From Geotalea uraniireducens Rf4 (GTDB lineage: Bacteria; Desulfobacterota; Desulfuromonadia; Geobacterales; Geobacteraceae), in the NCBI RefSeq assembly GCF_000016745.1, contig NC_009483.1, positions 3,480,001 through 3,512,000 on the forward strand: a DNA stretch of 32,000 nt. Reading direction: 5' to 3'. A program made the translations under genes and the position numbers. Shown one piece after another: positions 1 through 32,000 of the stretch (within the stretch, counting starts at the first letter, position 1; each line of letters opens with the position of its first letter). The notes beneath the pieces are model-generated. The model saw only the letters and a program-made list of their open reading frames with translations, did no database searches and was not told where the DNA came from.

Positions 1-596
1 CCCAGTCGGCCGGTTTCAAAACCGCAGCTCTTTCCATCCCATCAAATGATCCTGATCAACCCTCTCTGGCTCTTCCTTTGAGCGGTACAGCCGGCATGAG
101 CTACACCCTGACAACAGCTAAAGCCGGCTCGGGGACCATTACCAGTGCTCCGGCCGGCATCAGCTGCGGTGGAGACTGCACTGAACTGTATCCTCAAGGT
201 GCGGCAGTAACGCTGACAGCCTTGCCAGACCCGGGTTGGGTCTTTGCCGGCTGGTCCGGGAGCGGCTGCAGCAACGGGCCCTGCGTGGTGACATTAAATG
301 GCGATTTCAGCATCACGGCGCTCTTCAGTCTTCTGCAGCCGGTCAAACTTTCTTCTGTTTCAGGATCAGGTTATCCCACCATTCAATCCGCCTATGATGC
401 CGCAGCGCAGGTGGACGCCATACAAATCCTCGCACAAACCTTCACTGAAAATATCTTCCTGAACCGGCCGGTCTCGGTTATCCTGACTGGTGGCTACGAC
501 AGCACCTATACCAGTCCCCAGGGGCTTACCACCATTAATGGCACGATGACCATCAGCGACGGTACGGTAACGGTCGCAAATCTGGTTATACTGTAA
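1..596 (+). CDS. 3' end of a larger secreted/surface repeat protein; the 5' end lies upstream of the window
   Basis: Frame 3 is open from base 3 (QSAGFKTAALSIPSNDPDQPSLALPLSGTAG...), so the TTG at 78 in the ORF track is probably not the true start. The segment SAPAGISCGGDCTELYPQGAAVTLTALPDPGWVFAGWSGSGCSNGPCVVTL resembles the Cys-containing bacterial repeat (divergent InlB B-repeat type) seen in large surface proteins. The TAA stop is at 594-596. Confidence 0.6.
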   Translation, partial: QSAGFKTAALSIPSNDPDQPSLALPLSGTAGMSYTLTTAKAGSGTITSAPAGISCGGDCTELYPQGAAVTLTALPDPGWVFAGWSGSGCSNGPCVVTLNGDFSITALFSLLQPVKLSSVSGSGYPTIQSAYDAAAQVDAIQILAQTFTENIFLNRPVSVILTGGYDSTYTSPQGLTTINGTMTISDGTVTVANLVIL

Positions 597-676
597 CGGT
601 TGACCCCATTCCTGCCTGAAGCAAAGTCCCCTGCCCAGCAAAATTTCCGGGAGTAACAGCGTTATTCAACTTAAAT

Positions 677-708
677 AAAGCCCGGCCGGGATAACCCGGC
701 CGGGCTTT
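677..708. terminator. Bidirectional rho-independent terminator between convergent genes
   Basis: Perfect 14-bp stem AAAGCCCGGCCGGG / CCCGGCCGGGCTTT with loop ATAA. T-rich tails follow on both strands (CTTTATTGAG on plus, TTTATTTAAGTT on minus). It sits 81 nt after the plus-strand stop (596) and 32 nt after the minus-strand stop (740). Confidence 0.7.
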
Positions 709-739
709 ATTGAGAAGCAACTGTTGCATTATAGAACGA

Positions 740-3700
740 CTAACGCTGCAAGGTGTAAATCGTTCCAATACTTCCGTTTCTTGCAGCCGTTCCGCCGTTT
801 CCGCTTATGCCACCCGAAACTTTGATATTCTCTGGAGCAAAACTGCTCATTCCGTAATAAATCGCGATCCGACCGCCGCCGCCGGCGCCATAGTTCGTAT
901 TGGCTGTGGCTGCACCGCCACGGGCGCTGATCGTCCCGCTGCCTGTCAGCGTCCCCACGTTGATCTGGATACTACCGCCACTTCCGCCACCGCTGACATA
1001 CGTGGTACCGCCATCGACCAGGATACTCCCCAACAGGCTCATCGTCCCGGCGCTTATCTTCACCAGACCTCCACCATTGCCACCAGCATTGCTGCTGCTT
1101 CCATTTCCGCCACCACCGCTTCCCAACTCGTTCGGCAACTGCGGATTCCCGTAACTGCCGTTCACATTGCCGCCCCACGCAGATATGCCGCCCAGACCGC
1201 CGTAACTGCCGCCGTTGGTATATACACTCCCACCGTCGGTCGTGTTCCCCAATGTCCGCCCGGTATTCGTGTTGTTCTCCCCCTGCCAGCCGCCCAGATA
1301 TCCCTTCCCGCTTACGTCGATCTTTGAAGTGGCGTCAACGGTAAAGTCGGTAACTGCGTCGATCTTTAACCGGTACGCAGTAGTAGTTGTTGTCGACGGT
1401 TGAGTTACCATACCTGCGTTCGTAACACTTAGTTGATCCGCATAAATCTCGCTTGCGGTAAGAACAGAGTTGTCCACAATAACGTCGGTAGCCACATTAT
1501 ACTGCTCAGTAGTATAAACTCGCGCCTTACCCAGTATCTGCAGTTGATTCAGGGCAAACACTCCGCTGAACGTATCCCCCACGGCCGCCATCTGGTTCAG
1601 GTTACCATCTGCAGAGTTAATATAGATGGTATCGGCAGTGTTGTCCTTAATCGTGAAGTAGACACTCTGGTTCACATTCGGATTGATTCTCAATCCTGCA
1701 AACGCACCGGCGGTCCAATTCGATCCGGACATGGTCAGACTGTCGGAGGTAATGATTGAAATGGCTCCACGCCCGATCAATTTCATCAGAGTAGAGTCGT
1801 CACGCGCATCTATCCCCCGGTTATCAACGATCAGGTCTCCAAGCGATTTCACATCATCCTTCAGGTAGATCGTCCCTGCTCCGCCGTTCCGCGCGGTGTT
1901 GCTGCCGTCACCGCCTTTTCCGCCAGAGGCGGTAATGTTGACCGTCGGGAAGGCATTAACCCCGTAATAAATCGCGATCCGACCACCACCGCCGGCGCCA
2001 TAGTTCGTATTGGCTGTGGCTGCACCGCCACGGGCGCTGATCGTCCCGCTGCCTGTCAGCGTCCCCACGTTGATCTGGATACTACCGCCACTTCCGCCAC
2101 CGCTGACATACGTGGTACCGCCATCGGCCAGGATACTCCCCAACAGGCTCATCGTCCCGGCGCTTATCTTCACCAGACCTCCACCATTGCCACCAGCATT
2201 GCTGCTGCTTCCATTTCCGCCACCACCGCTTCCCAATTCATTCGGCAACTGCGGATTCCCGTAACTGCCGTTCACATTGCCGCCCCATGCAGATATGCCG
2301 CCCAGACCGCCGTAACTGCCGCCGTTGGTATATACACTCCCACCGTCGGTCGTGTTCCCCAATGTCCGGCCGGTATTCGTGTTGTTCCCTCCCCGCCAGC
2401 CACCAAGATAACCCTTGCCGCTTACGTCGATCTTCGAGGTGGCGTCAACGGTAACTGAACCGGCCGTTACTTCCAGTTTCCATTGACTTGTCGTTGTGGC
2501 AACATAATGGGAAAGAACGCTCTGGTTCTTAAGTTCAAGCACGCCCGAAACGTTTACCGCTCCAGCTACTGTAACGACACTGTTGTCAATCGTTAGGTTA
2601 CCCGGCGCCTTAATCCCACCCGAAACCGTCAACTGGCTGCCGGCAATCACCATGTCCATACCAGGGTTCAGGTCTCCGTTCATAGATATAGCGGCACCAC
2701 CCCTGACGTCCACCAGGCCATAGTCACCGCCCGGCACCGTTGTCGTGTTGGACGTCAGTATCCCCCGGTTATCAACTATCAGGTCTCCAAGCGATTTTAC
2801 ATTATCCTTCAGGTAGATCGTCCCTGCTCCGCCGTTCCGCGCGGGGTTGCTGCCGTCACCACCTTTTCCGCCAGAGGCGGTAATGTTGGCCGTCGGGAAG
2901 GTATTAACCCCATAATAAATCGCGATCCGACCACCGCCGCCGGCGCCGTAGTTCGTATTGGCTGTGGCTGCACCTCCTCGGGCGCTGATCGTCCCGCTGC
3001 CTGTCAGCGTCCCCACGTTGATCTGGATACTACCGCCACTTCCGCCACCGCTGACATACGTGGTACCGCCATCGACCAGGATACTCCCTAAGAGGCTCAT
3101 CGTCCCGGCGCTTATTTTCACCAGACCGCCACCATTGCCACCGGCGTTGCTGCTTCCATTTCCGCCGCCACCACTTCCCAACTCGTCCGGCAACTGCGGA
3201 TTCCCGTAACTGCCGTTCACATTGCCGCTCCACGCAGATATCCCGCCCAGACCACCGAAACTGCCGCCGTTGTTATATACACTCCCACCGTCGGTCGTGT
3301 TCCCTAGTGTCCGGCCGGTATTGGTGTTATTCCCCCCCTGCCAGCCCCCCAGATACCCCTTGCCGCTCACGTCGATCTTCGACGTGGAGTCAATGGTGAC
3401 ATTTGTTGCGGTGATGTCTAGCATCTGCACAACAGCGGTCGTTGCCCCGGAATGGGTGAGCATGCTCTTATTCTGCATTACGATGTTGCCGGCGGCCTTC
3501 AACGAACCGTTAATGATGAGGGTGCTGTTGTCCATCAACAAATTCGGTATGGCAATAGAACCGTTGATGGTCATCTGGGTGTTGGTCAGGACTATGTCGC
3601 TCTCGGTAGTGAAGCTGCCGTTCATGGCGATGAGTGTTCCACCCTTTACATCAACAGTTCCGTAATCGCCGCCGGGGACCGGCGTAGCTACGCTGCTGAC

Positions 3701-6700
3701 AATAGCATTATTGCAGATAATCAGGTCTGCCTTATCCTTGCCGTTATTCTTCAGGTATATGGTCCCGGCCCCGCCGTTACGGGCACTGTTGCCTCCATTG
3801 CCGGACTGTCCGCCGGAGGCGATGATGTTGGCAACAGCGAGACTGATCGTGTCATAATAGACGGCGATCCGCCCGCCACCGCCAGCACCATAAGAACTGC
3901 TTCCACCGCGGGCATAGATGGCACCACTGCCGGTCAGCGTTGAAACGTCAATCAGTATGCCGCCGCCGCTGCCGCTGCCATAGGTTGCTGAAGCCCCGTC
4001 AGCAAGGATACTCCCGCTCAGGCTTAAGGTACCCGCCTTGATCCGGACAAGTCCGCCACCATTGCCGCCCGCATAGCTGGAGTTGGTAGGATAGCCGCTT
4101 CCGCCGCTTCCCGGCTCGTTGAGATTGGTCAAATCGCCGTATGCTCCGTTGACACTGCCGCTATAAATTCCGCCCAGACCGCCGTAACTGCCGCCGTTGT
4201 AATAGTCGCTGCTCGTTCCGCTCGTCATGTTCCCATGGGTCCGCGGCAAGCCGCCATTCAATCCTTGCCAGGCACCAAGATACCCCTTGCCGGTTACATC
4301 GATTTTGGACGCGGCATCGATGGTAATACTGGATGCAGCAATATCCAATTGCTCTGCCCCTGTGAGCCCCGTCTGCTCATGCGTCAACACGCTGCCACCA
4401 GTGAGTGACAGCGAATCCGCAGCCACCGGCCCGTCGAAGACGACGTAACTGCCTGTAATCGAGATCGTGCTGTACCGCCCTGCAGCCACCACGTATGGAG
4501 CAGTGCTTGTCCCCTGACCGGCCACTGAAACCGCCGTTACCGACTGGGTCGTGAAGTGCAGCACATAATCCGCGGTAAGCGGATTTCCTGCCATGTCGGT
4601 CACAGATGTGGATACGGTCAGCCGGTACGGCGTATCCCCGTCCAATGCCGTTGCCGGAGTAAAGCTAATGCTTTTCCGATCTGGAGAGAGCGTTACCGTC
4701 CCCCCAACCATCAGGTTCGTCCCATTGTCTGTCATCAAGGAAACCGAAGTGGCATTCACCGTTGACTGTGCAAGCACTTCATAGAACGATACCGTAAAGC
4801 TTTCCGTTGCCGCCACGTTCACGGCGTGGTCCGCGATGGATGCACCGGCCACCGTCGGCGCAACGATATCCGACACTGTCAGGTTGATGCTGGATGAACC
4901 GATATGTCCGGCAGCATCAACAGCACTGCAGGTAAGGGTGACGGTTGCATAGGATGCGGCATTCGCTGTCACATTGAAGGCAAAATCCTGCGATACCGCC
5001 GTCTGTAGCGAGCCGAACGGCAGGGTCATCATTCCCGAAGCCGCGCCGGAAGCGGTGCAGATCAAGCTGCTCACACCCGGATCGTGGTTGACGGTAACGG
5101 TTGCGTTCCCTGCGTCACCCGGTCTGTATTTCGTTGTCTGGCCAGGACTGGCAAGAGTGACCGTTGGTAACGCGTTATAGTGAGACCGTATTTCCTCTGG
5201 AGACAAGGCGCGCTTGTAGATGGCGACCTCGTCCATAAGGCCGTTGAAATATCGACCTGTCGTGGGCTCAAAGCCCAAATTGAGAGGAGAGGTGCCGGCC
5301 TTCAGCACGGTTATCGATGAAACTTTCGAAGCGACTTCAACGCCGTTCACGTAAAGCTTCACCGCCCCGGCATCGAACGTCGCTGCCACATGATGCCATT
5401 TGCCCTGGGTAATTGGCGCGTTTGTCGAAACTGTGTAATCGATTGCACCTCCGTTTCCGCTGATATCGAAGCTGATTTGCCCTGATGGCACCAAGCCGAT
5501 TCGATACGTAGAGTCGCCATAGGTTCCAAACTTATCAATGATCTGCTGGTACGTACTGACGTTATTGGGTTTTATCCATGCTTCCAGCGTCATCGCAGTG
5601 GTTACATCCAGGCTGGCGCTGTCGGAAATGGAGACGTAGTCGTTAGATCCGTCAAATATCGCCGCTGCCGCTCCCTCGATCAACTCGGCAGAGAACACGG
5701 CGCCATTACCAGTAGCATGGTTCCCGTTCCCGGAATAATCCAGCCAGTTTCCGTCCAGATGCCAGAGTCCCACGATGTCCGGATCGCGCTGGTTGGCCGG
5801 GAGGAGGTCCACCGAAATGGTGACCGGATCGCTGGCATTCCCCGCCATGTCCCGGCTGGTGATGTCGAGGATGTTCTGCCCTGGTTGCAGGGAGTAGATC
5901 GTTTGCCAGGTGGTTGATGCATCGTGGCCGACCACCTCCCTGCCGTTTACCCTGACGGACGCGTCCGCTTCCTTGGTTCCAGTAAGGATGATGTTGTTGT
6001 TGAATGTGGGTGACTCTACAGCATTGACTGTCGGCGGTGCAGGAGGCAGACGGTCGCTTGTCAGTGCAGCATGGTAATGTTCGAATATGTCTTCGGCAGG
6101 AAGGGCCTGTTTGTAAACGGCCACTTCATCGATCAACCCTTTGAAGTATCTCCATGTCTGCCAATCGTCCCAGCCGATATACAACGGATTTGTGCCGGCT
6201 GTGTATAGATTGCCGTTATAGGCGACCGTACTTCTCACTACGCCGTCAACATAGAGCTTTATGCTGAAACCGTCGTAAGTTCCCGCATAGTGGTGCCACT
6301 GGGTCGGATCGAGATCGGGATCATTGACTGCGGCATACTGCGATCCTGCGTAGAACCTAAGCTCCTTCGACCCTTCCACCGGACGCAAAGTGTATGCCCC
6401 GTATTTACTCGCAATTGAGCCTGAGCCCCACATGGGCGTTGCGCTCTTCGCCCATGCCTCCACCGTAATCGCAGTCGGATTCAGGCTGGAAGAATTATTC
6501 ACCTTGATATAATCGTTCGCACCGTCAAAGCTCCCCGCCATGGCGCCACCGGCATGGTCGGAGGCAAATGCGGCACCACCGCTGGCCGTCCCATGATTCC
6601 CGTTGCCGGAGGAATCGCTCCAGTCGCCATCCATGGTCCAGAGGCCGACCAGGTCCGAGCTGGGACTCTGGGTCAGGAAGGCCCCCGTGTAATTTACTGC

Positions 6701-9700
6701 AGTGAGATTGCCGGAAATATCCGCAATGCTCGCCTTGAAGGTGATCGTGTAGTCTCGGCTGAAGCTGAGCTGCCCCAGAGGTTTGAAGATGGCGCTCGAA
6801 TTGTCCGCAGAGAGCCCCACAGTGCCCGCCACCGGGCCGAATGCAGAGGAGAGGGAGATACTGTCGCTCTTCACGGAAGCCGGATCGATGGCCTCGCTGA
6901 AGGTGAAGGCGATGGCAGAGCCGACCGGGACGTTCTGCGAACCGCTTGCCGGGCTGATGGTCTTGAGGGACGGCGCGGTATTGTCGGTGGTGAAGAAGAC
7001 ATCGTACGGTGCGGCCAGGGAATTGCCGGCGGCGTCGGTAATGGCCGCAGTAACGGTCAGGGTGTAGGCTGCGCCGCGGGCAAGTGCGCTTGTCGGTTTG
7101 AAGGTGATCCCCTTCCGGTCGGCGGCAATGGTGACGCTTCCCGGCACGGGCTGCCCCGCCGTGTCGGTCAGAACAACTGAGGAAGCGGTAACAGAAGACG
7201 TCGCAAGCGCCTCGCTGAACGAGACCGAGATCGACGAGCCTACCGGCACGTCGGTAGCGTTGTTGGCAACGGACGCACCCGTAACCTGCGGCGGAATCAC
7301 GTCAGCCACCGCAAGGGTTATGGATCTTGTTGCCAGGTAGCCGGCTGCATCAAAGGCAGTGCAGGAGATAGTAGTCGTCGCGTTGGAGGCCGCGTTGACC
7401 GGAACGGTGAAGCTGAACTCCTGGCTGACACTGCTCTGCGGCGAGGGCAGGGCAAAGTCCCGGTTTTCCGTGACCGCACCGCTGGCGCTGCAAGCGATAC
7501 GGGTGACGCCGACATTGTCCGTAGCATCGAAGGTGGCCGTGCCGGTATCGCCCGGCCGGTACTTGACCGTCTGGCCGGTGCTTACGAGAGAAACCGCCAC
7601 CGGGGCGATGCCGTCATGCACAGTTAAAGTCCGCAGGGCAGCCTGGCTCGAATTTCCCGCCGAGTCCTTGGCAATGGCGGTCAGAACGATATTTCCCCCT
7701 TGGGTGATGGTGGTGGGCGCCGTAAAATTGAATGTAGTAGAAACGTTTTTGCCCGAGAGATTGGTTTTTGTCTGGGTAGCCATGACCTCTCCGGCAACTG
7801 TCAGGGCAATCTCTTTCACGGTCAGATCGTCACTACCCTGGACGGTAACACTGAAGCCAGCGCCGGTATTGACACTGCTTCCTTCAGCTGGAGCGGTAAA
7901 CGCCACCGTCGGCGGCTGGTCCGCCGCAACGGTCAGATCTAGAGATACCGGAAGCCAACGGTTCCCCACCCGGTCCTGGGCCACGGCCTTCACCTGCACA
8001 GCCCCTTCCTTTGAAAGCAAGAGGTTCATGCTGTAAGGAGCCGTGGTGTCGGTGGCCGTCAACATGCCGTCCACGTAGAAATCGACGAATGCCACGTCCG
8101 TGCCCGGGGAAACGGCAGTGACAGCCACCGTGTTGCCCCGGATCAGGTCGGCGTTGGCCGGGACGGTGAGGGAGCTGATGGTCGGCGCGATGGTGTCGAT
8201 GGTGTTGAATGAGGAGAGGAAGGTCCCCTGCTGGATATTTCCGACCATGTCGCGGGCATTGGATACGGAAACTGTATAATTCCCGTTTGCGACAAGCGGA
8301 TTGAGCGGTGTAAGGACCGCCACGGTTCCCCCCTGGATCAGGTCAAGCTGCGCGGCAACCGGGATATTCCCCTGCAGGAGCTTGATCCCGGAGACATTGG
8401 CGGGATCGATGGTTTCACTGAAGGTGACCCGTACCACCCCGTCGGTTGCCACCTCGATCGTCCCGTTGGAGGGGGAGACCGATTTCACACTCGGCGGGGT
8501 ATTGTCAACAGTGGAAAATGTGCTGGTAAAGGTCTGCGGCAAGGGTCTCTCGACCCGGTCCTGGATTCCGGTGGTAACGACAACGGTATAGAGAGTAAAA
8601 CCGGTCAATGGCGCCGACGGGGTGAAGGTGACCCCTTTATTGTCCTGATCAAGCACCAGTGAGCCGGTGATGCGGCTCGTTCCTTGCTGGATGTAAACTG
8701 TAGAAGAATTGACAGTGAGCGGATTGGCCGGCTCGGAAAAAAGGATTTTAATGGCCTGGCTGACCGGAATGTCAACAGCTCCGCTGACAGGATCCACCGC
8801 AATGACGGTAATCGGCTTGTCATCGAGGATGATGGTACCAACCGCTACGACTTCTCCATTAGAAACGATATTCCCCAAGGCGTAACCGATCGCAAGACCG
8901 GATGCATCTTCTATGGAGAGCTTGAAAGAGCAGAGCGGAATATTATTGAAACCGAACTGGCCGTTCGTATCGATGACCGCGATAAATGTTCTGCCGCCGC
9001 CGGTGAATTTCACCACTCCGCCACGGGCTGGAGTAATGCCGTCAGCCATGACAACCGTGCCGGTGACGGAACCGACGGAACCAAAGGTGAGATTGATGTC
9101 GACTATCTGGCCTTCGTTGTCCAGGGTCCCGGAAGCTGAAGCAGCGGTAAGCCGTTGCGGATGGCTGGCGCGAAGAGTAAATGAGGAAGCCGGAACGTCG
9201 GCAAAGCGGTAGCTGCCGGTTGAATCGGTATAAGCGTCGGCGGAAGTCGTGTTGGTCTGAATGGTCACCCTCGCCCCCTCAAGAGGAGCAGTGGTGTTCG
9301 TATCGAAGACAATCCCTTCGACAACGCCTATGCCGCGCAAGGTAATATCCGCCCGAGCGATCTCACCGTCACCGGTGATGGTAGTTATGGTCTTTCCGAC
9401 CCGATTGGCGCCGTTTTCATTGGCACGGATCGAATAGGATTTGCCGGCTGCAAGGTTCAGGAAGCGGAAAGCACCGGTTGCCGGATCGACCTGGGTGGTA
9501 ACGCCGCTCTCCTCCAAGGTCACGGTGGCGCTCCCTGCCGGAGTGGTGCGGTCCGGCATCAGCACACTTCCTTCGATGGAGCCGGTCGGAGCTATGTGCA
9601 GTTCGGTCTGGGCAATTTCACTTTCATAGCTGATGGCGCCGGTGGCCTGGCCGTGCAGACGGGTTAACGGTTCGGTTGCATCCAGATTGAACCGACCGGC

Positions 9701-12700
9701 CGGCACCCCGGCAAAAAGGAAGCTCCCATCCGGACTGGTTGATGTTTCATTGGAATAGCTGCTGACGCCGTTTACCCATATTCTCACATTTGCATTGGAG
9801 ACCGGTGCGGTCCCTGAATAGTTCAATACCCTTCCCTTGACCACGCCGATGGGGGTGACAGCCACGTTGGCAATCACGGTTTCTCCATCTGAGGTCAATT
9901 TACCGCCGCCGACCCCTCGCCGTTCGCTGATCGGATCAAAACCCTCCAGGGTGAAGTCCCCGAGCGGCACAAAATCCAAACGGAACTGTCCGGCAGTGGC
10001 TGCCTCGGTGGAGGTAAACGCATAGGCGACCACTTGCTTTCCACTGTTGAGAAGTTTTATCTGCCCCCCCTGAATCGGCGTAACCCCGTCCGACTTGAAA
10101 AAGGTGCCGCTAAAGCTGCCGGAGGGGGCCAGCCTGACGTCGACATTGACTGCGGCATGGTCAAGCGGGATGTTTCCTTCGGCCCTCCCGCCGCGGTTTG
10201 AGCTTCCCATGGCAGAAATGGCATAGCGCCCTTCTGTGAGATTCTCGAAAGTTATCGTGCCATTCGGACCGGTGACCCCGTTGGCAAGGTCATTGGGAAA
10301 ATCACTCCCCTTTAAACTGATAGCGGTATTGGGCGCAATGGTATTGTCTGCATTGAGCGCACGCACAGTCATGGAACCACGCCCGAGTAAACGTATGGTG
10401 ACAGCAACGTCACGTCCCGCAGGGACGGAAACATACCCCTTCCCCTTGAGAGTGGTAACCAGATCTTCGACCAGGACACTGTAATTCCCCGCCGGAATAA
10501 CCGGCCTGAACTGGAATTTACCTTCCGCGTTCGTGGTGACGACCACATCAGCGCCGCCGAAAGTTACCGCAACCGTAATATCCGCCCCCGCCGGCGTGCC
10601 ATTGGGCAAGAGCACCTGGCCGGATATGGAGCCGAAGGTGTCTTTCAGTACCAGGTCCGCAGTTGCTGTCTCATTGTTGGCGGTTAAAGTGCCTCTTTTG
10701 GAAACAAGGGTGGGGCGGAGAACATTGAACGCACTGACCGTAAAATCACCCACATAGACATTGGTAAAGGTGTACCTGCCGCTCTGGGGATCGCTCTTCA
10801 CATTTGCCGAGCGATCATAGCGGAGCCAGCCGAGACCATCGGGCCGCATGGAGGAGAGCGCCACATCCGCCCCCACCGGGATCATGCCGGAGCCTTCATC
10901 GTAAATGGTGCCGGTAACGCTCCCCATGCCGACCGGATGGAGATCGACGGTTCTGGTCTGGGTGTCGTACCAGAGGGTGGTGCTGGCATTGGCAATCTCC
11001 CGGCCGTTGACCACTGTAAGATAATGGGTTTGCATCGGCAAAGCGGGAATGACGTATTTCCCTTCTCCGTCCGCCTTGTATGCAAAATATGTGTTGCTGA
11101 ACAAATTCACCAGCCGCACCGTGGCATGGGGAAAGACGCTGCCGTCCAGGCGATAGACGGTCCCCTGGATGGTCCCGGTAAAAAAGGATTTTGCCGGGAC
11201 AAACAGGTAGGCATTGGCAGTATCGCCGGCGGTCAGCAGGCTTACGCTGAGTGAAACAAGTGTCTGATTGAAGTCCCGCGGATTGGTTACCCTCAGGGAG
11301 ACCGTACCGAGCGGGACCCCGCTGATGGTGAAATTACCCTGCGTGTCGGTCTGCACGATCCTGGTTGTACCATCCACGTCTGCTATTACATGGAGACCGG
11401 CCACCGACTGGCCGTCCTCCCGTTCGACTTTCCCGGTAACCGTACCGGTCCCTTTCAGGATAATGTTGAAAACAGATGTGCCCCCTTCCAGCACCGTACC
11501 ACTGGCGGAGGTTCTTTCACCGCTGGCGTCGTCCTTCACGTCGATCCGCAGTTTGCCGGCAAAAATGCCGTTGAAGGCATAGCTGCCGTCTGAGCCGCTC
11601 CTCATCCAGTTGCTGTATCTGACTCCGCTACCTTCAAAAATCTGGGCGACAACTATGACACCCGCCCGGGGGGTACCGTCTGAACCGAGCACCTTGCCGG
11701 CAATATTGCCCCGTTTTGCATCCGAAAGCCGATAGATGGTGATGTCCTGTGTAATGCTGCCGCCGTTATCGGGGAGGGTCCCCATGATGCTCCCCTCGGC
11801 AAAGAGGGATTGGCTGACCGCCTTCAAAGTGAAGGCGCCGACCCGCACGTTGGCGAAAGAAAAAGCGCCGACAGCATCGGAAACGGCTAAATACGACCGG
11901 TCACCGCTCAAGGTAGTTATCAGCACCTGGGCACTTGCCACCGCCTGGCCTGCGGCATCGCGCACCACCCCGGAGACGCTGCCGCGCGCCTTCATGAAAA
12001 GATCAAGATTGAGCTTCTGTTCATTGAAAACTACGGAGGTGATGATATTGGCCCCATCAGACGTCTGCGGATCAACCGCCTCGACTTGGAACGGCCCGGA
12101 CGGATCGTCATTTTGCAAAACATAGTCGAACTGGTAACGACCGTTGGCATCGGCCGGCTTTTCACTGATGATGAAGTATTTCTGGAGGCGCTCATAGTCT
12201 TGTTCAACCCACTGCAGCTGCATAAGCCGGACAACAGCGCCGGGTATCGTCTCACCGCTCGCTTTCCGCACGGAGCCGTTTACCAGAGCGGCAGGTCCCT
12301 TGGCGGTGGTGCGGATCGGCATGGTGACCGGAGTAAGCTGGTTCTGTTTCAGGTCCGTGATGCCGGAAACAGTGATTTTCCGCTCGACAAACGGACCGAT
12401 GCCGTCCCGAAGGAGGATAAAGGCCATTCTGCCGCTAGGCTGGAGGTAAGAAATGCGTGCCGCGTTCTCATCGACGCTGTAATTGGCCAGATTTTGGGCG
12501 CTCACCTTGGTGACCTTTTCGGAAAAAAGGATCGCCACGGTGCGGCCATGCTTGTCGCCACCGGGGCCGAAACCGGGGACAATCTGGGTGACAGCCACCA
12601 CCTCGGGGGCCTGGTCAGGAATGACAAGGGTGGCAGCGGGGGCAATAATAGTCTCAGGGACGCCGTCGCCATTGGTATCGATTTGCAGGGAAAAATCGCT

Positions 12701-15025
12701 GCCGCCGGGAGTGAGGCCGAGCCGCGCCTTGGCGCCGGCCGGCATGGTAATGCCGGTAAACGTTACCTGGCTAAGGACGCCGTCGGCAGCGGGGATGACA
12801 ATACCGAGATCGAAGCCGGCATCGGCGTAAGCCTCCAGGTCAAGCCGATAACTACCGGCATCCAGCTTGGTGACAAGGGTCAGGGTGCTGCGACCCGTAT
12901 CGTTCCGGGAGAGGGACAACTGATCACCGTAGGGGATCTCCCGGAACATCTCACCGTCAGAGAGCCCGCCGCTGCGGTTGCCGACAGAGTCGGAAAGACG
13001 GACCCTCACCGGCGCACTGGTGGTGATAACGGAAATATGGCCGGGACGGTAGGAGGATTGTCTCGCCAAGCCGGCCTGGAAGGGAAACGCGCCGGTCGCC
13101 TGGATTTCATTCTGGAAGACAGCGGCAATGGCGTTGTTCAGGTTCAGCCCTTGGGTGGAACGCCGCCGCAAACTGTCGAAGGGACGATTGGCATTGTCCG
13201 AGCCGATGAAGTCAAAGGCCAGGTCTTCCACCGCCTTCACGGTCGTATCGTTCAGCAGGATGCGCAGCCCCGCCTCGGAAAGGTCGTTGGCGCGAGCGGT
13301 GATGATCTGCTTGGGAATTGGAAGGACATCGGCTGGGAGCGCGCCGGTGGGCGCCGTGGCAACACTCCATGCCTGGCCGAGAAGTCCGACTGCGGCATTG
13401 ATCAGATCAGCAGGTAGTCCGTCGGTATAGGGAAGGATGAGGCTGTCGGGGGAGAGCGGAATCCCCAGCTCCCCGACTCCCATACGGAGGATAAAGCGCC
13501 CCTTGACCTCTTCCGAGGCAAAGGCGGTGGCCGTGACCTTGCCGGTGCGCTGGGAGATGACGCGATACTTTATCGTCGCCGATGAGCCCGACAGTATGGT
13601 TTCGATCTGCTTGTCCGGGTCCTCGCCGTTGGCAAAGACGGCACCCGACAGGGCGCGGGAGTCAAGGTGGATGGAAACCAGGTTGGCGACCGCCTGCGAG
13701 GTATTGGTAACCGTGACGAACAGGTCGTAAGCCTCGCCGCTCCGCACCGTTGCCGGATGGCCGAGGGTTATGGAAAAATCGGGGTTACGCACCAGCACGG
13801 CGCCGGTCGCCTTGCCCTTGAGGGTAACCGGGCCGATGGGGAGCCCTTCGAGGGTGGCAGTTATTTCAAAATCGAGCTTATGGGTCCCTTCCTTCAGCCC
13901 CTCGATGGTAAAATCCGCCTGTCCCGATTCAGCCGGATGGAGAAGGCTGATATCGTCGGCAGTGCCGTATTTGCCGTCTGGACCGGCATGCATCGCCGGC
14001 ATGATCCGTGGAAAGAAACCGCCAGTCCCTTTGGCCATGCGTAAAGGGTCATCGCCGGAAATGTCATCGGTACCGGGGTTTAAATCCGCACCGGACGGGA
14101 AGATGATTTTAACCTGGATGTCCTTTACCACCAGGTTGGACTGACCGGGAGCACCGTTGGTGACGATGGCCATGGCGCTGAAATACTGATGGAGAAAGCC
14201 TATATTCCCCGGGATAACGACGATACCGGGGATGGGGGGAAGTTGAATCGGCGGCGCTCCCGGTTCACCCACTTTGGACGCTTCAAGCATAAACCCGGAG
14301 ATGCTGATATTTTCGGGGACAGGGGTCTGGGGGGAAGCAGTTATTTCCGTCGGCATCCCGAGTCCGATGCCAGGCATAGGCGGCAGTTTCTCGGGTTCAT
14401 ATAGAGTTGATGCATTGGGAATAAGCACCGGCAGTCTCAGCGGCACCTGGCCACTCTCTGTGGCAATGGCGGCGGTAAACTCGTATGCGGTAAAGTTGGA
14501 GCTGTCGAAGGTCACGCCACGATCCTGCAGCTCCTGGGTAGAGAGCGGCCGGGTAGTGACCGAGGTCACGAGCGGATCCGGGATCGACTCGATGGCCACC
14601 GCCTGGGGCACGGCGCCGAACAGGGTCTTGCCGCTTCCGTCCACGAGGCGGATGTTATTGAGGGTGTATTTGCCGATGATAGCCAGGGTCGGGAGGTCGA
14701 ACGGTTTTCCCGGCTTGGTCACGAGAGGAAGCGGGGTCTGGAACGAAGGGCCGGAAAGCTCGGCCCGTACCGTGTAGTCGGCGGGAAGCTGGGCAGCGAT
14801 CTCGTCAATGTTGAACGTGCCGGTATCGAACAGGGTGTTCACCTTGCTGGCGATCCCCTTCGGCACTGCCTGGTATTCGGGGTCAGCCTTGAGCCCCACG
14901 CCGACTATGTTGAAGTCGAAGCTGGAGAGGACATTGGCCAGAGGATCAGCCACCTGCGCCGTCGCGACACCGCCCATCCCCAGAGTAATCAACACCGCCC
15001 ACACAATTCCGATCAGTCGTTTCAT
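740..15025 (-). CDS. Giant (4761 aa) secreted multidomain surface/adhesin-like protein
   Basis: Single uninterrupted 14.3-kb ORF with ATG at 15025 preceded by purine-rich AGGCGGG. The N-terminus MKRLIGIVWAVLITLGMGGVATA/Q looks like a Sec signal peptide. From N to C it has about 800 aa that I cannot assign, then about 13 CarboxypepD_reg-like beta-sandwich repeats (e.g. VTGKVEREDGQSVAGLHVIADVDGTTRIVQTDTQGNFTISGVPLGTVSLRV). These are followed by SbsA/Big_5-like Ig domains (e.g. PPSVKSVSPSNGTIEVATDGVVRVTFSETIDPANV) and two LamG-like domains. The C-terminus carries four Gly/Asn-rich modules. Confidence 0.9.
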   Translation of the reverse strand: MKRLIGIVWAVLITLGMGGVATAQVADPLANVLSSFDFNIVGVGLKADPEYQAVPKGIASKVNTLFDTGTFNIDEIAAQLPADYTVRAELSGPSFQTPLPLVTKPGKPFDLPTLAIIGKYTLNNIRLVDGSGKTLFGAVPQAVAIESIPDPLVTSVTTRPLSTQELQDRGVTFDSSNFTAYEFTAAIATESGQVPLRLPVLIPNASTLYEPEKLPPMPGIGLGMPTEITASPQTPVPENISISGFMLEASKVGEPGAPPIQLPPIPGIVVIPGNIGFLHQYFSAMAIVTNGAPGQSNLVVKDIQVKIIFPSGADLNPGTDDISGDDPLRMAKGTGGFFPRIMPAMHAGPDGKYGTADDISLLHPAESGQADFTIEGLKEGTHKLDFEITATLEGLPIGPVTLKGKATGAVLVRNPDFSITLGHPATVRSGEAYDLFVTVTNTSQAVANLVSIHLDSRALSGAVFANGEDPDKQIETILSGSSATIKYRVISQRTGKVTATAFASEEVKGRFILRMGVGELGIPLSPDSLILPYTDGLPADLINAAVGLLGQAWSVATAPTGALPADVLPIPKQIITARANDLSEAGLRILLNDTTVKAVEDLAFDFIGSDNANRPFDSLRRRSTQGLNLNNAIAAVFQNEIQATGAFPFQAGLARQSSYRPGHISVITTSAPVRVRLSDSVGNRSGGLSDGEMFREIPYGDQLSLSRNDTGRSTLTLVTKLDAGSYRLDLEAYADAGFDLGIVIPAADGVLSQVTFTGITMPAGAKARLGLTPGGSDFSLQIDTNGDGVPETIIAPAATLVIPDQAPEVVAVTQIVPGFGPGGDKHGRTVAILFSEKVTKVSAQNLANYSVDENAARISYLQPSGRMAFILLRDGIGPFVERKITVSGITDLKQNQLTPVTMPIRTTAKGPAALVNGSVRKASGETIPGAVVRLMQLQWVEQDYERLQKYFIISEKPADANGRYQFDYVLQNDDPSGPFQVEAVDPQTSDGANIITSVVFNEQKLNLDLFMKARGSVSGVVRDAAGQAVASAQVLITTLSGDRSYLAVSDAVGAFSFANVRVGAFTLKAVSQSLFAEGSIMGTLPDNGGSITQDITIYRLSDAKRGNIAGKVLGSDGTPRAGVIVVAQIFEGSGVRYSNWMRSGSDGSYAFNGIFAGKLRIDVKDDASGERTSASGTVLEGGTSVFNIILKGTGTVTGKVEREDGQSVAGLHVIADVDGTTRIVQTDTQGNFTISGVPLGTVSLRVTNPRDFNQTLVSLSVSLLTAGDTANAYLFVPAKSFFTGTIQGTVYRLDGSVFPHATVRLVNLFSNTYFAYKADGEGKYVIPALPMQTHYLTVVNGREIANASTTLWYDTQTRTVDLHPVGMGSVTGTIYDEGSGMIPVGADVALSSMRPDGLGWLRYDRSANVKSDPQSGRYTFTNVYVGDFTVSAFNVLRPTLVSKRGTLTANNETATADLVLKDTFGSISGQVLLPNGTPAGADITVAVTFGGADVVVTTNAEGKFQFRPVIPAGNYSVLVEDLVTTLKGKGYVSVPAGRDVAVTIRLLGRGSMTVRALNADNTIAPNTAISLKGSDFPNDLANGVTGPNGTITFENLTEGRYAISAMGSSNRGGRAEGNIPLDHAAVNVDVRLAPSGSFSGTFFKSDGVTPIQGGQIKLLNSGKQVVAYAFTSTEAATAGQFRLDFVPLGDFTLEGFDPISERRGVGGGKLTSDGETVIANVAVTPIGVVKGRVLNYSGTAPVSNANVRIWVNGVSSYSNETSTSPDGSFLFAGVPAGRFNLDATEPLTRLHGQATGAISYESEIAQTELHIAPTGSIEGSVLMPDRTTPAGSATVTLEESGVTTQVDPATGAFRFLNLAAGKSYSIRANENGANRVGKTITTITGDGEIARADITLRGIGVVEGIVFDTNTTAPLEGARVTIQTNTTSADAYTDSTGSYRFADVPASSFTLRASHPQRLTAASASGTLDNEGQIVDINLTFGSVGSVTGTVVMADGITPARGGVVKFTGGGRTFIAVIDTNGQFGFNNIPLCSFKLSIEDASGLAIGYALGNIVSNGEVVAVGTIILDDKPITVIAVDPVSGAVDIPVSQAIKILFSEPANPLTVNSSTVYIQQGTSRITGSLVLDQDNKGVTFTPSAPLTGFTLYTVVVTTGIQDRVERPLPQTFTSTFSTVDNTPPSVKSVSPSNGTIEVATDGVVRVTFSETIDPANVSGIKLLQGNIPVAAQLDLIQGGTVAVLTPLNPLVANGNYTVSVSNARDMVGNIQQGTFLSSFNTIDTIAPTISSLTVPANADLIRGNTVAVTAVSPGTDVAFVDFYVDGMLTATDTTAPYSMNLLLSKEGAVQVKAVAQDRVGNRWLPVSLDLTVAADQPPTVAFTAPAEGSSVNTGAGFSVTVQGSDDLTVKEIALTVAGEVMATQTKTNLSGKNVSTTFNFTAPTTITQGGNIVLTAIAKDSAGNSSQAALRTLTVHDGIAPVAVSLVSTGQTVKYRPGDTGTATFDATDNVGVTRIACSASGAVTENRDFALPSPQSSVSQEFSFTVPVNAASNATTTISCTAFDAAGYLATRSITLAVADVIPPQVTGASVANNATDVPVGSSISVSFSEALATSSVTASSVVLTDTAGQPVPGSVTIAADRKGITFKPTSALARGAAYTLTVTAAITDAAGNSLAAPYDVFFTTDNTAPSLKTISPASGSQNVPVGSAIAFTFSEAIDPASVKSDSISLSSAFGPVAGTVGLSADNSSAIFKPLGQLSFSRDYTITFKASIADISGNLTAVNYTGAFLTQSPSSDLVGLWTMDGDWSDSSGNGNHGTASGGAAFASDHAGGAMAGSFDGANDYIKVNNSSSLNPTAITVEAWAKSATPMWGSGSIASKYGAYTLRPVEGSKELRFYAGSQYAAVNDPDLDPTQWHHYAGTYDGFSIKLYVDGVVRSTVAYNGNLYTAGTNPLYIGWDDWQTWRYFKGLIDEVAVYKQALPAEDIFEHYHAALTSDRLPPAPPTVNAVESPTFNNNIILTGTKEADASVRVNGREVVGHDASTTWQTIYSLQPGQNILDITSRDMAGNASDPVTISVDLLPANQRDPDIVGLWHLDGNWLDYSGNGNHATGNGAVFSAELIEGAAAAIFDGSNDYVSISDSASLDVTTAMTLEAWIKPNNVSTYQQIIDKFGTYGDSTYRIGLVPSGQISFDISGNGGAIDYTVSTNAPITQGKWHHVAATFDAGAVKLYVNGVEVASKVSSITVLKAGTSPLNLGFEPTTGRYFNGLMDEVAIYKRALSPEEIRSHYNALPTVTLASPGQTTKYRPGDAGNATVTVNHDPGVSSLICTASGAASGMMTLPFGSLQTAVSQDFAFNVTANAASYATVTLTCSAVDAAGHIGSSSINLTVSDIVAPTVAGASIADHAVNVAATESFTVSFYEVLAQSTVNATSVSLMTDNGTNLMVGGTVTLSPDRKSISFTPATALDGDTPYRLTVSTSVTDMAGNPLTADYVLHFTTQSVTAVSVAGQGTSTAPYVVAAGRYSTISITGSYVVFDGPVAADSLSLTGGSVLTHEQTGLTGAEQLDIAASSITIDAASKIDVTGKGYLGAWQGLNGGLPRTHGNMTSGTSSDYYNGGSYGGLGGIYSGSVNGAYGDLTNLNEPGSGGSGYPTNSSYAGGNGGGLVRIKAGTLSLSGSILADGASATYGSGSGGGILIDVSTLTGSGAIYARGGSSSYGAGGGGRIAVYYDTISLAVANIIASGGQSGNGGNSARNGGAGTIYLKNNGKDKADLIICNNAIVSSVATPVPGGDYGTVDVKGGTLIAMNGSFTTESDIVLTNTQMTINGSIAIPNLLMDNSTLIINGSLKAAGNIVMQNKSMLTHSGATTAVVQMLDITATNVTIDSTSKIDVSGKGYLGGWQGGNNTNTGRTLGNTTDGGSVYNNGGSFGGLGGISAWSGNVNGSYGNPQLPDELGSGGGGNGSSNAGGNGGGLVKISAGTMSLLGSILVDGGTTYVSGGGSGGSIQINVGTLTGSGTISARGGAATANTNYGAGGGGRIAIYYGVNTFPTANITASGGKGGDGSNPARNGGAGTIYLKDNVKSLGDLIVDNRGILTSNTTTVPGGDYGLVDVRGGAAISMNGDLNPGMDMVIAGSQLTVSGGIKAPGNLTIDNSVVTVAGAVNVSGVLELKNQSVLSHYVATTTSQWKLEVTAGSVTVDATSKIDVSGKGYLGGWRGGNNTNTGRTLGNTTDGGSVYTNGGSYGGLGGISAWGGNVNGSYGNPQLPNELGSGGGGNGSSSNAGGNGGGLVKISAGTMSLLGSILADGGTTYVSGGGSGGSIQINVGTLTGSGTISARGGAATANTNYGAGGGGRIAIYYGVNAFPTVNITASGGKGGDGSNTARNGGAGTIYLKDDVKSLGDLIVDNRGIDARDDSTLMKLIGRGAISIITSDSLTMSGSNWTAGAFAGLRINPNVNQSVYFTIKDNTADTIYINSADGNLNQMAAVGDTFSGVFALNQLQILGKARVYTTEQYNVATDVIVDNSVLTASEIYADQLSVTNAGMVTQPSTTTTTAYRLKIDAVTDFTVDATSKIDVSGKGYLGGWQGENNTNTGRTLGNTTDGGSVYTNGGSYGGLGGISAWGGNVNGSYGNPQLPNELGSGGGGNGSSSNAGGNGGGLVKISAGTMSLLGSILVDGGTTYVSGGGSGGSIQINVGTLTGSGTISARGGAATANTNYGAGGGGRIAIYYGMSSFAPENIKVSGGISGNGGTAARNGSIGTIYTLQR
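852..1345 (-). repeat. Gly/Asn-rich module IV, near-identical DNA repeat core (copy 1 of 3)
   Basis: Hand alignment with 1962-2455 at a constant offset of 1110 nt shows only scattered mismatches. It encodes KIDVSGKGYLGGWQGENNTNTGRTLGNTTDGGSVYTNGGSYGGLGG...GAGGGGRIAIYYG. Confidence 0.85.
1811..2455 (-). repeat. Gly/Asn-rich module III, near-identical DNA repeat (copy 2 of 3)
   Basis: Aligns with 2759-3400 at offset 948 nt (945 nt after a 3-nt indel) and with 852-1345 at offset 1110 nt. All offsets are multiples of 3. Confidence 0.85.
2759..3400 (-). repeat. Gly/Asn-rich module II, near-identical DNA repeat (copy 3 of 3)
   Basis: See the 1811-2455 entry. The antisense ORFs 900-1154, 2010-2264 and 2958-3209 are near-identical for the same reason. 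Confidence 0.85.
3745..4325 (-). repeat. Gly/Asn-rich module I, a diverged copy recognisable mainly at protein level
   Basis: Encodes KIDVTGKGYLGAWQGLNGGLPRTHGNMTSGTSSDYYNGGSYGGLGG...GAGGGGRIAVYYD...NGGAGTIYLKNN. The motif order matches modules II-IV, but the DNA is clearly diverged. Confidence 0.6.
5175..5779 (-). other. LamG / laminin_G_3-like lectin-fold domain 2 within the giant protein
   Basis: DIVGLWHLDGNWLDYSGNGNHATGNGAVF...FDGSNDYVSI...LEAWIKP...WHHVAATFDAGAVKLYVNGV...FNGLMDEVAIYKRALSPEEI matches the usual LamG_3 landmark order. Confidence 0.65.
6075..6656 (-). other. LamG / laminin_G_3-like lectin-fold domain 1 within the giant protein
   Basis: DLVGLWTMDGDWSDSSGNGNHGTASGGAAF...FDGANDYIKV...VEAWAKS...WHHYAGTYDGFSIKLYVDGV...FKGLIDEVAVYKQALPAEDI. 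Confidence 0.65.
8900..12290 (-). other. Array of about 13 CarboxypepD_reg-like beta-sandwich repeats within the giant protein
   Basis: Units of about 85-95 aa recur with the pattern [IV]xGxVxxxxGxPxxGAxVxhxx...[ST]DxxGxFxFxxhxxGxaxhxh. I counted them by eye from GSVRKASGETIPGAVVRLMQ to TNGQFGFNNIPLCSFKLSI. Confidence 0.6.
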
Positions 15026-15066
15026 ATCGCCCGCCTATGGAAAAATTATTTCAAAGATTTAAATGG

Positions 15067-15095
15067 TTGCATTAGCCCGCAGAGCAGGATAATAT
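15067..15095 (+). promoter_or_regulatory. Putative sigma70-type promoter of vapBC
   Basis: TTGCAT (15067-15072), a 17-nt spacer, then TAATAT (15090-15095), lying 32 nt upstream of the vapB ATG. Two ATTCTTAC direct repeats (15094-15101 and 15105-15112) overlap or follow the -10 element. Confidence 0.35.
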
Positions 15096-15126
15096 TCTTA
15101 CATAATTCTTACCGGAGGTAATCCGT

Positions 15127-15378
15127 ATGAAAACCGTTAAACTATCGAGCAAAGGCCAATTCATCCTCCCCAAGGCCATCCGCGACCGGCACCACTGGGA
15201 GGTGGGCACGGAATTCGTCATCATCGACCGGGGAGCGGAACTGGTCATCAAGCCGACCAAGGTCTTCCCGCCGACCGAATTGGAGCCCCCCGACGCCCCA
15301 TCGGTCTACAGGGGCAAGCCGCTCTCACTGGAGGAGATGGAACGGGCCGTCATGGTCGAAGCGGGGAAGCACAAATGA
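15127..15378 (+). CDS. vapB: AbrB/SpoVT-fold (MazE/VapB-type) antitoxin
   Basis: 83 aa. The N-terminal KLSSKGQFILPKAIRDRHHWEVGTEFVI fits the looped-hinge-helix AbrB-type motif. GGAGG lies 8 nt upstream of the ATG. The stop overlaps the next start in ATGA (15375-15378). Confidence 0.85.
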   Translation: MKTVKLSSKGQFILPKAIRDRHHWEVGTEFVIIDRGAELVIKPTKVFPPTELEPPDAPSVYRGKPLSLEEMERAVMVEAGKHK

Positions 15379-15776
15379 TCGCCGTCGACACGAACATCCT
15401 GGTGCGCTACGCGGTGAAGGACGACCGTAACCAGGCGGCGCTGGCAACCGATTTCCTCGCCAGGAACCGCTGTTTCGTCCTCAAGACCGTCCTCATCGAG
15501 CTAGCCTGGGTCCTCTCTTCGTCTGCCGGCTACAATCTCCCCCGGGAAAACGTTCATGAACGATTGCTCCACATTCTCGGCCTGCCGGACATTGAAACGG
15601 AAGATGCCGCCCACGTTGCCCAGGCTCTCACTTGGTACGCGGAAGGGATGGACTTCGCCGATGCCCTCCATCTCGCCGGCAGTGTGGAACTGGCAGGTCT
15701 TGCCACCTTTGACCGTAAATTTGTCGCAACTGCGGAAAAGCTCGACGCCGTTCCCTCGGTACTCCTCGTGCGATAA
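15375..15776 (+). CDS. vapC: PIN-domain ribonuclease toxin
   Basis: 133 aa. It begins MIAVDTNILVRY with the conserved first Asp, and further acidic landmarks are present (ELAWVL, DFADALH, TFDRKF). A 4-nt overlap with the upstream antitoxin gene is typical of vapBC. Confidence 0.9.
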   Translation: MIAVDTNILVRYAVKDDRNQAALATDFLARNRCFVLKTVLIELAWVLSSSAGYNLPRENVHERLLHILGLPDIETEDAAHVAQALTWYAEGMDFADALHLAGSVELAGLATFDRKFVATAEKLDAVPSVLLVR

Positions 15777-15827
15777 GCTCTTCCTTTTTCAATCCTTTCG
15801 AACCGAATTATTTTCTCTCACACTCGG
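15709..15827 (+). repeat. Direct repeat copy A: last 68 nt of vapC plus 51 nt downstream
   Basis: Hand alignment with 24277-24395 gives 119 nt with 8 mismatches and no gaps. Confidence 0.9.
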
Positions 15828-15882
15828 ATTCATTGCTCATTTCTCTCATGTAAAGGACTGACCCTTCTGTCTTTCTCTTGGC

Positions 15883-16887
15883 TTACTCAAGCCCAACATA
15901 TTCTATCTTTTCCAGGTTCTTAAATAAGTTACGCTTTGGGTCATATTCTAGGTTTCTTGTATAGTCTGGATTAAAGTAATATTTGAAAATAATCACAGCT
16001 GTATTTGGGCCTTTGGGATAGAATTTGATGTCTCCATGAATTTTGCCATACATGGCTCGAACTAATTTGCCATCCTTTTCCTCAGATCTAATCCTGAAAA
16101 TATAGTTATTATCGTCTTTAAAACTCTGCTTAACTGGTTCTGTTAGCGATAACTTTCTTGTTGCACTTATTGATTTATTATATCCATCTTCCGGAGCGTA
16201 TCTGGGAAGTTTGAATTCACTTCCAAATCTCCGATTATCCTTTATTAATTGTATTCCATCATATCTATTCGAAAACGTAATGGTTAACTCACTATCATAT
16301 TCATACTCTATTACATAAGTAGGGTGAAACTTGAAATTTTTGTTATTCAGCTTCAATATTAAATCAGAATGAAGACCTTTCCCATATGGCGCTACCCAGT
16401 CATATTCCATCAAATCAAAGCCGACACCAGATGTTATATCAGGTAATTTAATTTCCTTAGACATTTTAGAATCTCTTGCATACATCGGCACAGGGTTTTC
16501 GATTTTTCTCAATACTACATTAACAACTTGATCCCATGGTTGCCACTTGAGGCCCTCTGCCTTTCTAAATTGATATTCACCGTAATACTCGTAATAGCCA
16601 TTTTTGTTAATATGATAACTGACCCCACTCACTGTCTTATGCTTAACCCAACATGCTCCTTTAGCATCAGTCAGTACTCTCACAATATCTTCATTTGTTC
16701 CTTTATCTCTCATTACTGGCTGATCGAATCCAACGGAAATATCGGCCTTTTCAACTGGCGCCCCTTGTTCGTCAACTATATGAAATGATAATTTAGCTTC
16801 CGGTATTATAAAGGCCCACGTATGACTATATGAAATTGCAACGATGCTGATTACAGCAAACAGTGATAGGATTATATTCCTCATCAT
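15883..16887 (-). CDS. Exported protein of unknown function; member of the 4-copy family that follows the hydrolase tips (putative orphan immunity paralogue)
   Basis: The ORF track starts at TTG 16902. I prefer ATG 16887 because GAGGA lies 5 nt upstream (ggcGAGGAatcaaATG). The N-terminus MMRNIILSLFAVISIVAISYSHTWA is signal-like. The 3' ~660 nt are highly similar to 16930-17592. Conserved landmarks shared with 19668-20633 and 24505-25461 are R-K-[IK]-E-x-P, Y-[AV]-P-[EP]-x-G-Y and NP-x-x-x-RN[LV][ED][YF]D. Confidence 0.8.
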   Translation of the reverse strand: MMRNIILSLFAVISIVAISYSHTWAFIIPEAKLSFHIVDEQGAPVEKADISVGFDQPVMRDKGTNEDIVRVLTDAKGACWVKHKTVSGVSYHINKNGYYEYYGEYQFRKAEGLKWQPWDQVVNVVLRKIENPVPMYARDSKMSKEIKLPDITSGVGFDLMEYDWVAPYGKGLHSDLILKLNNKNFKFHPTYVIEYEYDSELTITFSNRYDGIQLIKDNRRFGSEFKLPRYAPEDGYNKSISATRKLSLTEPVKQSFKDDNNYIFRIRSEEKDGKLVRAMYGKIHGDIKFYPKGPNTAVIIFKYYFNPDYTRNLEYDPKRNLFKNLEKIEYVGLE

Positions 16888-16929
16888 TTGATTCCTCGCC
16901 AAGTTGGGAGAAACTGCGGTGTTCGTGAC

Positions 16930-17940
16930 TTACTCAAGCCCAACATATTCTATCTTTTCCAGATTCTTAAATAAGTTACGCTTTGGGTCATATTCCAGAT
17001 TTCTTGTATAGTCTGGATTAAGGTAGTATCTGAATATGATTACTGCCGTATTAAGCCCTTTTGGATTGAACTCAATCTCGCCTTGTATTTTCCCATACAT
17101 AGCCCTGATTAGCTTTCCATCTTTTTCCTCTGATCTGATTCTGAAAATATAATTGTTATCGTCCTTAAAACTCTGTTTAACTGGTTCTTTTAGCGATACT
17201 TTCCTTGTTGCACTCATTGATTTATTATATCCATCTTCCGGGGCATATCTGGGAAGTTTGAACTTGCTTCCAAATCTCCGACTATCCTTTATCAACTGTA
17301 TCCCATCGTATCTATTCGAAAACGTAATGGTCAGCTCACTATCATATTCATAGTCGATTACATAATTTGGGAGAAACTTAAAGTATTTATTGTTCAACTT
17401 GAATATTAAATCAGAATGAATACCTTTACCATACGGCGCTACCCAATCATATTCCATCAAATCAAAGCCGACACCTGATTTCACATCTGCTAAATCAGGT
17501 ATTTGCATTTTTTTAGACATTTTAGAGTCTCTGGCATACATCGGCACTGGATTTTCTATTTTTCTCAATACAACATTAATTATCTGATCCCAAGGTTGCC
17601 AACGATTTCCTTCAATTACTTTAAACTTATATTCACCATAACTTTCATAATAACCCTCTTTATTAGCTTCATATCCAATGTCACGTATTGTTCGGCCTGA
17701 AGCTGTAAATAACCCCTTGGCATCAGTTTCACCTTTAATGGATTCACTATCAATTCCTTGTTCGCCTTTTCTCGGCACTTGAAAGCCCATTTCTATTTTT
17801 ACATTTTTTACTGGCTCGCCTGTTTCATCAACTACACGCAGAGTAATCTTGGCATCAGGAATAGTAAACGCCCATAAACAGCCGCTTATTAGTGCCATCA
17901 TACTTATTGCGAACGATAACGAGATTAATTTTGCTTTCAT
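16930..17940 (-). CDS. Probable lipoprotein, tandem paralogue of 15883-16887 (putative orphan immunity paralogue)
   Basis: ATG at 17940 with GGGAGGA 8 nt upstream (the ORF track's TTG at 17943 is one codon earlier). The N-terminus MKAKLISLSFAISMMALISG/C contains a lipobox-like LISGC. The C-terminal ~215 aa are nearly identical to the neighbouring gene. Confidence 0.8.
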   Translation of the reverse strand: MKAKLISLSFAISMMALISGCLWAFTIPDAKITLRVVDETGEPVKNVKIEMGFQVPRKGEQGIDSESIKGETDAKGLFTASGRTIRDIGYEANKEGYYESYGEYKFKVIEGNRWQPWDQIINVVLRKIENPVPMYARDSKMSKKMQIPDLADVKSGVGFDLMEYDWVAPYGKGIHSDLIFKLNNKYFKFLPNYVIDYEYDSELTITFSNRYDGIQLIKDSRRFGSKFKLPRYAPEDGYNKSMSATRKVSLKEPVKQSFKDDNNYIFRIRSEEKDGKLIRAMYGKIQGEIEFNPKGLNTAVIIFRYYLNPDYTRNLEYDPKRNLFKNLEKIEYVGLE

Positions 17941-18216
17941 CAATTAAGTCCTCCCGAACTTGTAAATTGCTCGAATATTTTATAGATGTATAAGAATGCT
18001 ATTTTTTTGATATCATTGTGAAACCAGTTCTTTGGTGATTTTCTCTCGCTTGGCCACTTGTCCCCTAGCGTTTTGAATCTTGATTGCATGTCAAAATTGT
18101 TTTCAATATCAATACTTATTAGTTTGTTCTTCCCTGCCGCCAATGTCCTGGCAGGGAAAGCTTCCGCAAGCAGACGTGATCTGTTGTTACCGGCAAACTG
18201 ACTACCACCAGCTTCC

Positions 18217-18258
18217 GAAACAACCTTAAGGGGTCAACAAACAACCTTAAGGGGTCAA
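18217..18258. repeat. Tandem 2 x 21-nt REP-like unit ([G/C]AAACAACCTTAAGGGGTCAA)
   Basis: 18217-18237 and 18238-18258 differ only at the first base. The second copy overlaps the left inverted repeat of the RayT-like unit. The 13-mer CTTAAGGGGTCAA recurs at 24470-24482. Confidence 0.75.
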
Positions 18259-19290
18259 AGCTCCAAATATCAAATTTTCAGGATCGCTTTCACTTTCTCC
18301 ACCTCTGCACACAACTTTTTATCTTGAACCAACTTCCTCGAAAGTAGACGGCGCGCTTCTGCTATTGCGGTTTCACCTACGCCGAACAGATTGCCGATTT
18401 CACGTAGTTTCTTTCCGCTGTACTTATGGCAGAGATACATTCCCACCTGCCGCGCCTGCTTTTCTTTTTCCCCCACTACTGCCGCTACTGCCTTCAATAT
18501 CTCTTCCGGCTCCGGGTTTGACTTAAATTGCCGGATTCCTGGGACAGCTCTGTCTACACCTTTCTCCGAGAGATGTTCTGATGTCACCATTTCTATAAAT
18601 TCCGCCGTGCCGAGTACTGCTGCGCCAAATGTGTTCTGGAAGGGGCTGTCGTATTCCTTCCCAAGCAAGTCTTCCACAAATGTTCGATACTTCTTCATTG
18701 CTTCTTTTGTCTTTTTGCCGAAATAGTCGAGGATTGTCTCCATCTTCAGCCACGTGGGCGCGGTTCCTTGACCGATGTAGTTGTTGTAGCTGGACCAGCG
18801 GTATTCCTCTGGACGCGTAACCATTCCCGCCCTTACCGGGTTTAAATGTATATATCGTGATAGTTCCATCGCATATTCGTCTAATTCAACCAGTATCGCC
18901 TTGTATCGCCCCTGAAAAAGATGCCCTGACCTTTTCCGCTTGATGTTGAAATATGTCGTGTATGCTCCGTTTATGTGCCGCATGATCTGTGACAGATTGC
19001 CTACCGGCGTTTCCAGGAGCAGATGATAATGATTGCTCATCAGGCAATAGGCATGAACTACTCCCCCGTATCGCTCTGTTGCCGATTCCAGATACTCCAG
19101 AAACTTTTGTCGGTCTCTTTGGCTTTTGAATACGTCCTTTTGCTCGTTACCTCTTGATGTGACATGGTAAAATGCTCCTGGATATTCGATTCGTAGCGGT
19201 CGTGCCATGGCGTTCTCCTTTGACTGATAAGTTATTCCTTTATCATCGCAAAGTTTACCATGCTTTTTGATTTTTGGAGACTTGACCCTT
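18249..19290 (-). mobile_element. RayT-like (REPtron-like) unit 1: Y1 transposase gene bounded by imperfect inverted repeats
   Basis: The left end is AAGGGGTCAAAGCTCCAA (18249-18266) and the right end is TTGGAGACTTGACCCTT (19274-19290). About 15 of 18 positions are complementary. I saw no flanking target-site duplication. Total length is 1042 bp. Confidence 0.6.
18270..19208 (-). CDS. IS200/RayT-like Y1 (HUH) tyrosine transposase fused to a DnaA-C-terminal-like HTH
   Basis: Start taken at ATG 19208 with AAGGAG upstream. It is homologous from residue 1 to 23223-24173 (MARPLRIEYPGAFYHVTSRGNEQKDVF). The HUH motif is NHYHLLLE and the Tyr motif is RYIHLNPVRAG. The C-terminal YLCHKYSGKKLREIGNLFGVGETAIAEARRLL is DnaA-domain-IV-like. 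Confidence 0.85.
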   Translation of the reverse strand: MARPLRIEYPGAFYHVTSRGNEQKDVFKSQRDRQKFLEYLESATERYGGVVHAYCLMSNHYHLLLETPVGNLSQIMRHINGAYTTYFNIKRKRSGHLFQGRYKAILVELDEYAMELSRYIHLNPVRAGMVTRPEEYRWSSYNNYIGQGTAPTWLKMETILDYFGKKTKEAMKKYRTFVEDLLGKEYDSPFQNTFGAAVLGTAEFIEMVTSEHLSEKGVDRAVPGIRQFKSNPEPEEILKAVAAVVGEKEKQARQVGMYLCHKYSGKKLREIGNLFGVGETAIAEARRLLSRKLVQDKKLCAEVEKVKAILKI

Positions 19291-19302
19291 TTATTTTCTT
19301 TT

Positions 19303-19620
19303 ATTCGGGTCGAAACCTTCAGGCAGCGGTATGGAGATCTTGACCTCCTTCCGGACATTGATACCGCCGGTGTCCACATTCACTGCTCCGAGATACTTGC
19401 CTCTTGCCGGCACCGGATGTGGAAGTTCCGCCTCTGTAACCGGCGTAATCCTGATAACGGTAGGCCCGACCAGCGCACCTTCAGGGATTTCGAGGAGCAC
19501 ACCCCCGTCACCTTCCACCTTGCCCCCCTTGGCGGTGACAAGGTAGCTGTCGTCCGAACCCTTGAAGGTGGGGTACGAGATGGTGGTCTGGTTGCCGGAG
19601 TAGTCCAGCAGGACTACTGC
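19303..19620 (-). pseudogene. Relic internal fragment of a third giant-protein gene (ZU5-like segment)
   Basis: Encodes ...LLDYSGNQTTISYPTFKGSDDSYLVTAKGGKVEGDGGVLLEIPEGALVGPTVIRITPVTEAELPHPVPARGKYLGAVNVDTGGINVRKEVKISIPLPEGFDP. This parallels IMDNSGNQTLVSYLTFKSDDGNYLVTAKGGKVEGEGGSILDIPEGAL...LSMPLPDGFDP of the gene at about 30170-30490. Homology stops at both ends and no start or scaffold is present. Confidence 0.8.
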
Positions 19621-19667
19621 CAAAAAAATGAGTCAGTGAACAAATAAACAACGTCGCACCCCCTTCT

Positions 19668-20633
19668 CTATTGTGGCTTCGTCCCCATTCTTTCCGCTGA
19701 TGCATTTTTATTTGCTAGGTACGCCCTGTATTTATCACCATCGAAATCAAGATTCCTTTCACCCAAGGGGTTTGTCCATACTTCTGCTTTAAAAAATACC
19801 TCGCCATTTTGGTTGACAAATTTGATATCTAGATTTGAGTATATCCCACCACCCCTGCTCTTTATGTAGAGATAGGTTTTAAACATCTGACCATTGGTCA
19901 CCTTAACTTTATAAATATTTTTGTAACCGGTCTCTGGTGGCACATAGAGCATCTGGTCAAGAGCAATAATGCCGCTATCGGCATCAGGTGTTTCCAAGAT
20001 AAAGTTATAGGCATCTTCTGCGGAAATGTACTCTACTCGGGCCTTAAGGTCAGCATGTGCATTATCGCTGTGATACCTCTTAAGATAGTATGGTGCTCCA
20101 TCAACCATATCGACAAGATCAACCTCGTAGTATTTTACATCTTTTTTAAAAACTACAGATATGTCACCAGGGATGACAACCGTTGGGGGTTCTTTCTTGC
20201 GCATGGTGAATACTACAGGATTGTTTCTGTCAATAACTGTGCTGCCATCATTTTCATATTCATCATGACCTTTAGCTCGGTTAATCCTCAAATAGTCATA
20301 ACCAGAGGCAGTTATTTTATTAACCAACAGACCGCTTCCATTGATCGCGGAAACTTCAAAAATGCCTTGATTATCAGTTGACAACACAATTTCCTTTACA
20401 CCGACTGCTTGGATAATTTGGATAGAAACCTGTGCGCTAATTACGGGCAGATTGTTATTATCCAATACCTTTCCGTAGTATAAAATGGGTTTGTCAAGTG
20501 ATTTTAATACATTTGATATTGTAGTTTGTTTATCTATTTTACTTAGATCATCTGCAAAATTACACTTTGTAAAAACAGCCAGTCCTGCAACAAACACAAT
20601 AGTAACAATTAATATTTTATTTTTCACAATCAC
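19668..20633 (-). CDS. Signal/anchor-bearing protein immediately downstream of the orphan hydrolase tip (putative cognate immunity protein)
   Basis: 321 aa. The GTG at 20633 overlaps the AAGGGAG RBS, so GTG at 20627 (5-nt spacing) is an alternative start. The N-terminus is hydrophobic (KILIVTIVFVAGLAVFTKC), followed by a CarboxypepD_reg-like segment (ILYYGKVLDNNNLPVISAQVSIQI...TDNQGIFEVSAINGSGLLV). It is homologous along its whole length to 24505-25461. Confidence 0.8.
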   Translation of the reverse strand: MIVKNKILIVTIVFVAGLAVFTKCNFADDLSKIDKQTTISNVLKSLDKPILYYGKVLDNNNLPVISAQVSIQIIQAVGVKEIVLSTDNQGIFEVSAINGSGLLVNKITASGYDYLRINRAKGHDEYENDGSTVIDRNNPVVFTMRKKEPPTVVIPGDISVVFKKDVKYYEVDLVDMVDGAPYYLKRYHSDNAHADLKARVEYISAEDAYNFILETPDADSGIIALDQMLYVPPETGYKNIYKVKVTNGQMFKTYLYIKSRGGGIYSNLDIKFVNQNGEVFFKAEVWTNPLGERNLDFDGDKYRAYLANKNASAERMGTKPQ

Positions 20634-20640
20634 TCCCTTA

Positions 20641-23196
20641 TTAGTATGATGATGTCAATCTAAAATCTGACATGATTGCTTTCCAATAGCCTTTTTCTTG
20701 TATTATAGTTGATCTGAACTGTCTGCTATGAGAGTAATGCTTCGTATCGTAATCAAATAATACTTTAAGGTCTTTATTATTATCATTATAAAAATTATTG
20801 ATGGCAGAAGAAACTGCACCTATGGCTTTAGCTCGTGATTGTATAATTCTGCTGAATACTTCATATCTATCATCCGGCAGATATAATGGGAGAAGGCCAT
20901 TTAAGTGTATTGAACCAAGTGGAACGTAACTGTATGGAAAGTCAGGACGTGTCAAACTATTGAGTTCCCAAGCTGCATACCCCTCATCTCCTCTGCTCAA
21001 GGCAAAATCTAATCTATTAAAATAGTTAATGTGTTTTGCTTTTTGTGTACTTGAAGATAGGTATGGCTTATCTGAGGAGGTTTCGTTACCAGACATATAA
21101 TATCCAAAGATGTTAGCTGTAATAACAGTACCTGGAATCTTGGCTGCAAGGCTTTTCTCTGTTATCGTATTGTCATAATAATGCGCCGACAAGGCCGCCT
21201 GTGTAGCAATATAGGTATGGACTATTCCTGGCCCCGGCAATTTATTGATGGTTTCTCCTGATACGATACCACCCATACTATGACCGAGTAGCCGTATCTT
21301 GCCCTGATATTTCGTCATATCTCCGCTTAAGAGCAAATTTTTAAATGCTTCTGAGGAATTCCATGCCCTTATCTCACTTTCGTCGAAAGTAAGTGCACCT
21401 TCCAATGTCGGCCAACTAAACAAACCAACTTTTCCGGTATACCCTGACCACCAGAGCCGCTTGAACATAGTCTCGGCCCAACGCTCCTTCTCCACTTCTC
21501 CGTTCGTCATGTTCCAGCCATGAACATAGAAAATGTAGTCATTGTTTTTGGGCTGATAATCTCCCTTTCTGGTTGTGTAGGATGTCAACACTCTCTTGGC
21601 GAGATCATCATAAGCAACCTGATATTTGTCATAAAACCAAGTAATCGGTTTCAGGTCCAATTTTGCTGAATTTTCCTCAATGTCGACCCCATCCGATTTG
21701 AGACTAATAGTCAGATCACCTGTACCTGATGATTTACCTTCGAAAATGAAATGCGACGCCCCTGTACCCATCAGTACGTTAGCAGGTAAATCAGAGACAT
21801 TAACTGAATCAATCGTGACAATTCGTTTGTTATACAACTGTAGCAGGGCTGTCTTGTATTCACTTAGATATTTTGTACCATCTGTCACCGCCTCAAAAAG
21901 ATTTAGTGATGGATTTGTGCCATTAACGTTTTTGAATTGCAGTTGATATGAGAAAACCGGCGGCGGCGTATCGTGTGGCGCAGTAAGAAACTTGATGACA
22001 TTACGTGCATGTTCGTCTATCTGTATGTGAACTTGTGCAAAATCTTCCAAGTCGCGCAACGTATTAATTTGGTCAACTTCAGTGTCATTTGCGTCTGATG
22101 CACTTGAATATATATCATCATCAAAAAGACCAACTTCGGCATTTCTCACGTCTGGCCCGGTATCATGATCATCATTCACCCAGAAAGTATATTTCTTGTC
22201 TTCAGGATCATCGAATCTGATCTTCCCATCCCTATTTCCATCAAAGGCAATCCTGATCAGCTTCTCAAGCGGAATATTTTTGCGCCTCATCAACCTGCCG
22301 TCTTTGCGGTTGCTGAATTCAAAAATCGCCTTGGTCCCGATACTGCCAAAAACTGGCGCGATTGCCATCCCATCCACGGTGGTCAGTGTCAAATCGGCAG
22401 CCGGGAAGTTGGTGGCTATAAAGCGTTTGTTTGTCGGAGACGTTATTGTTTTTTTCAAGTCGGCATAGCAGTGCTCGTCACTTCCTTTGCGGAAAGACAG
22501 CAGATACTGCGTCGGGTGGTCTATACCGGGAAGAGGGTTGACAACAGCACCCTTGCGCGTTTTGATTACCATGCTACCTACCAGGTCGTCATCATTACAG
22601 TTGATATCCGGATCCTCGTACTTTACCTCGACGTAGTAGCGACGGTCATCCTCTCCGCCCTTACTGTATCCTATCTCGGGAACCTGAATATTGCTCTCAT
22701 TGTATACTCTTATGTCGTTGGTGTTAATACCCATTGTGCGCATACCTTTGGTCTGGTCCGCCATGTACAGCCAGCCGTCTTTTTCCGCCATGGCCGGGAT
22801 GGTGCCTATGGGAATCATCGCCGGGGATCCTTCCGGTGTTGTAGCGCCGGATGAGTTGGGCAGTTGGGTGATGGTGTTGATCAGCCGGGGATTTTTTGGG
22901 TCTTTCACATCCACTACCTGAATGGCGCTCAAGGTACTGACGATTGCCAGCCCCGTCTCTTTGTTCAAGGTTATATCGTAGGGATAGGAGACAACCTCTT
23001 TATCCAGGGCATCTTTGACCGTTGCCAGCGGTTGGGGGTTGTAGGGGTCGGTAAGGTCAACGGTCTTGAGTCGGCCGCCACCGCCGGTGAGGGCCAGGTC
23101 CATGCTCTGCGGGTTGCCGTCGGCATCGGCATAGCTGTAGTCGGACACACCCGCCACACGCAAGGCGTTCAGCTTTTTGGGCTCGATCACTCCCAT
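20641..23196 (-). CDS. 5'-truncated orphan copy of the 3' third of the giant gene at 25465-32000, ending in a diverged DUF900-like alpha/beta-hydrolase; possibly silent
   Basis: Homology to the full-length gene begins exactly at 23199 (QMGVIEPKKLNALRVAG...). The first in-frame ATG is at 23196, with no visible RBS. The 21 extra N-terminal residues in the ORF track (TTG 23259) are read from inside the transposase unit and overlap the transposase stop. Confidence 0.7.
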   Translation of the reverse strand: MGVIEPKKLNALRVAGVSDYSYADADGNPQSMDLALTGGGGRLKTVDLTDPYNPQPLATVKDALDKEVVSYPYDITLNKETGLAIVSTLSAIQVVDVKDPKNPRLINTITQLPNSSGATTPEGSPAMIPIGTIPAMAEKDGWLYMADQTKGMRTMGINTNDIRVYNESNIQVPEIGYSKGGEDDRRYYVEVKYEDPDINCNDDDLVGSMVIKTRKGAVVNPLPGIDHPTQYLLSFRKGSDEHCYADLKKTITSPTNKRFIATNFPAADLTLTTVDGMAIAPVFGSIGTKAIFEFSNRKDGRLMRRKNIPLEKLIRIAFDGNRDGKIRFDDPEDKKYTFWVNDDHDTGPDVRNAEVGLFDDDIYSSASDANDTEVDQINTLRDLEDFAQVHIQIDEHARNVIKFLTAPHDTPPPVFSYQLQFKNVNGTNPSLNLFEAVTDGTKYLSEYKTALLQLYNKRIVTIDSVNVSDLPANVLMGTGASHFIFEGKSSGTGDLTISLKSDGVDIEENSAKLDLKPITWFYDKYQVAYDDLAKRVLTSYTTRKGDYQPKNNDYIFYVHGWNMTNGEVEKERWAETMFKRLWWSGYTGKVGLFSWPTLEGALTFDESEIRAWNSSEAFKNLLLSGDMTKYQGKIRLLGHSMGGIVSGETINKLPGPGIVHTYIATQAALSAHYYDNTITEKSLAAKIPGTVITANIFGYYMSGNETSSDKPYLSSSTQKAKHINYFNRLDFALSRGDEGYAAWELNSLTRPDFPYSYVPLGSIHLNGLLPLYLPDDRYEVFSRIIQSRAKAIGAVSSAINNFYNDNNKDLKVLFDYDTKHYSHSRQFRSTIIQEKGYWKAIMSDFRLTSSY
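20644..21545 (-). other. Alpha/beta-hydrolase (DUF900-like) tip, orphan allele
   Basis: Landmarks are YVHGWNM, FSWPTLEG, FDESEIRAWNSSEA, GHSMGG (21268-21285), INYFNRLDFAL and KHYSHSRQFRS. Confidence 0.6.
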
Positions 23197-23199
23197 CTG
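22390..23199 (-). repeat. 810-bp block identical to 27361-28170 (recombination handle, orphan copy)
   Basis: Line-by-line comparison at a constant offset of 4971 nt found no mismatch. Identity ends abruptly at 23199/23200. On the other side it decays to roughly 80-85% over 22170-22389 and drops lower beyond that. Confidence 0.9.
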
Positions 23200-23210
23200 A
23201 GAAAAACTAG

Positions 23211-24252
23211 AGGGGTCAGGTCTCAACTTCTGACATACCCTAAATTTGCCTCTACCCAATCTACCATCTTCTTCACTTGTTGATCTTTCTCGGCCTTTAA
23301 TGCCAGCCTCCGGCTTGCCTGCGATACCGCCGCATCGCTTATTCCAAAACGTTCACCTATTTCCTTAAGCTTTGCTCCGCTATACTTCTGACAGCAATAA
23401 ATGCTCATATTTCTTATCAACTCGTCTCTTTCGCCGAGCACCGCATTGATTTCCTTTATGATTTCATCCATCGAAGGCCGGGTTGCCAGTTCCTTCACAG
23501 CCGGAACGCTCCGCTCTGCCCGTCTCTCTCCCAGATGCCTTTCCGATATTTCTCTTACAAATTCTTCACTTCCTAATACTGTCGAGGCTACCGTTGCTTT
23601 CAATGGGCTGTCGTATTCACTATCGAGAAGGTCTTCGACAAATTTCCGATACTTGTTTTTCACATCCGGTGCTTTCGTGCCAAAATAGCCGAGTATGAAT
23701 TCCGTCTTCAGCCAATCGGTCGCCTTGTTGTCTTGACCTATGTAACTTCGATAGCTGGACCACTGATATCCCTCCGGCTTAGCAACTATTCCCGCCCGTA
23801 CCGGATTCAGATGAATGTACCGTGAAAGCTCTGTCGCATATTCATCTGCTTCGACGAGTATCGCCTTGTATCGCCCCTGGAACAGATGACCGGCTCTCTT
23901 CCGCTTGACGTTGAAGTACGTTGTATATGCACCGTTTACATGCCGCATGATCTGCGAAAGGTTCCCGGATGGTGTTTCCAGCAGCAGGTGGTAATGGTTG
24001 CCCATCAGGCAGTAGGCATGGATTAACGCCCCGTACCGCTTTGTTGCCGATTCCAGATATTCCAGAAACTTTTCCCGATCCTTTTGACTCTTGAATACGT
24101 CCTTCTGTTCGTTTCCTCTCGACGTGACATGGTAAAATGCTCCAGGATATTCGATTCTTAAAGGCCGTGCCATCGCTTCCTCCTTTGATTGTTTTGGACT
24201 TTCTCAAACATATCAAAGAAGTTCTACCTGTCAAGAATTGAGACCTGACCCC
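23211..24252 (-). mobile_element. RayT-like (REPtron-like) unit 2: Y1 transposase gene bounded by perfect 16-bp inverted repeats
   Basis: AGGGGTCAGGTCTCAA (23211-23226) is the exact reverse complement of TTGAGACCTGACCCCT (24237-24252). Length is 1042 bp. I saw no target-site duplication. The left repeat overlaps the transposase stop codon. Confidence 0.7.
23223..24173 (-). CDS. IS200/RayT-like Y1 (HUH) tyrosine transposase fused to a DnaA-C-terminal-like HTH
   Basis: 316 aa, with ATG 24173 preceded by AAGGAGG. The HUH motif is NHYHLLLE and the Tyr motif is RYIHLNPVRAG. The C-terminal YCCQKYSGAKLKEIGERFGISDAAVSQASRRL is HTH-like. By eye it is roughly three-quarters identical to 18270-19208. 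Confidence 0.88.
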   Translation of the reverse strand: MARPLRIEYPGAFYHVTSRGNEQKDVFKSQKDREKFLEYLESATKRYGALIHAYCLMGNHYHLLLETPSGNLSQIMRHVNGAYTTYFNVKRKRAGHLFQGRYKAILVEADEYATELSRYIHLNPVRAGIVAKPEGYQWSSYRSYIGQDNKATDWLKTEFILGYFGTKAPDVKNKYRKFVEDLLDSEYDSPLKATVASTVLGSEEFVREISERHLGERRAERSVPAVKELATRPSMDEIIKEINAVLGERDELIRNMSIYCCQKYSGAKLKEIGERFGISDAAVSQASRRLALKAEKDQQVKKMVDWVEANLGYVRS

Positions 24253-24276
24253 TTTGGTTGCCCTCCTTTGGTTGCC

Positions 24277-24344
24277 CTTGACCGTAAATTTGCCGCAACC
24301 GCGGAAAAGCTCGACGCCGTTCCCTCGGTAATCCTCGTGCAATA
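24277..24344 (+). pseudogene. vapC 3'-terminal remnant (last ~22 codons only)
   Basis: Encodes ..DRKFAATAEKLDAVPSVILVQ*, compared with ..DRKFVATAEKLDAVPSVLLVR* for the intact vapC. No upstream PIN coding sequence is present. Confidence 0.85.
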
Positions 24345-24395
24345 AGCTCTTCCTTTTTCAATCCTTTCGAACTAAATCATTTTCTCTCGCACTCG
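24277..24395 (+). repeat. Direct repeat copy B of the vapC 3' end plus downstream sequence
   Basis: 111 of 119 nt are identical to 15709-15827, in the same orientation. The two copies bracket 8449 bp (15828-24276). Confidence 0.9.
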
Positions 24396-24456
24396 GCTGA
24401 GCGGATCGAGCTGGAAGTTAAACCGTTCAGAAATGCACTTAGAATGTGAATTCACC

Positions 24457-24494
24457 GCTTAAGAGAAAGCTTAAGGGGTCAAAGAAAGCTTAAG
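24457..24494. repeat. REP-like cluster: three GCTTAAG cores, AGAAAGCTTAAG x2, containing CTTAAGGGGTCAA
   Basis: GCTTAAG occurs at 24457, 24469 and 24488. AGAAAGCTTAAG occurs at 24464-24475 and 24483-24494 (period 19). The 13-mer CTTAAGGGGTCAA (24470-24482) is identical to the two copies at 18225-18237 and 18246-18258. Confidence 0.6.
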
Positions 24495-24504
24495 TGTACC
24501 TCTA

Positions 24505-25461
24505 CTATTTCTTTATCGTTGAAAATGTTTCAGTTTCCGCGTTCTTTTTATCCAAATACTGGCCATATAATTCTCCATCATAATCAACATTCCTTTCGCC
24601 GTTCGGATTCGTCCAACCTTTGACGACCATGACAGCTTTTTCTTTCGTTGCCTTAAAAGTAGTATCCAGCCTTGAATAAATCTGACCAGCACGACCTTTA
24701 ATGTATAAATACTTCTTCACCTTGGTATTTATTGGGACTGTGATTTGGAAAGTTTTCTGATATCCGCTTGCAGGTGGCACGTACAACATCTCGTCAAGAG
24801 CAATAATGCCGCTGTTTGCATCCTGTTCTTCAACAGTGATGGTATACGAAGAATCCGCTTCGGAATAAACTGCCTTGGCCCTCAGATCGATATGTAAGTT
24901 TTTGCTTTCGTAATTTTCTAAATACCCTTTCTCTCTTCCATCAAGTTTTACAAGATCAATTTCGTAATAAGGAATATTTTTTGTGAATACAATTGAAAAT
25001 TCTTCATTTAATACCAATGTTGGCGGTTCCTTTTTGCGAACGGTGTAAGTTACGGGGCTATCTTTCTTTGCCACGAATGAGCCGTCATTTTCAAAAGATG
25101 TTTCAGCTGTATCTACTGATTTATCATATTCATAACCTCGATTTTTAATATCAACTATCAAAATAGAGTTACCTTTAATGTTGCTGACTTCGAATCTTCC
25201 ACCGCTATCTGTCTTAATACCAAATTCCGCTATGCCATTAGAACTTCTCACATGGACAATCACATCAATGCCTTCAACAGGCGTGTTGAGATGATCAACC
25301 ACCCTACCATAGAAAAGAATGGGCTTGTCCATGGAGAGCAGTTCAAGATCTGCTCTATTGGCTTTATCTGCTTCGGTTAAATTCTGCGCGTGATTGCACT
25401 TTGAAGTAACAACCAAGACGCCTATTGTTAACAACACTACGAGAGGAATCAGTTTATTCAT
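24505..25461 (-). CDS. Signal/anchor-bearing protein immediately downstream of the full-length hydrolase tip (putative cognate immunity protein)
   Basis: 318 aa. The ATG at 25461 lies 3 nt after the upstream stop, and its AAGGAG RBS sits inside the last codons of the upstream gene. The N-terminus is MNKLIPLVVLLTIGVLVVTSKC, followed by a CarboxypepD_reg-like segment (ILFYGRVVDHLNTPVEGIDVIVHV...TDSGGRFEVSNIKGNSILIV). Confidence 0.85.
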   Translation of the reverse strand: MNKLIPLVVLLTIGVLVVTSKCNHAQNLTEADKANRADLELLSMDKPILFYGRVVDHLNTPVEGIDVIVHVRSSNGIAEFGIKTDSGGRFEVSNIKGNSILIVDIKNRGYEYDKSVDTAETSFENDGSFVAKKDSPVTYTVRKKEPPTLVLNEEFSIVFTKNIPYYEIDLVKLDGREKGYLENYESKNLHIDLRAKAVYSEADSSYTITVEEQDANSGIIALDEMLYVPPASGYQKTFQITVPINTKVKKYLYIKGRAGQIYSRLDTTFKATKEKAVMVVKGWTNPNGERNVDYDGELYGQYLDKKNAETETFSTIKK

Positions 25462-25464
25462 TTG

Positions 25465-28400
25465 CTACTCCTTTTCTATTGAGCTTTTTAGTTCAAAATC
25501 ACTAAAGATTGCTTTCCAGTATCCCTGCTCGTCAACAATATTTGAACGAAACTCCTTACTGTGAGAATAATGTTTGTCGTCATAACCAAACTTTTTAAGG
25601 TTTCGGCTCTTTTCAAATCCCTTAAGTGGCGTTTTGCTCGTCGCCCCCAATGCCTTGACCCGAGACTGAATTATTCTGCTGAATATCTCATAACGGTCAG
25701 CGGGAAATTTAAGCAGACTTGGCATGCTTAATCCGTCGTTCGAAATCCCCAATCTCACATAATAGTTGCTTCCGCCATCGATTGAATTCAGCAACGAGCT
25801 TATTATGCCTGGAATTGTCGGAAGCGGATCAAGCAACGTAAAACAAGCTACTGCTAGTCCGTTGCAATACAGGTAACCAGGATCGGGTCTGAACTTGGTA
25901 TTGAATTCCCACGCCATGAAACCACGTTCTCCGGCTGTCAAAGCATAGTCCACTTCGTTAAAATAATTGATGAACTTTGCCTTGCCGGTTGAATCTGCCA
26001 AATAGGTGGCATCTTGTGAGCCACTATTGCCTGAGTAGTAGTACCCAAATACATTCGGAGTTACCGGCAACAGAGGCAGACGCCGGCTACTCTCCGTCAC
26101 ACTATTGTCGTAGAAATGTGACGAAAGCGCTGCCTGTGTGGGAATGTACGTTTTAACGATGCCGGGACCCGACAGCTTCTGAATGGCCTCACCTGAAACT
26201 ATTCCTCCCATGCTATGCCCAAGCAACCTGATGTTTCCAGCATAATCCCTGAGCTTTATTTCAAGTACATCTTTTAGTGCTTCAGAAGAATTCCATGCCC
26301 TCAATTCGCTTCTGTCAAAGGTAGTACCTCTTGGAATGTCATAAGGTTTTTCAAGGGTAGGCCAACTGAACGATCCTACACGCCCTGTATACCCCTGCCA
26401 CCAAAGCCGTTTATAGATTGTTTCGGCCCACCGATCTTTCTCGATTTCACCTTGCATGTTCCAGCCGTGAACGAACAGGAGGTAATCTTTGTCTTTCGCT
26501 GGATATTCGCTTTTTTTGATCTCGCTGACCTGCGATCCGACTGTTTTGCTTCCCTCGTCATATGTGACCCTGAATTTGTCATAGAATGTCTGAATTGGCT
26601 TTAACTCCAGAAGCGCTGAATTTTCTTCTAAAGTATCGCCATCCGCCTTGAGGATAAAGGTGAGTTCTCCTTTGCCAAAGTTTCGCCCTTCAAAAATATA
26701 CGGCGACGTTTTATCCGTCGATATATAGGAGGGGGCGAGTTCTGATTCAGTAGATGAGATAGTAAGAAGCTTTGGTTTATCCAACTGCTTTCGTGCAGAA
26801 TTTTCATTCCACAAATATTTTTCAGTTTCACCAACAGCCTGGAAAATATTTATCTCAGGGGATGTACCGTTGGTATTATTGAACTTGAGATAATAACCGA
26901 AGCTCTTAGGTTGTGTCGTCTGATTTGATAATATCTCCATTACCTTCCTTGCGTGAGGATGAAGTTGCATTTGGACACGGGCAAAATCTTCAAGATCTCT
27001 CAGCGTTTTTATCTTGTCACCGTTTTCACGAACACAATCCTTAACTGTTCCGCTAATATTATCATCTTCTACTGGATAAGTAATTTTTGAGCCTTGGTTG
27101 ATGTCAGTATATTCGGTTTCATAACCATTGACATCATTATCATCATTCACCCAGAAGGTGTATTTCCTGTCCTCGGGGTTTTTAAAATCAATCACCCCAT
27201 CCCTATTTCCATCAAAGGCAATCCTGATCAGCTTCTCAAGCGGTATACTCTTGCGCCTCATGAGTCTCCCCTCTTTGCGACTGCTGAACTCGAATATCGC
27301 CTTTGTACCGATACTGCCGAAGACTGGCGCTATCGTCATCCCGTCTGGTGTGGTCAATTTCAAATCGGCAGCCGGGAAGTTGGTGGCTATAAAGCGTTTG
27401 TTTGTCGGAGACGTTATTGTTTTTTTCAAGTCGGCATAGCAGTGCTCGTCACTTCCTTTGCGGAAAGACAGCAGATACTGCGTCGGGTGGTCTATACCGG
27501 GAAGAGGGTTGACAACAGCACCCTTGCGCGTTTTGATTACCATGCTACCTACCAGGTCGTCATCATTACAGTTGATATCCGGATCCTCGTACTTTACCTC
27601 GACGTAGTAGCGACGGTCATCCTCTCCGCCCTTACTGTATCCTATCTCGGGAACCTGAATATTGCTCTCATTGTATACTCTTATGTCGTTGGTGTTAATA
27701 CCCATTGTGCGCATACCTTTGGTCTGGTCCGCCATGTACAGCCAGCCGTCTTTTTCCGCCATGGCCGGGATGGTGCCTATGGGAATCATCGCCGGGGATC
27801 CTTCCGGTGTTGTAGCGCCGGATGAGTTGGGCAGTTGGGTGATGGTGTTGATCAGCCGGGGATTTTTTGGGTCTTTCACATCCACTACCTGAATGGCGCT
27901 CAAGGTACTGACGATTGCCAGCCCCGTCTCTTTGTTCAAGGTTATATCGTAGGGATAGGAGACAACCTCTTTATCCAGGGCATCTTTGACCGTTGCCAGC
28001 GGTTGGGGGTTGTAGGGGTCGGTAAGGTCAACGGTCTTGAGTCGGCCGCCACCGCCGGTGAGGGCCAGGTCCATGCTCTGCGGGTTGCCGTCGGCATCGG
28101 CATAGCTGTAGTCGGACACACCCGCCACACGCAAGGCGTTCAGCTTTTTGGGCTCGATCACTCCCATCTGGACCGGCGTGGGGTTGTTGATATCCAGGGT
28201 TATCAGATAACCAGCGGTGGTGGTGAGGAGAGCCTTACCCGTTCCGTAGACCGCAATGTCGTTGGGCGAACCGTATCCCTGGCCGATACTGTCGAAGACA
28301 CCCACAATACTTGGGTTGTCTGCCGAGAAGCCGTCATAGCTGTCCTTGGCCTTACTGATGCTGACCACCTGCAGCGCCGCCGCAGCCGTGGCAATGTAGG

Positions 28401-31400
28401 CATATTCGCCGGCAAGGGCCAATCGGCCGGGTATCCCGGAATAGGCTTCGGCCAGCCGCTGTTTACCGATGATGGCCGGGTTTACCGGGTCGGTTTTGAT
28501 GTCGTAGAAGCGGATATAACCGTACTGGTTGCCGTCGCCGAAGACGATGTTCTCGGTCATGGCCATTATCCCGGCCGTTGGTGCGGGATGGACGGCGACT
28601 CCGCGGTAGCTCCAGCTGACGGCGGGGGCGCTCATGCTTTTACTGTAGACCACGGAGGGGTTGGTCGGATCGCTGACGTCGGCGACATGCCACCCCTGGT
28701 CGTCGGCGGCGATGTAGGCGTAGCTGTTGCCGTCATAGTGGTTGTACAGGGCGATGTCGCGCCCCCCCTTGAACTGTTCGGCTTCGGCCAGGTCATAGGC
28801 GGCGGGGCGTTTGGTGGTGAAAGTGCTCTGGTATCCCTGGGCCAGGGGCAAGAAGGCATTGTCGGCCGAGGGGTTGGGGTTGATGTCTACGATGCCTCCG
28901 GCGGGCAGTACCAGCACCTGTACCTGGTACTGCCGGTCGTAGGAGAGGTTGCCCCGTGGTGTGAGCACGGCCTGCATCCGGCCTCCTTCATATGAGGTGG
29001 TGATGATGGCCGGCATCGCCCGTCCGTTGCTGGTATCGATCAGTTTGAAGGTGGCCGGGGTGACGTTTTCCACCGGTTCGCTGAACCAGGCGGTGATCTG
29101 GGTGGTGACTGGGAGGTCCTTGGCGCCATCGGCTGGGGCGATGCTGTCCACGGTGGGGGCGCCGTCAACGCCGCCAGGTATGGCGCCGACCGCCACGACC
29201 CGCAGTTGGAGGGTCTTGGTGCTCTTGTTGGTGCTGGTGTCGGTGGCTTCGACCGTGAAGCGGTAGTTGCCGGCCAGGCCCGGCTTGCAGTTCGTGTCCT
29301 GGCTCCCCTGCAGTTCGGCGGGAAAGACCGCTTTGAAGGTATAGCGCCAGATGGCCGGCTTGTCGGCGGTGGGTGGGGATGAAAGTACCGCGCCCAGCCG
29401 GATAAGGGGTGCGGAGTATGACTGCCAGGTGGTCGCCTCCGGGCTCTTGTATTCCACCGTCAGAGTGGGGTTGACACTCGATTGGTCGCTGATGAACAGC
29501 GGCAGCTGCACTTCCGTCCCCAGCGGCATGGTGCCGGAGCTGATCCGGTTGGTCGGGGCTTGTCCGGGTGCCACCTGCATCGTCAGGTCGATGACCGGCG
29601 CGGTTTTGTCCGGCGGGATGGAGTTTTTGTCCGCCAGCATGAAGTTCAGGTTGGTGATCAGGTCGTGATCGACATCCATGAAGAGGGTGTGGCTTGTGCG
29701 GCGCATTGTCAGGGGGTGGATGGCGGTTATCCGGTAATCCAGCTGCATTGCCACGACGTAGGCATACAGGGTAGCGAACCCGGCATAAAAACCGCTGCTG
29801 TTTGAGTAGCTGACATAATCCCAGGCATCCGGGGTCCGGATGACGGCCCCCTTGATGGGACGGTCGTATTTGTAGACCGGGTTGCCGGAGGCATCGAAGG
29901 TTGGTATCTCGATAACTCCATACGGTGGCGGCTGATAGCCGGTCTGGTCGTTCATCTTCTGGTAGGTATAGCCGGAGACGATGCCTTTTTTCATTCCGCC
30001 GAAGGAGATGAAGGCAAAGGAGCCGATCTGGACGATGCCGGTGAATGGGGGGCTGGCGGTGGTGATACGGTTGTTGATTACCTTGGTGCTGTCGATGATT
30101 TCGTAGACCTTTTCTATGGTGCCGTCGGCGTTATAGATCTCGCTCGGGCGGTTGACAAAGACAGGGGTTGTGGGATCGAAGCCGTCCGGCAGCGGCATGG
30201 AGAGATGGACCTCCTTCTGGAAGTCGATCCCGCCGGTGTCGATATTGAATGCGGAGAGATACGTGCCCGGTGCCGGTACCGGACTTGCCAGGCTGGCTTC
30301 CGGCACAAAGGTCAGTTTGACAATCGTCGGCCCCGACAAAGCGCCTTCGGGGATATCGAGGATGCTCCCCCCCTCTCCTTCGACCTTGCCACCCTTGGCG
30401 GTGACCAGGTAGTTGCCGTCATCGCTTTTGAAGGTGAGGTACGAGACGAGCGTTTGATTCCCAGAGTTATCCATGATGACGATCTTTATCTCGTCGCCCA
30501 GTTGGCCTCTGACCTTGCCGGTAAAGGAGCCGTTGCCGGCCGGAACCACGGAAACTATCTCGCCGCTGGTGTCGTTGATGATGAGCACCGTACAGTCGGC
30601 AGGGGAGCTCCCTTGGGTGGCGGTGATGCTGATGAACCCATCAGCATCGGGAAAGCTCGCGGTGATGCTCCCTGCCGGCGGCATGGGAGGCGGAGTGGTG
30701 TTGCGGATGGTAAAGCCGGAGGTGACATCCTGGCCAAGGGGATATCCCTGGAGATCCTTGATCGTCCCGGCTATGGTGATGGTGTAACTCTGCTGCGACT
30801 TGAGCAGATCTGCCGGGGTGAAGGTGACGACCTTGCCGTCAACGCTGAAGGTGAATACACCGGGGACAGCCGTTCCGGCTGAGTCGAGGAGTTTGAGAGT
30901 TTGGGAGTTTATGGAGCTTTGATCCATGCTTTTGGAGAAGGTAATCACCACCGGCACGTTTGGCTGAATATTGATGCCCGTCGGCGACACTGAAACAACC
31001 GTCGGCAAGATCATCAGGATTTTGAGGTCAATGATTATTGCCTGGTTGGCCGCTATTGCGCCGGTAGCGCTCCCTTCGTCGTTCTTGTATAGATCCGTTG
31101 CAGTCGCGGTGACTGCGGCAACAGGCGCTGCCACAAGATATTTCCCGGTGGCTGCGGAAAGATCGATGAGCGAACCGTTGTCCGTCTTCACCAAAGCACC
31201 GTTGAAGGGGGCGTTGCTGGAATCGGTGACCGTGCCGGTGGCAAAGCCGATCTGCCCCTTGGCCTGGAGGAAGTAATAAACTCCGGAGGAGTTTATTGAG
31301 TTTGATGAGTTCAATGAGTTCTGGAGTTGGGAAGTTAACGGCTCTGTGGTGATGAAGGAGCCGTTCTGTCTGGCCAGGGCCACGAGCTTCAGCTTCTGAA

Positions 31401-32000
31401 CCCCCTTGACATCGATCTGCTTCGCCACGAGCAGCGGTAGAGACGGATTGAATCCGTCTGGCGCCGGGATGGAAATGGTCGCCGATTGCGCCAGGGTCTG
31501 CCGCGTCAGGTTCACCTCCACCACCTTGAGCAGAGTGAAATCGTTCCCCACGGCTCCGGTTGCGGCTGCCCCGTTTTTCGTCGCCACCGGTGTTGTCCGG
31601 GCGAGCGCCCCCTGCGGGATAACGAGAATGTTGCCGTCGGCATCCACCAGCCGGCCGCCATCGGCGCCCACCATGATGCCGCTGTCGGTTGCATCGGGTT
31701 TTACTATCTCTATGCCCACTTTTCCCAGTAAAAGATCGACCAGTGTGAAATCCCTGGACGGCGAAACGGGGAAGGTGGTGCGGAGTTCGACTCCGCTCAC
31801 TCCCCCACCGACTCCGCTCACTGCAGGCTGGGTTAATGCGCCGGCGGCAATGTTGGTTATGCATGGCTGGCGATAGAGAACGATATCCTGGGTGTAGGCG
31901 GAAGGCTCCACCTTGTCTCCAGATTTGAGATCGAATTTTTCCGTTACCCTGTTGTTGATAATGAAACCGGAAATGAATTGCGGCGCTGGGGTAACCCCGT
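25465..32000 (-). CDS. Giant multidomain protein (>2177 aa, 5' end beyond the window) with a C-terminal DUF900-like alpha/beta-hydrolase; candidate polymorphic toxin
   Basis: The frame stays open from 31911 to the window edge (...GVTPAPQFISGFIINNRVTEKFDLKSGDKVEPSAYTQ...), so the GTG at 31911 is not the start. From N to C it has a ZU5-like segment, an SbsA-type Ig domain (PTVVSVSPTGINIQPNVPVVITFSKSMDQSSI), a second ZU5-like segment and a second SbsA-type Ig domain. Next come LVIVD-like propeller repeats, an Asp-rich segment (FDGNRDGVIDF...WVNDDND) and the hydrolase tip. The stop is TAG at 25465-25467. Confidence 0.9.
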   Translation of the reverse strand, partial: GVTPAPQFISGFIINNRVTEKFDLKSGDKVEPSAYTQDIVLYRQPCITNIAAGALTQPAVSGVGGGVSGVELRTTFPVSPSRDFTLVDLLLGKVGIEIVKPDATDSGIMVGADGGRLVDADGNILVIPQGALARTTPVATKNGAAATGAVGNDFTLLKVVEVNLTRQTLAQSATISIPAPDGFNPSLPLLVAKQIDVKGVQKLKLVALARQNGSFITTEPLTSQLQNSLNSSNSINSSGVYYFLQAKGQIGFATGTVTDSSNAPFNGALVKTDNGSLIDLSAATGKYLVAAPVAAVTATATDLYKNDEGSATGAIAANQAIIIDLKILMILPTVVSVSPTGINIQPNVPVVITFSKSMDQSSINSQTLKLLDSAGTAVPGVFTFSVDGKVVTFTPADLLKSQQSYTITIAGTIKDLQGYPLGQDVTSGFTIRNTTPPPMPPAGSITASFPDADGFISITATQGSSPADCTVLIINDTSGEIVSVVPAGNGSFTGKVRGQLGDEIKIVIMDNSGNQTLVSYLTFKSDDGNYLVTAKGGKVEGEGGSILDIPEGALSGPTIVKLTFVPEASLASPVPAPGTYLSAFNIDTGGIDFQKEVHLSMPLPDGFDPTTPVFVNRPSEIYNADGTIEKVYEIIDSTKVINNRITTASPPFTGIVQIGSFAFISFGGMKKGIVSGYTYQKMNDQTGYQPPPYGVIEIPTFDASGNPVYKYDRPIKGAVIRTPDAWDYVSYSNSSGFYAGFATLYAYVVAMQLDYRITAIHPLTMRRTSHTLFMDVDHDLITNLNFMLADKNSIPPDKTAPVIDLTMQVAPGQAPTNRISSGTMPLGTEVQLPLFISDQSSVNPTLTVEYKSPEATTWQSYSAPLIRLGAVLSSPPTADKPAIWRYTFKAVFPAELQGSQDTNCKPGLAGNYRFTVEATDTSTNKSTKTLQLRVVAVGAIPGGVDGAPTVDSIAPADGAKDLPVTTQITAWFSEPVENVTPATFKLIDTSNGRAMPAIITTSYEGGRMQAVLTPRGNLSYDRQYQVQVLVLPAGGIVDINPNPSADNAFLPLAQGYQSTFTTKRPAAYDLAEAEQFKGGRDIALYNHYDGNSYAYIAADDQGWHVADVSDPTNPSVVYSKSMSAPAVSWSYRGVAVHPAPTAGIMAMTENIVFGDGNQYGYIRFYDIKTDPVNPAIIGKQRLAEAYSGIPGRLALAGEYAYIATAAAALQVVSISKAKDSYDGFSADNPSIVGVFDSIGQGYGSPNDIAVYGTGKALLTTTAGYLITLDINNPTPVQMGVIEPKKLNALRVAGVSDYSYADADGNPQSMDLALTGGGGRLKTVDLTDPYNPQPLATVKDALDKEVVSYPYDITLNKETGLAIVSTLSAIQVVDVKDPKNPRLINTITQLPNSSGATTPEGSPAMIPIGTIPAMAEKDGWLYMADQTKGMRTMGINTNDIRVYNESNIQVPEIGYSKGGEDDRRYYVEVKYEDPDINCNDDDLVGSMVIKTRKGAVVNPLPGIDHPTQYLLSFRKGSDEHCYADLKKTITSPTNKRFIATNFPAADLKLTTPDGMTIAPVFGSIGTKAIFEFSSRKEGRLMRRKSIPLEKLIRIAFDGNRDGVIDFKNPEDRKYTFWVNDDNDVNGYETEYTDINQGSKITYPVEDDNISGTVKDCVRENGDKIKTLRDLEDFARVQMQLHPHARKVMEILSNQTTQPKSFGYYLKFNNTNGTSPEINIFQAVGETEKYLWNENSARKQLDKPKLLTISSTESELAPSYISTDKTSPYIFEGRNFGKGELTFILKADGDTLEENSALLELKPIQTFYDKFRVTYDEGSKTVGSQVSEIKKSEYPAKDKDYLLFVHGWNMQGEIEKDRWAETIYKRLWWQGYTGRVGSFSWPTLEKPYDIPRGTTFDRSELRAWNSSEALKDVLEIKLRDYAGNIRLLGHSMGGIVSGEAIQKLSGPGIVKTYIPTQAALSSHFYDNSVTESSRRLPLLPVTPNVFGYYYSGNSGSQDATYLADSTGKAKFINYFNEVDYALTAGERGFMAWEFNTKFRPDPGYLYCNGLAVACFTLLDPLPTIPGIISSLLNSIDGGSNYYVRLGISNDGLSMPSLLKFPADRYEIFSRIIQSRVKALGATSKTPLKGFEKSRNLKKFGYDDKHYSHSKEFRSNIVDEQGYWKAIFSDFELKSSIEKE
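25468..26490 (-). other. Alpha/beta-hydrolase (DUF900-like) tip, expressed allele
   Basis: Landmarks are FVHGWNM (about 26455-26480), FSWPTLEK, FDRSELRAWNSSEA, GHSMGG (26203-26220), INYFNEVDYAL (Asp codon at 25948-25950) and KHYSHSKEFRS (25555-25581). Confidence 0.6.
27361..28170 (-). repeat. 810-bp block identical to 22390-23199 (recombination handle, full-length copy)
   Basis: See the 22390-23199 entry. It covers the last LVIVD-like blades and the following segment of the protein. Confidence 0.9.
27690..28800 (-). other. LVIVD-repeat-like beta-propeller segment
   Basis: Recurrent blades end in hydrophobic-x-[VI]-x-D-[VIL]-[ST/K]-D-P-x-N-P. Examples are GWHVADVSDPTNPSVV, IRFYDIKTDPVNPAII, LKTVDLTDPYNPQPLATV and IQVVDVKDPKNPRLINTI. 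Confidence 0.55.
30020..30410 (-). other. ZU5-like segment 2
   Basis: AKGGKVEGEGGSILDIPEGALSGPTIVKLTFVP...GTYLSAFNIDTGGIDFQKEVHLSMPLPDGFDP follows the ZU5 landmark order: GG-x-L...L-x-IP-x-GA...T-x-I, then an S-x-h-h-x-h-x-P-x-G-x-x-F-x-x-P-V-x-L-x-h-P type second half. Confidence 0.4.
31330..31690 (-). other. ZU5-like segment 1
   Basis: GADGGRLVDADGNILVIPQGALARTTPVAT...LLKVVEVNLTRQTLAQSATISIPAPDGFNPSLPLLVAK shows the same landmark order as 30020-30410. Confidence 0.35.

Follow-up and report, generated by a model that had tools for sequence, protein, structure and literature searches.

A stranded vapC 3' end as a possible footprint of cassette shuffling at a polymorphic-toxin-type locus of Geotalea uraniireducens

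The 3' end of a vapC toxin gene occurs twice in the 32,000-nucleotide stretch of the Geotalea uraniireducens Rf4 chromosome analysed here (the window; NC_009483.1, 3,480,001 to 3,512,000), once within the intact gene and once next to an active hydrolase tip and its partner gene, and we asked how the second piece came to lie there. Self-BLASTN of the window aligned 15706-15827 (copy A, + strand) with 24275-24396 (copy B, + strand) over 122 nt on the same strand, with 92.6% identity, 9 mismatches, no gaps and an E value of 7.6e-46, and a separate repeat search of the window returned the same pair at a spacing of 8,569 bp, leaving an interval of 8,447 bp between the copies. In register, 15709-15827 and 24278-24396 differ at eight positions (15724, 15731, 15762, 15772, 15804, 15805, 15809 and 15820), and three further bases, two matching and one mismatching, lengthen the pair to 122 nt. 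The longest identical run is 31 nt, and transitions make up eight of the nine differences by hand count on the aligned copies. The initial annotation had therefore described the repeat, its direct orientation and exactly eight mismatches correctly, although its coordinates for copy B, 24277-24395, were off by one base. It had also read copy A as the vapC 3' end plus 51 nt downstream, and the vapC stop codon at 15776 bears this out: copy A comprises the last 68-71 nt of the gene and 51 nt of 3' flank, and copy B a remnant (vapC') of codons 112-133 and the stop codon, followed by the same 51-nt flank.

Unitigs from independent read sets of the same strain (SRR9436595/6) were 100% identical to the window and reproduced both junctions, breaking exactly at the 31-mer common to the two copies and at a second repeat, the handle described below (L001 ends at 15802, L003 spans 23170-24371 and L002 spans 24343-27225); an assembly artefact is thereby excluded as the source of the repeat structure. 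The vapC-end repeat is real, with a similarity far above what chance would give; it probably has no present-day function, and it would be at most a poor substrate for deletion of the 8,569-bp tract.

Copy A lies in an intact toxin-antitoxin pair, vapB (15127-15378, + strand; AbrB/MazE fold, Pfam MazE_antitoxin 30.1 bits and an NCBIfam AbrB-family domain) and vapC (15375-15776, + strand; a PIN toxin of 133 aa, Pfam PIN E 3e-12). Its conserved left neighbour in the open reading frame list is a divergent gene for a giant surface protein of 4,761 aa (740-15025, - strand), which has only Big_5-type domains in common with the big toxin gene at the other end of the locus. Copy B was recognisable by tblastn as VapC aa 109-133, and the peptide that it encodes, DRKFAATAEKLDAVPSVILVQ, matches the C-termini of VapC orthologues at 20 of 21 positions; for copy A the figure is 18 of 21. 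At two of the three amino-acid differences between the copies, copy B has a state common in VapC orthologues: Val and Leu in copy A correspond to Ala and Ile in copy B, nearly all 120 orthologues have this Ala, Ile is common, and two orthologues deviate from copy B at the last residue only. Decay of copy A is therefore not needed to explain copy B, which by its encoded residues is a genuine vapC 3' end. For the same reason the 7% divergence may be pre-existing allelic divergence, and the suggestion that 93% and 100% identity of the two repeat pairs date different events does not hold.

The flank is informative about origin. The 51 nt past the stop codon are common to copies A and B, whereas for vapBC orthologues located in other surroundings the similarity runs no further than the stop codon. 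The related locus L012 matches either copy at ~85-88% over the last 69 nt (hand count on the alignment), and A and B are closer to each other at 93%. Since the shared flank is absent from more distant vapBC orthologues, the two copies come from the same type of locus, and the alignments thus show a same-locus origin of the two vapC ends. Independent landings of a mobile vapBC module were considered as the source of the two copies and rejected on account of this flank. VapC has 2,530 homologues, the named ones from Geobacteraceae/Desulfuromonadales, and vapBC orthologues at 84-87% aa identity lie in unrelated contexts, so that vapC is not, more widely, the conserved flank marking the end of the locus that had been proposed earlier; vapBC is mobile among Geobacteraceae. 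Only the adjacency of vapBC to the giant gene recurs elsewhere, in one relative (L012), where the giant-gene orthologue has 66-75% nt identity.

Copy B had been placed just past the current hydrolase/partner pair, and it indeed lies 108 nt beyond partner1, the spacer (24397-24504) running from copy B to the partner1 stop codon. Partner1 (24505-25461, - strand; 318 aa) is 100% identical to a hypothetical protein of Geotalea uraniireducens, has only 9 homologues in 5.8 billion proteins and is paired with the active tip of the main big gene (25465-31911, - strand; 2,148 aa; Pfam Big_5 and LVIVD), which carries a conserved handle (27133-28170) and a DUF900 hydrolase as tip1. Tip and partner are a predicted toxin/immunity pair; a predicted structure model was too poor to use (pLDDT 37), and no relative was found in the PDB. 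Between the copies, from B to A, lie a transposase unit (RayT1), an orphan gene, partner2, a fragment of another big-type gene, a second transposase unit (RayT2) and two tip-less partner genes. The orphan gene (20641-23199, - strand) joins a 5'-truncated handle (22162-23199) to tip2, a DUF900-type hydrolase with a GHSMGG motif and a weak DUF900 match, and its homology to the main gene begins abruptly at 23199, beside RayT1. The handle repeat equates 22162-23199 with 27133-28170: 22389-23199 and 27360-28170 have zero mismatches over 811 nt, and the next 227 nt fall to ~80% identity, a sharp step suggestive of a recent tract of conversion or crossover. Tip1 and tip2 have 49% aa identity, and partner2 (19668-20633, - strand; 321 aa) is 42.5% identical to partner1 over its full length.

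The big-type fragment (19306-19623, - strand; ~300 nt), apparently the remnant of a third orphan, ends at RayT2 and corresponds to aa 475-580 of the main gene (19307-19607 and 30173-30473 at 72% by BLASTN; 63% aa by tblastn). The tandem genes at 15883-16902 (339 aa) and 16930-17943 (337 aa), both on the - strand, encode proteins with 70% aa identity to each other and N-terminal hydrophobic signal-like segments in their translations, and we read them as orphan partners. They are distant homologues of the partner family (hhalign probability 96.8%, E 3e-10, 267 columns), so that, judged by homology, every gene in this 8.4-kb interval belongs to an orphan array. Copy A accordingly sits at the far end of an orphan tract, as had been noted.

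Another conceivable origin of copy B is duplication, either of vapBC and its flank in situ or, in tandem, of the stretch that runs from the handle as far as vapC codon 111, followed by 7% divergence; RayT1 would later have destroyed the extra copy, tips and partners would have been swapped in later exchanges, and the repeat would be uninformative on the former end of the locus. The tandem form gives the vapC'/handle joint in one step, the copies are mutually closest with flank DNA in common, eight of their nine differences are transitions, and three of four coding differences in copy B are non-synonymous, as expected of a decaying fragment. The divergence of the tips and partners, however, greatly exceeds that of vapC' (93% nt) or the handle (100%), and such a duplication therefore requires extra replacement events. 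RayT1 would also have had to land exactly on the duplication joint, and tblastn found no vapB or vapC remnant, including any 5' vapC trace, besides copies A and B in 15000-25500. The ancestral Ala in copy B and the derived residue in A are compatible with duplication, yet lend no support to simple decay of A. We regard this origin as rather improbable.

The left side of copy B bears on a second possibility. As had been claimed, there is no PIN sequence upstream; the end of the RayT1 unit sits there instead, and it interrupts vapC precisely between two codons, 111 and 112. RayT1 (23205-24276, - strand; gene 23223-24173) is a discrete IS-like element of ~1.05 kb with 31-nt inverted repeats (23205-23235 and 24229-24259; chance expectation of the motif 0.02), a terminal 14-nt tandem duplication (24251-24278, TRF) and a promoter-like TTGACA-16-TATGTT within its right inverted repeat, and its protein scores 85.1 bits against NCBIfam REP_Tyr_transpos (cut-off 80). 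RayT2 (18215-19306, - strand; gene ~18270-19211) encodes a Y1 (HUH) transposase whose C-terminal part is a DnaA-like HTH (Pfam Y1_Tnp and Bac_DnaA_C; REP_Tyr_transpos 84.1 bits, cut-off 80). This unit has inverted copies of the REP-like motif A[AG]GGGTCA on its two flanks (+18229, +18250; -19290) and a 21-nt tandem duplication at 18218-18258. Folding of the inverted-repeat arms gave no significant hairpins, and IS200/IS605- or REP-type recognition sites are therefore only putative.

HUH elements of other families (IS91/ISCR) mobilise adjacent DNA, and vapC' could likewise have been captured by RayT1 through one-ended or surrogate-end mobilisation, or as repair filler DNA, from an earlier RayT1 insertion in vapC, its place beside partner1 being accidental. 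The remnant directly abuts the unit end at the 14-nt duplication, and the REP-like motif CTTAAGGGGTCAA (24470-24482), present twice after RayT2, lies beyond it in the spacer, so that vapC' is bracketed by inverted motif copies. Against this, the closest relative of RayT1, in another organism (L035 3035-4083, aligned to window 24262-23213 at 91% nt identity, adjoining an Rhs-Tle1 toxin/immunity pair and a partner-family gene), has no such flank, and its similarity to RayT1 stops within the inverted repeats, which puts vapC' outside the element, abutting its end. The arms do not form significant hairpins, and the right ends of copies A and B coincide to the base, which is better explained by a shared locus boundary. 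Capture by RayT1 thus seems very unlikely.

An account based on cassette shuffling is the one we favour, with confidence that is about evenly balanced. Copy B would be a molecular fossil of a vapC that once lay directly beyond tip1 and partner1, in a junction like the one that copy A occupies today; partner1 most likely once abutted vapC. RayT1, which now sits precisely where vapC' meets the truncated handle, would have cut that vapC copy between codons 111 and 112. The resulting handle-tip1-partner1-vapC'-RayT1 block (4,971 bp) would then have been placed before an older array (handle-tip2-partner2, the third-orphan fragment, RayT2 and the two tip-less partner genes, ending at intact vapBC) in a polymorphic-toxin-type locus that grew through C-terminal displacement and cassette exchange. 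The tip1 block may have become proximal through homologous recombination in the conserved handle, possibly also in a shared RayT copy, which would have left the earlier tip silent downstream, with the vapC' piece as a passenger. The order and direction of these events, and the route of recombination, are what we infer. An entering cassette that displaced an older pair had been proposed, and the orphan array and the RayT unit at the vapC'/handle joint agree with it; the 811-bp identical handle likewise suits the proposed crossover through a circular intermediate and fits the model of Jackson et al. 2009, direction and route remaining conditional in both. The handle is a strong recombination substrate, whereas the vapC pair offers only 122 bp at 93%.

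Several points weigh against cassette shuffling. A circular donor must already have carried the vapC'-RayT1-handle joint, whose origin is left unexplained, and the perfect handle identity demands a near-identical donor or later gene conversion. The predicted simple state, vapBC abutting a single tip/partner pair (big-tip1-partner1-vapC), was sought among relatives and found in no genome or metagenome contig, and vapBC is itself mobile. The only relative with a tip1/partner1-like cassette (L014, 84% nt) loses homology at the partner stop codon, so that the 108-nt spacer is not conserved there; beyond it lie an unrelated ORF and a big-gene fragment, which aligns from 30507 within a 2.4-kb contig, and no vapC.

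The events could also have run in the opposite direction, the 8.45-kb tract from RayT1 to the 339-aa gene having inserted into the vapC of an ancestral big-tip1-partner1-vapC-vapB locus by recombination of the Campbell type or by homology-facilitated illegitimate recombination, with vapBC and the giant gene as anchors. The resident vapC would then have left its 3' end stranded as copy B, and copy A would have arrived with the tract. Direct repeats around an insert are a classical sign of integration through that homology, and the topology is fully consistent; copy A has the derived Val that is absent from nearly all orthologues, and the giant-gene/vapBC block, syntenic in L012, is a possible long anchor. 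Integrative elements are known to duplicate a gene 3' end as attL/attR, and the arrangement here resembles this in having an intact gene end on one side and a diverged, stranded 3' end on the far side of the tract in direct orientation; it differs in that the tract has no tyrosine or serine recombinase and one 'att' end is the end of an IS-like unit. With a longest run of 31 nt, the 93%-identical pair of 122 bp is a very poor substrate compared with the 811-bp identical handle, Pfam and NCBIfam detect no integrase in the tract, only Y1 transposases, and the left end of the insert would need to coincide with the RayT unit end. [quoted passage not shown] We consider this direction unlikely.

Cassette shuffling has close precedents. 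C-terminal displacement, orphan tip arrays and a circular-intermediate model were described for Rhs loci (Jackson et al. [quoted passage not shown] 2011, PMC3150448). As in those systems, an intact gene with a conserved region and a variable tip is followed by a small partner gene and, downstream, by 5'-truncated fragments with a (near-)identical conserved part, a dissimilar tip and their own partner, in low-GC cassettes with transposable-element genes among the orphans. The circle of Jackson et al. (core fragment, tip and intervening genes; PMC2935791) resembles our 4,971-bp block. Unlike Rhs and CDI carriers, the main gene has no RHS or CdiA-type domain, the array keeps a piece of housekeeping-type flank (vapC) as a positional marker, and RayT-type units lie at both cassette joints. 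In T6SS effector-immunity arrays a new module is added beside a conserved upstream gene and older immunity genes are shifted downstream (Kirchberger 2017, PMC5361080); their distal tip-less orphan immunity genes are reminiscent of the 337- and 339-aa genes, and a single homologous anchor with an illegitimate end has been proposed, whereas in our case the window shows no T6SS genes, the old tip is also retained and the non-homologous joint holds a transposase unit. The RayT units resemble RAYT/REPtron and IS200/IS605 elements (Bertels et al. 2017, PMC5581495) in their Y1 HUH transposase above the NCBIfam REP-associated cut-off and in the placement of the gene between inverted copies of a short G-rich motif also found in nearby extragenic DNA. 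They differ in the extra C-terminal DnaA-like HTH domain, in motif arms that are not significant palindromes and in being two diverged paralogues 5 kb apart (an adjacent pair in L035), RAYTs being typically single-copy.

Taken together, vapC' and the intact vapC 8.6 kb away bracket retired tip/partner cassettes, and the stranded gene end would be a footprint left by cassette shuffling such as has been described for Rhs, CDI and T6SS loci, here in a carrier that is neither Rhs nor CdiA but a Big_5/LVIVD protein with a DUF900 tip.

The initial annotation had described a direct repeat of the 3' end of vapC, and self-BLASTN together with a repeat search confirmed it: 15706-15827 and 24275-24396, on the same strand, form an ungapped alignment of 122 nt with 9 mismatches (E 7.6e-46) and are spaced 8,569 bp apart. 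The stretch first described, 15709-15827, does carry exactly the 8 mismatches that had been counted, but it pairs with 24278-24396, so that the coordinates of the second copy had to be shifted by one base. Copy A, at the end of the intact gene, comprises the last 68-71 nt of vapC, stop codon included, and 51 nt of downstream flank; copy B, hereafter vapC', is the remnant. Independent read sets yielded unitigs that match the window at 100% and whose ends fall exactly at a 31-mer common to both copies and at the handle repeat of the neighbouring big gene, and both junctions are therefore real. Besides the known copies, no further trace of vapB or vapC was detected by tblastn in 15000-25500, nor were any Rfam families found in 15000-25600 or any terminator in the 51-nt flank by a terminator scan. 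A 22-mer from this shared flank hit 12 metagenome contigs, all chance matches of 22-26 nt, and the same scan gave no extended homology and thus no sign of either a dispersed element or a close relative.

Read from right to left on the minus strand, the locus opens with the main big gene of 2,148 aa, which carries Big_5 and LVIVD domains and a C-terminal DUF900-type hydrolase (tip1), followed directly by its small partner gene (partner1), a 108-nt spacer, copy B and a Y1 (HUH) transposase unit, RayT1. Beyond RayT1 lies an orphan 5'-truncated gene (20641-23199, minus strand), whose first 811 nt are identical to the conserved handle of the main gene and which then leads into a different hydrolase tip (tip2). 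It is followed, still on the minus strand, by partner2 (42% amino acid identity to partner1), a 300-nt fragment of another big-type gene (19306-19623; 63% amino acid identity to residues 475-580), a second transposase unit, RayT2, two paralogous genes of 337 and 339 aa and a 55-nt spacer, and then by vapC with copy A, vapB and a divergently transcribed gene for a 4,761-aa surface protein. Profile-profile comparison placed the 337- and 339-aa proteins in the partner family, as remote members (probability 96.8%, E 3e-10), which makes all of the DNA between copies A and B orphan-array material. At the outer ends of the window, the 2,148-aa reading frame has a GTG start right behind in-frame stops and no obvious signal peptide (31801-32000); its true 5' end or secretion route may be beyond the window. 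The 3' part of the 4,761-aa gene (852-4345) contains 3-4 tandem modules of ∼0.95-1.1 kb each, two of which are 95-98% identical over ∼550 nt, pointing to recent internal duplication or conversion.

This arrangement resembles that of Rhs, CDI and T6SS effector loci, in which a conserved region runs into a variable tip with a tip-specific partner, and further downstream there are truncated copies that are silent, and partners that have no tip (PMC2935791, PMC3150448, PMC5361080). In the window, the perfect identity of the handle gives way to 80% over 227 nt and the tips beyond share 49% amino acid identity, a switch from conserved region to variable C-terminus as in polymorphic toxin loci; the downstream truncated copy has its own tip and small partner, and the 337- and 339-aa genes are tip-less. 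So abrupt a fall in identity, from 100% to 80%, has the look of a tract of recent conversion or crossover; in the main gene, the handle breakpoint showed neither a REP-like motif nor a hairpin. The DUF900 match in the tip is modest (24.2 bits against a Pfam cut-off of 20.5), the motif GHSMGG is present, and the translated partners begin with hydrophobic signal-like segments; on these sequence features the tip may be a toxin and the partner its putative immunity protein. Structure prediction of the tip was unusable (pLDDT 36.8) and a sequence search of the PDB returned no relative. The partner family is rare, with 9 proteins in 5.8 billion; partner1 itself matches a protein of Geotalea (Geobacter) uraniireducens at 100% identity. 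A 348-aa homologue (39% identity) occurs as a solitary gene, with no tip gene, between a SNF2 helicase/BREX-like region and a convergent Abhydrolase_1 gene in a set of JGI contigs (L015-L022), and partner-family genes can therefore occur outside toxin loci.

When the carrier was compared with Rhs and CdiA proteins, Pfam gave Big_5, LVIVD, CopC-like and DUF900 only. Neither RHS/YD repeats nor CdiA-type filamentous-haemagglutinin or two-partner-secretion domains were detected in domain-profile scans with Pfam and NCBIfam, the latter giving just a sub-threshold choice-of-anchor B match and no family of Rhs or CdiA. The data partly support the view that the locus shows C-terminal displacement of the kind already known, in a new carrier that belongs to neither the Rhs nor the CdiA proteins. 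Only one relative with a cassette like tip1/partner1 was found, a 2.4-kb contig (L014) with 84% nucleotide identity, whose homology ends at the partner stop codon and which continues with an unrelated ORF and then another big-gene fragment. This last fragment (L014:2231-2361), downstream of the partner gene, aligns from 30507, close to the 30473 of the fragment in the window, and the two suggest, although the contig is short, that orphans have another preferred starting point, ∼2.3 kb upstream of the handle.

It had been proposed that synteny with relatives might reveal vapBC right behind a single tip/partner pair; scans of a genome collection and of metagenomes yielded no such related genome. 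The handle protein gave 4 weak LVIVD-type matches (38-40%) in unrelated MAGs of the genome collection, a search that did not recover the window's own genome. The two genes of vapBC, vapB (15127-15378) and vapC (15375-15776), overlap by 4 nt, and their MazE_antitoxin and PIN domains both score above the Pfam cut-offs, as in type II toxin-antitoxin modules. Orthologues of 82-87% identity sit in unrelated contexts, in which homology to the window runs from ∼33 nt before vapB to the stop codon, and the 51 nt common to copies A and B are consequently locus-specific. The two copies are descendants of the same locus type and not two landings of a mobile vapBC module; the possibility that the flank forms part of such a module was rejected on account of homology stopping at the stop codon in 4 other contexts. 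One relative (L012; vapBC at 89.5% nucleotide identity) keeps the giant surface protein gene adjacent and diverges right behind the stop codon. In another contig (L013:348-748, ERZ27254853), a vapC orthologue of 82% nucleotide identity has an in-frame TGA at codon 119 and was called as 118 aa; it appears to be an independently inactivated copy.

Copy B keeps codons 112-133 of vapC only and encodes DRKFAATAEKLDAVPSVILVQ followed by a stop, with three residues differing from copy A (Val, Leu and Arg in copy A, Ala, Ile and Gln in copy B). Ala is the state in almost all of the 120 closest VapC orthologues and Ile is common; in two orthologues, the last residue is the sole difference from copy B. 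Copy B is thus the end of a normal vapC allele and more than a degenerate version of copy A, which has itself at least one derived change. It is quite improbable, in our estimate, that copy B with its locus-specific flank is the remnant of a vapBC duplicated in situ, or of a tandem duplication from the handle to vapC codon 111. We also considered a duplicated unit of vapBC plus big gene, in which case copy B would be what is left of an additional vapBC that lay upstream of another big gene; this was rejected because the 4,761-aa and 2,148-aa genes share Big_5 similarity only and no further trace of vapB or 5' vapC is left in 15000-25500. The initial annotation had proposed that the 93% and 100% identities of the two repeat pairs would date different events; they are unusable as a clock, since the 7% may be an allelic difference older than the event.

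Both transposase units carry Pfam Y1_Tnp and a C-terminal DnaA-like HTH domain and belong to the RAYT family (NCBIfam NF047646, 85.1 and 84.1 bits against a cut-off of 80), with 77% nucleotide and 63% amino acid identity between them. RayT1 is a discrete unit with defined ends that occurs in different contexts, a feature of insertion sequences of the IS200/IS605 type: 23213-24262 matches a contig from another organism (L035) at 91% nucleotide identity over 1,052 nt, the identity ends within 31-nt inverted repeats flanking RayT1, and the flanks are unrelated. One end of the element, ...GGTTGCC (24276), contains a 14-nt terminal tandem duplication and adjoins vapC' where codon 111 would meet codon 112. 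Next to its opposite end, the sequence becomes homologous to the main-gene handle abruptly, at 23199. Given this contact, the vapC' piece could have been captured or carried along by RayT1, which we hold to be very improbable. No tyrosine or serine recombinase was found with Pfam and NCBIfam among the 8 annotated protein-coding genes of the tract (339, 337, RayT2, partner2, orphan tip2, RayT1, vapB and vapC), and an integrase-mediated island with att duplication accordingly lacks its recombinase here.

A REP-like motif, A[AG]GGGTCA (GGTCTCAA), occurs in 7 intergenic copies within 10.5 kb, at 15866(-), 18229(+), 18250(+), 19290(-), 23211(+), 24253(-) and 24474(+), with extended forms GGGTCA[AG]GTCTC and CTTAAGGGGTCAA. 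Inverted copies of it stand on either side of each RayT gene, and single extra copies lie just beyond copy A and just beyond copy B; a sensitive search showed that this motif, 13-15 nt long, is the sole sequence shared by the spacers next to the two copies. The flanking arms contain no significant hairpins and fold no better than shuffled sequences. Perfect tandem duplications of 14-21 nt in at least two copies are found behind neighbouring genes and where RayT units end, or close by (18218-18258 and 24251-24278 in the window; 4080-4115, 5150-5230 and 6480-6560 in L035). Among sigma-70-like promoter matches in the tract, the best (24207-24234, minus strand; TTGACA-16-TATGTT, preceded by TG) is located within the inverted repeat on the right of the RayT1 unit and reads into RayT1. 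Roughly 8,000 homologues combine RayT with the HTH domain. On copy number, many RayT homologues lie on contigs of 1.0-1.4 kb, a length distribution judged too weak as multi-copy evidence. A tblastn search against plasmids was uninformative, with relatives of RayT1 below 47% identity only.

The L035 contig (L035:1-7206, JGI 3300086361 contig Ga0683570_0013293) holds the closest relative of RayT1 (90% amino acid identity). The unit lies 60 nt behind a gene for a 138-aa lipoprotein, and that gene in turn comes after one for an RHS-repeat protein with a Tle1-like phospholipase domain. Beyond the unit there are another RayT, a partner-family gene of 317 aa (43% amino acid identity to 337/339) and, convergently oriented, a PIN gene that has no relation to VapC. 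The order of toxin, immunity, RayT, RayT, partner-family gene and convergent PIN gene is alike in L035 and the window, and this single observation suggests that lipase-type toxin cassettes take such RayT units and partner-family genes along with them. The position of the closest RayT1 relative directly after an Rhs-Tle1 toxin/immunity pair also hints that RayT-type Y1 transposases might, instead of being bystanders, belong to the cassette machinery in polymorphic loci for lipase-type toxins, with vapC' a mobilisation scar, a reading to which we give little credence. The units would then mark cassette ends and serve as portable homology or in surrogate-end excision of handle-to-RayT circles, and we consider these roles to be just as doubtful.

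In the initial annotation, a cassette had entered the locus and displaced the previous tip/partner pair. This is supported in part, as an instance of the known C-terminal displacement, of which we infer the direction and route. The repeat pairs interleave (handle, vapC', handle, vapC), so either could mark the last integration; insertion of the distal tract into vapC, the opposite direction, is unlikely. The handle is favoured because 811 bp of perfect identity are a far better substrate for recombination than 122 bp that are 93% identical and match over at most 31 nt without interruption, and because published arrays grow at the expressed gene (PMC2935791, PMC5361080). Through the handle, a 4,971-bp block of handle, tip1, partner1, vapC' and RayT1 would have been set in front of an older array, with vapC' as its passenger; tip1/partner1 would formerly have stood at the end of a locus beside vapBC, where vapC had been cut by a RayT unit. 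In a variant for which simple precursors suffice, a double crossover would have had two anchors, the big gene and a copy of RayT1 that both partners possessed.

As a rule, repeated core fragments are all that orphan arrays are interpreted from. The stranded piece of vapC is a positional marker independent of the core repeats, and it would indicate that the tip/partner pair now in use once ended a locus beside vapBC. How displacement happens has been a standing question since the 2009 model, and, given related Geotalea genomes, the marker would allow cassette order and the route of displacement (circle, HFIR or IS-anchored exchange) to be tested directly. The locus is moderately interesting, both for its RayT association and as a positional fossil: it would extend C-terminal displacement to a Geobacter surface protein outside Rhs and CdiA, and it points to RayT-like units as recurring joints in orphan arrays.

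Follow-up and report, generated by a model that had tools for sequence, protein, structure and literature searches.

We analysed a 32,000-nucleotide stretch of the Geotalea uraniireducens Rf4 genome, referred to here as the window. It holds four genes for exported proteins, designated A1, A2, B1 and B2, all on the minus strand, together with a giant hydrolase-tipped gene (the main gene). In the direction of transcription of the main gene, the locus carries the following features.

25465..31911, minus strand: main gene, the 2148 C-terminal codons of a giant exported protein with Big_5, an LVIVD beta-propeller and a DUF900-type tip
27133..28170, minus strand: "constant" pre-tip region of the main gene, 1038 bp, 95.8% DNA identity to 22162-23199 in the orphan cassette
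24505-25461, minus strand: A1, 318 aa, exported, partner of the main-gene tip
23223..24173, minus strand: Y1a, a Y1 (IS200-like, REP-associated tyrosine transposase-like) gene with a C-terminal DnaA-like HTH
20641..23259, minus strand: orphan cassette 1, which copies the main gene without its 5' part and has an alternative tip that keeps GHSMGG
19668-20633, minus strand: A2, 321 aa, exported, partner of the orphan-cassette tip
19291..19623, minus strand: paralogous stalk-region fragment, 72% DNA identity to main gene 30173-30473
18270..19379 (likely true start 19208, MARPLRIEYPG), minus strand: Y1b, a second Y1 transposase-like gene
17943..18233, minus strand: type-2 (L005-like) tip remnant, the C-terminus of a tip, about 85-97 codons, tip profile E 9e-29
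16930-17943, minus strand: B2, 336/337 aa, cognate of the decayed type-2 tip
15883-16902 (likely start 16887), minus strand: B1 (Gura_3014), tandem paralogue of B2
15706..15827, no strand assigned: 122-bp direct repeat, 92.6% identical to 24275-24396, holding the 3' end of vapC

The main gene occupies a stop-to-stop frame (25468-31998) that is still open at the end of the window, and its true N-terminus therefore lies outside. Its tip is a DUF900-type alpha/beta-hydrolase. Against DUF900 (PF05990, gathering threshold 20.5 bits), the main tip scored 24.2 bits and the tip of L005, one of the related loci in other genomes, scored 24.0 bits. The orphan tip (18.5 bits) fell just below the threshold, and the tip of locus L007 scored 17.5 bits. 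The GHSMGG nucleophile elbow is intact in both window tips and reads AHSLGN in the L005 tip. In the relatives of the main gene, the Pfam domains found were Transglut_core, Big_1 and DUF900.

The family genes are tightly coupled to tip sequences. The ATG of A1 lies 3 nt behind the TAG of the main gene, with the Shine-Dalgarno sequence AAGGAG within the last codons of the latter. A2 starts 7 nt after the TAA of the orphan tip (Shine-Dalgarno AAGGGAG), and the ATG of B2 overlaps the TGA of the tip remnant by 1 nt, with the Shine-Dalgarno sequence GGAGGA preserved. B1 is the sole family member in the window with no tip sequence upstream. An earlier, sequence-only reading of this DNA, whose coordinates for the four ORFs we confirmed, had described two of the four members as free-standing, and as extra, unpaired immunity-like genes. 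This description fits B1, a tandem duplicate, but not B2, which is preceded by the 97-codon remnant and represents the partner gene of an orphan cassette that has decayed. The best match of the remnant was a 95-aa orphan remnant in locus L016, likewise situated after a Y1 gene, and the loci closest to the remnant and those closest to B2 were an identical set. B1 and B2 share 71% amino acid identity with a dN/dS of 0.15, indicating that both are maintained.

A1 and A2 are homologous, as had been proposed (43% identity over 315 aa, E 2e-88). The further proposal, that the B pair is a distant branch of the same family, was marginal by BLASTP (E 0.006, at the C-terminal NPxxxRN motif, and 0.042), and an HMM built from A members only gave B members 20-33 bits. 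Such values would be in line with two unrelated pairs that have in common a generic N-terminal beta-sandwich and chance motifs. Profile-profile comparison with hhalign, however, aligned the A family (10 sequences) with the B family (32 sequences) over 252 columns (Prob 98.1%, E 6.8e-14), and a broad A-like profile (96 sequences) with B over 248 columns (Prob 99.5%, E 3.5e-23). The N-terminal domains by themselves gave E 3e-16. The C-terminal domains, which are not generic, gave Prob 98.1% and E 8.7e-14 over 154 columns, whereas 11 controls with reversed or column-shuffled profiles gave E 0.003-0.9. All six landmarks that had been picked out by eye were mutually aligned and collinear in the hhalign output, namely VxxxxRK[KI]ExP, YYE[IV]DLV versus GFDLMEYDWV, [AS]DL, SGIIALDxMLYVPPxxGY versus DGIQLIKDxxxxxxxLPRYAPEDGY, YLYIKxRxGxIYSxLD versus YIFRIRSEEKDGKLxRAMYGKI, and [WY]xNPxxxRN[LV][DE][YF]D. 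A and B genes also share one genomic position, and some single arrays (L012, L028 and L049) contain both types. We give almost no credence to separate origins; judged by profile-profile comparison, which carries the link, the A and B pairs are one family.

Signal peptides or lipoboxes could be read directly from the N-terminal sequences of all four proteins, with a canonical ISGC lipobox in B2, in agreement with the sequence-only reading. After the signal helix, the predicted structure of the partners is all-beta. When an AF2 model of a partner (pLDDT 87.8) was examined with Foldseek, the N-terminal domain resembled transthyretin/CarboxypepD_reg-like sandwiches (PDB 3e8v, TMt 0.64; 9hfj, TMt 0.72). 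A CarboxypepD_reg-like sandwich had been suggested previously. The window proteins themselves fell short of the Pfam cut-off for CarboxypepD_reg (PF13620, threshold 32.3 bits; A1 21.4, A2 12.7 and B2 14.1 bits, B1 no match), and relatives exceeded it (P0140, P0144 and P0181, 34-41 bits). As for the C-terminal domain, which had not been recognised as a named domain, no Pfam or NCBIfam model covered it, a PDB profile search with the partners found nothing, and a confident AlphaFold model of the domain had no relative in the PDB (best Foldseek E 0.11). The family is an unnamed superfamily of Sec-exported proteins of ~320-340 aa, consisting of a signal or lipobox, a beta-sandwich and an all-beta C-terminal domain.

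Residues 21-345 of orphan cassette 1 are ~99% identical to residues 1248-1572 of the main protein (325 aa), and from the FWVNDD motif on the identity drops to ~50%. The constant pre-tip region is a likely substrate of homologous recombination for tip switching. The stalk fragment at 19291-19623 probably derives from the 5' part of a second orphan cassette; Y1b stands between it and the tip remnant, cutting the remnant off. The base composition of the cassettes is foreign: compared with a GC of 0.60 for the stalk, the tips have 0.41-0.44 and the partners 0.36-0.39, in line with horizontally exchanged cassettes. The window reads as a main toxin with A1, an orphan cassette with A2, a decayed cassette with B2, and the duplicate B1.

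In other genomes, a tip ORF was found directly upstream of 36 of the 48 non-redundant family genes, and 5 more genes were second copies inside such arrays. This bears out the association with DUF900-like tips that had been drawn from the window. The upstream DUF900-type tip belonged to a full-length protein (1000-2300 aa) or to an orphan fragment (68-370 aa), and the tip-adjacent loci came from Geobacterales, Nitrospirota, Desulfuromonadales, Verrucomicrobiota and other MAGs, and from Geotalea toluenoxydans. Among these loci, tip-to-tip identity ranged from 25 to 92%. The full-length tip proteins carry Sec signal peptides, and the tip should therefore cross the producer's periplasm, the expected site of an exported partner. 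Type-1 (window-type) tips are followed by A-type partners (twice in the window, and in L012, L048 and L049) and type-2 tips, in all other loci, by B-type partners. Pairwise identities of tips and partners were correlated (r = 0.91 overall, 0.80 for B-type pairs only, Mantel p <= 5e-4), a co-variation that could partly be caused by linkage and shared ancestry. Orphan arrays like that in the window were present in L009, L011, L016, L020, L021, L025, L027/L035, L028 and L033.

The wider A-like superfamily is very large (1835 clusters at 50% identity, E <= 1e-10), and some of its members stand alone in unrelated contexts where no tip is close by: L001 near integrase/SNF2, L013, L050, L053, and L054 next to an LRR/PEP-CTERM protein. 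Secretion systems or delivery domains (T5, T6, T7, Rhs) were found neither in the window nor in the 8-10-kb flanks of the related loci. These observations would suit a protein with a function of its own in the envelope or at the surface, such as ligand binding or adhesion, that travels with giant-protein loci whose tips are ordinary esterases for secretion and not toxins. We consider this improbable, as start/stop overlap with a tip ORF was counted for the 36 genes, even next to fragments of 68-97 codons, the pairing is specific to tip type and accompanied by co-variation, and orphan cassettes with a main-gene recombination region are characteristic of conflict systems rather than housekeeping secretion. 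Since the family genes lie nearly always right behind the swappable lipase-like tips of giant surface proteins, a role as antidotes in a new bacterial toxin-antidote system is most likely.

The locus resembles those of polymorphic toxins (CdiA-CT/CdiI, Rhs-CT/RhsI, MafB) in many respects. These include a giant exported protein whose body is conserved and whose C-terminal enzymatic tip varies, a sharp junction between the two (located at FWVNDD in the window), and a small cognate gene directly 3' of the tip. Also shared are downstream cassettes of a 5'-truncated orphan tip and its partner that repeat a stretch of the main gene almost identically, tips that are low in GC and horizontally exchanged, and mobile-element genes between cassettes. 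On the other hand, no TPS/FHA, Rhs/YD, PAAR/VgrG, LXG or MafB domain was detected in the carriers here, the N-terminus of the window gene being outside the window. In addition, the partners are exported, well conserved and ~330 aa long, whereas the immunity proteins of nuclease toxins are typically small and cytoplasmic. Neither the DUF900 tip type nor the partner family is catalogued in Pfam or NCBIfam as a toxin or immunity family. The partners had no sequence or structural likeness to known immunity proteins, with Foldseek against the PDB returning only the generic N-terminal sandwich. The window locus reads as polymorphic-toxin grammar without a known delivery domain.

The combination of a GxSxG alpha/beta-hydrolase with an adjacent signal-peptide or lipoprotein partner is also found in the T6SS lipase effectors Tle1-5 with their Tli proteins, where periplasmic action of the partner serves as a working model for the present case. 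In contrast to these, vgrG, hcp and PAAR genes were absent from the window ORFs and from the annotated flanks of L005, L007, L009 and L011. The hydrolase here is the C-terminal domain of a protein of at least 2000 aa and not a separate cargo effector. The tips match DUF900 and not the Pfam families that we take to define the Tle classes. No homology of the partner to a known Tli family was seen in Pfam, NCBIfam or PDB profile searches, and Foldseek against the PDB matched the N-terminal sandwich only. Cinquedea from Haloferax, a secreted phospholipase A of the same Pfam class as the tips, is experimentally bactericidal, showing that this class is able to kill bacteria via hydrolysis of membrane phospholipids (bioRxiv 10.64898/2026.06.10.730825). 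Cinquedea is a stand-alone archaeal protein whose gene forms a unit by itself and has no partner next to it, whereas here the tips are parts of giant carriers and a partner gene is always present.

The partners could act not as inhibitors but as tip-specific helpers, such as a periplasmic foldase, chaperone, activator, or export or anchoring adaptor. The Lif/LipB foldases provide a precedent, being membrane-anchored, lipase-specific periplasmic proteins whose genes lie directly downstream of that of their lipase. The tight translational coupling and the strict pairing of tip type and partner type fit a helper equally well. B members from different phyla retain 46-60% identity with ~34 invariant residues, and strong conservation with invariant polar residues more typically goes with a role in a conserved mechanism. 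Conservation this high is unusual for an immunity family, and a conserved enzymatic or structural role would also fit. Moreover, one Tli immunity protein of a T6SS is reported to be necessary for activating its Tle lipase (bioRxiv 10.1101/2023.03.28.534661). Nevertheless, B1 and B2 have stayed intact under purifying selection although no functional lipase gene accompanies them, the tip being absent or a remnant, and the arrays L009, L012, L027 and L028 contain surplus partner copies with no tip. Neither a lipase chaperone nor any other chaperone family was matched by the partners in Pfam or NCBIfam, and their predicted all-beta fold differs from the Lif foldases, which are helical. A helper role seems unlikely to us.

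We consider it probable that the A and B proteins are the cognate partners of DUF900-type tips in a polymorphic-toxin locus, blocking the tip in the periplasm. Gene order, co-variation and export signals make immunity the most likely role. According to this proposal, giant Sec-exported surface proteins would carry GxSxG lipase/phospholipase-like C-terminal tips acting as membrane-damaging toxins. The translationally coupled partner, free in the periplasm or lipid-anchored, would bind and neutralise the matching tip, keeping the producer's envelope safe during export and from tips delivered by kin. A-type partners would act with type-1 tips and B-type partners with type-2 tips. Orphan cassette 1, combining the shared constant region, an alternative tip and A2, may allow tip switching via the 1-kb, 96%-identical stretch. 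The second orphan cassette would have decayed to the tip remnant and B2 after disruption beside a Y1 transposase-like gene, and B1, arising by tandem duplication of B2 and kept under selection, may retain protection against the type-2 tips of competitors.

The two Y1 genes scored 54.9 and 51.3 bits with Y1_Tnp (PF01797, cut-off 23), and Y1a scored 85.1 bits with the NCBIfam model REP_Tyr_transpos (NF047646, cut-off 80). By domain score, both are IS200-like Y1/REP-associated tyrosine transposase-like genes. Y1a is flanked by 31-nt imperfect inverted repeats (23205-23235 and 24229-24259), and orphan cassette 1 starts 6 nt past the inner one. The two copies of the 122-bp direct repeat enclose an 8.4-kb block in which the Y1 genes, the orphan cassettes and the B genes all lie. 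In many genomes, cassette boundaries repeatedly carry Y1 transposase-like genes.

The genes of interest in the window from Geotalea uraniireducens Rf4 (also known as Geobacter uraniireducens Rf4) all lie on the minus strand. They include a giant open reading frame (ORF) ending in a DUF900-type alpha/beta-hydrolase (the tip), a 5'-truncated copy of it with a different tip (the orphan), and four exported partner proteins, A1, A2, B1 and B2.

Features of the locus, by position in the window
25465-31911, minus strand: main giant ORF, hydrolase tip at its end; the ORF is open to the window edge and its frame to 31998
24505-25461, minus strand: A1 ORF
23223-24173, minus strand: Y1a, a Y1 transposase-like gene (ORF)
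20641-23259, minus strand: orphan ORF of 872 codons, a 5'-truncated version of the giant gene that ends in an alternative tip
19668-20633, minus strand: A2 ORF
19291-19623, minus strand: paralogous 110-codon stalk fragment, 72% DNA identity to the main-gene mid-stalk (30173-30473)
18270-19379, minus strand: Y1b, the second Y1 gene (ORF)
17943-18233, minus strand: tip-remnant ORF of 97 codons, matched by the tip profile
16930-17943, minus strand: B2 ORF
15883-16902, minus strand: B1 ORF
15127-15776, plus strand: vapBC, a MazE-type antitoxin and a PIN (VapC) toxin, between B1 and the 4761-aa gene
740-15025, minus strand: 4761-aa signal-bearing protein with five Big_5, eight CarboxypepD_reg and two Laminin_G_3 domains
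15706-15827 and 24275-24396: direct repeat of 122 bp, 92.6% identical, the two copies flanking an entire 8.4-kb block

The sequence-only reading had proposed that the four partners form a single family, with A1 and A2 as clear homologues and the tandem pair B1 and B2 as a distant branch. A1 and A2 are indeed 43% identical (E 2e-88), and B1 and B2 71% identical. Between A and B, BLASTP hits were limited to the C-terminal NPxxxRN[LV][DE][YF]D motif (E 0.006) or to a weak alignment at the N-terminal end (E 0.042), too little to decide on homology, and an A-only HMM scored B members at 20-33 bits, below significance at whole-database scale. Profile-profile comparison with controls was therefore used instead. 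Homologues for the profiles came from a word-based search (9 for A, 1245 for B), which recovered the query alone when started from P0154, a distant A-like representative. The A family matched the B family over 252 columns (Prob 98.1%, E 6.8e-14), and a broad A-like set of 96 sequences did so over 248 columns (Prob 99.5%, E 3.5e-23). Because the sandwich that both share at the N-terminus is of a widespread fold, comparisons of single domains matter here. The C-terminal domain alone was also significant (Prob 98.1%, E 8.7e-14, 154 columns), as was the N-terminal domain alone (Prob 98.7%, E 3e-16, 70 columns). With one reversed and ten column-shuffled B profiles giving E 0.003-0.9, the four-member family is real, tandem B pair included. 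Each of the collinear landmarks proposed earlier was aligned with its counterpart in the profile-profile alignments.

All four partners start with a hydrophobic signal, as had been read from the sequence; B2 carries an ISGC lipobox, and in many of the B relatives the lipobox reads L-x-G-C. A beta-sandwich, as expected after the signal, is present in the predicted fold of B2. At the N-terminus of the partners Pfam gave only sub-threshold CarboxypepD_reg, Big_1 or YtkA matches. In the AlphaFold2 model of B2 (pLDDT 87.8, pTM 0.78), a signal helix precedes the beta-sandwich (residues 30-125), and the C-terminal domain that follows is all-beta. When the full-length model was compared with the PDB by Foldseek, only the sandwich was matched (whole-query TM <= 0.24), by a teneurin CPD-like domain, a Bacteroides 'transglutaminase-family' fragment (3e8v), a SusC NTE domain, intradiol dioxygenase cores and pilins. 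Modelled on its own (pLDDT 79.4), the C-terminal domain gave Foldseek matches in the PDB no better than E 0.11, and a sequence-profile search of the PDB with the partner family returned noise only. Pfam had no match on the remaining ~200 residues of the four proteins and an NCBIfam scan of them gave nothing relevant, so that the C-terminal domain family carries no name in either database, in agreement with the initial failure to recognise one. Used in an exhaustive HMM search, the A profile picked up 5768 cluster representatives at E <= 1e-3, of which 1835 remained at <= 1e-10 and 207 at <= 1e-30; the best were nearly all proteins of 300-400 aa with a signal. The partners belong to a large, unnamed family that offers, in its C-terminus, a confidently predicted domain without a solved relative. 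Among larger family proteins, a fusion scan revealed tandem duplications and TPR repeats only; a 1390-aa ORF carrying a B domain in locus L043 had no Pfam matches. Nothing was found in the literature on the Gura locus tags of these genes.

The C-terminal hydrolases of the main ORF and the orphan both contain GHSMGG, and scored 24.2 and 18.5 bits, respectively, against DUF900 (cut-off 20.5); querying PDB sequences with the orphan tip brought no useful match. In locus L005, from a Nitrospirae genome, a B member overlaps the stop codon of a 1607-aa protein with a C-terminal DUF900 hydrolase (24.0 bits), which has pre-tip motifs as in the window (FWINDDDD, IRDLIDFFPV) and the nucleophile elbow AHSLGN. 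This order of tip and partner is repeated in L007, L009/L010 and L011. Scanning GTDB species genomes with the B alignment yielded 33 loci, from Geobacterales (with Geotalea toluenoxydans), Nitrospirota, Desulfuromonadales, Verrucomicrobiota/Opitutales and Planctomycetota MAGs; a metagenome scan with a closer A-like alignment yielded only 6. Tips were then detected with jackhmmer-built profiles in six-frame ORFs of all loci. A tip ORF, full-length in some cases (1000-2300 aa) and in others a 68-370-aa fragment, was present directly upstream (overlapping or <=15 nt apart, with one exception at 232 nt) of 36 of the 48 non-redundant family ORFs, and 5 further ORFs were second copies within tip-partner arrays. 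The association with hydrolase tips therefore extends well beyond the window.

Tips of the window type (in L012, whose tip is 43% identical to the window tips, L048 and L049) have A-type partners behind them, and those of the other, L005-like type (type-2) have B-type partners, a clear specificity code between tip type and partner type that is open to dissection. Pairwise identities of tips and partners were correlated (r = 0.91 overall, 0.80 among B-type pairs; Mantel p <= 5e-4). Both partner types occur within one array in L012, L049 and L028, indicating that the two branches are interchangeable residents of one locus type across phyla. The order is tip, A, B in L012 and L049; in L028, a Verrucomicrobiota MAG, the array at 3-7030 reads tip, B, orphan tip, A-like, A-like. 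Some A-like members have no adjacent tip, and could be orphan immunity genes or a sign of a broader function. Their surroundings are unrelated: one such gene in L001-L004 (9788-10834) lies beside SNF2 helicase, integrase and BREX-like genes, with a convergent 281-aa Abhydrolase_1 gene; another in L054 (1521-2600) adjoins an LRR protein whose tail is PEP-CTERM-like.

Over its residues 21-345 the orphan matches the main protein (residues 1248-1572) at ~99% identity, and identity is ~50% from the FWVNDD motif on. At the DNA level, 22162-23199 shares 95.8% identity with 27133-28170 over 1038 bp, a stretch that would be a ready substrate for a swap of the tip and partner module. GC content falls stepwise from the stalk (0.60) through the constant region (0.52) and the tips (0.41-0.44) to the partners (0.36-0.39), which fits horizontal exchange of cassettes. 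The constant/variable junction in both tip types is marked by a conserved acidic pre-tip segment, DGNRDGxIxF...YxFWVNDDxD...LRDLEDFA, seen in 25465-28170 versus 20641-23199 and in the L005 and L012 tips; Pfam does not match this segment, which might be a module for Ca binding or for processing. Full-length tip proteins of related loci carry a Sec signal peptide followed by a transglutaminase-core domain, and the signal peptides imply that the tip passes through the periplasm of the producer. In architecture the locus agrees with the comparative-genomic definition of a polymorphic toxin system; it differs in that no known trafficking domain or secretion system was found at these loci.

B1 and B2 had been regarded as two free-standing members. 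This holds for B1, which has no upstream tip sequence, but not for B2, which follows the ORF at 17943-18233 flagged by the tip-profile scan (E 9e-29). Translated, this ORF reads LLAEAFPARTLAAGKN...HNDIKKIAFLYIYKIF...GGLN* and can be aligned to the very C-terminal end of the tip in L005, LLADAIPARTLAAGKT...HGDVREIAFSYVYLLF...GGLR*, and its TGA overlaps the ATG of B2, with a GGAGGA Shine-Dalgarno sequence kept. B2 is thus the partner of a decayed type-2 orphan cassette. The best match of the remnant is a 95-aa orphan remnant in L016, likewise directly after a Y1 gene, and the loci nearest to the remnant are those nearest to B2. Remnants of comparable length (84-95 aa) in L016, L018 and L020 suggest a conserved truncation point. 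The stalk fragment at 19291-19623 is probably the 5' stub of this second orphan cassette, with Y1b between stub and tip remnant. The dN/dS between B1 and B2 is 0.15, indicating that both genes are maintained.

The interpretation of the family as immunity proteins drew support from the A-B homology and the tip adjacency. Taking into account the homology, export signals, coupling, pairing rules, co-variation and orphan arrays observed here, we infer toxicity and neutralisation: the partners probably act as immunity proteins, periplasmic or lipid-anchored, each of which would bind and block its cognate DUF900-type hydrolase tip. The main rival is that a partner is a tip-specific helper, a foldase or activator, for which the tight coupling of tip and partner genes and the unusual degree to which the family is conserved (~34 invariant residues in B) both speak; intact partner genes under selection, however, persist without a functional tip, and the partner fold is all-beta. 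For the immunity function, T6SS Tle/Tli pairs, in which an envelope-acting lipase is matched by an exported antidote, serve as a working analogy. The likeness lies in the proposed mode of working; the loci here have no T6SS linkage, the hydrolase family differs, and the partner resembles no solved structure beyond its N-terminal sandwich. The secreted protein cinquedea, shown by experiment to be a bactericidal phospholipase A (bioRxiv 10.64898/2026.06.10.730825), typifies a related DUF900-class family in which the domain is carried by most members. If the partners do neutralise DUF900-type lipase tips, a superfamily of thousands of unannotated exported proteins, now labelled only 'hypothetical' or 'carboxypeptidase regulatory-like', would gain a testable function, and a family gene would tell annotators that a hydrolase-tipped toxin gene, or the remnant of one, has its 3' end there. 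It would also mean an interbacterial-conflict system that uses no known toxin-delivery scaffold in environmentally important, little-studied Geobacter relatives, Nitrospirota and Verrucomicrobiota.

Y1 (IS200-like, RAYT-like; PF01797) genes recur in tip loci, oriented as the toxin genes and some with a DnaA-like HTH. They occupy the slot after a partner, co-oriented, in both window copies and in L011, L015, L016, L020, L024, L025, L027/L035, L029, L036 and L037. The order in many genomes is tip protein, partner, any number of units of Y1, orphan tip and partner, then Y1, a ~120-aa exported protein and a >5000-aa protein with SQHop_cyclase_C/CARDB domains. Orphan tips start a few nucleotides from the Y1 3' end in the window (twice), L016, L020, L025 and L027/L035; those of L009, L011, L028 and L033 have no adjoining Y1 gene. 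The two window copies have no ends in common and just 77% identity over 590 bp, making recent IS copies unlikely. Y1a is flanked by 31-nt imperfect inverted repeats, 84% complementary (23205-23235 and 24229-24259), and the 11-mer GACCCCTTAAG occurs three times near Y1 flanks on the minus strand, at 18225-18256 and 24470-24480 (0.76 expected), with a fourth match at 14040 bearing one mismatch; these repeats and 11-mers may be element ends or recognition hairpins. The Y1 genes seem to belong to the grammar of the locus and not to be chance insertions. They may be insertion sequences with a specific target or may have a working part in the exchange of cassettes, and in the latter role could explain cassette movement. 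We regard as rather improbable the full reading for Geobacterales, Nitrospirota, Verrucomicrobiota and related groups, namely an undescribed Sec-dependent polymorphic lipase-toxin system with a new-fold immunity family, in which units of Y1, 5'-truncated tip and partner capture, park and exchange cassettes, the Y1 genes being integral and not random IS insertions.

The 122-bp repeats contain the last ~70 nt of vapC and downstream sequence. Their position on either side of the 8.4-kb block, which holds the Y1 genes, the orphan cassettes and the B genes, implies that the block entered by insertion, or was formed by recombination, between A1 and vapC. In related loci, a conserved ~117-190-aa exported protein with a weak T2SS-C-like match is always just upstream of the giant downstream gene (L009 10090-10443, L011 13000-13356, L015, L016, L024, L029, L036, L037 and others); a counterpart was not detected in the window. 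The 4761-aa protein, whose C-terminus consists of four near-identical Gly-rich repeats of ~230 aa (GYLGGW...GGGRIAIYYG), holds the same downstream slot as the >5000-aa SQHop_cyclase_C/CARDB proteins of related loci but has different domains. L005 likewise has a MazE/PIN pair, ~4 kb from its partner gene.

Follow-up and report, generated by a model that had tools for sequence, protein, structure and literature searches.

The stretch of DNA analysed here, 32,000 nucleotides of Geotalea uraniireducens Rf4 (the window), contains two TIRtrons encoding TIRYT proteins. This is a known class, and no new kind of element. We consider the full reading likely: both units are IS-like elements of about 1.04 kb, each with a single TIRYT gene between terminal inverted repeats (TIRs) that share a GGGGTCAGGTCT core, and the mechanism and breakpoint history described below are included in that judgement.

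The names TIRtron and TIRYT, and the TIR motif GGGGWSAS, come from Di Nocera, De Gregorio and Rocco (2013, BMC Genomics 14:522, PMC3733652). Subclass 2.1 of TnpA_REP, which has a Bac_DnaA_C tail, was equated with TIRYT by its own authors (Quentin et al. 2018, BMC Genomics 19:475, PMC6006769). By their shared domain architecture and repeat motif, the window proteins are assigned to this subclass, in group 2.1.2. A literature search for biochemistry, genetics or other follow-up on TIRYT or TIRtrons found none.

Terminal inverted repeats

Unit 2 spans 23205..24259 on the minus strand, with GGGG at 23212-23215 and CCCC at 24249-24252. Its 3' TIR (23205..23235) has the core AGGGGTCAGGTCTCAA at 23211-23226, and its 5' TIR (24229..24259) has the core TTGAGACCTGACCCCT at 24238-24253. 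The arms are 31 nt long and 84% complementary, with 16 out of 16 matches in the TTGAGACCTGACCCCT core. This corresponds to z = 10.3, and in 500 shuffles the score was never reached. Unit 1, also on the minus strand, spans 18249..19291, with GGGG at 18251-18254 and CCC at 19286-19288. Here the 3' TIR (18249..18274) reads AAGGGGTCAAAGCTCCAAATATCAAA, and the reverse complement of the 5' TIR (19266..19291) is AAAGGGTCAAGTCTCCAAAAATCAAA. These arms are 26 nt long with 22/26 matches (85%), and z = 8.1.

Measured from GGGG to CCCC, unit 1 is 1038 nt long (18251-19288) and unit 2 is 1041 nt (23212-24252), in agreement with the units of about 1042 bp in the sequence-only reading. Aligned as DNA, the two units are similar from TIR to TIR and no further. 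The sequence GGGGTCARGTCTC, with at most two mismatches, is found six times in the window where 1.3 would be expected, and four of these six are the four unit ends. The published motif GGGGWSAS is present as GGGGTCAG at both ends of unit 2; the unit 1 ends, GGGGTCAA and AGGGTCAA, deviate from it at one or two positions.

The repeats also sit at a regular distance from the genes. From the 5' GGGG to the ATG there are 79-81 nt, and the 3' TIR starts within the stop codon or 4 nt after it. The TIR-to-gene spacing of the window units is the same in their closest homologues.

REP-like hairpins did not appear at the unit ends: in an ssDNA folding prediction none of the four ends has a hairpin that is significant compared to shuffles (z from -0.7 to +0.5). 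Because the single ends do not fold in this way, they are TIRs and not REPs. The GTAG head is also absent from the window unit ends. The earlier comparison with REPtrons holds in so far as TIRtrons are relatives of REPtrons, with real inverted termini, and not an unrecognised analogue; but the ends are plain TIRs, and the structure already had a name. Target duplications are absent around both units, in line with the earlier reading.

The best promoter-like site in 18100-24600 overlaps one of the repeats. It is sigma-70-like, TTGACA-16-TATGTT with an extended TG, at 24207..24234 on the minus strand, and agrees at 10 of 12 positions; this is a consensus match only. The -35 TTGACA lies inside the 5' TIR of unit 2. 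In many TIRs of the family, TTGACA likewise forms a conserved segment on the inner side.

Conservation and dispersal

Flanking inverted repeats with z > 5 were found in 47 of 52 homologous loci, across many phyla, nearly all with the GGGGTCAGGTCT core. In these 47 otherwise unrelated loci the motif also keeps the same spacing to the gene. The family TIR consensus is GGGGTCAGGTCTtgA, and conservation begins abruptly at G1. The GGGGTCAGGTCT end is strikingly constant even at around 40% protein identity. The sequence-only reading had allowed for ends that are fortuitous or unconserved. That refutation fails, since the termini are conserved at homologous copies across phyla, and the inverted termini of one motif family are real.

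The boundaries of the units are sharp. Homology between copies stops at GGGG/CCCC in over 15 independent pairs of loci whose flanks are unrelated. A 242-kb metagenome contig with other neighbour genes (L002), for example, is 87% identical to 23208-24255 and matches nothing beyond. Homology of two further loci (L005 and L006) with unit 2 likewise ends at the repeats. Unit 1 has counterparts of 75-79% identity in different contexts (L013 and L014), where homology is again bounded by the repeats. There are also two loci where a TIRtron unit is at a syntenic position (L079 and L084).

Each unit has closer kin in other genomes than in its partner, at 87% identity for unit 2 and 75-79% for unit 1. 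The window holds no identical second copy of either unit, and the two proteins are 63% identical. The two copies are old paralogues, each closer to elements elsewhere, which bears out the earlier view that they are not products of recent transposition. We conclude that they are old, independently acquired lineages, and not recent copies of each other. Closer pairs do exist: the isolate genome of Geotalea sp. SG265 has two copies that are 98.9% identical, and two loci from one MAG (L031 and L032) are 88.6% identical.

The exact 16-mer is present in at least 120 metagenome contigs, as full units, short hairpin doublets and single copies. Of 94 instances, 63 run on into CATTTGACA, so that chance is ruled out. 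Gene-less derivatives with the same ends come as doublets of 27-176 nt and as internally deleted copies of 200-650 nt; the 16-mer instances include 18 of the short doublets and several of the copies with internal deletions.

The family is large. At least 8,000 database proteins match it, and relatives are found in 548 of 600 candidate stretches of species-representative genomes. Hosts range from Geobacterales to CPR bacteria and one archaeal MAG.

TIRYT proteins

Both genes are intact and on the minus strand. TIRYT-1 (18270-19208) encodes 312 amino acids. It starts at the ATG at 19208 (MARPLRIEYPG), as in all homologues. A longer, 369-aa open reading frame that begins at 19379 runs across the repeat and is spurious. 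TIRYT-2 (23223-24173) encodes 316 amino acids, with a Y1/HUH domain and a DnaA-domain-IV-like DNA-binding domain. It has an AAAGGAG ribosome-binding site 7 nt before its ATG, and its TGA stop is inside the 3' repeat. The proteins had been estimated to be about three-quarters identical; the alignment lowers this to 63%, with 78% positives.

Both proteins contain the expected HUH motif (NHYHLLLETP) and the motif of the catalytic Tyr119 (SRYIHLNPVRAG), and both motifs are invariant in an alignment of 35 sequences. NHYH covers residues 59-62, and His60, His62, Tyr119 and the WSS motif are unchanged in all 35.

Pfam Y1_Tnp matches the two proteins at 1e-13 and 1e-14. With the NCBIfam model REP_Tyr_transpos they reach 84 and 85 bits, above its cut-off of 80, and no IS200 TnpA model in NCBIfam matches at E <= 0.01. 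In a profile search of the PDB, E. coli TnpA_REP (4er8) was found with E 0.004, and chains of IS608 or ISDra2 were not found at E <= 1. The proteins are thus of the RayT type rather than the IS200 type, as proposed from the sequence. The best structural match by Foldseek is also 4er8 (E 4.6e-6, TMt 0.64). Residues 109-229, in the middle of the protein, are poorly modelled.

The DnaA-domain-IV-like tail held up as well. Pfam Bac_DnaA_C matches weakly in single-sequence scans, and the PDB profile search returns DnaA with 2hcb at 4e-6 and 1j1v at 7e-4. The DnaA DNA-binding domain also agrees in fold, with TMt 0.74 (3pvp and 1j1v). The DnaA match spans the C-terminal 80-90 residues.

Toxin locus and breakpoints

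Both units abut truncated genes: an N-terminal toxin fragment, an orphan C-terminal toxin module and a vapC remnant. Between each repeat and its truncated gene there are 10-16 nt of unassigned sequence.

The full surface-protein/toxin gene, with Big_5, LVIVD and DUF900 hydrolase domains, is at 25465-31911. A 5'-truncated 'orphan' copy lies at 20641..23199 on the minus strand and keeps the last ~850 codons. By self-BLAST, 22162-23199 is 95.9% identical to 27133-28170. This homology ends 6 nt from the 3' TIR arm of unit 2, 13 nt from the GGGG at 23212. Next to unit 1, on the minus strand at 19303..19623, is a fragment from the N-terminal third of a toxin-type gene. It is cut off on its 3' side about 15 nt from the 5' TIR; here 19307-19580 is 73.6% identical to 30172-30446. 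Self-BLAST homologies that stop 6 nt and about 15 nt from the repeats agree with the earlier placement of the units at module junctions of the toxin locus.

On the other side of unit 2, at 24275..24396 on the plus strand, is a truncated copy of a vapC (PIN) gene, which consists of the final ~70 nt and some downstream DNA and is cut off beside the 5' TIR. This remnant is 92.6% identical to 15706-15827, and an intact mazE/vapC pair lies at 15127-15776.

The history we find most plausible is that the elements inserted into this variable region, and that element-adjacent deletion or recombination followed. Such events would have left behind the orphan C-terminal module and the N-terminal fragment.

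Tandem duplications at the unit ends

The outer edge of the 3' TIR of unit 1 carries a tandem duplication (18218..18258), two 100% identical copies of AAACAACCTTAAGGGGTCAA with a period of 21 nt. The outer copy has just the first 8 nt of the TIR. The sequence CTTAAGGGGTCAA occurs exactly three times (18225, 18246 and 24470), and two of these are this duplicated end. The third falls in 24463..24500, where GAGAAAGCTTAAGGGGTCAA is followed by AGAAAGCTTAAGTGTACCTCTAC with a period of 19 nt and no gene attached: flank plus GGGGTCA, and then flank plus a degenerate repeat. We infer, by analogy with the duplicated TIR ends seen across the family, that this may be a relic, a decayed TIRtron end.

On the 5' side of unit 2 there is a perfect 14-nt tandem duplication, CCTTTGGTTGCCCT twice at 24251..24278, between the TIR and the vapC remnant. 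It sits between the end of the L002 homology (24255) and the start of the vapC homology (24275), and it copies 2 nt of the TIR, not 7.

Across the family, a tandem copy of 'flank + repeat start' is found at 65 of 488 TIR ends (~13%), versus 0.6% at random positions. The length of the copied repeat peaks at 7 nt. Because such same-side 'flank + GGGGTCA' duplications recur, there are hints, from sequence comparison, of a joining point 7 nt inside the TIR, after GGGGTCA.

Proposed mechanism

The helix-turn-helix domain would bind the TIR as a duplex, either as ordinary dsDNA or as the stem of paired inverted ends in ssDNA at a replication fork. The HUH/Tyr119 domain would then nick one strand per end and rejoin it through a 5'-phosphotyrosine intermediate. 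Repeat-bounded DNA could so be moved without target-site duplication, like REPIN/RayT and the 'peel-and-paste' transposition of IS200/IS605, with strand joining possibly after the seventh TIR nucleotide. The 5' TIR would also provide the -35 box of the gene's likely promoter, so that binding by TIRYT would autoregulate the gene.

Inverted ends require a Y1 enzyme to act on opposite strands at the two ends. We know of no demonstration of this among the characterised IS200/IS605-type Y1 transposases.

A more far-reaching version seems to us improbable. In this version TIRYTs would cut and rejoin after GGGGTCA, with the DnaA-like duplex-binding domain positioning the HUH nuclease. Side-reactions, which here would be same-side flank duplications and adjacent deletions, would have produced the orphan C-terminal toxin module, the N-terminal fragment and the remnant of vapC, so that TIRtrons would actively drive the turnover of cassettes in polymorphic toxin loci. 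If true, such cutting 7 nt inside the element's own TIR, with a duplex-binding domain placing the nuclease, would be a mode of transposition undescribed for any Y1 enzyme.

If TIRtrons are active, they break assemblies and truncate genes in environmental Desulfuromonadota, a cause that goes unannotated. They would also offer a natural system for a HUH nuclease that works with inverted ends. In evolution they may stand midway between autonomous IS200-like elements and the RayT/REPIN relationship.

Alternative explanations

The genes could also be domesticated, immobile RayT-type host genes. The TIRs would then be operator or seeding sites, which serve gene regulation and the spread of short repeat doublets, and their position at toxin junctions would be coincidental or due to repeat recombination. 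RayT relatives are generally seen in this way (PMC5581495): as domesticated genes that resemble housekeeping genes, occur once per genome, are inherited vertically and are seldom on plasmids. The age of the two copies (63% amino acid identity), the promoter-like site that overlaps the 5' TIR, the gene-less short doublets of the same repeat and the two syntenic units fit such a role. Against it, whole units recur at 75-88% identity in unrelated neighbourhoods and end exactly at GGGG/CCCC, one isolate genome holds copies that are 98.9% identical, and internally deleted copies have kept both ends. We judge domestication unlikely.

Much less likely still is that these are ordinary IS200/IS605-family insertion sequences with incidental inverted termini. 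It is true that Pfam assigns the N-terminal domain to Y1_Tnp, that the fold matches the TnpA of IS608, ISDra2 and IS200 nearly as well as TnpA_REP, and that target duplications are absent. However, the ends are inverted repeats conserved across phyla and lack a subterminal hairpin, there is no tnpB, and TIRYT, which has an extra DNA-binding domain, is over two times as large as TnpA_IS200. The proteins also pass the REP_Tyr_transpos model and no IS200 model. The notion that the repeats are similar by chance, or that the local duplications in the toxin locus produced them, is already refuted and deserves next to no weight. The region is rich in duplications and the unit 1 TIR is imperfect (22/26), but z is 8-10, no shuffle reached the score, and the motif recurs at the same gene distance in 47 of 52 unrelated loci.

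Comparison with known systems

IS200/IS605 elements such as IS608 and ISDra2 share with TIRtrons the HUH/Y1 fold, a single gene, a size of about 1 kb, the absence of target duplication and a likely single-stranded-DNA mechanism. Unlike in TIRtrons, their two ends are asymmetric, contain subterminal hairpins and lack inverted repeats. They use defined tetra- or pentanucleotide targets and often carry tnpB. Their TnpA is dimeric and 130-150 aa long, compared to 312 and 316 aa for the TIRYTs.

DnaA domain IV, which binds the DnaA box (PDB 1J1V, 3PVP), matches the TIRYT C-terminus by profile and by fold. TIRYT is without the AAA+ module. The DnaA box TTATNCACA is unlike the TIR core, a dissimilarity also found in PMC6006769, and the specificities of TIRYT and DnaA must therefore differ.

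The catalytic domain of REPtron proteins (E. coli TnpA_REP, PDB 4ER8; Pseudomonas RAYTs) is the closest solved relative of TIRYT. Like TIRtrons, REPtrons place a gene between inverted copies of a short motif that elsewhere also forms gene-less hairpin doublets, and they make no target duplication. Canonical REPs are individually palindromic hairpins of 20-40 nt with a GTAG or similar head, and the window ends have neither feature. A canonical RAYT has ~165 aa, whereas TIRYT has ~315 aa with an added DNA-binding domain. And unlike in REPtrons, the whole gene-bearing TIRtron appears to move.

Group 2.1.2 of TnpA_REP (PMC6006769) shares several traits with the window units: the Y1 protein is long and ends in a Bac_DnaA_C-like helix-turn-helix, the catalytic Tyr is followed by a serine motif (WSSY in the window), and no REP is found beside the gene. 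The C-terminal extension that marks the group, Bac_DnaA_C or HTH_23/28-like, is present in the window proteins.

Closest of all are the published TIRtrons (PMC3733652). There too, a RayT-like Y1 gene is framed by TIRs instead of REP hairpins, the TIRs fit GGGGWSAS and keep a fixed spacing to the coding sequence, and the 3' TIR overlaps the gene end. In some genomes such TIRs also form single copies, dimers and clusters. Going by the text of the paper, the Geobacterales-like hosts seen here are not among its 26 examples; sharp unit boundaries, 7-nt partial-repeat duplications and the association with gene truncation are not part of it either. There is essentially no difference, apart from the one or two deviating positions in the unit 1 TIRs. 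The window provides a clean example of the class: two intact TIRtron lineages side by side, with sharp ends, on the gene-truncation breakpoints of a toxin locus.

The TIRYT proteins

TIRtron 1 (18249-19291) and TIRtron 2 (23205-24259), units 1 and 2 for short, each consist of one gene on the minus strand, framed by terminal inverted repeats (TIRs). Both genes, TIRYT-1 (18270-19208, minus strand, 312 aa) and TIRYT-2 (23223-24173, minus strand, 316 aa), are intact. Over their full length the proteins share 63% identity and 78% similarity, which is lower than the roughly three-quarters identity estimated from the sequence alone.

Both proteins contain NHYHLLLETP, the HUH motif, and SRYIHLNPVRAG, which holds the catalytic Tyr119. 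Across 35 aligned family members, with identity down to 38%, His60, His62, Tyr119 and the subsequent W138-S139-S140 are invariant. Pfam reports Y1_Tnp at 1e-13 for TIRYT-1 and 1e-14 for TIRYT-2, with Bac_DnaA_C staying below threshold. The NCBIfam model REP_Tyr_transpos scores 84 and 85 bits respectively, against a cut-off of 80, and no IS200-type NCBIfam model matches either protein.

Searching the PDB with a single sequence gave no significant match, so a family profile was required. With this profile, residues 222-310 match DnaA domain IV structures (2hcb at 4e-6, 3pvp at 2e-5 and 1j1v at 7e-4), and residues 38-144 match E. coli TnpA_REP (4er8, 0.004). The AlphaFold model is of moderate confidence, with a pLDDT of 64 overall and 75-89 in the two end domains. 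In the PDB it comes closest to 4er8 (E 4.6e-6, TMt 0.64), with the TnpA proteins of ISDra2, IS200 and IS608 next, and its C-terminal domain resembles the DNA-binding domain of DnaA (3pvp and 1j1v, TMt 0.74). The sequence-only reading had proposed a Y1/HUH domain with a DnaA-domain-IV-like tail. The motifs, the Pfam and NCBIfam results, the PDB profile matches and the modelled fold bear this out, and this is therefore the architecture of the TIRYT proteins.

The protein family is very large. A search in which 8,000 candidates were scored returned at least 7,999 significant relatives, the best 120 of which have about 315 aa and 65-90% identity. In species-representative genomes, a set that does not include the source genome, 548 of 600 candidate stretches encode TIRYT relatives. 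Among the hosts are Geobacterales, Desulfuromonadales, Nitrospirota, Gammaproteobacteria, candidate-phyla bacteria and an archaeal MAG; the best match (79%) is in a Geobacter sp. MAG.

Conserved inverted ends

The 31-nt repeat arms of unit 2, at 23205-23235 and 24229-24259, are complementary at 84% of positions and include the perfect 16-mer TTGAGACCTGACCCCT. Those of unit 1 (18249-18274 and 19266-19291) match at 22 of 26 positions. These repeats score z = 10.3 for unit 2 and z = 8.1 for unit 1, values reached by none of 500 shuffles. The motif GGGGTCARGTCTC, with at most two mismatches, occurs at 6 sites in the window, the four unit ends among them; 1.3 are expected. When the units are aligned with each other, similarity begins at AAAGGGGTCA and stops at TGACCCCT; the flanks are unrelated. 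The claim that both have inverted termini of one motif family thus stands.

Such ends are conserved across the family. Enough flank for a comparison of the upstream side with the reverse-complemented downstream side was present at 52 loci, and at 47 of these the inverted repeat has z > 5. Nearly all of the 47 repeats have the core GGGGTCAGGTCT in common. The family consensus is GGGGTCAGGTCTtgAaat.t.AcA, with a steep rise in information content at its first G, and variants of the types GGTCTCAA, GGTCTAC, GGTCTTG and GGTCCGG are found.

A check for hairpins at the unit ends had been suggested. Folded as single-stranded DNA, on both strands, the four ends in the window have z from -0.7 to +0.5, no stabler than shuffled sequence. 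Only the outer flank of unit 1, with its tandem duplication, folds (z about -3), because of the palindrome CCTTAAGG. The unit ends do not have a GTAG head.

Many TIRs of the family contain a GTCA...TGAC pairing. This is lost without compensation in CATTCAACA and CAATCAACA variants, which speaks for a -35 box or a site for a protein and against a hairpin. The best sigma-70-like site in the region is a putative one at 24234-24207 (TTGACA-16-TATGTT, extended TG). The TTGACA in the inner part of the 5' repeat of unit 2 is the -35 box of this putative promoter. Rfam (E <= 0.1, on 17900-24700) and PHROGs searches yielded no matches.

A discrete unit that relocates

Related loci in different gene neighbourhoods align solely from GGGG to CCCC. 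Unit 2 and L002, a locus on a 242-kb metagenome contig, are 87% identical over window positions 23208-24255, with zero similarity beyond. Unit 1 is 75-79% identical to two other loci (L013 and L014), and the same limits hold for more than a dozen further locus pairs. Copies also occur within single genomes. The isolate Geotalea sp. SG265 (L009, NZ_JAKZFT010000027.1) has two TIRtrons that are 98.9% identical, at 106-1183 and 2395-3478, and in a Nitrospirota MAG two copies with different flanks share 88.6% identity. From these boundaries and copies it follows that the unit is a discrete piece of DNA which, in some genomes, has been relocated and recently copied.

The main rival explanation is a domesticated, immobile gene, with repeats that are regulatory or serve for seeding. 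The sharp unit boundaries and the copies disfavour this, although for this genome they are not decisive. No direct repeat brackets unit 1 or unit 2, so that neither has a target-site duplication, as had been noted from the sequence, and none is found at L002.

The SG265 pair is in direct orientation, 1.2 kb apart, and at the 3' end of the second copy a 19-nt 'flank + GACCC' unit is present three times in tandem. This strain is culturable, which makes it a good experimental candidate.

An exact-protein look-up returned only 1.2-kb Logan contigs, ending at toxin and vapC duplications. Unit 2 is present at 100% identity in the read sets SRR9436595 and SRR29904083. L001, a 1202-nt contig from a short-read assembly of the same strain (Logan, SRR9436595), equals window positions 23170-24371. 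It ends at the toxin duplication (a 30-nt overlap with 28141-28170) and the vapC duplication, not at the TIRs. Since this assembly is intact across the TIRs, unit 2 is not a high-copy repeat in sample SRR9436595.

The exact 16-mer of unit 2 is present in at least 120 metagenome contigs. Chance occurrence in a terabase-scale collection was considered and rejected: 63 of 94 instances continue with CATTTGACA (at most two mismatches), so these are genuine family ends. The instances come in four arrangements, namely full units, short doublets, intermediates and single copies. Full units have the partner repeat at 1007-1148 nt and an ORF of roughly 320 aa, down to 36% protein identity to those in the window. 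Among the matches listed there are 18 repeat-repeat doublets of 27-176 nt, predicted to form hairpins. Intermediates measure about 200-650 nt and keep both end regions. Gene-less derivatives of the unit do exist. In the distant clades of loci L056, L060, L078 and L079, each flank of the gene is itself a doublet.

Some metagenome contigs (L101, L153, L147, L162, L087 and L090) carry perfect or near-perfect palindromes, for example AGGGGTCAGGTCTCAAttgaatcaaTTGAGACCTGACCCCA. These are two TIRs back-to-back with spacers of 0-40 nt, and constitute REPIN-like hairpins of the TIRtron family.

Duplications of flank and repeat

Ahead of the 3' end of unit 1, at 18218-18258, stands a perfect second copy of AAACAACCTTAAGGGGTCAA, consisting of flank and the initial 8 nt of the repeat. 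Family-wide (loci L005-L204), 65 of 488 repeat instances (13.3%) have such a tandem copy outside, defined as a 13-mer of six flank nt and seven repeat nt that recurs no more than 60 nt further out. The background, taken at 20,787 random positions of these sequences, is 0.6%. The number of repeat nt copied has a sharp peak at 7 (GGGGTCA, 26 cases), and cases of 8 and 9 nt are as frequent as chance extension predicts. The copied flank is 5-14 nt long. No description of this duplication was found in the TIRtron papers. As a sequence pattern, it points to a joining point between GGGGTCA and GGTCT.

The window also has a 19-nt-period version at 24463-24500 with no attached element, and a 14-nt duplication at 24251-24278 that copies merely 2 nt of the repeat.

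Breakpoints in the toxin locus

Around the units are genes for very large Big_5/LVIVD proteins whose C-terminal domain is a DUF900 alpha/beta-hydrolase; each of them is followed by genes of 318-339 aa without Pfam matches. A self-comparison of the window shows 95.9% identity between 22162-23199 and 27133-28170, which makes the 872-codon ORF downstream of unit 2 an 'orphan' copy of the toxin gene, truncated at its 5' side. The homology of this ORF starts 6 nt from the 3' repeat arm of unit 2, and 13 nt from the GGGG core. On the other side, 24275-24396 (plus strand) is a 92.6% copy of 15706-15827, comprising the last 70 nt or so of vapC (PIN) and downstream DNA, and this remnant is cut off 15 nt from the 5' repeat. 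Near unit 1, 19307-19580 is a 74% copy of 30172-30446, a fragment from the N-terminal third of a toxin-type gene, ending about 15 nt from the 5' repeat. Both units thus adjoin breakpoints of truncated genes, in agreement with their proposed location at module junctions.

With its orphan C-terminal module, the locus is laid out like a polymorphic-toxin system. The intact pair of MazE/AbrB-type antitoxin and PIN (VapC) toxin is at 15127-15776 on the plus strand. With the intact order of immunity-like gene, convergent vapC-mazE and next toxin gene as reference, unit 2 probably stands where mazE, the greater part of vapC and some 1,290 codons of a second toxin gene used to be. In the simplest history, the insertion would have been followed by deletion next to the element, or by recombination between copies, leaving 10-16 unassigned nt per junction.

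Some further features of the locus are worth recording. Past the 96% identical stretch at 22162-23199, the C-terminal DUF900-type hydrolase regions of 20641-23199 and 25465-31911 diverge, each with a 318-321-aa gene of its own downstream. The mazE/vapC pair sits between immunity-like genes and a 4761-aa gene. The 3' part of the latter has internal repeats of about 490-640 nt, 93-97% identical (852-1344, 1962-2454 and 2910-3397; 1811-2452 with 2759-3397), which are tandem domain repeats in DNA. The adjacent 339-aa and 337-aa genes (15876-16545 and 16923-17601) are paralogues with 85% DNA identity and no Pfam match.

The vapC truncation adjoins ...CGGTCA. The intact vapC has CAGGTCTTGC at 15693-15708, just upstream of where the truncated copy starts; this agrees over 10 nt with GGGGTCAGGTCTTGC, a common TIR variant of the family. 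That the vapC and toxin breakpoints are TIRYT pseudo-sites is suggestive, yet within chance, and is not claimed.

Proposed mechanism and related systems

The DnaA-like domain may bind the repeat as duplex, including the stem that two paired ends would form in single-stranded DNA. The HUH motif and Tyr119 would then nick and rejoin DNA with no target duplication. TIRYT might also regulate its own expression through the -35 box within the repeat. The orphan toxin module would be the result of adjacent deletions.

REPs are GTAG-headed hairpins. The ends in the window have neither GTAG nor significant single-end folding, and are not REPs; they are also unlike IS200 ends.

RayT-like genes 'flanked by TIRs' have been named TIRtrons, and their proteins TIRYTs (Di Nocera et al. 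2013, PMC3733652). Their TIRs share GGGGWSAS at a constant distance from the gene, and some genomes have single, dimeric or clustered copies (PMC3733652). Later work placed 20 of 26 TIRtron examples in TnpA_REP subclass 2.1, of which group 2.1.2 has a Bac_DnaA_C-like tail (Quentin et al. 2018, PMC6006769). It found the motif unlike the DnaA box and concluded that 'further analyses are necessary' (PMC6006769). In a full-text literature search the term 'TIRYT' occurs in these two papers only; the class is already named and essentially uncharacterised.

Units 1 and 2 fit each defining TIRtron feature examined. The initial observation is confirmed, and its interpretation was essentially right, for a class that already had a name. 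What the present analysis adds for this class is how widespread and constant the ends are, evidence for movement of the whole unit, the 7-nt duplication signature and the link with rearrangement of a toxin locus.

Follow-up and report, generated by a model that had tools for sequence, protein, structure and literature searches.

A candidate Sec-dependent polymorphic toxin/immunity locus with DUF900-like hydrolase tips in Geotalea uraniireducens

DUF2235, Lipase_3 and DUF3274 are Pfam families assigned to Tle classes of T6SS effectors. Lif foldases are alpha-helical proteins with an N-terminal anchor and a periplasmic body, and PhlB shields Serratia from its phospholipase PhlA. In the catalogue of polymorphic toxins by Zhang, de Souza, Anantharaman, Iyer and Aravind (2012, PMC3482391), beta-propeller repeats and ZU5 are listed for the Sec-dependent (“T2SS/signal peptide only”) class. 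The same catalogue equates DUF2235 with Tox-ABhydrolase-1 and names Imm-SUKH, Imm66 and Imm69, which are cytoplasmic, as immunity partners of Tox-ABhydrolase-2/3. A secreted archaeal alpha/beta-hydrolase, with mostly DUF900 homologues, has been described as a bactericidal phospholipase A (bioRxiv 10.64898/2026.06.10.730825). Here, we analyse a locus in a 32,000-nt stretch of Geotalea uraniireducens DNA (the window), all genes of which are encoded on the minus strand. It is best read, with a probability of roughly 0.6, as a Sec-dependent (signal-peptide only) polymorphic toxin/immunity system with components so far undescribed. On this reading the tip, the pre-toxin domain and the immunity family would be new, with functions that are predicted. 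The toxin/immunity interpretation was put forward in an earlier sequence-only reading, and the computational checks suggested there all favour it. The analysis shows the anatomy, the fold and triad, the adjacency and co-variation of tip and partner, the orphan organisation, the junction and the variety of carriers, while toxicity, the lipid substrate, inhibition by the partner, export and the delivery route are inferred.

The carrier gene lacks an upstream stop within its open reading frame (25465-31998) and therefore continues beyond the window, in line with the truncation proposed earlier. By comparison with P0062, the absent upstream part amounts to 370 aa or more; as the N-terminus lies outside the window, the export route is extrapolated from homologues. 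The scaffold (27214-32000, minus strand, 5′ end outside the window) consists of two unconfirmed ZU5-like stretches, Big_5 Ig domains, an LVIVD/choice-of-anchor-B-like beta-propeller and an Ig-like linker. Of the composition suggested before (SbsA-Ig, ZU5-like, LVIVD), the Big_5 and LVIVD parts were recovered with Pfam at 110.8 bits and at 21.5 bits (cutoff 20.2), respectively, whereas ZU5 stayed below its cutoff in the profile search (12.9 bits vs 21, E = 0.14). To call the carrier undescribed was only partly right, as signal-peptide-only toxins with beta-propeller repeats and ZU5 already form a category (PMC3482391). No YD shell, RHS core, TPS domain, FHA repeats or CdiB partner were found for the carrier gene. 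A scaffold of the same family in another genome (locus L117) is colinear with the carrier over aa 8-1434 (36-50% aa identity) and ends in a DUF6531-RHS-RHS core with Imm21 and Y1_Tnp instead of a hydrolase tip. The GC content falls from 0.57-0.62 in the scaffold to 0.33-0.48 in tips and partners, starting near 27700, where the homology to the L117 scaffold ends.

The C-terminus of the carrier is a 590-aa unit, in which a calcium-loop PAD-like Ig pre-domain is joined to an alpha/beta-hydrolase. The pre-toxin domain of tip 1 (26509-27243, minus strand) is a beta-rich PAD-N/M-like Ig module that opens with the junction motif IAFDGNRDG (DGNRDG from 27213), followed by the acidic motifs FWVNDDND and RDLEDF. 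It makes up residues 1-245 of the AF2 model, with high pLDDT, and Foldseek matches it to PAD3 (7dan_A, probability 1.00, 240 columns); the sequence match to PAD2 is weak (E = 0.1). In the homologue alignment, D11 is invariant and D15 nearly so. The hydrolase (25465-26508 including the stop codon, minus strand) is assigned as DUF900-like based on PF05990 match, conserved residues and fold. It contains all the landmarks from which it was originally recognised (FVHGWNM, FSWPT, GHSMGG), with the oxyanion HG at 26464-26469, the nucleophile Ser of GHSMGG at 26212-26214, the Asp at 25948-25950 and the His of HYSHS at 25561-25563 or 25570-25572. The proposed DUF900 association is upheld by a marginal match (PF05990, 24.2 bits vs cutoff 20.5). 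Tip 1 and most scanned homologues exceed the cutoff, with scores of 20 to 46 bits; the matches are confined to the first half of the profile. That the tips model as hydrolases with a triad is evident from the AF2 model (pLDDT 86, pTM 0.89), in which the alpha/beta-hydrolase fold resembles monoacylglycerol lipases and esterases (generic neighbours, E about 1e-4 in the structure search), and from 32 tip homologues, where H259, G260, S344 and D432 are invariant and H558 and H561 each occur in at least 90%. The tip enzyme is most likely a DUF900-related serine esterase acting on ester bonds of envelope lipids.

Partner 1 (24505-25461, minus strand, 318 aa) has its ATG three nucleotides after the carrier stop, the spacing first reported, and matches a Geotalea uraniireducens protein at 100% identity. 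This candidate cognate immunity protein shows an N-terminal signal anchor, a CarboxypepD_reg-like beta-sandwich (weak Pfam match) and another beta domain, which carries the conserved motif NPxGxRNxDxD. The anchor, predicted previously, appears in the AF2 model as a helix spanning residues 4-43, the rest being all-beta, and a hydrophobic N-terminal anchor is present in 71 of 73 family members. No fold similarity between the partner and known immunity proteins was found, and neither the pre-toxin module nor the partner family matches a Pfam Tox, Ntox or Imm family. The partner could instead be a membrane-anchored accessory (steric chaperone, activator, or secretion/anchoring helper) of a secreted or surface esterase/lipase for nutrient acquisition or extracellular matrix remodelling, as in lipase/Lif pairs, with the extra copies being ordinary paralogues and decaying duplicates. 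The size and topology of the partner are those of Lif foldases (N-terminal anchor, periplasmic body), the scaffolds resemble adhesins or carbohydrate-binding stalks, and invariant polar motifs such as NPxGxRNxDxD, unusual for immunity proteins, count against an immunity function. Still, we consider such an accessory role unlikely, as the protein is all-beta in the model and no Lipase_chap match was found in it. It is not a Lif foldase.

The second copy of the last ~850 carrier codons, proposed at 20641-23199 (minus strand), was recovered as a 5′-truncated orphan module with a diverged tip 2 (DGNRDG from 22242, GHSMGG from 21285, triad intact). NCBI annotates it as an 851-aa LVIVD repeat-containing protein/alpha/beta hydrolase (P0001). 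An export signal is absent from the module, and tip 2 scores 18.5 bits with DUF900, under the cutoff of 20.5. Carrier and second copy share an 811-bp perfect direct repeat (22389-23199 = 27360-28170, minus strand, offset 4971 bp, zero mismatches), beyond which identity drops to about 81% over 227 bp and then to about 50-60% at the nucleotide level. At the protein level, the break falls exactly after IAFDGNRDG. The tip alleles, judged by eye as ~60% identical with a ~40-aa indel, align at about 54% aa identity; gaps in the interval from the catalytic Asp to the His add up to about 38 aa. The independent locus L072 likewise shows perfect identity up to the DxNRDG motif and then divergence. This junction-specific divergence after perfect upstream homology, seen in two lineages, argues against an accessory role of the partner, as does the retention of intact ORFs, triads and partners by 5′-truncated tips without export signals. 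Seven nucleotides after the orphan stop follows partner 2 (19668-20633, minus strand, 321 aa; family HMM E = 1.6e-62), the predicted cognate of the orphan tip; its relation to partner 1, estimated earlier at ~45%, amounts to 42.5% identity (E = 8e-87). Two further partner-family genes are tipless: gene 3 (16930-17943, minus strand, 337 aa, GC 0.35-0.38), detected over aa 36-323 by a family HMM built without it (E = 1.7e-22), and gene 4 (15883-16902, minus strand, 339 aa, family HMM E = 5.7e-21), which is 70% identical to gene 3.

Between the modules of the locus lie RAYT-like transposases. Transposase 1 (23223-24173, minus strand), with a C-terminal DnaA_C-type helix-turn-helix (Y1_Tnp 54.9 bits; NCBIfam REP_Tyr_transpos 85.1 bits vs cutoff 80), has its stop adjoining the 5′ break of the orphan copy. 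Transposase 2 (18270-19208, minus strand; Y1_Tnp 51.3 bits, Bac_DnaA_C 29.7 bits) is 63% identical to transposase 1 at the amino acid level and likely starts at M58 of a 369-aa ORF reaching 19379. Next to it, a remnant of a paralogous carrier gene (19307-19607, minus strand) corresponds to the ZU5-like region, with 72% nt identity to 30173-30473 and 63% aa identity to carrier aa 504-609. A 122-bp repeat A (24275-24396), which copies the vapC 3′ end and downstream DNA, is 92.6% identical to repeat B (15706-15827), and the two bracket an 8.4-kb block that runs from transposase 1 through partner 4. The two extra partner genes, the two transposase genes, the remnant at 19307-19607 and the fall in GC are features beyond those in the sequence-only reading. 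With RAYT-like genes exactly at the breakpoints, a carrier fragment beside them and direct repeats around the block, one may suspect that the second copy and extra partners are functionless debris of RAYT-associated duplication or rearrangement, that only the first carrier/partner pair works and that the polymorphic appearance is incidental. We regard this as very improbable, as the orphan, though about 45% diverged at the amino acid level, retains an 850-codon open frame, an intact triad and an intact partner, both tipless partner genes are intact, with 70% mutual identity, and the orphan architecture is seen again in unrelated phyla.

The latter point stems from a survey of homologous loci, in which at least 165 relatives were found in genome representatives and 80 genome loci were compared. 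Except in L081, the weakest locus, the tip forms the very C-terminal end of its protein; these proteins measure 560 to >3459 aa and have unrelated scaffolds (Glucodextran_B/Big_13, TSP3, Big_7/BACON/NIDO, cadherin-like). A Sec-type N-terminus is present in 30 of the 41 carriers that are complete. A partner directly follows the tip in 76 of 78 evaluable cases, and apart from it the loci have no conserved neighbour. Such pairs occur in many other environmental bacteria, spread over Verrucomicrobiota, Lentisphaerota, Kiritimatiellia, Acidobacteriota and deltaproteobacteria. More than one tip ORF is present in 14/80 loci, the short (truncated) ones lacking signal peptides, and more than one partner in 15/80. 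The co-variation of tip and partner that was to be expected in related loci is evident from their correlated divergence (r = 0.70), with the partner evolving faster (more divergent in 98% of comparisons). The recurrence of adjacency, orphan tips and surplus partners, the junction break in L072 and the Rhs/Imm21 cassette on a colinear scaffold all favour the toxin/immunity reading. An enzyme with a private chaperone would likewise show tight operonic coupling and co-variation, but enzyme-less surplus partners (two in the window, and in 15/80 loci), the faster evolution of the partner and the presence of Rhs and Imm21 on the same scaffold speak against it. All tips within the family belong to one enzyme family rather than to many toxin folds, which counts against the toxin/immunity reading. 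So do cases of partners on their own: when loci were scanned starting from the partner, the distant partner-like gene had no tip in about 8 of the 27 that could be evaluated, in three of them next to TPR proteins, and one partner relative is found alone in an integrase/BREX-like island.

No secretion genes were found in the window, in agreement with the sequence-only reading, and none of the 80 loci has delivery machinery near the tip, including VgrG, PAAR or Hcp genes. This counts against the toxin/immunity reading and lends some weight to an accessory role, and also to the notion that the partner serves self-protection only. The hydrolase would then attack non-bacterial targets (protists, fungi, host or prey membranes) or act as a general lytic exoenzyme, while the partner shields producer membranes during periplasmic transit, as PhlB does, without kin or strain discrimination. 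The Sec route crosses the periplasm, where the anchored partner is located, no contact-dependent delivery apparatus was found, secreted bactericidal or lytic DUF900-type phospholipases are known without immunity genes, and PhlA/PhlB offers a precedent. Conversely, allelic diversification of tips and partners, spare cassettes and a build-up of orphan partners are hallmarks of intraspecific conflict and superfluous for self-protection, and the scaffold family also bears an Rhs/Imm21 cassette; this explanation thus appears quite unlikely.

Under the preferred toxin/immunity reading, the carrier would be an exported protein of very large size, built from Ig-like domains and a beta-propeller, with the modular 590-aa tip at its C-terminus. 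The partner, a putative bitopic protein of the inner membrane, would expose two beta-sandwich domains to the producer's periplasm, where its most likely role is to bind the cognate tip and neutralise it. The truncated spare tip with its own partner, and the two additional partner genes, would represent a reservoir of alternative toxin types and extra immunity. Via the 811-bp repeat upstream of DGNRDG, RecA-type recombination could fuse the carrier to tip 2 with loss of tip 1, partner 1 and the transposase. The low-GC cassettes would have been acquired horizontally, and the RAYT-like transposases would mark the rearrangement breakpoints.

Among known systems, Cinquedea, the Haloferax secreted phospholipase A (bioRxiv 10.64898/2026.06.10.730825), can be likened by description, as it is a secreted alpha/beta-hydrolase with mostly DUF900 homologues that kills bacteria via phospholipid hydrolysis; however, it is a small single-domain archaeal protein and a single-gene unit without immunity gene, carrier or cassette structure. 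LipA/Lif and PhlA/PhlB share the order of an enzyme gene followed by an accessory gene, membrane-anchored (Lif) or inhibitory (PhlB), although neither has orphan tips or surplus partners, and Lif is alpha-helical where the partner is predicted to be all-beta without a Lipase_chap match. The T6SS Tle1-5/Tli pairs are similar in combining a GxSxG serine hydrolase with an exported, periplasm-facing partner whose genes are at times multiplied. They differ in that the 80 loci have no VgrG, PAAR or Hcp nearby and their carriers bear Sec signals, and Pfam gives DUF900 here rather than DUF2235, Lipase_3 or DUF3274. In common with Rhs and CdiA-CT/CdiI, a conserved body switches abruptly to a variable tip at a fixed motif (here DxNRDG; VENN in CdiA, PxxxxDPxGL in Rhs), immunity is coupled downstream, 5′-truncated orphan pairs retain a stretch of homology that can serve recombination, and the tips are lower in GC. 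Unlike in those systems, YD shell, RHS core, TPS, FHA and CdiB are missing and the tips represent alleles within a single enzyme family. Compared to Tox-ABhydrolase-2/3, whose partners are cytoplasmic, the partner described here is a predicted exported, membrane-anchored beta protein. The PAD-like Ig pre-toxin module with its DxNRDG junction and the partner family are not in the catalogue of Sec-dependent polymorphic toxins (PMC3482391), but the organisation agrees with this class: a signal peptide as sole trafficking mark, a long repetitive centre, a C-terminal toxin domain, an immunity gene directly downstream, and standalone spare cassettes.

All genes of interest lie on the minus strand and form a modular locus. 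Its upstream member is the carrier gene (25465-32000, with the reading frame open to the window edge), a long scaffold ending in a 590-aa C-terminal unit, the tip. The carrier stop is followed after 3 nt by partner 1 (24505-25461), the first of a set of signal-anchored proteins considered here as candidate immunity proteins. A 122-bp repeat (repeat A, 24275-24396) separates partner 1 from a RAYT-like transposase gene (transposase 1, 23223-24173), beyond which stands the orphan, a 5'-truncated second copy of the carrier (20641-23199) with its own tip 2 and, 7 nt further on, partner 2 (19668-20633). Both gaps agree with the sequence-only reading of this DNA, which had proposed a polymorphic toxin/immunity locus. 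A 300-bp remnant of a paralogous carrier (19307-19607, minus strand; ZU5-like region, 72% nucleotide identity to 30173-30473) and transposase 2 (18270-19208, ORF to 19379) come next, followed by two partner-family genes, partner 3 (337 aa, 16930-17943) and partner 4 (339 aa, 15883-16902), and by repeat B (15706-15827). The tip/partner cassettes are foreign in base composition, with a GC content of 0.57-0.62 in the scaffold vs. 0.33-0.48 in tips and partners (0.34-0.39 in partner genes 3 and 4). A promoter and terminator scan of the window gave no excess over shuffled sequences, and tandem repeats were not found. Between partner 4 and a very large gene sits a vapBC-type pair (plus strand, 15127-15378 and 15375-15776) that is convergent with the partner array, consisting of a MazE/AbrB-type antitoxin (30.1 bits) and a PIN-domain toxin (47.6 bits). 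The large gene (740-15025, minus strand) is unrelated and encodes a 4761-aa Sec-signal protein with five Big_5, six CarboxypepD_reg and two Laminin_G_3 domains, the C-terminal half of which comprises four long near-identical glycine-rich units (SKIDVSGKGYLGGWQG...). It has only Ig-type domains in common with the carrier, and neither tip nor partner.

The motifs FVHGWNM, FSWPT and GHSMGG, from which an alpha/beta-hydrolase had been read, were confirmed in the carrier tip. The proposed link to DUF900 (PF05990) held for tip 1 (24.2 bits, cutoff 20.5) but not for tip 2 (18.5 bits), and the match spans only profile positions 16-116 of 232; tip homologues score 20-46 bits. Judged by these profile scores, the tips are DUF900 relatives at the edge of the family. 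A query with the last 593 aa matched 51 protein clusters, nearly all covering 97-99% of its length, so that conservation extends over all 590 aa of the unit and is not confined to the hydrolase. Alignment A1 of 32 tips shows conserved junction and acidic motifs (IAxDGNRDG, FWVNDDxD and RDLEDF), and H259-G260 (oxyanion hole), S344 (GHSMG) and D432 are invariant; H558 and H561 (HYSHS) occur in at least 90% of the aligned tips. In the AlphaFold2 model computed from A1 (pLDDT 86, pTM 0.89), residues 1-245 form a beta-rich module, for which the best specific Foldseek match is the N-terminal/middle Ig region of a peptidylarginine deiminase (PAD; 7dan_A, probability 1.00, 240 columns). A sequence search of the PDB with the tip gave at best PAD2 (E ~0.1) and LPLA2 (E 0.57), and the weak PAD2 echo points the same way as the structural match. 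The rest of the model is an alpha/beta-hydrolase with monoacylglycerol lipases and esterases as nearest structures (E ~1e-4); with the whole tip as Foldseek query, multi-domain alignments dominate and no specific lipase family emerged. The modelled fold, together with the conserved GxSxG, oxyanion HG, acid and His, bears out the earlier reading of the tips as hydrolases, and the full set of triad residues is kept in both carrier and orphan tip. DUF900 has no assigned function according to a recent review (PMC11878206). A secreted archaeal hydrolase whose homologues are mostly DUF900 proteins is a bactericidal phospholipase A (bioRxiv 10.64898/2026.06.10.730825), and provides a precedent for the tips, not a test.

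Carrier and orphan copy share a perfect repeat, as 22389-23199 equals 27360-28170 over 811 bp with zero mismatches. It is followed by a 227-bp zone of ~81% identity, after which nucleotide identity drops to 50-60%. The break falls exactly after IAFDGNRDG. A conserved body giving way abruptly to divergent tips had been noticed by eye and is confirmed by the step from 100% over 811 bp to ~54% amino acid identity after DGNRDG. The tips are diverged alleles with an indel, as proposed, the gaps (~38 aa) lying between the catalytic Asp and His; their identity, estimated by eye as ~60%, was corrected to ~54%. The same junction recurs in L072, a locus from outside the window, where orphan and main gene agree completely over 58 aa as far as VDIAVDANRDGVI and differ from there on. 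Main and orphan copies also share blocks of homology in L028, L008 and L079, and L118, from another, unrelated sample, holds an allele pair of 82%/83%. The junction is a fixed one with perfect homology upstream. Recombination over the 811-bp repeat would delete 4971 bp and switch the carrier to tip 2 and partner 2, so that the repeat yields a concrete, checkable prediction, namely toxin-type switching through deletion.

Scanning species-representative genomes with the tip alignment returned at least 165 relatives and 80 loci, the Geotalea locus not being counted among the latter. They belong mostly to Verrucomicrobiota, Lentisphaerota and Kiritimatiellia, with some in Acidobacteriota (Holophagales, Geothrix) and deltaproteobacteria. 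Throughout the 80 loci the tip occupies the extreme C-terminus of proteins of ~560 to >3459 aa, with the sole exception of the weakest locus (L081), where ~350 aa follow the tip and the partner is absent. Of 78 evaluable cases, 76 have a partner in the same orientation within 150 nt 3' of the tip, and no other gene family, including any secretion system, is conserved around the pair in the 80 loci. Over 63 cognate pairs the mean identity is 33% for tips and 24% for partners. Co-variation of tip and partner had been proposed as a check; their divergences do correlate (r = 0.70), with the partner the more divergent of the two in 98% of comparisons. Adjacency and co-variation are thus general properties of the pair.

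More than one tip ORF was found in 14 of the 80 loci and more than one partner in 15; the short tip ORFs lack a signal peptide, their starts lying within the tip unit or shortly ahead of it. Both orphan cassettes and extra partners recur among these loci. The window, whose orphan pair had been proposed from the sequence, has two tipless partners as well, and the 14-15 loci resemble it. In L028 (1-11785), five partner ORFs and three truncated tip ORFs come after a single full-length tip gene, while four partners stand in a row in L107/L108 and three each in L010 and L031. These long arrays are good material for studying cassette turnover.

Partners 1 and 2 are diverged homologues, as judged by eye (~45%), with 42.5% identity at E 8e-87. 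In the partner model (AlphaFold2, pLDDT 75), the N-terminal helix (residues 4-43) leads into a CarboxypepD_reg/CnaB-like sandwich, after which comes another beta domain; all that Foldseek returned were generic folds of the Ig, CnaB or prealbumin-like type, none of them from an immunity protein. The N-terminus is basic and then hydrophobic in 71 of 73 partners, mostly without a cleavage-type motif, in keeping with a signal anchor that leaves the rest of the protein in the periplasm. An NPxGxRNxDxD motif near the C-terminus is among the conserved positions. The 337- and the 339-aa ORF of the window, both left out when a family HMM was made from the 73 partners, are matched by it at E 1.7e-22 and 5.7e-21, and the locus therefore holds four partner genes for two tips.

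The partner profile matches 2549 proteins at E <= 1e-10 among 1.84 billion representative proteins, most of them 320-390 aa long and a few of them tandem fusions, and the family amounts to ~2500 clusters at 50% identity. Three proteins of ~690-730 aa (P0081, P0110 and P0118) carry two partner-family units in tandem, and recall the fused poly-immunity proteins of other polymorphic toxin systems. With the partner as seed, a scan of metagenomes yielded 35 loci, of which ~27 have enough upstream DNA; a tip lies directly upstream in 19 of these. The ~8 loci without a tip contain distant partner-like genes (22-29% identity), three following a TPR protein and others following MscS or MOSC genes. Those behind the ~540-aa TPR protein (L094, L099:4066-6753 and L109:1178-3890; 22-26% identity) possibly form a separate subfamily with a different associate. 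A lone relative of 39% identity, P0057 (L120-L122; ~9788-10834 in L120), is surrounded by genes for a phage-type integrase, an SNF2/DUF3670 helicase and BrxC/PglY-like (BREX-like) proteins; from this neighbourhood it looks like an orphan immunity-type gene within a mobile defence island. Toxin systems often include immunity genes that stand alone; the tipless cases also leave room for other roles of the partner family.

Both window transposases contain Y1_Tnp (54.9 and 51.3 bits), and transposase 1 matches NF047646 (NCBIfam) with 85.1 bits against a cutoff of 80, the two features by which RAYT membership is assigned. In the window the RAYT-like genes sit at breakpoints. Y1/RAYT-like genes, with a DnaA_C-type helix-turn-helix, stand directly 3' of an immunity-type gene twice in the window, 3' of a partner in three unrelated loci (L066:12969-13751, L076:13384-14301 and L077:2704-3102) and after Imm21 in an Rhs locus (L117:19533-20297); the association with immunity-type genes is a recurrent one. 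The 122-bp direct repeats are 92.6% identical and bracket 8.4 kb of DNA running from transposase 1 through partner 4. As repeat B spans the vapC 3' end, repeat A must be a copy of this junction at another place, and the arrangement suggests insertion or duplication of the bracketed DNA in one piece. Four copies of the 13-mer TTGACCCCTTAAG are present vs. 0.74 expected (18225-18258 and 24451-24482), paired just 3' of transposase 2 and just 3' of partner 1, and the complement of the 13-mer, AAGGGGTC-like, precedes each of the two RAYT-like genes. Such sequences may be REP-like sites for the RAYT-like transposases. In L118 (2231-2361; unrelated sample) a carrier fragment with 78% identity to 30377-30507 lies 3' of an 83%-identical partner, and the pairing of partner and carrier fragment, seen there and in the window, may be a recurrent breakpoint mark.

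With regard to the carrier itself, the SbsA-type Ig and LVIVD propeller-like regions recognised earlier were recovered as Big_5 (110.8 bits, cutoff 23.6) and LVIVD (21.5 bits, cutoff 20.2). The ZU5-like label is unconfirmed because the score falls below the cutoff (12.9 vs. 21 bits, E 0.14). The N-terminus lies beyond the window and the trafficking signal was judged from homologous carriers, a Sec-type N-terminal signal being found in 30 of the 41 complete ones. A full-length Geotalea carrier was not returned by homology search, and exact look-ups yielded no more than a 2.9-kb Logan contig. In their N-terminal parts the carriers are mutually unrelated, with Glucodextran_B/Big_13, TSP3 repeats, Big_7/BACON/NIDO or Big_9/cadherin-like domains. 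Through a protein sharing 50% identity with the N-terminal portion of the Geotalea carrier, the analysis reached locus L117, whose scaffold is colinear with carrier residues 8-1434 (~1430 aa, 36-50% identity) and continues into DUF6531, RHS repeats, an RHS core (PF03527) and a ~225-aa C-terminal domain; the genes downstream encode Imm21 (69.8 bits) and two Y1 transposases. Homology to L117 ends at ~nt 27700, the point where the GC content starts dropping. One scaffold family therefore bears either an Rhs/Imm21 cassette or a PAD-like/hydrolase/partner cassette, and the carriers are heterogeneous Sec-type proteins with an Rhs alternative among them. One carrier type with unrelated toxin domains is known from this single example. 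Read across from its scaffold homology, the Rhs/Imm21 alternative, in one locus, is the strongest single argument for the tip as a toxin module.

We assign a probability of about 60% to tip and partner being a toxin/immunity pair. The carrier would be exported by Sec and then displayed or released, the tip would hydrolyse envelope lipid esters of competitors, and the anchored partner would neutralise the cognate tip in the producer's periplasm, with tipless partners protecting against non-self tips. For the wider proposal the odds appear about even: a new, widespread class of interbacterial weapon, i.e. a polymorphic lipase/esterase toxin exported by Sec, with a pre-toxin module of its own (PAD-like calcium-binding Ig, with the DxNRDG loop as recombination junction) and a new inner-membrane-anchored beta-sandwich immunity family. 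What is known of polymorphic toxins comes mainly from Proteobacteria and Firmicutes and from T5, T6 and T7 secretion. If true, the proposal would give a main competition system to Verrucomicrobiota, Lentisphaerota, Acidobacteriota and Geobacter relatives, testable in the little-studied, abundant soil and freshwater Verrucomicrobiota, Lentisphaerota, Kiritimatiellia and Acidobacteriota as well as in the metal-reducing Geobacter group. A branch at the edge of DUF900 would gain a first biological role, a large candidate immunity family and a pre-toxin/junction module would be added as new, and the Ig/propeller scaffolds would act as general carriers of toxins, able to bear Rhs cassettes instead. 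The mechanistic question raised by the proposal is by which route a Sec-exported hydrolase on an adhesin-like stalk reaches the membranes of a neighbour.

The locus is not CDI, Rhs (as regards the carrier gene), Tle/Tli or Lif because the defining features of each were tested and are missing. For a T6SS Tle/Tli pair, VgrG, PAAR, Hcp and T6SS genes are absent from the window and none is conserved in the 80 loci; as to membership in Tle1-5, the only Pfam match of the tip is DUF900. The absence of known carrier hallmarks noted by the sequence-only reading holds: TPS, FHA and VENN of a CdiB/CdiA/CdiI system have no Pfam match in the carrier or in 13 complete homologues, in which RHS, PAAR, VgrG and LXG are likewise missing, and the junction here is DxNRDG in contrast to the VENN motif of CDI. 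YD/RHS repeats and RHS core are absent from the carrier gene but present in the L117 scaffold. As for a Lif foldase (PF03280), defined by an alpha-helical chaperone domain, the partner has no Lipase_chap match at E <= 0.01, and beyond the anchor helix its model consists of beta structure throughout. Neither the pre-toxin module nor the junction motif or the partner family matches a Pfam or NCBIfam toxin or immunity family, NCBIfam has no match for tip or partners at all, and a literature search found no paper on any of the three. Tox-ABhydrolase-2 and -3 associate with Imm-SUKH, Imm66 and Imm69 (Zhang et al. 2012, PMC3482391), to which, compared by description, the partner is unrelated in kind. 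The carrier has the repetitive middle and the C-terminus of the polymorphic toxins of that study (Pfam, AlphaFold2), the signal-peptide-only class of which lists beta-propeller repeats, RHS and ZU5 (PMC3482391). It is this signal-peptide-only class that the locus matches in organisation, and in its orphan-tip logic it matches Rhs and CDI.

Follow-up and report, generated by a model that had tools for sequence, protein, structure and literature searches.

Within a 32-kb window, that is, the whole stretch of 32,000 nucleotides analyzed here, which is part of the finished chromosome of Geotalea uraniireducens Rf4 (5.14 Mb; 5,136,364 bp), a giant gene and a 5′-truncated orphan gene located downstream of it share a perfectly identical 810-bp block. 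On balance, we favor the interpretation of this region as a polymorphic-effector locus that includes an orphan cassette with a recently recombined handle. A giant scaffold protein would carry an exchangeable tip, with a partner gene directly behind it, and a spare cassette consisting of a second tip and a second partner would lie downstream, having lost its scaffold but kept the last 810 bp of the scaffold and linker coding sequence. The main/orphan handle concept is known from bacterial toxin genes; the protein family involved here is new.

The shared block and its divergence strata

The two genes and the segments they share are as follows.
25465–31998, minus strand: main gene, encoding a Big_5/LVIVD scaffold, the handle and tip1; 5′ end beyond the window
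27361–28170, minus strand: handle in the main gene, exactly identical to 22390–23199
27133–27360, minus strand: intermediate zone in the main gene, 80.7% identical to 22162–22389
20641–23196, minus strand: orphan gene (851 aa, Gura_3019), encoding the handle, the intermediate zone and tip2, with the catalytic Ser/Asp/His kept
22390–23199, minus strand: handle at the 5′ end of the orphan, beginning CAG ATG with an in-frame ATG at 23196; pS = 0 over 269 codons
22162–22389, minus strand: intermediate zone in the orphan, delimited by BLASTN, pS and the breakpoint fit

An earlier note on this DNA had claimed a base-for-base match between the two handle copies, and direct comparison bears this out: all 810 of 810 bases are identical at a constant offset of 4971 nt (3 × 1657), and the exact run extends to 811 nt once the also-matching position 22389 is included. 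An exact repeat of this length cannot have arisen by chance. At the 5′ edge, identity stops at 23199/23200 as abruptly as the note had it, with mismatches at every position from 23200 to 23203. On the 3′ side, where a fall to 80–85% over about 220 nt and then to protein-level similarity had been proposed, we measured 80.7% over 228 nt followed by 56% nucleotide and 54% amino acid identity; BLASTN joins the handle and the intermediate zone into one ungapped match (22162–23199 against 27133–28170; 95.8%, 44 mismatches). Fitting three segments by maximum likelihood to the codon alignment placed the breakpoints at 22390/22389 and 22162/22161, with mismatch fractions of 0.000 (810 nt), 0.193 (228 nt) and 0.439 (1491 nt), that is, in three strata rather than evenly spread; the likelihood gain of the second breakpoint was reached in 0 of 200 permutations.

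Synonymous divergence follows the same steps: pS is 0 in the 269 codons of the handle, 0.56 in the adjoining 76 codons and 0.86, that is, saturated, in the last 497 codons. The tips and partners are compositionally foreign relative to the scaffold: GC3 declines from 0.73–0.80 in the scaffold to 0.66 in the handle, then to 0.55–0.59 and to 0.37–0.44 in the tips, the values for the partner genes being 0.35–0.37 and those for the more distant partner-family genes lipoA and lipoB 0.33. Together with the identity of only 42% between the two partners, the pS values and the GC3 steps support the proposal of recent gene conversion or recombination over an old duplication. A single old tandem duplication was rejected given the incompatible ages of its parts (93% for the repeat of the vapC tail, 100% for the handle, saturation for the tips).

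The handle corresponds to amino acids 1278–1546 of the main protein (2177-codon numbering) and encodes the final blades of the LVIVD beta-propeller and a lineage-specific linker of about 106 aa; the alignment of scaffold homologs ends at about aa 1440–1473. The 3′ cliff lies 4–45 residues ahead of a C-terminal module that combines an NRDG/FWVNDD beta-sandwich with a GHSMGG alpha/beta hydrolase, and the intermediate zone encodes the start of this mobile module through the NRDG...FWVNDDxD motif, motif included, the columns of which are invariant in A1. The 5′ cliff coincides with the end of an inverted-repeat unit that contains a gene for a RayT, a REP-associated tyrosine transposase (RayT2), 1–5 nt away. 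Scanning metagenomes for sequences closely related to the handle yielded two loci only, neither of them with a recombinant arrangement.

The gene that had been called full-length does carry the handle but is incomplete in the window: its reading frame continues up to base 31998, the window end, so that its length is at least 2177 codons. The Big_5, LVIVD and DUF900 matches in the main protein all exceed the Pfam gathering scores, and its homologs carry Sec-type signal peptides. The product is probably a giant Sec-exported surface protein with a scaffold of Ig-like domains and an LVIVD propeller. Scaffold homologs with 49–59% identity end in DUF900-type tips, in PGAP1/DUF676/LCAT-type tips, or lack a tip. 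Searches of a database of 5.8 billion proteins gave no exact match for the main protein, though every neighbor is present there; the gene may be annotated as a pseudogene, in which case switching in Rf4 would be moot.

It is highly improbable that the repeat is an assembly artefact, be it a collapsed or mis-joined repeat or a deleted chromosome accompanied by a free 4971-bp circle. Short-read graphs do not link the flanks across 810 identical bases, and the chromosome-plus-circle resolution would have an identical k-mer graph. However, the sequence belongs to a finished chromosome, the orphan, both partners, RayT2 and VapC match Rf4 proteins exactly, and three Logan contigs agree with the window at 100% identity. 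Of the four unique flanks of the handle, three (the RayT2, tip1 and tip2 sides) are recovered at 100% in contigs from independent sequencing runs. One of these contigs (L002, SRR9436595) spans 24371–23170 and terminates exactly 30 nt into the repeat; the other two, both from SRR9436596 (L001, 27225–24343, and L030, 22254–18277), terminate 30 nt into a 48-nt exact run common to both copies (22225–22272). With k = 31 for the Logan graphs, the contigs break k−1 nt into the shared runs, as such a graph does at a true branch, which argues against an artefact and implies at least two contexts of the handle in the reads.

Tip modules and partner genes

Four genes in the window belong to the partner family.
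24505–25461, minus strand: partner1 (318 aa, ABQ27193), with an N-terminal hydrophobic helix and two beta-sandwich domains in the structure model
19668–20633, minus strand: partner2 (321 aa, Gura_3018), 42.5% identical to partner1
16930–17943, minus strand: lipoA, a distant family member that shares motifs with the partners
15883–16902, minus strand: lipoB, likewise distant and sharing these motifs

The two tips belong to one enzyme family, with 54% identity and the Ser/Asp/His triad intact in both; S368, D456 and H585 are also kept in 16–18 of 18–20 homologs. Tip1 consists of a beta-sandwich and a DUF900-type alpha/beta hydrolase with the GHSMGG motif. Against the DUF900 gathering threshold of 20.5 bits (PF05990), the main tip scores 24.2 and the orphan tip 18.5 bits. 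The tip sequence has no match in PDB at E ≤ 1, and Foldseek matches of the AF2 tip model (pLDDT 78, pTM 0.82) are lipases and esterases. The tip is most likely a lipase or esterase effector, and a switch from one tip to the other would alter specificity or immunity pairing, not the class of activity. A secreted DUF900-family protein of Haloferax, Cinquedea, is a bactericidal phospholipase (bioRxiv 10.64898/2026.06.10.730825). The likeness to it is at the level of the Pfam family, both proteins being DUF900 alpha/beta hydrolases, but Cinquedea is a stand-alone archaeal protein encoded by a single-gene unit, without a partner gene or cassette structure.

Searches with the N-terminal part of the module retrieved 1077 representatives of protein clusters (50% identity) at E ≤ 1e-3 and 459 at E ≤ 1e-10. 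In nearly all of the proteins listed (240–4008 aa), homology begins at about aa 1591 of the main protein; in the full-length ones, the module constitutes the C-terminal 550–600 aa, and it is found on many unrelated N-termini. Judging from this distribution, the module of about 590 aa appears to be an exchangeable C-terminal cassette.

Of the 19 genome loci found, 18 have a partner-type gene, either of the partner1/2 or of the lipoA/B type, just behind the tip homolog; in the remaining one (L004), the contig ends within the tip. The type tracks the tip subclass, with lipoA/B homologs following more distant tip homologs in 11 loci; homologs of partner1 are found behind tip homologs in other phyla, and partner genes occur in tandem, with up to three copies per array. 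A fold search with the partner model produced only generic beta-sandwich, pilin and teneurin matches and no link to known immunity proteins. Most likely, the partner is a membrane-anchored cognate inhibitor or immunity protein of the tip; a chaperone or anchoring role is possible. LipoA and lipoB, which are 70% identical to each other, lack an intact cognate tip in the window and hence are orphan partner genes.

The same layout, main gene, partner, orphan, partner, recurs in a metagenome-assembled genome of Blastochloris. The handle there comprises 173 nt at 99% identity, with sharp edges on both sides and an offset of 3039 nt (3 × 1013); the tips are 38% and the partners 34% identical, and RayT is not present at the locus. 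The P0002 and P0018 contexts contained no further orphan.

RayT units, gene debris and the origin of the orphan

Two RayT units and several gene remnants lie between and around the cassettes.
23205–24259, minus strand: RayT2 unit, with 31-nt inverted repeats at 23205–23235 and 24229–24259
23223–24173, minus strand: RayT2 coding sequence (316 aa), HUH/Y1 with a DnaA_C-like HTH
18239–19301, minus strand: RayT1 unit, with the coding sequence at 18270–19211 and 36-nt inverted repeats at 18239–18274 and 19266–19301
24275–24396, plus strand: remnant of a vapC 3′ end with a 51-nt tail, 93% identical to 15706–15827
19291–19623, minus strand: fragment of a second scaffold gene, with homology to aa ~509–612 of the main protein (72% nucleotide identity, GC3 0.67)
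17946–18227, minus strand: remnant of a third tip (tip3) of the lipoA-type subclass, the last ~90 codons, detected by tblastx to the tip 3′ ends of three other loci (L010, L014 and L018) and by aligned translations

RayT2 resembles the transposases of RayT/REPtron systems in that it passes the NCBIfam equivalog cut-off (REP_Tyr_transpos, NF047646; 85.1 bits against 80; Pfam Y1_Tnp, E = 1e-14), contains the HUH (HYH) and Tyr motifs, and is flanked by inverted repeats that share the core GGGGTCArGyCTC; inverted repeats of 31–36 nt flank both RayT genes, and GGGGTCA cores recur behind gene ends. The differences are an additional C-terminal DnaA_C-like HTH in RayT2, flanking repeats without stable hairpin folding, and the location of the units at broken ends of coding genes and not in the usual intergenic REP arrays. 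A REP-hairpin nature of the flanks was rejected, their folding energies being no better than those of shuffled sequences, and an Rfam scan of the whole window gave no matches. RayT1 sits exactly between two truncated genes: the scaffold fragment terminates at its left inverted repeat, and the tip3 remnant adjoins its right repeat on the 5′ side and ends in a stop just ahead of lipoA. The tip3 remnant and the two orphan partner genes are signs of repeated cassette turnover, and two RayT units that exactly abut broken effector genes hint at a possible role of domesticated Y1 transposases in shaping such loci.

An origin driven by RayT, which we regard as unlikely, would have the RayT2 unit, the vapC remnant, partner1, tip1 and the handle form a 4971-bp translocatable circle or segment that integrated by homologous recombination at the handle, the identity being the footprint of a very recent insertion and the RayT units creating and moving orphan cassettes. 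Campbell-type integration of a handle-bearing circle predicts exactly two handle copies flanking the insert, and the handle begins 1–5 nt past the right repeat of RayT2, with RayT1 similarly placed between the scaffold fragment and the tip3 remnant. Furthermore, three copies of the same left repeat are present on a contig from a relative (L032), where one RayT copy is interrupted at aa 104 by a second one, and L022 has a RayT homolog 2 kb downstream of the scaffold homolog. However, RayT1 and RayT2 are old paralogs (63% amino acid identity, pS 0.71) rather than recent transposition copies, the Blastochloris locus has the handle and the orphan without RayT, the flanking repeats show no REP-hairpin folding, and Y1 transposases move single-stranded DNA elements with defined ends, none of which bracket the 4971-bp unit. 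A CAGAT microhomology or RayT target site suspected at the junction of RayT2 and the handle was rejected, since the matching bases lie outside the repeated unit in L032. Slightly more doubtful still is a broader scenario in which the NRDG/FWVNDD–DUF900 module and the beta-sandwich partner would constitute a large unrecognized family of Sec-dependent polymorphic lipase effector/immunity cassettes in at least six phyla, and the Geotalea RayT units would cut scaffold–tip genes into orphans, mobilize the 4971-bp tip1 cassette via the handle, and supply a promoter and stop/start coupling for the orphan and its immunity gene.

We find it very hard to credit that the orphan is simply translated on its own, from the TTG at the RayT2 stop and from a promoter-like site in the RayT2 left repeat, with the handle merely being part of the product. 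GenBank annotates an 861-aa version that starts at TTG 23226–23224, overlapping the RayT2 stop TGA 23225–23223 (TTGA), a promoter-like −35/−10 site is present at 24234–24207, the RayT2 left repeat contains a promoter-like TTGACA, and no terminator-like site was detected between RayT2 and the orphan. Nevertheless, consensus promoter matches are not enriched over shuffles, the product would begin within the beta-propeller without an export signal, and the zero divergence of the handle would be left unexplained. A literature search for Gura_3018 to Gura_3022 found no paper.

The orphan could alternatively be a decaying pseudogene, a 5′-truncated relic of a second tandem full-length paralog in which the handle became identical through incidental gene conversion, without functional or selected switching. 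The debris at the locus (the scaffold fragment and the tip3 and vapC remnants), the lack of a Shine-Dalgarno sequence ahead of ATG 23196, and the missing main protein in the database fit this scenario, but we consider it improbable given that the orphan frame is intact over 851 codons with the full catalytic triad, that partner2 is intact, and that the layout of an intact orphan with a handle recurs in another phylum. The 810-bp perfect direct repeat is a recombination substrate regardless of its history.

Predicted tip switching and known systems

Under the favored interpretation of a recently recombined handle, the handle copies would be identical because they recombined very recently, either through gene conversion from the main gene or in an event that placed the 4971-bp tip1 cassette ahead of the old tip. 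The cassettes themselves would be old, compositionally foreign alleles. The 5′ identity edge, at the end of the RayT2 unit, would then be the plain end of homology, and the 3′ edge a crossover or conversion end-point where the alleles had already diverged by about 20%. As 810-bp direct repeats, the handles are a substrate for RecA-dependent crossing-over. Deletion would yield an in-frame scaffold–tip2 gene, and unequal sister exchange a duplication that retains both tips. The in-frame geometry suggested by the earlier note is present: the 4971-nt offset divides evenly by 3, and the orphan can be read without interruption from the block to its stop codon, so that a crossover would give scaffold, block and tip2. 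The content of the 4971-bp deletion is also as proposed, namely, tip1, partner1 (24505–25461), the vapC remnant (24275–24396) and RayT2 (23223–24173). A plain deletion would thus also remove the presumed immunity gene partner1, which would explain why Salmonella recombinants arise after duplication.

The precedent invoked for such switching holds: the rhs-main/rhs-CT-orphan pair (STM0291/STM0292) of Salmonella Typhimurium LT2 shares 522 bp at 95% identity and has been shown experimentally to recombine (PMC3967940). In both systems, the main gene is followed by an immunity gene, a role that is presumed in Geotalea, and then by a 5′-truncated orphan tip with its own immunity gene, and the orphan retains a stretch of main-gene coding sequence, which in Salmonella mediates recombination to a chimeric full-length gene (PMC3967940). 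The handle in Geotalea is longer and identical (810 bp at 100%), the two tips are alleles of one hydrolase family, and a RayT unit borders the orphan. In Salmonella, the scaffold is an Rhs protein with YD repeats that a T6SS delivers, whereas Pfam shows only Big_5, LVIVD and DUF900 in the Geotalea protein, an Ig-like/LVIVD propeller scaffold without RHS/YD repeats or the PxxxxDPxGL demarcation motif. Recombination is experimental there and inferred here.

The CdiA-CT/CdiI orphan modules (Poole et al. 2011, PMC3150448) are similar to the Geotalea locus to this extent: the C-terminal domain is polymorphic, a cognate protein is encoded downstream of it, and displaced orphan pairs follow the main gene. 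Unlike in CdiA, Pfam and NCBIfam show neither two-partner-secretion nor haemagglutinin-type domains in the main protein, a VENN motif is lacking, a CdiB-like ORF is absent from the window, and the demarcation is the NRDG...FWVNDDxD motif; unlike CdiI, the partner is a membrane-anchored protein of about 320 aa rather than a small cytoplasmic one. The Geotalea proteins also resemble the Tle/Tli pairs of T6SS in having a GxSxG alpha/beta hydrolase (GHSMGG), a neighboring partner whose N-terminus bears an export or anchor signal, and partner paralogs in tandem. Russell et al. (2013) reportedly described Tle phospholipase effectors together with periplasmic Tli immunity proteins. However, the 32-kb window contains neither T6SS genes (VgrG, Hcp, PAAR or others) nor secretion or delivery genes of the TPS or T7SS types; in Geotalea, a giant protein with homologs that have Sec-type signal peptides carries the hydrolase as its C-terminal domain, and the Pfam family of the hydrolase is DUF900 rather than any of the Tle families.

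For the Geotalea proteins, we infer both the toxin/immunity function and the secretion route. Should the tips prove to be antibacterial lipases and the partners immunity proteins, the Rhs/CDI handle principle would extend to a widespread cassette family (more than 1000 clusters at 50% identity) that is represented in Desulfuromonadota, Verrucomicrobiota, Kiritimatiellota, Lentisphaerota and Alphaproteobacteria, environmental groups in which interbacterial weapons are poorly charted. Rf4 would then offer a cultivable subsurface metal-reducer for direct measurement of tip switching; an 810-bp perfect repeat should yield detectable recombinants in any culture.

The identical block and its edges

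Two genes of this locus end in C-terminal lipase-like modules (tips), namely, the giant scaffold gene with tip1 (hereafter, main gene) and the orphan Gura_3019 with tip2, and the two share a block that we denote the handle. Direct comparison of 22390-23199 (orphan) with 27361-28170 (main gene) shows that 810 of 810 positions are equal, the two copies lying 4971 nt (3 x 1657) apart throughout; the exact run extends to 811 nt when position 22389, which also matches, is counted, and there is a mismatch at each of the positions 23200-23203. BLASTN of the window against itself widens the match to 22162-23199/27133-28170, with 44 mismatches and no gaps. A three-segment maximum-likelihood fit to the codon-guided alignment places the breakpoints at 22390/22389 and 22162/22161, with mismatch fractions of 0, 0.193 and 0.439, and the likelihood gain from the second breakpoint was reached in 0 of 200 permutations. 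The description of this block in an earlier note, perfect identity ending in a cliff, is thus accurate in every detail; the mismatches are stratified rather than evenly spread, and the cliff stands. Both edges can be read simply: homology runs out on the 5' side at RayT2, one of two REP-associated tyrosine transposase (RayT) units, and the 3' cliff is the end-point of a crossover or conversion between alleles already about 20% apart there. The intermediate zone (27133-27360 in the main gene, 22162-22389 in the orphan) stops exactly after the invariant FWVNDDxD motif, and its lower divergence may be due in part to constraint and in part to an older exchange.

The orphan (Gura_3019/ABQ27191), the partner genes directly 3' of the main gene (partner1, ABQ27193) and of the orphan (partner2, Gura_3018), RayT2 (ABQ27192), vapC (ABQ27185) and the giant 4761-aa neighbor (ABQ27183) exactly match proteins of Geotalea (Geobacter) uraniireducens Rf4, all six encoded on one finished chromosome of 5,136,364 bp. 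Three independent Logan contigs are 100% identical to the window, and their ends are informative. L002 (SRR9436595, 24371..23170) stops exactly 30 nt inside the handle, and both L001 (27225..24343) and L030 (22254..18277), from SRR9436596, stop 30 nt into a shared 48-nt exact run, 22225-22272, common to the two 81% zones. Given the k-mer length of the Logan graph, which we take to be 31, contigs that end k-1 nt into a shared stretch mark a true graph branch, so that independent reads place the handle in two or more contexts. The repeat is therefore real, with the order of the flanks resting on the finished assembly, as short reads cannot join flanks over 810 bp.

Gene layout and age of the segments

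The features are listed in their order along the minus strand.

Features of the locus
beyond the window end to 25465, minus: main gene, frame open over 2177 codons; Big_5, LVIVD, C-terminal DUF900
25461-24505, minus: partner1, directly after the main gene
24396-24275: vapC 3'-end and tail remnant, 122 nt, 93% identical to 15706-15827
24173-23223, minus: coding sequence of the RayT2 unit; 31-nt inverted repeats at 24259-24229 and 23235-23205
1-5 nt past the RayT2 right repeat to 20641, minus: orphan; identity from CAG ATG, in-frame ATG at 23196
20633-19668, minus: partner2, after the orphan
19623-19291, minus: fragment of a further scaffold gene, 330 nt, approximately main aa 509-612, ending at the RayT1 left repeat
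19301-18239, minus: RayT1 unit
18227-17946, minus: third-tip remnant, last ~90 codons, frame intact; aligns to the tip C-termini of the outside contigs L010, L014 and L018
15883-17943, minus: lipoA and lipoB, distant partner-family genes, after the third-tip remnant
end of the series, plus: intact, convergent vapC, together with the 4761-aa gene

The third-tip remnant has the right repeat of RayT1 on one side and lipoA on the other, so that RayT1 lies inside a destroyed scaffold-tip3 gene. Protein-database searches yielded no exact match for the main protein, though all its neighbors are present there. The main gene starts beyond the window and may be a pseudogene in Rf4. Homologs of its ORF (25465-31998 and beyond) contain 650-900 aa more upstream and a signal peptide. 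No delivery genes were found within the 32-kb window.

The segments differ sharply in divergence and composition.

Divergence and GC3 by segment
Scaffold: GC3 0.73-0.80
Handle: 269 codons, pS 0, GC3 0.66
Intermediate zones: 76 codons, pS 0.56, dN 0.10, GC3 0.55-0.59
Tips: 497 codons, pS 0.86 (saturated), GC3 0.37-0.44
Partners: pS 0.72, 42% amino acid identity, GC3 0.35-0.37
lipoA and lipoB: GC3 0.33

These strata indicate that the cassettes, foreign in composition, are old, that the handle is native, scaffold-type sequence, and that its identity is recent and cannot stem from protein-level constraint. The proposal that recent recombination or gene conversion, not an old duplication, made the two handle copies identical is supported by pS of 0 within it vs 0.56 and 0.86 beyond. 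Origin of the locus by one tandem duplication is ruled out because the vapC-tail repeat (15706-15827/24275-24396, 122 nt, 93%) and the handle (100%) are interleaved direct repeats of unequal age, the vapC-tail being the older.

Several minor features accompany this layout. The TTG start of the 861-aa orphan in GenBank overlaps the RayT2 stop codon (TTGA, 23223-23226), a promoter-like TTGACA/TATGTT lies within the RayT2 left repeat (24234-24207), and no terminator-like site was found between RayT2 and the orphan. Elements with a GGGGTCA core (601, 18230, 18251, 19275, 23212, 24246 and 24475) are located just past gene ends or flank RayT genes; folded one by one, they are no better than shuffled sequence. 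Within the 4761-aa gene, at 852-3397 (minus), three direct repeats of ~500 nt with 84-98% identity (852-1342, 1962-2452 and 2910-3397) encode GYLGGWQG... units, another recombination-prone feature.

Predicted recombination and its parallels

RecA acts efficiently on direct repeats this long and this similar. As read from the sequence, any crossover within the handle yields an intact scaffold-handle-tip2 reading frame and removes tip1, partner1, the vapC remnant and RayT2, which confirms the geometry of the in-frame fusion by deletion that had been proposed. For the suggested likeness to activation of Rhs orphans, Salmonella LT2 is the precedent: a 522-bp handle with 95% identity there yields rhs-main/orphan chimeras, for which passage selects and which arise after duplication, so that the immunity gene of rhs-main is not lost (PMC3967940). 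By analogy, the handle would mediate formation of such chimeras, and thus tip switching, at the Geotalea locus. Overall, the observation is real, and the evidence supports its original interpretation; that an orphan cassette can carry a recombination handle was already known, and what is new here is the protein family, a handle perfect over 810 bp, and the boundary formed by RayT.

The same main/orphan arrangement, in the order main gene (1083 aa), partner, orphan (587 aa), partner, recurs independently in L007, a contig of a Blastochloris MAG. Its handle (9866-10038/12905-13077; 173 nt, 99% identity, offset 3039 = 3 x 1013) has sharp edges on both sides and ends at a DANRDGVI motif, and the tips and partners are 38% and 34% identical, respectively. 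This contig lacks RayT, which is therefore not required for the main/orphan layout. The element AATGGGGTCAGTCTAC follows both partner genes of L007, and an 89-nt tandem repeat occupies 15857-16034.

RayT units adjoin broken effector genes twice in the window, and an active role of RayT in making or moving cassettes is possible, though not likely. RayT1 and RayT2 are old paralogs, and their flanking repeats do not fold as REP hairpins. L032 (1363-1982), from a metagenome relative, contains three copies of the RayT2-type left repeat (AACCTTGAGGGGTCAGGTCTCAACTCTTGACAG); the RayT units are nested there, one copy breaking off at aa 104 where a second one begins, which suggests present or past mobility of the unit. 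At 16300-18970 in L022, downstream of a 5245-aa gene, lie five GGGGGTCAAATCTTAA elements arranged as inverted pairs and a RayT homolog (40% identity).

The tip and partner families

The orphan and main proteins are homologous to their ends (66% identity overall, 54% past the handle). The serine of GHSMGG, the aspartate and the histidine are all present in both tips, and 16-18 of 18-20 homologs conserve them. An AF2 model of tip1 (pLDDT 78, pTM 0.82) consists of N-terminal beta-sandwiches, similar to the PAD3 N-domain, and an alpha/beta-hydrolase core resembling lipases and esterases. The partners combine an N-terminal hydrophobic helix with two beta-sandwich domains; a fold search with a partner was uninformative. 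We infer that both tips act as lipases against bacteria, with the partners as putative immunity proteins; a bactericidal phospholipase of the DUF900 family is a functional precedent (bioRxiv 10.64898/2026.06.10.730825).

For the N-terminal part of the module (main aa ~1591-1873), matches number 1077 at E<=1e-3 and 459 at E<=1e-10, counted as representatives of 50%-identity clusters; in nearly all of them, homology begins at one and the same residue (IAFDGNRDG). In full-length proteins, the module lies within the last ~550-600 aa; the matching proteins are 240-4008 aa long. Genome loci with a tip homolog came from Verrucomicrobiota, Kiritimatiellia, Victivallis, Blastochloris, Desulfuromonadales and Desulfobulbaceae; in 18 of the 19, a partner1/2-type or lipoA/B-type gene comes after the tip homolog (contig L004 ends inside the tip). 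Partner type varies with tip subclass, and as many as three partner genes stand in tandem. Homologs of lipoA/B follow tip homologs in 11 loci of other phyla, also in up to three tandem copies. The motifs YGxVVD, APExGY and NPxGxRNLEYDP are common to the partners and lipoA/B, which together make up one superfamily. In the window, lipoA and lipoB (70% identical) lack an intact cognate tip and, together with the third-tip remnant, are debris of earlier turnover.

Scaffold homologs with 49-59% identity are of three kinds: some stop past the propeller, some bear different alpha/beta-hydrolase tips (PGAP1/DUF676/LCAT-type), and some extend into further domains; several possess Sec-type signal peptides. 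On comparative grounds, the scaffold/tip/partner layout is that of a polymorphic effector family.

Outside the window, contig L022 (160-15897) encodes the 5245-aa protein with the scaffold as an internal segment (56% identity to main aa 3-1473). In L028 (2213-2362), from a relative, a partner1 allele (83%) is followed ~560 nt later by a scaffold-like piece from approximately main aa 492, mirroring the adjacency of partner2 and the scaffold fragment in the window. L024 (9788-10834) contains a lone partner-family gene (39% identity) without a tip, in a defense-island-like context with a BrxC/PglY-like gene, an SNF2 helicase and an integrase.
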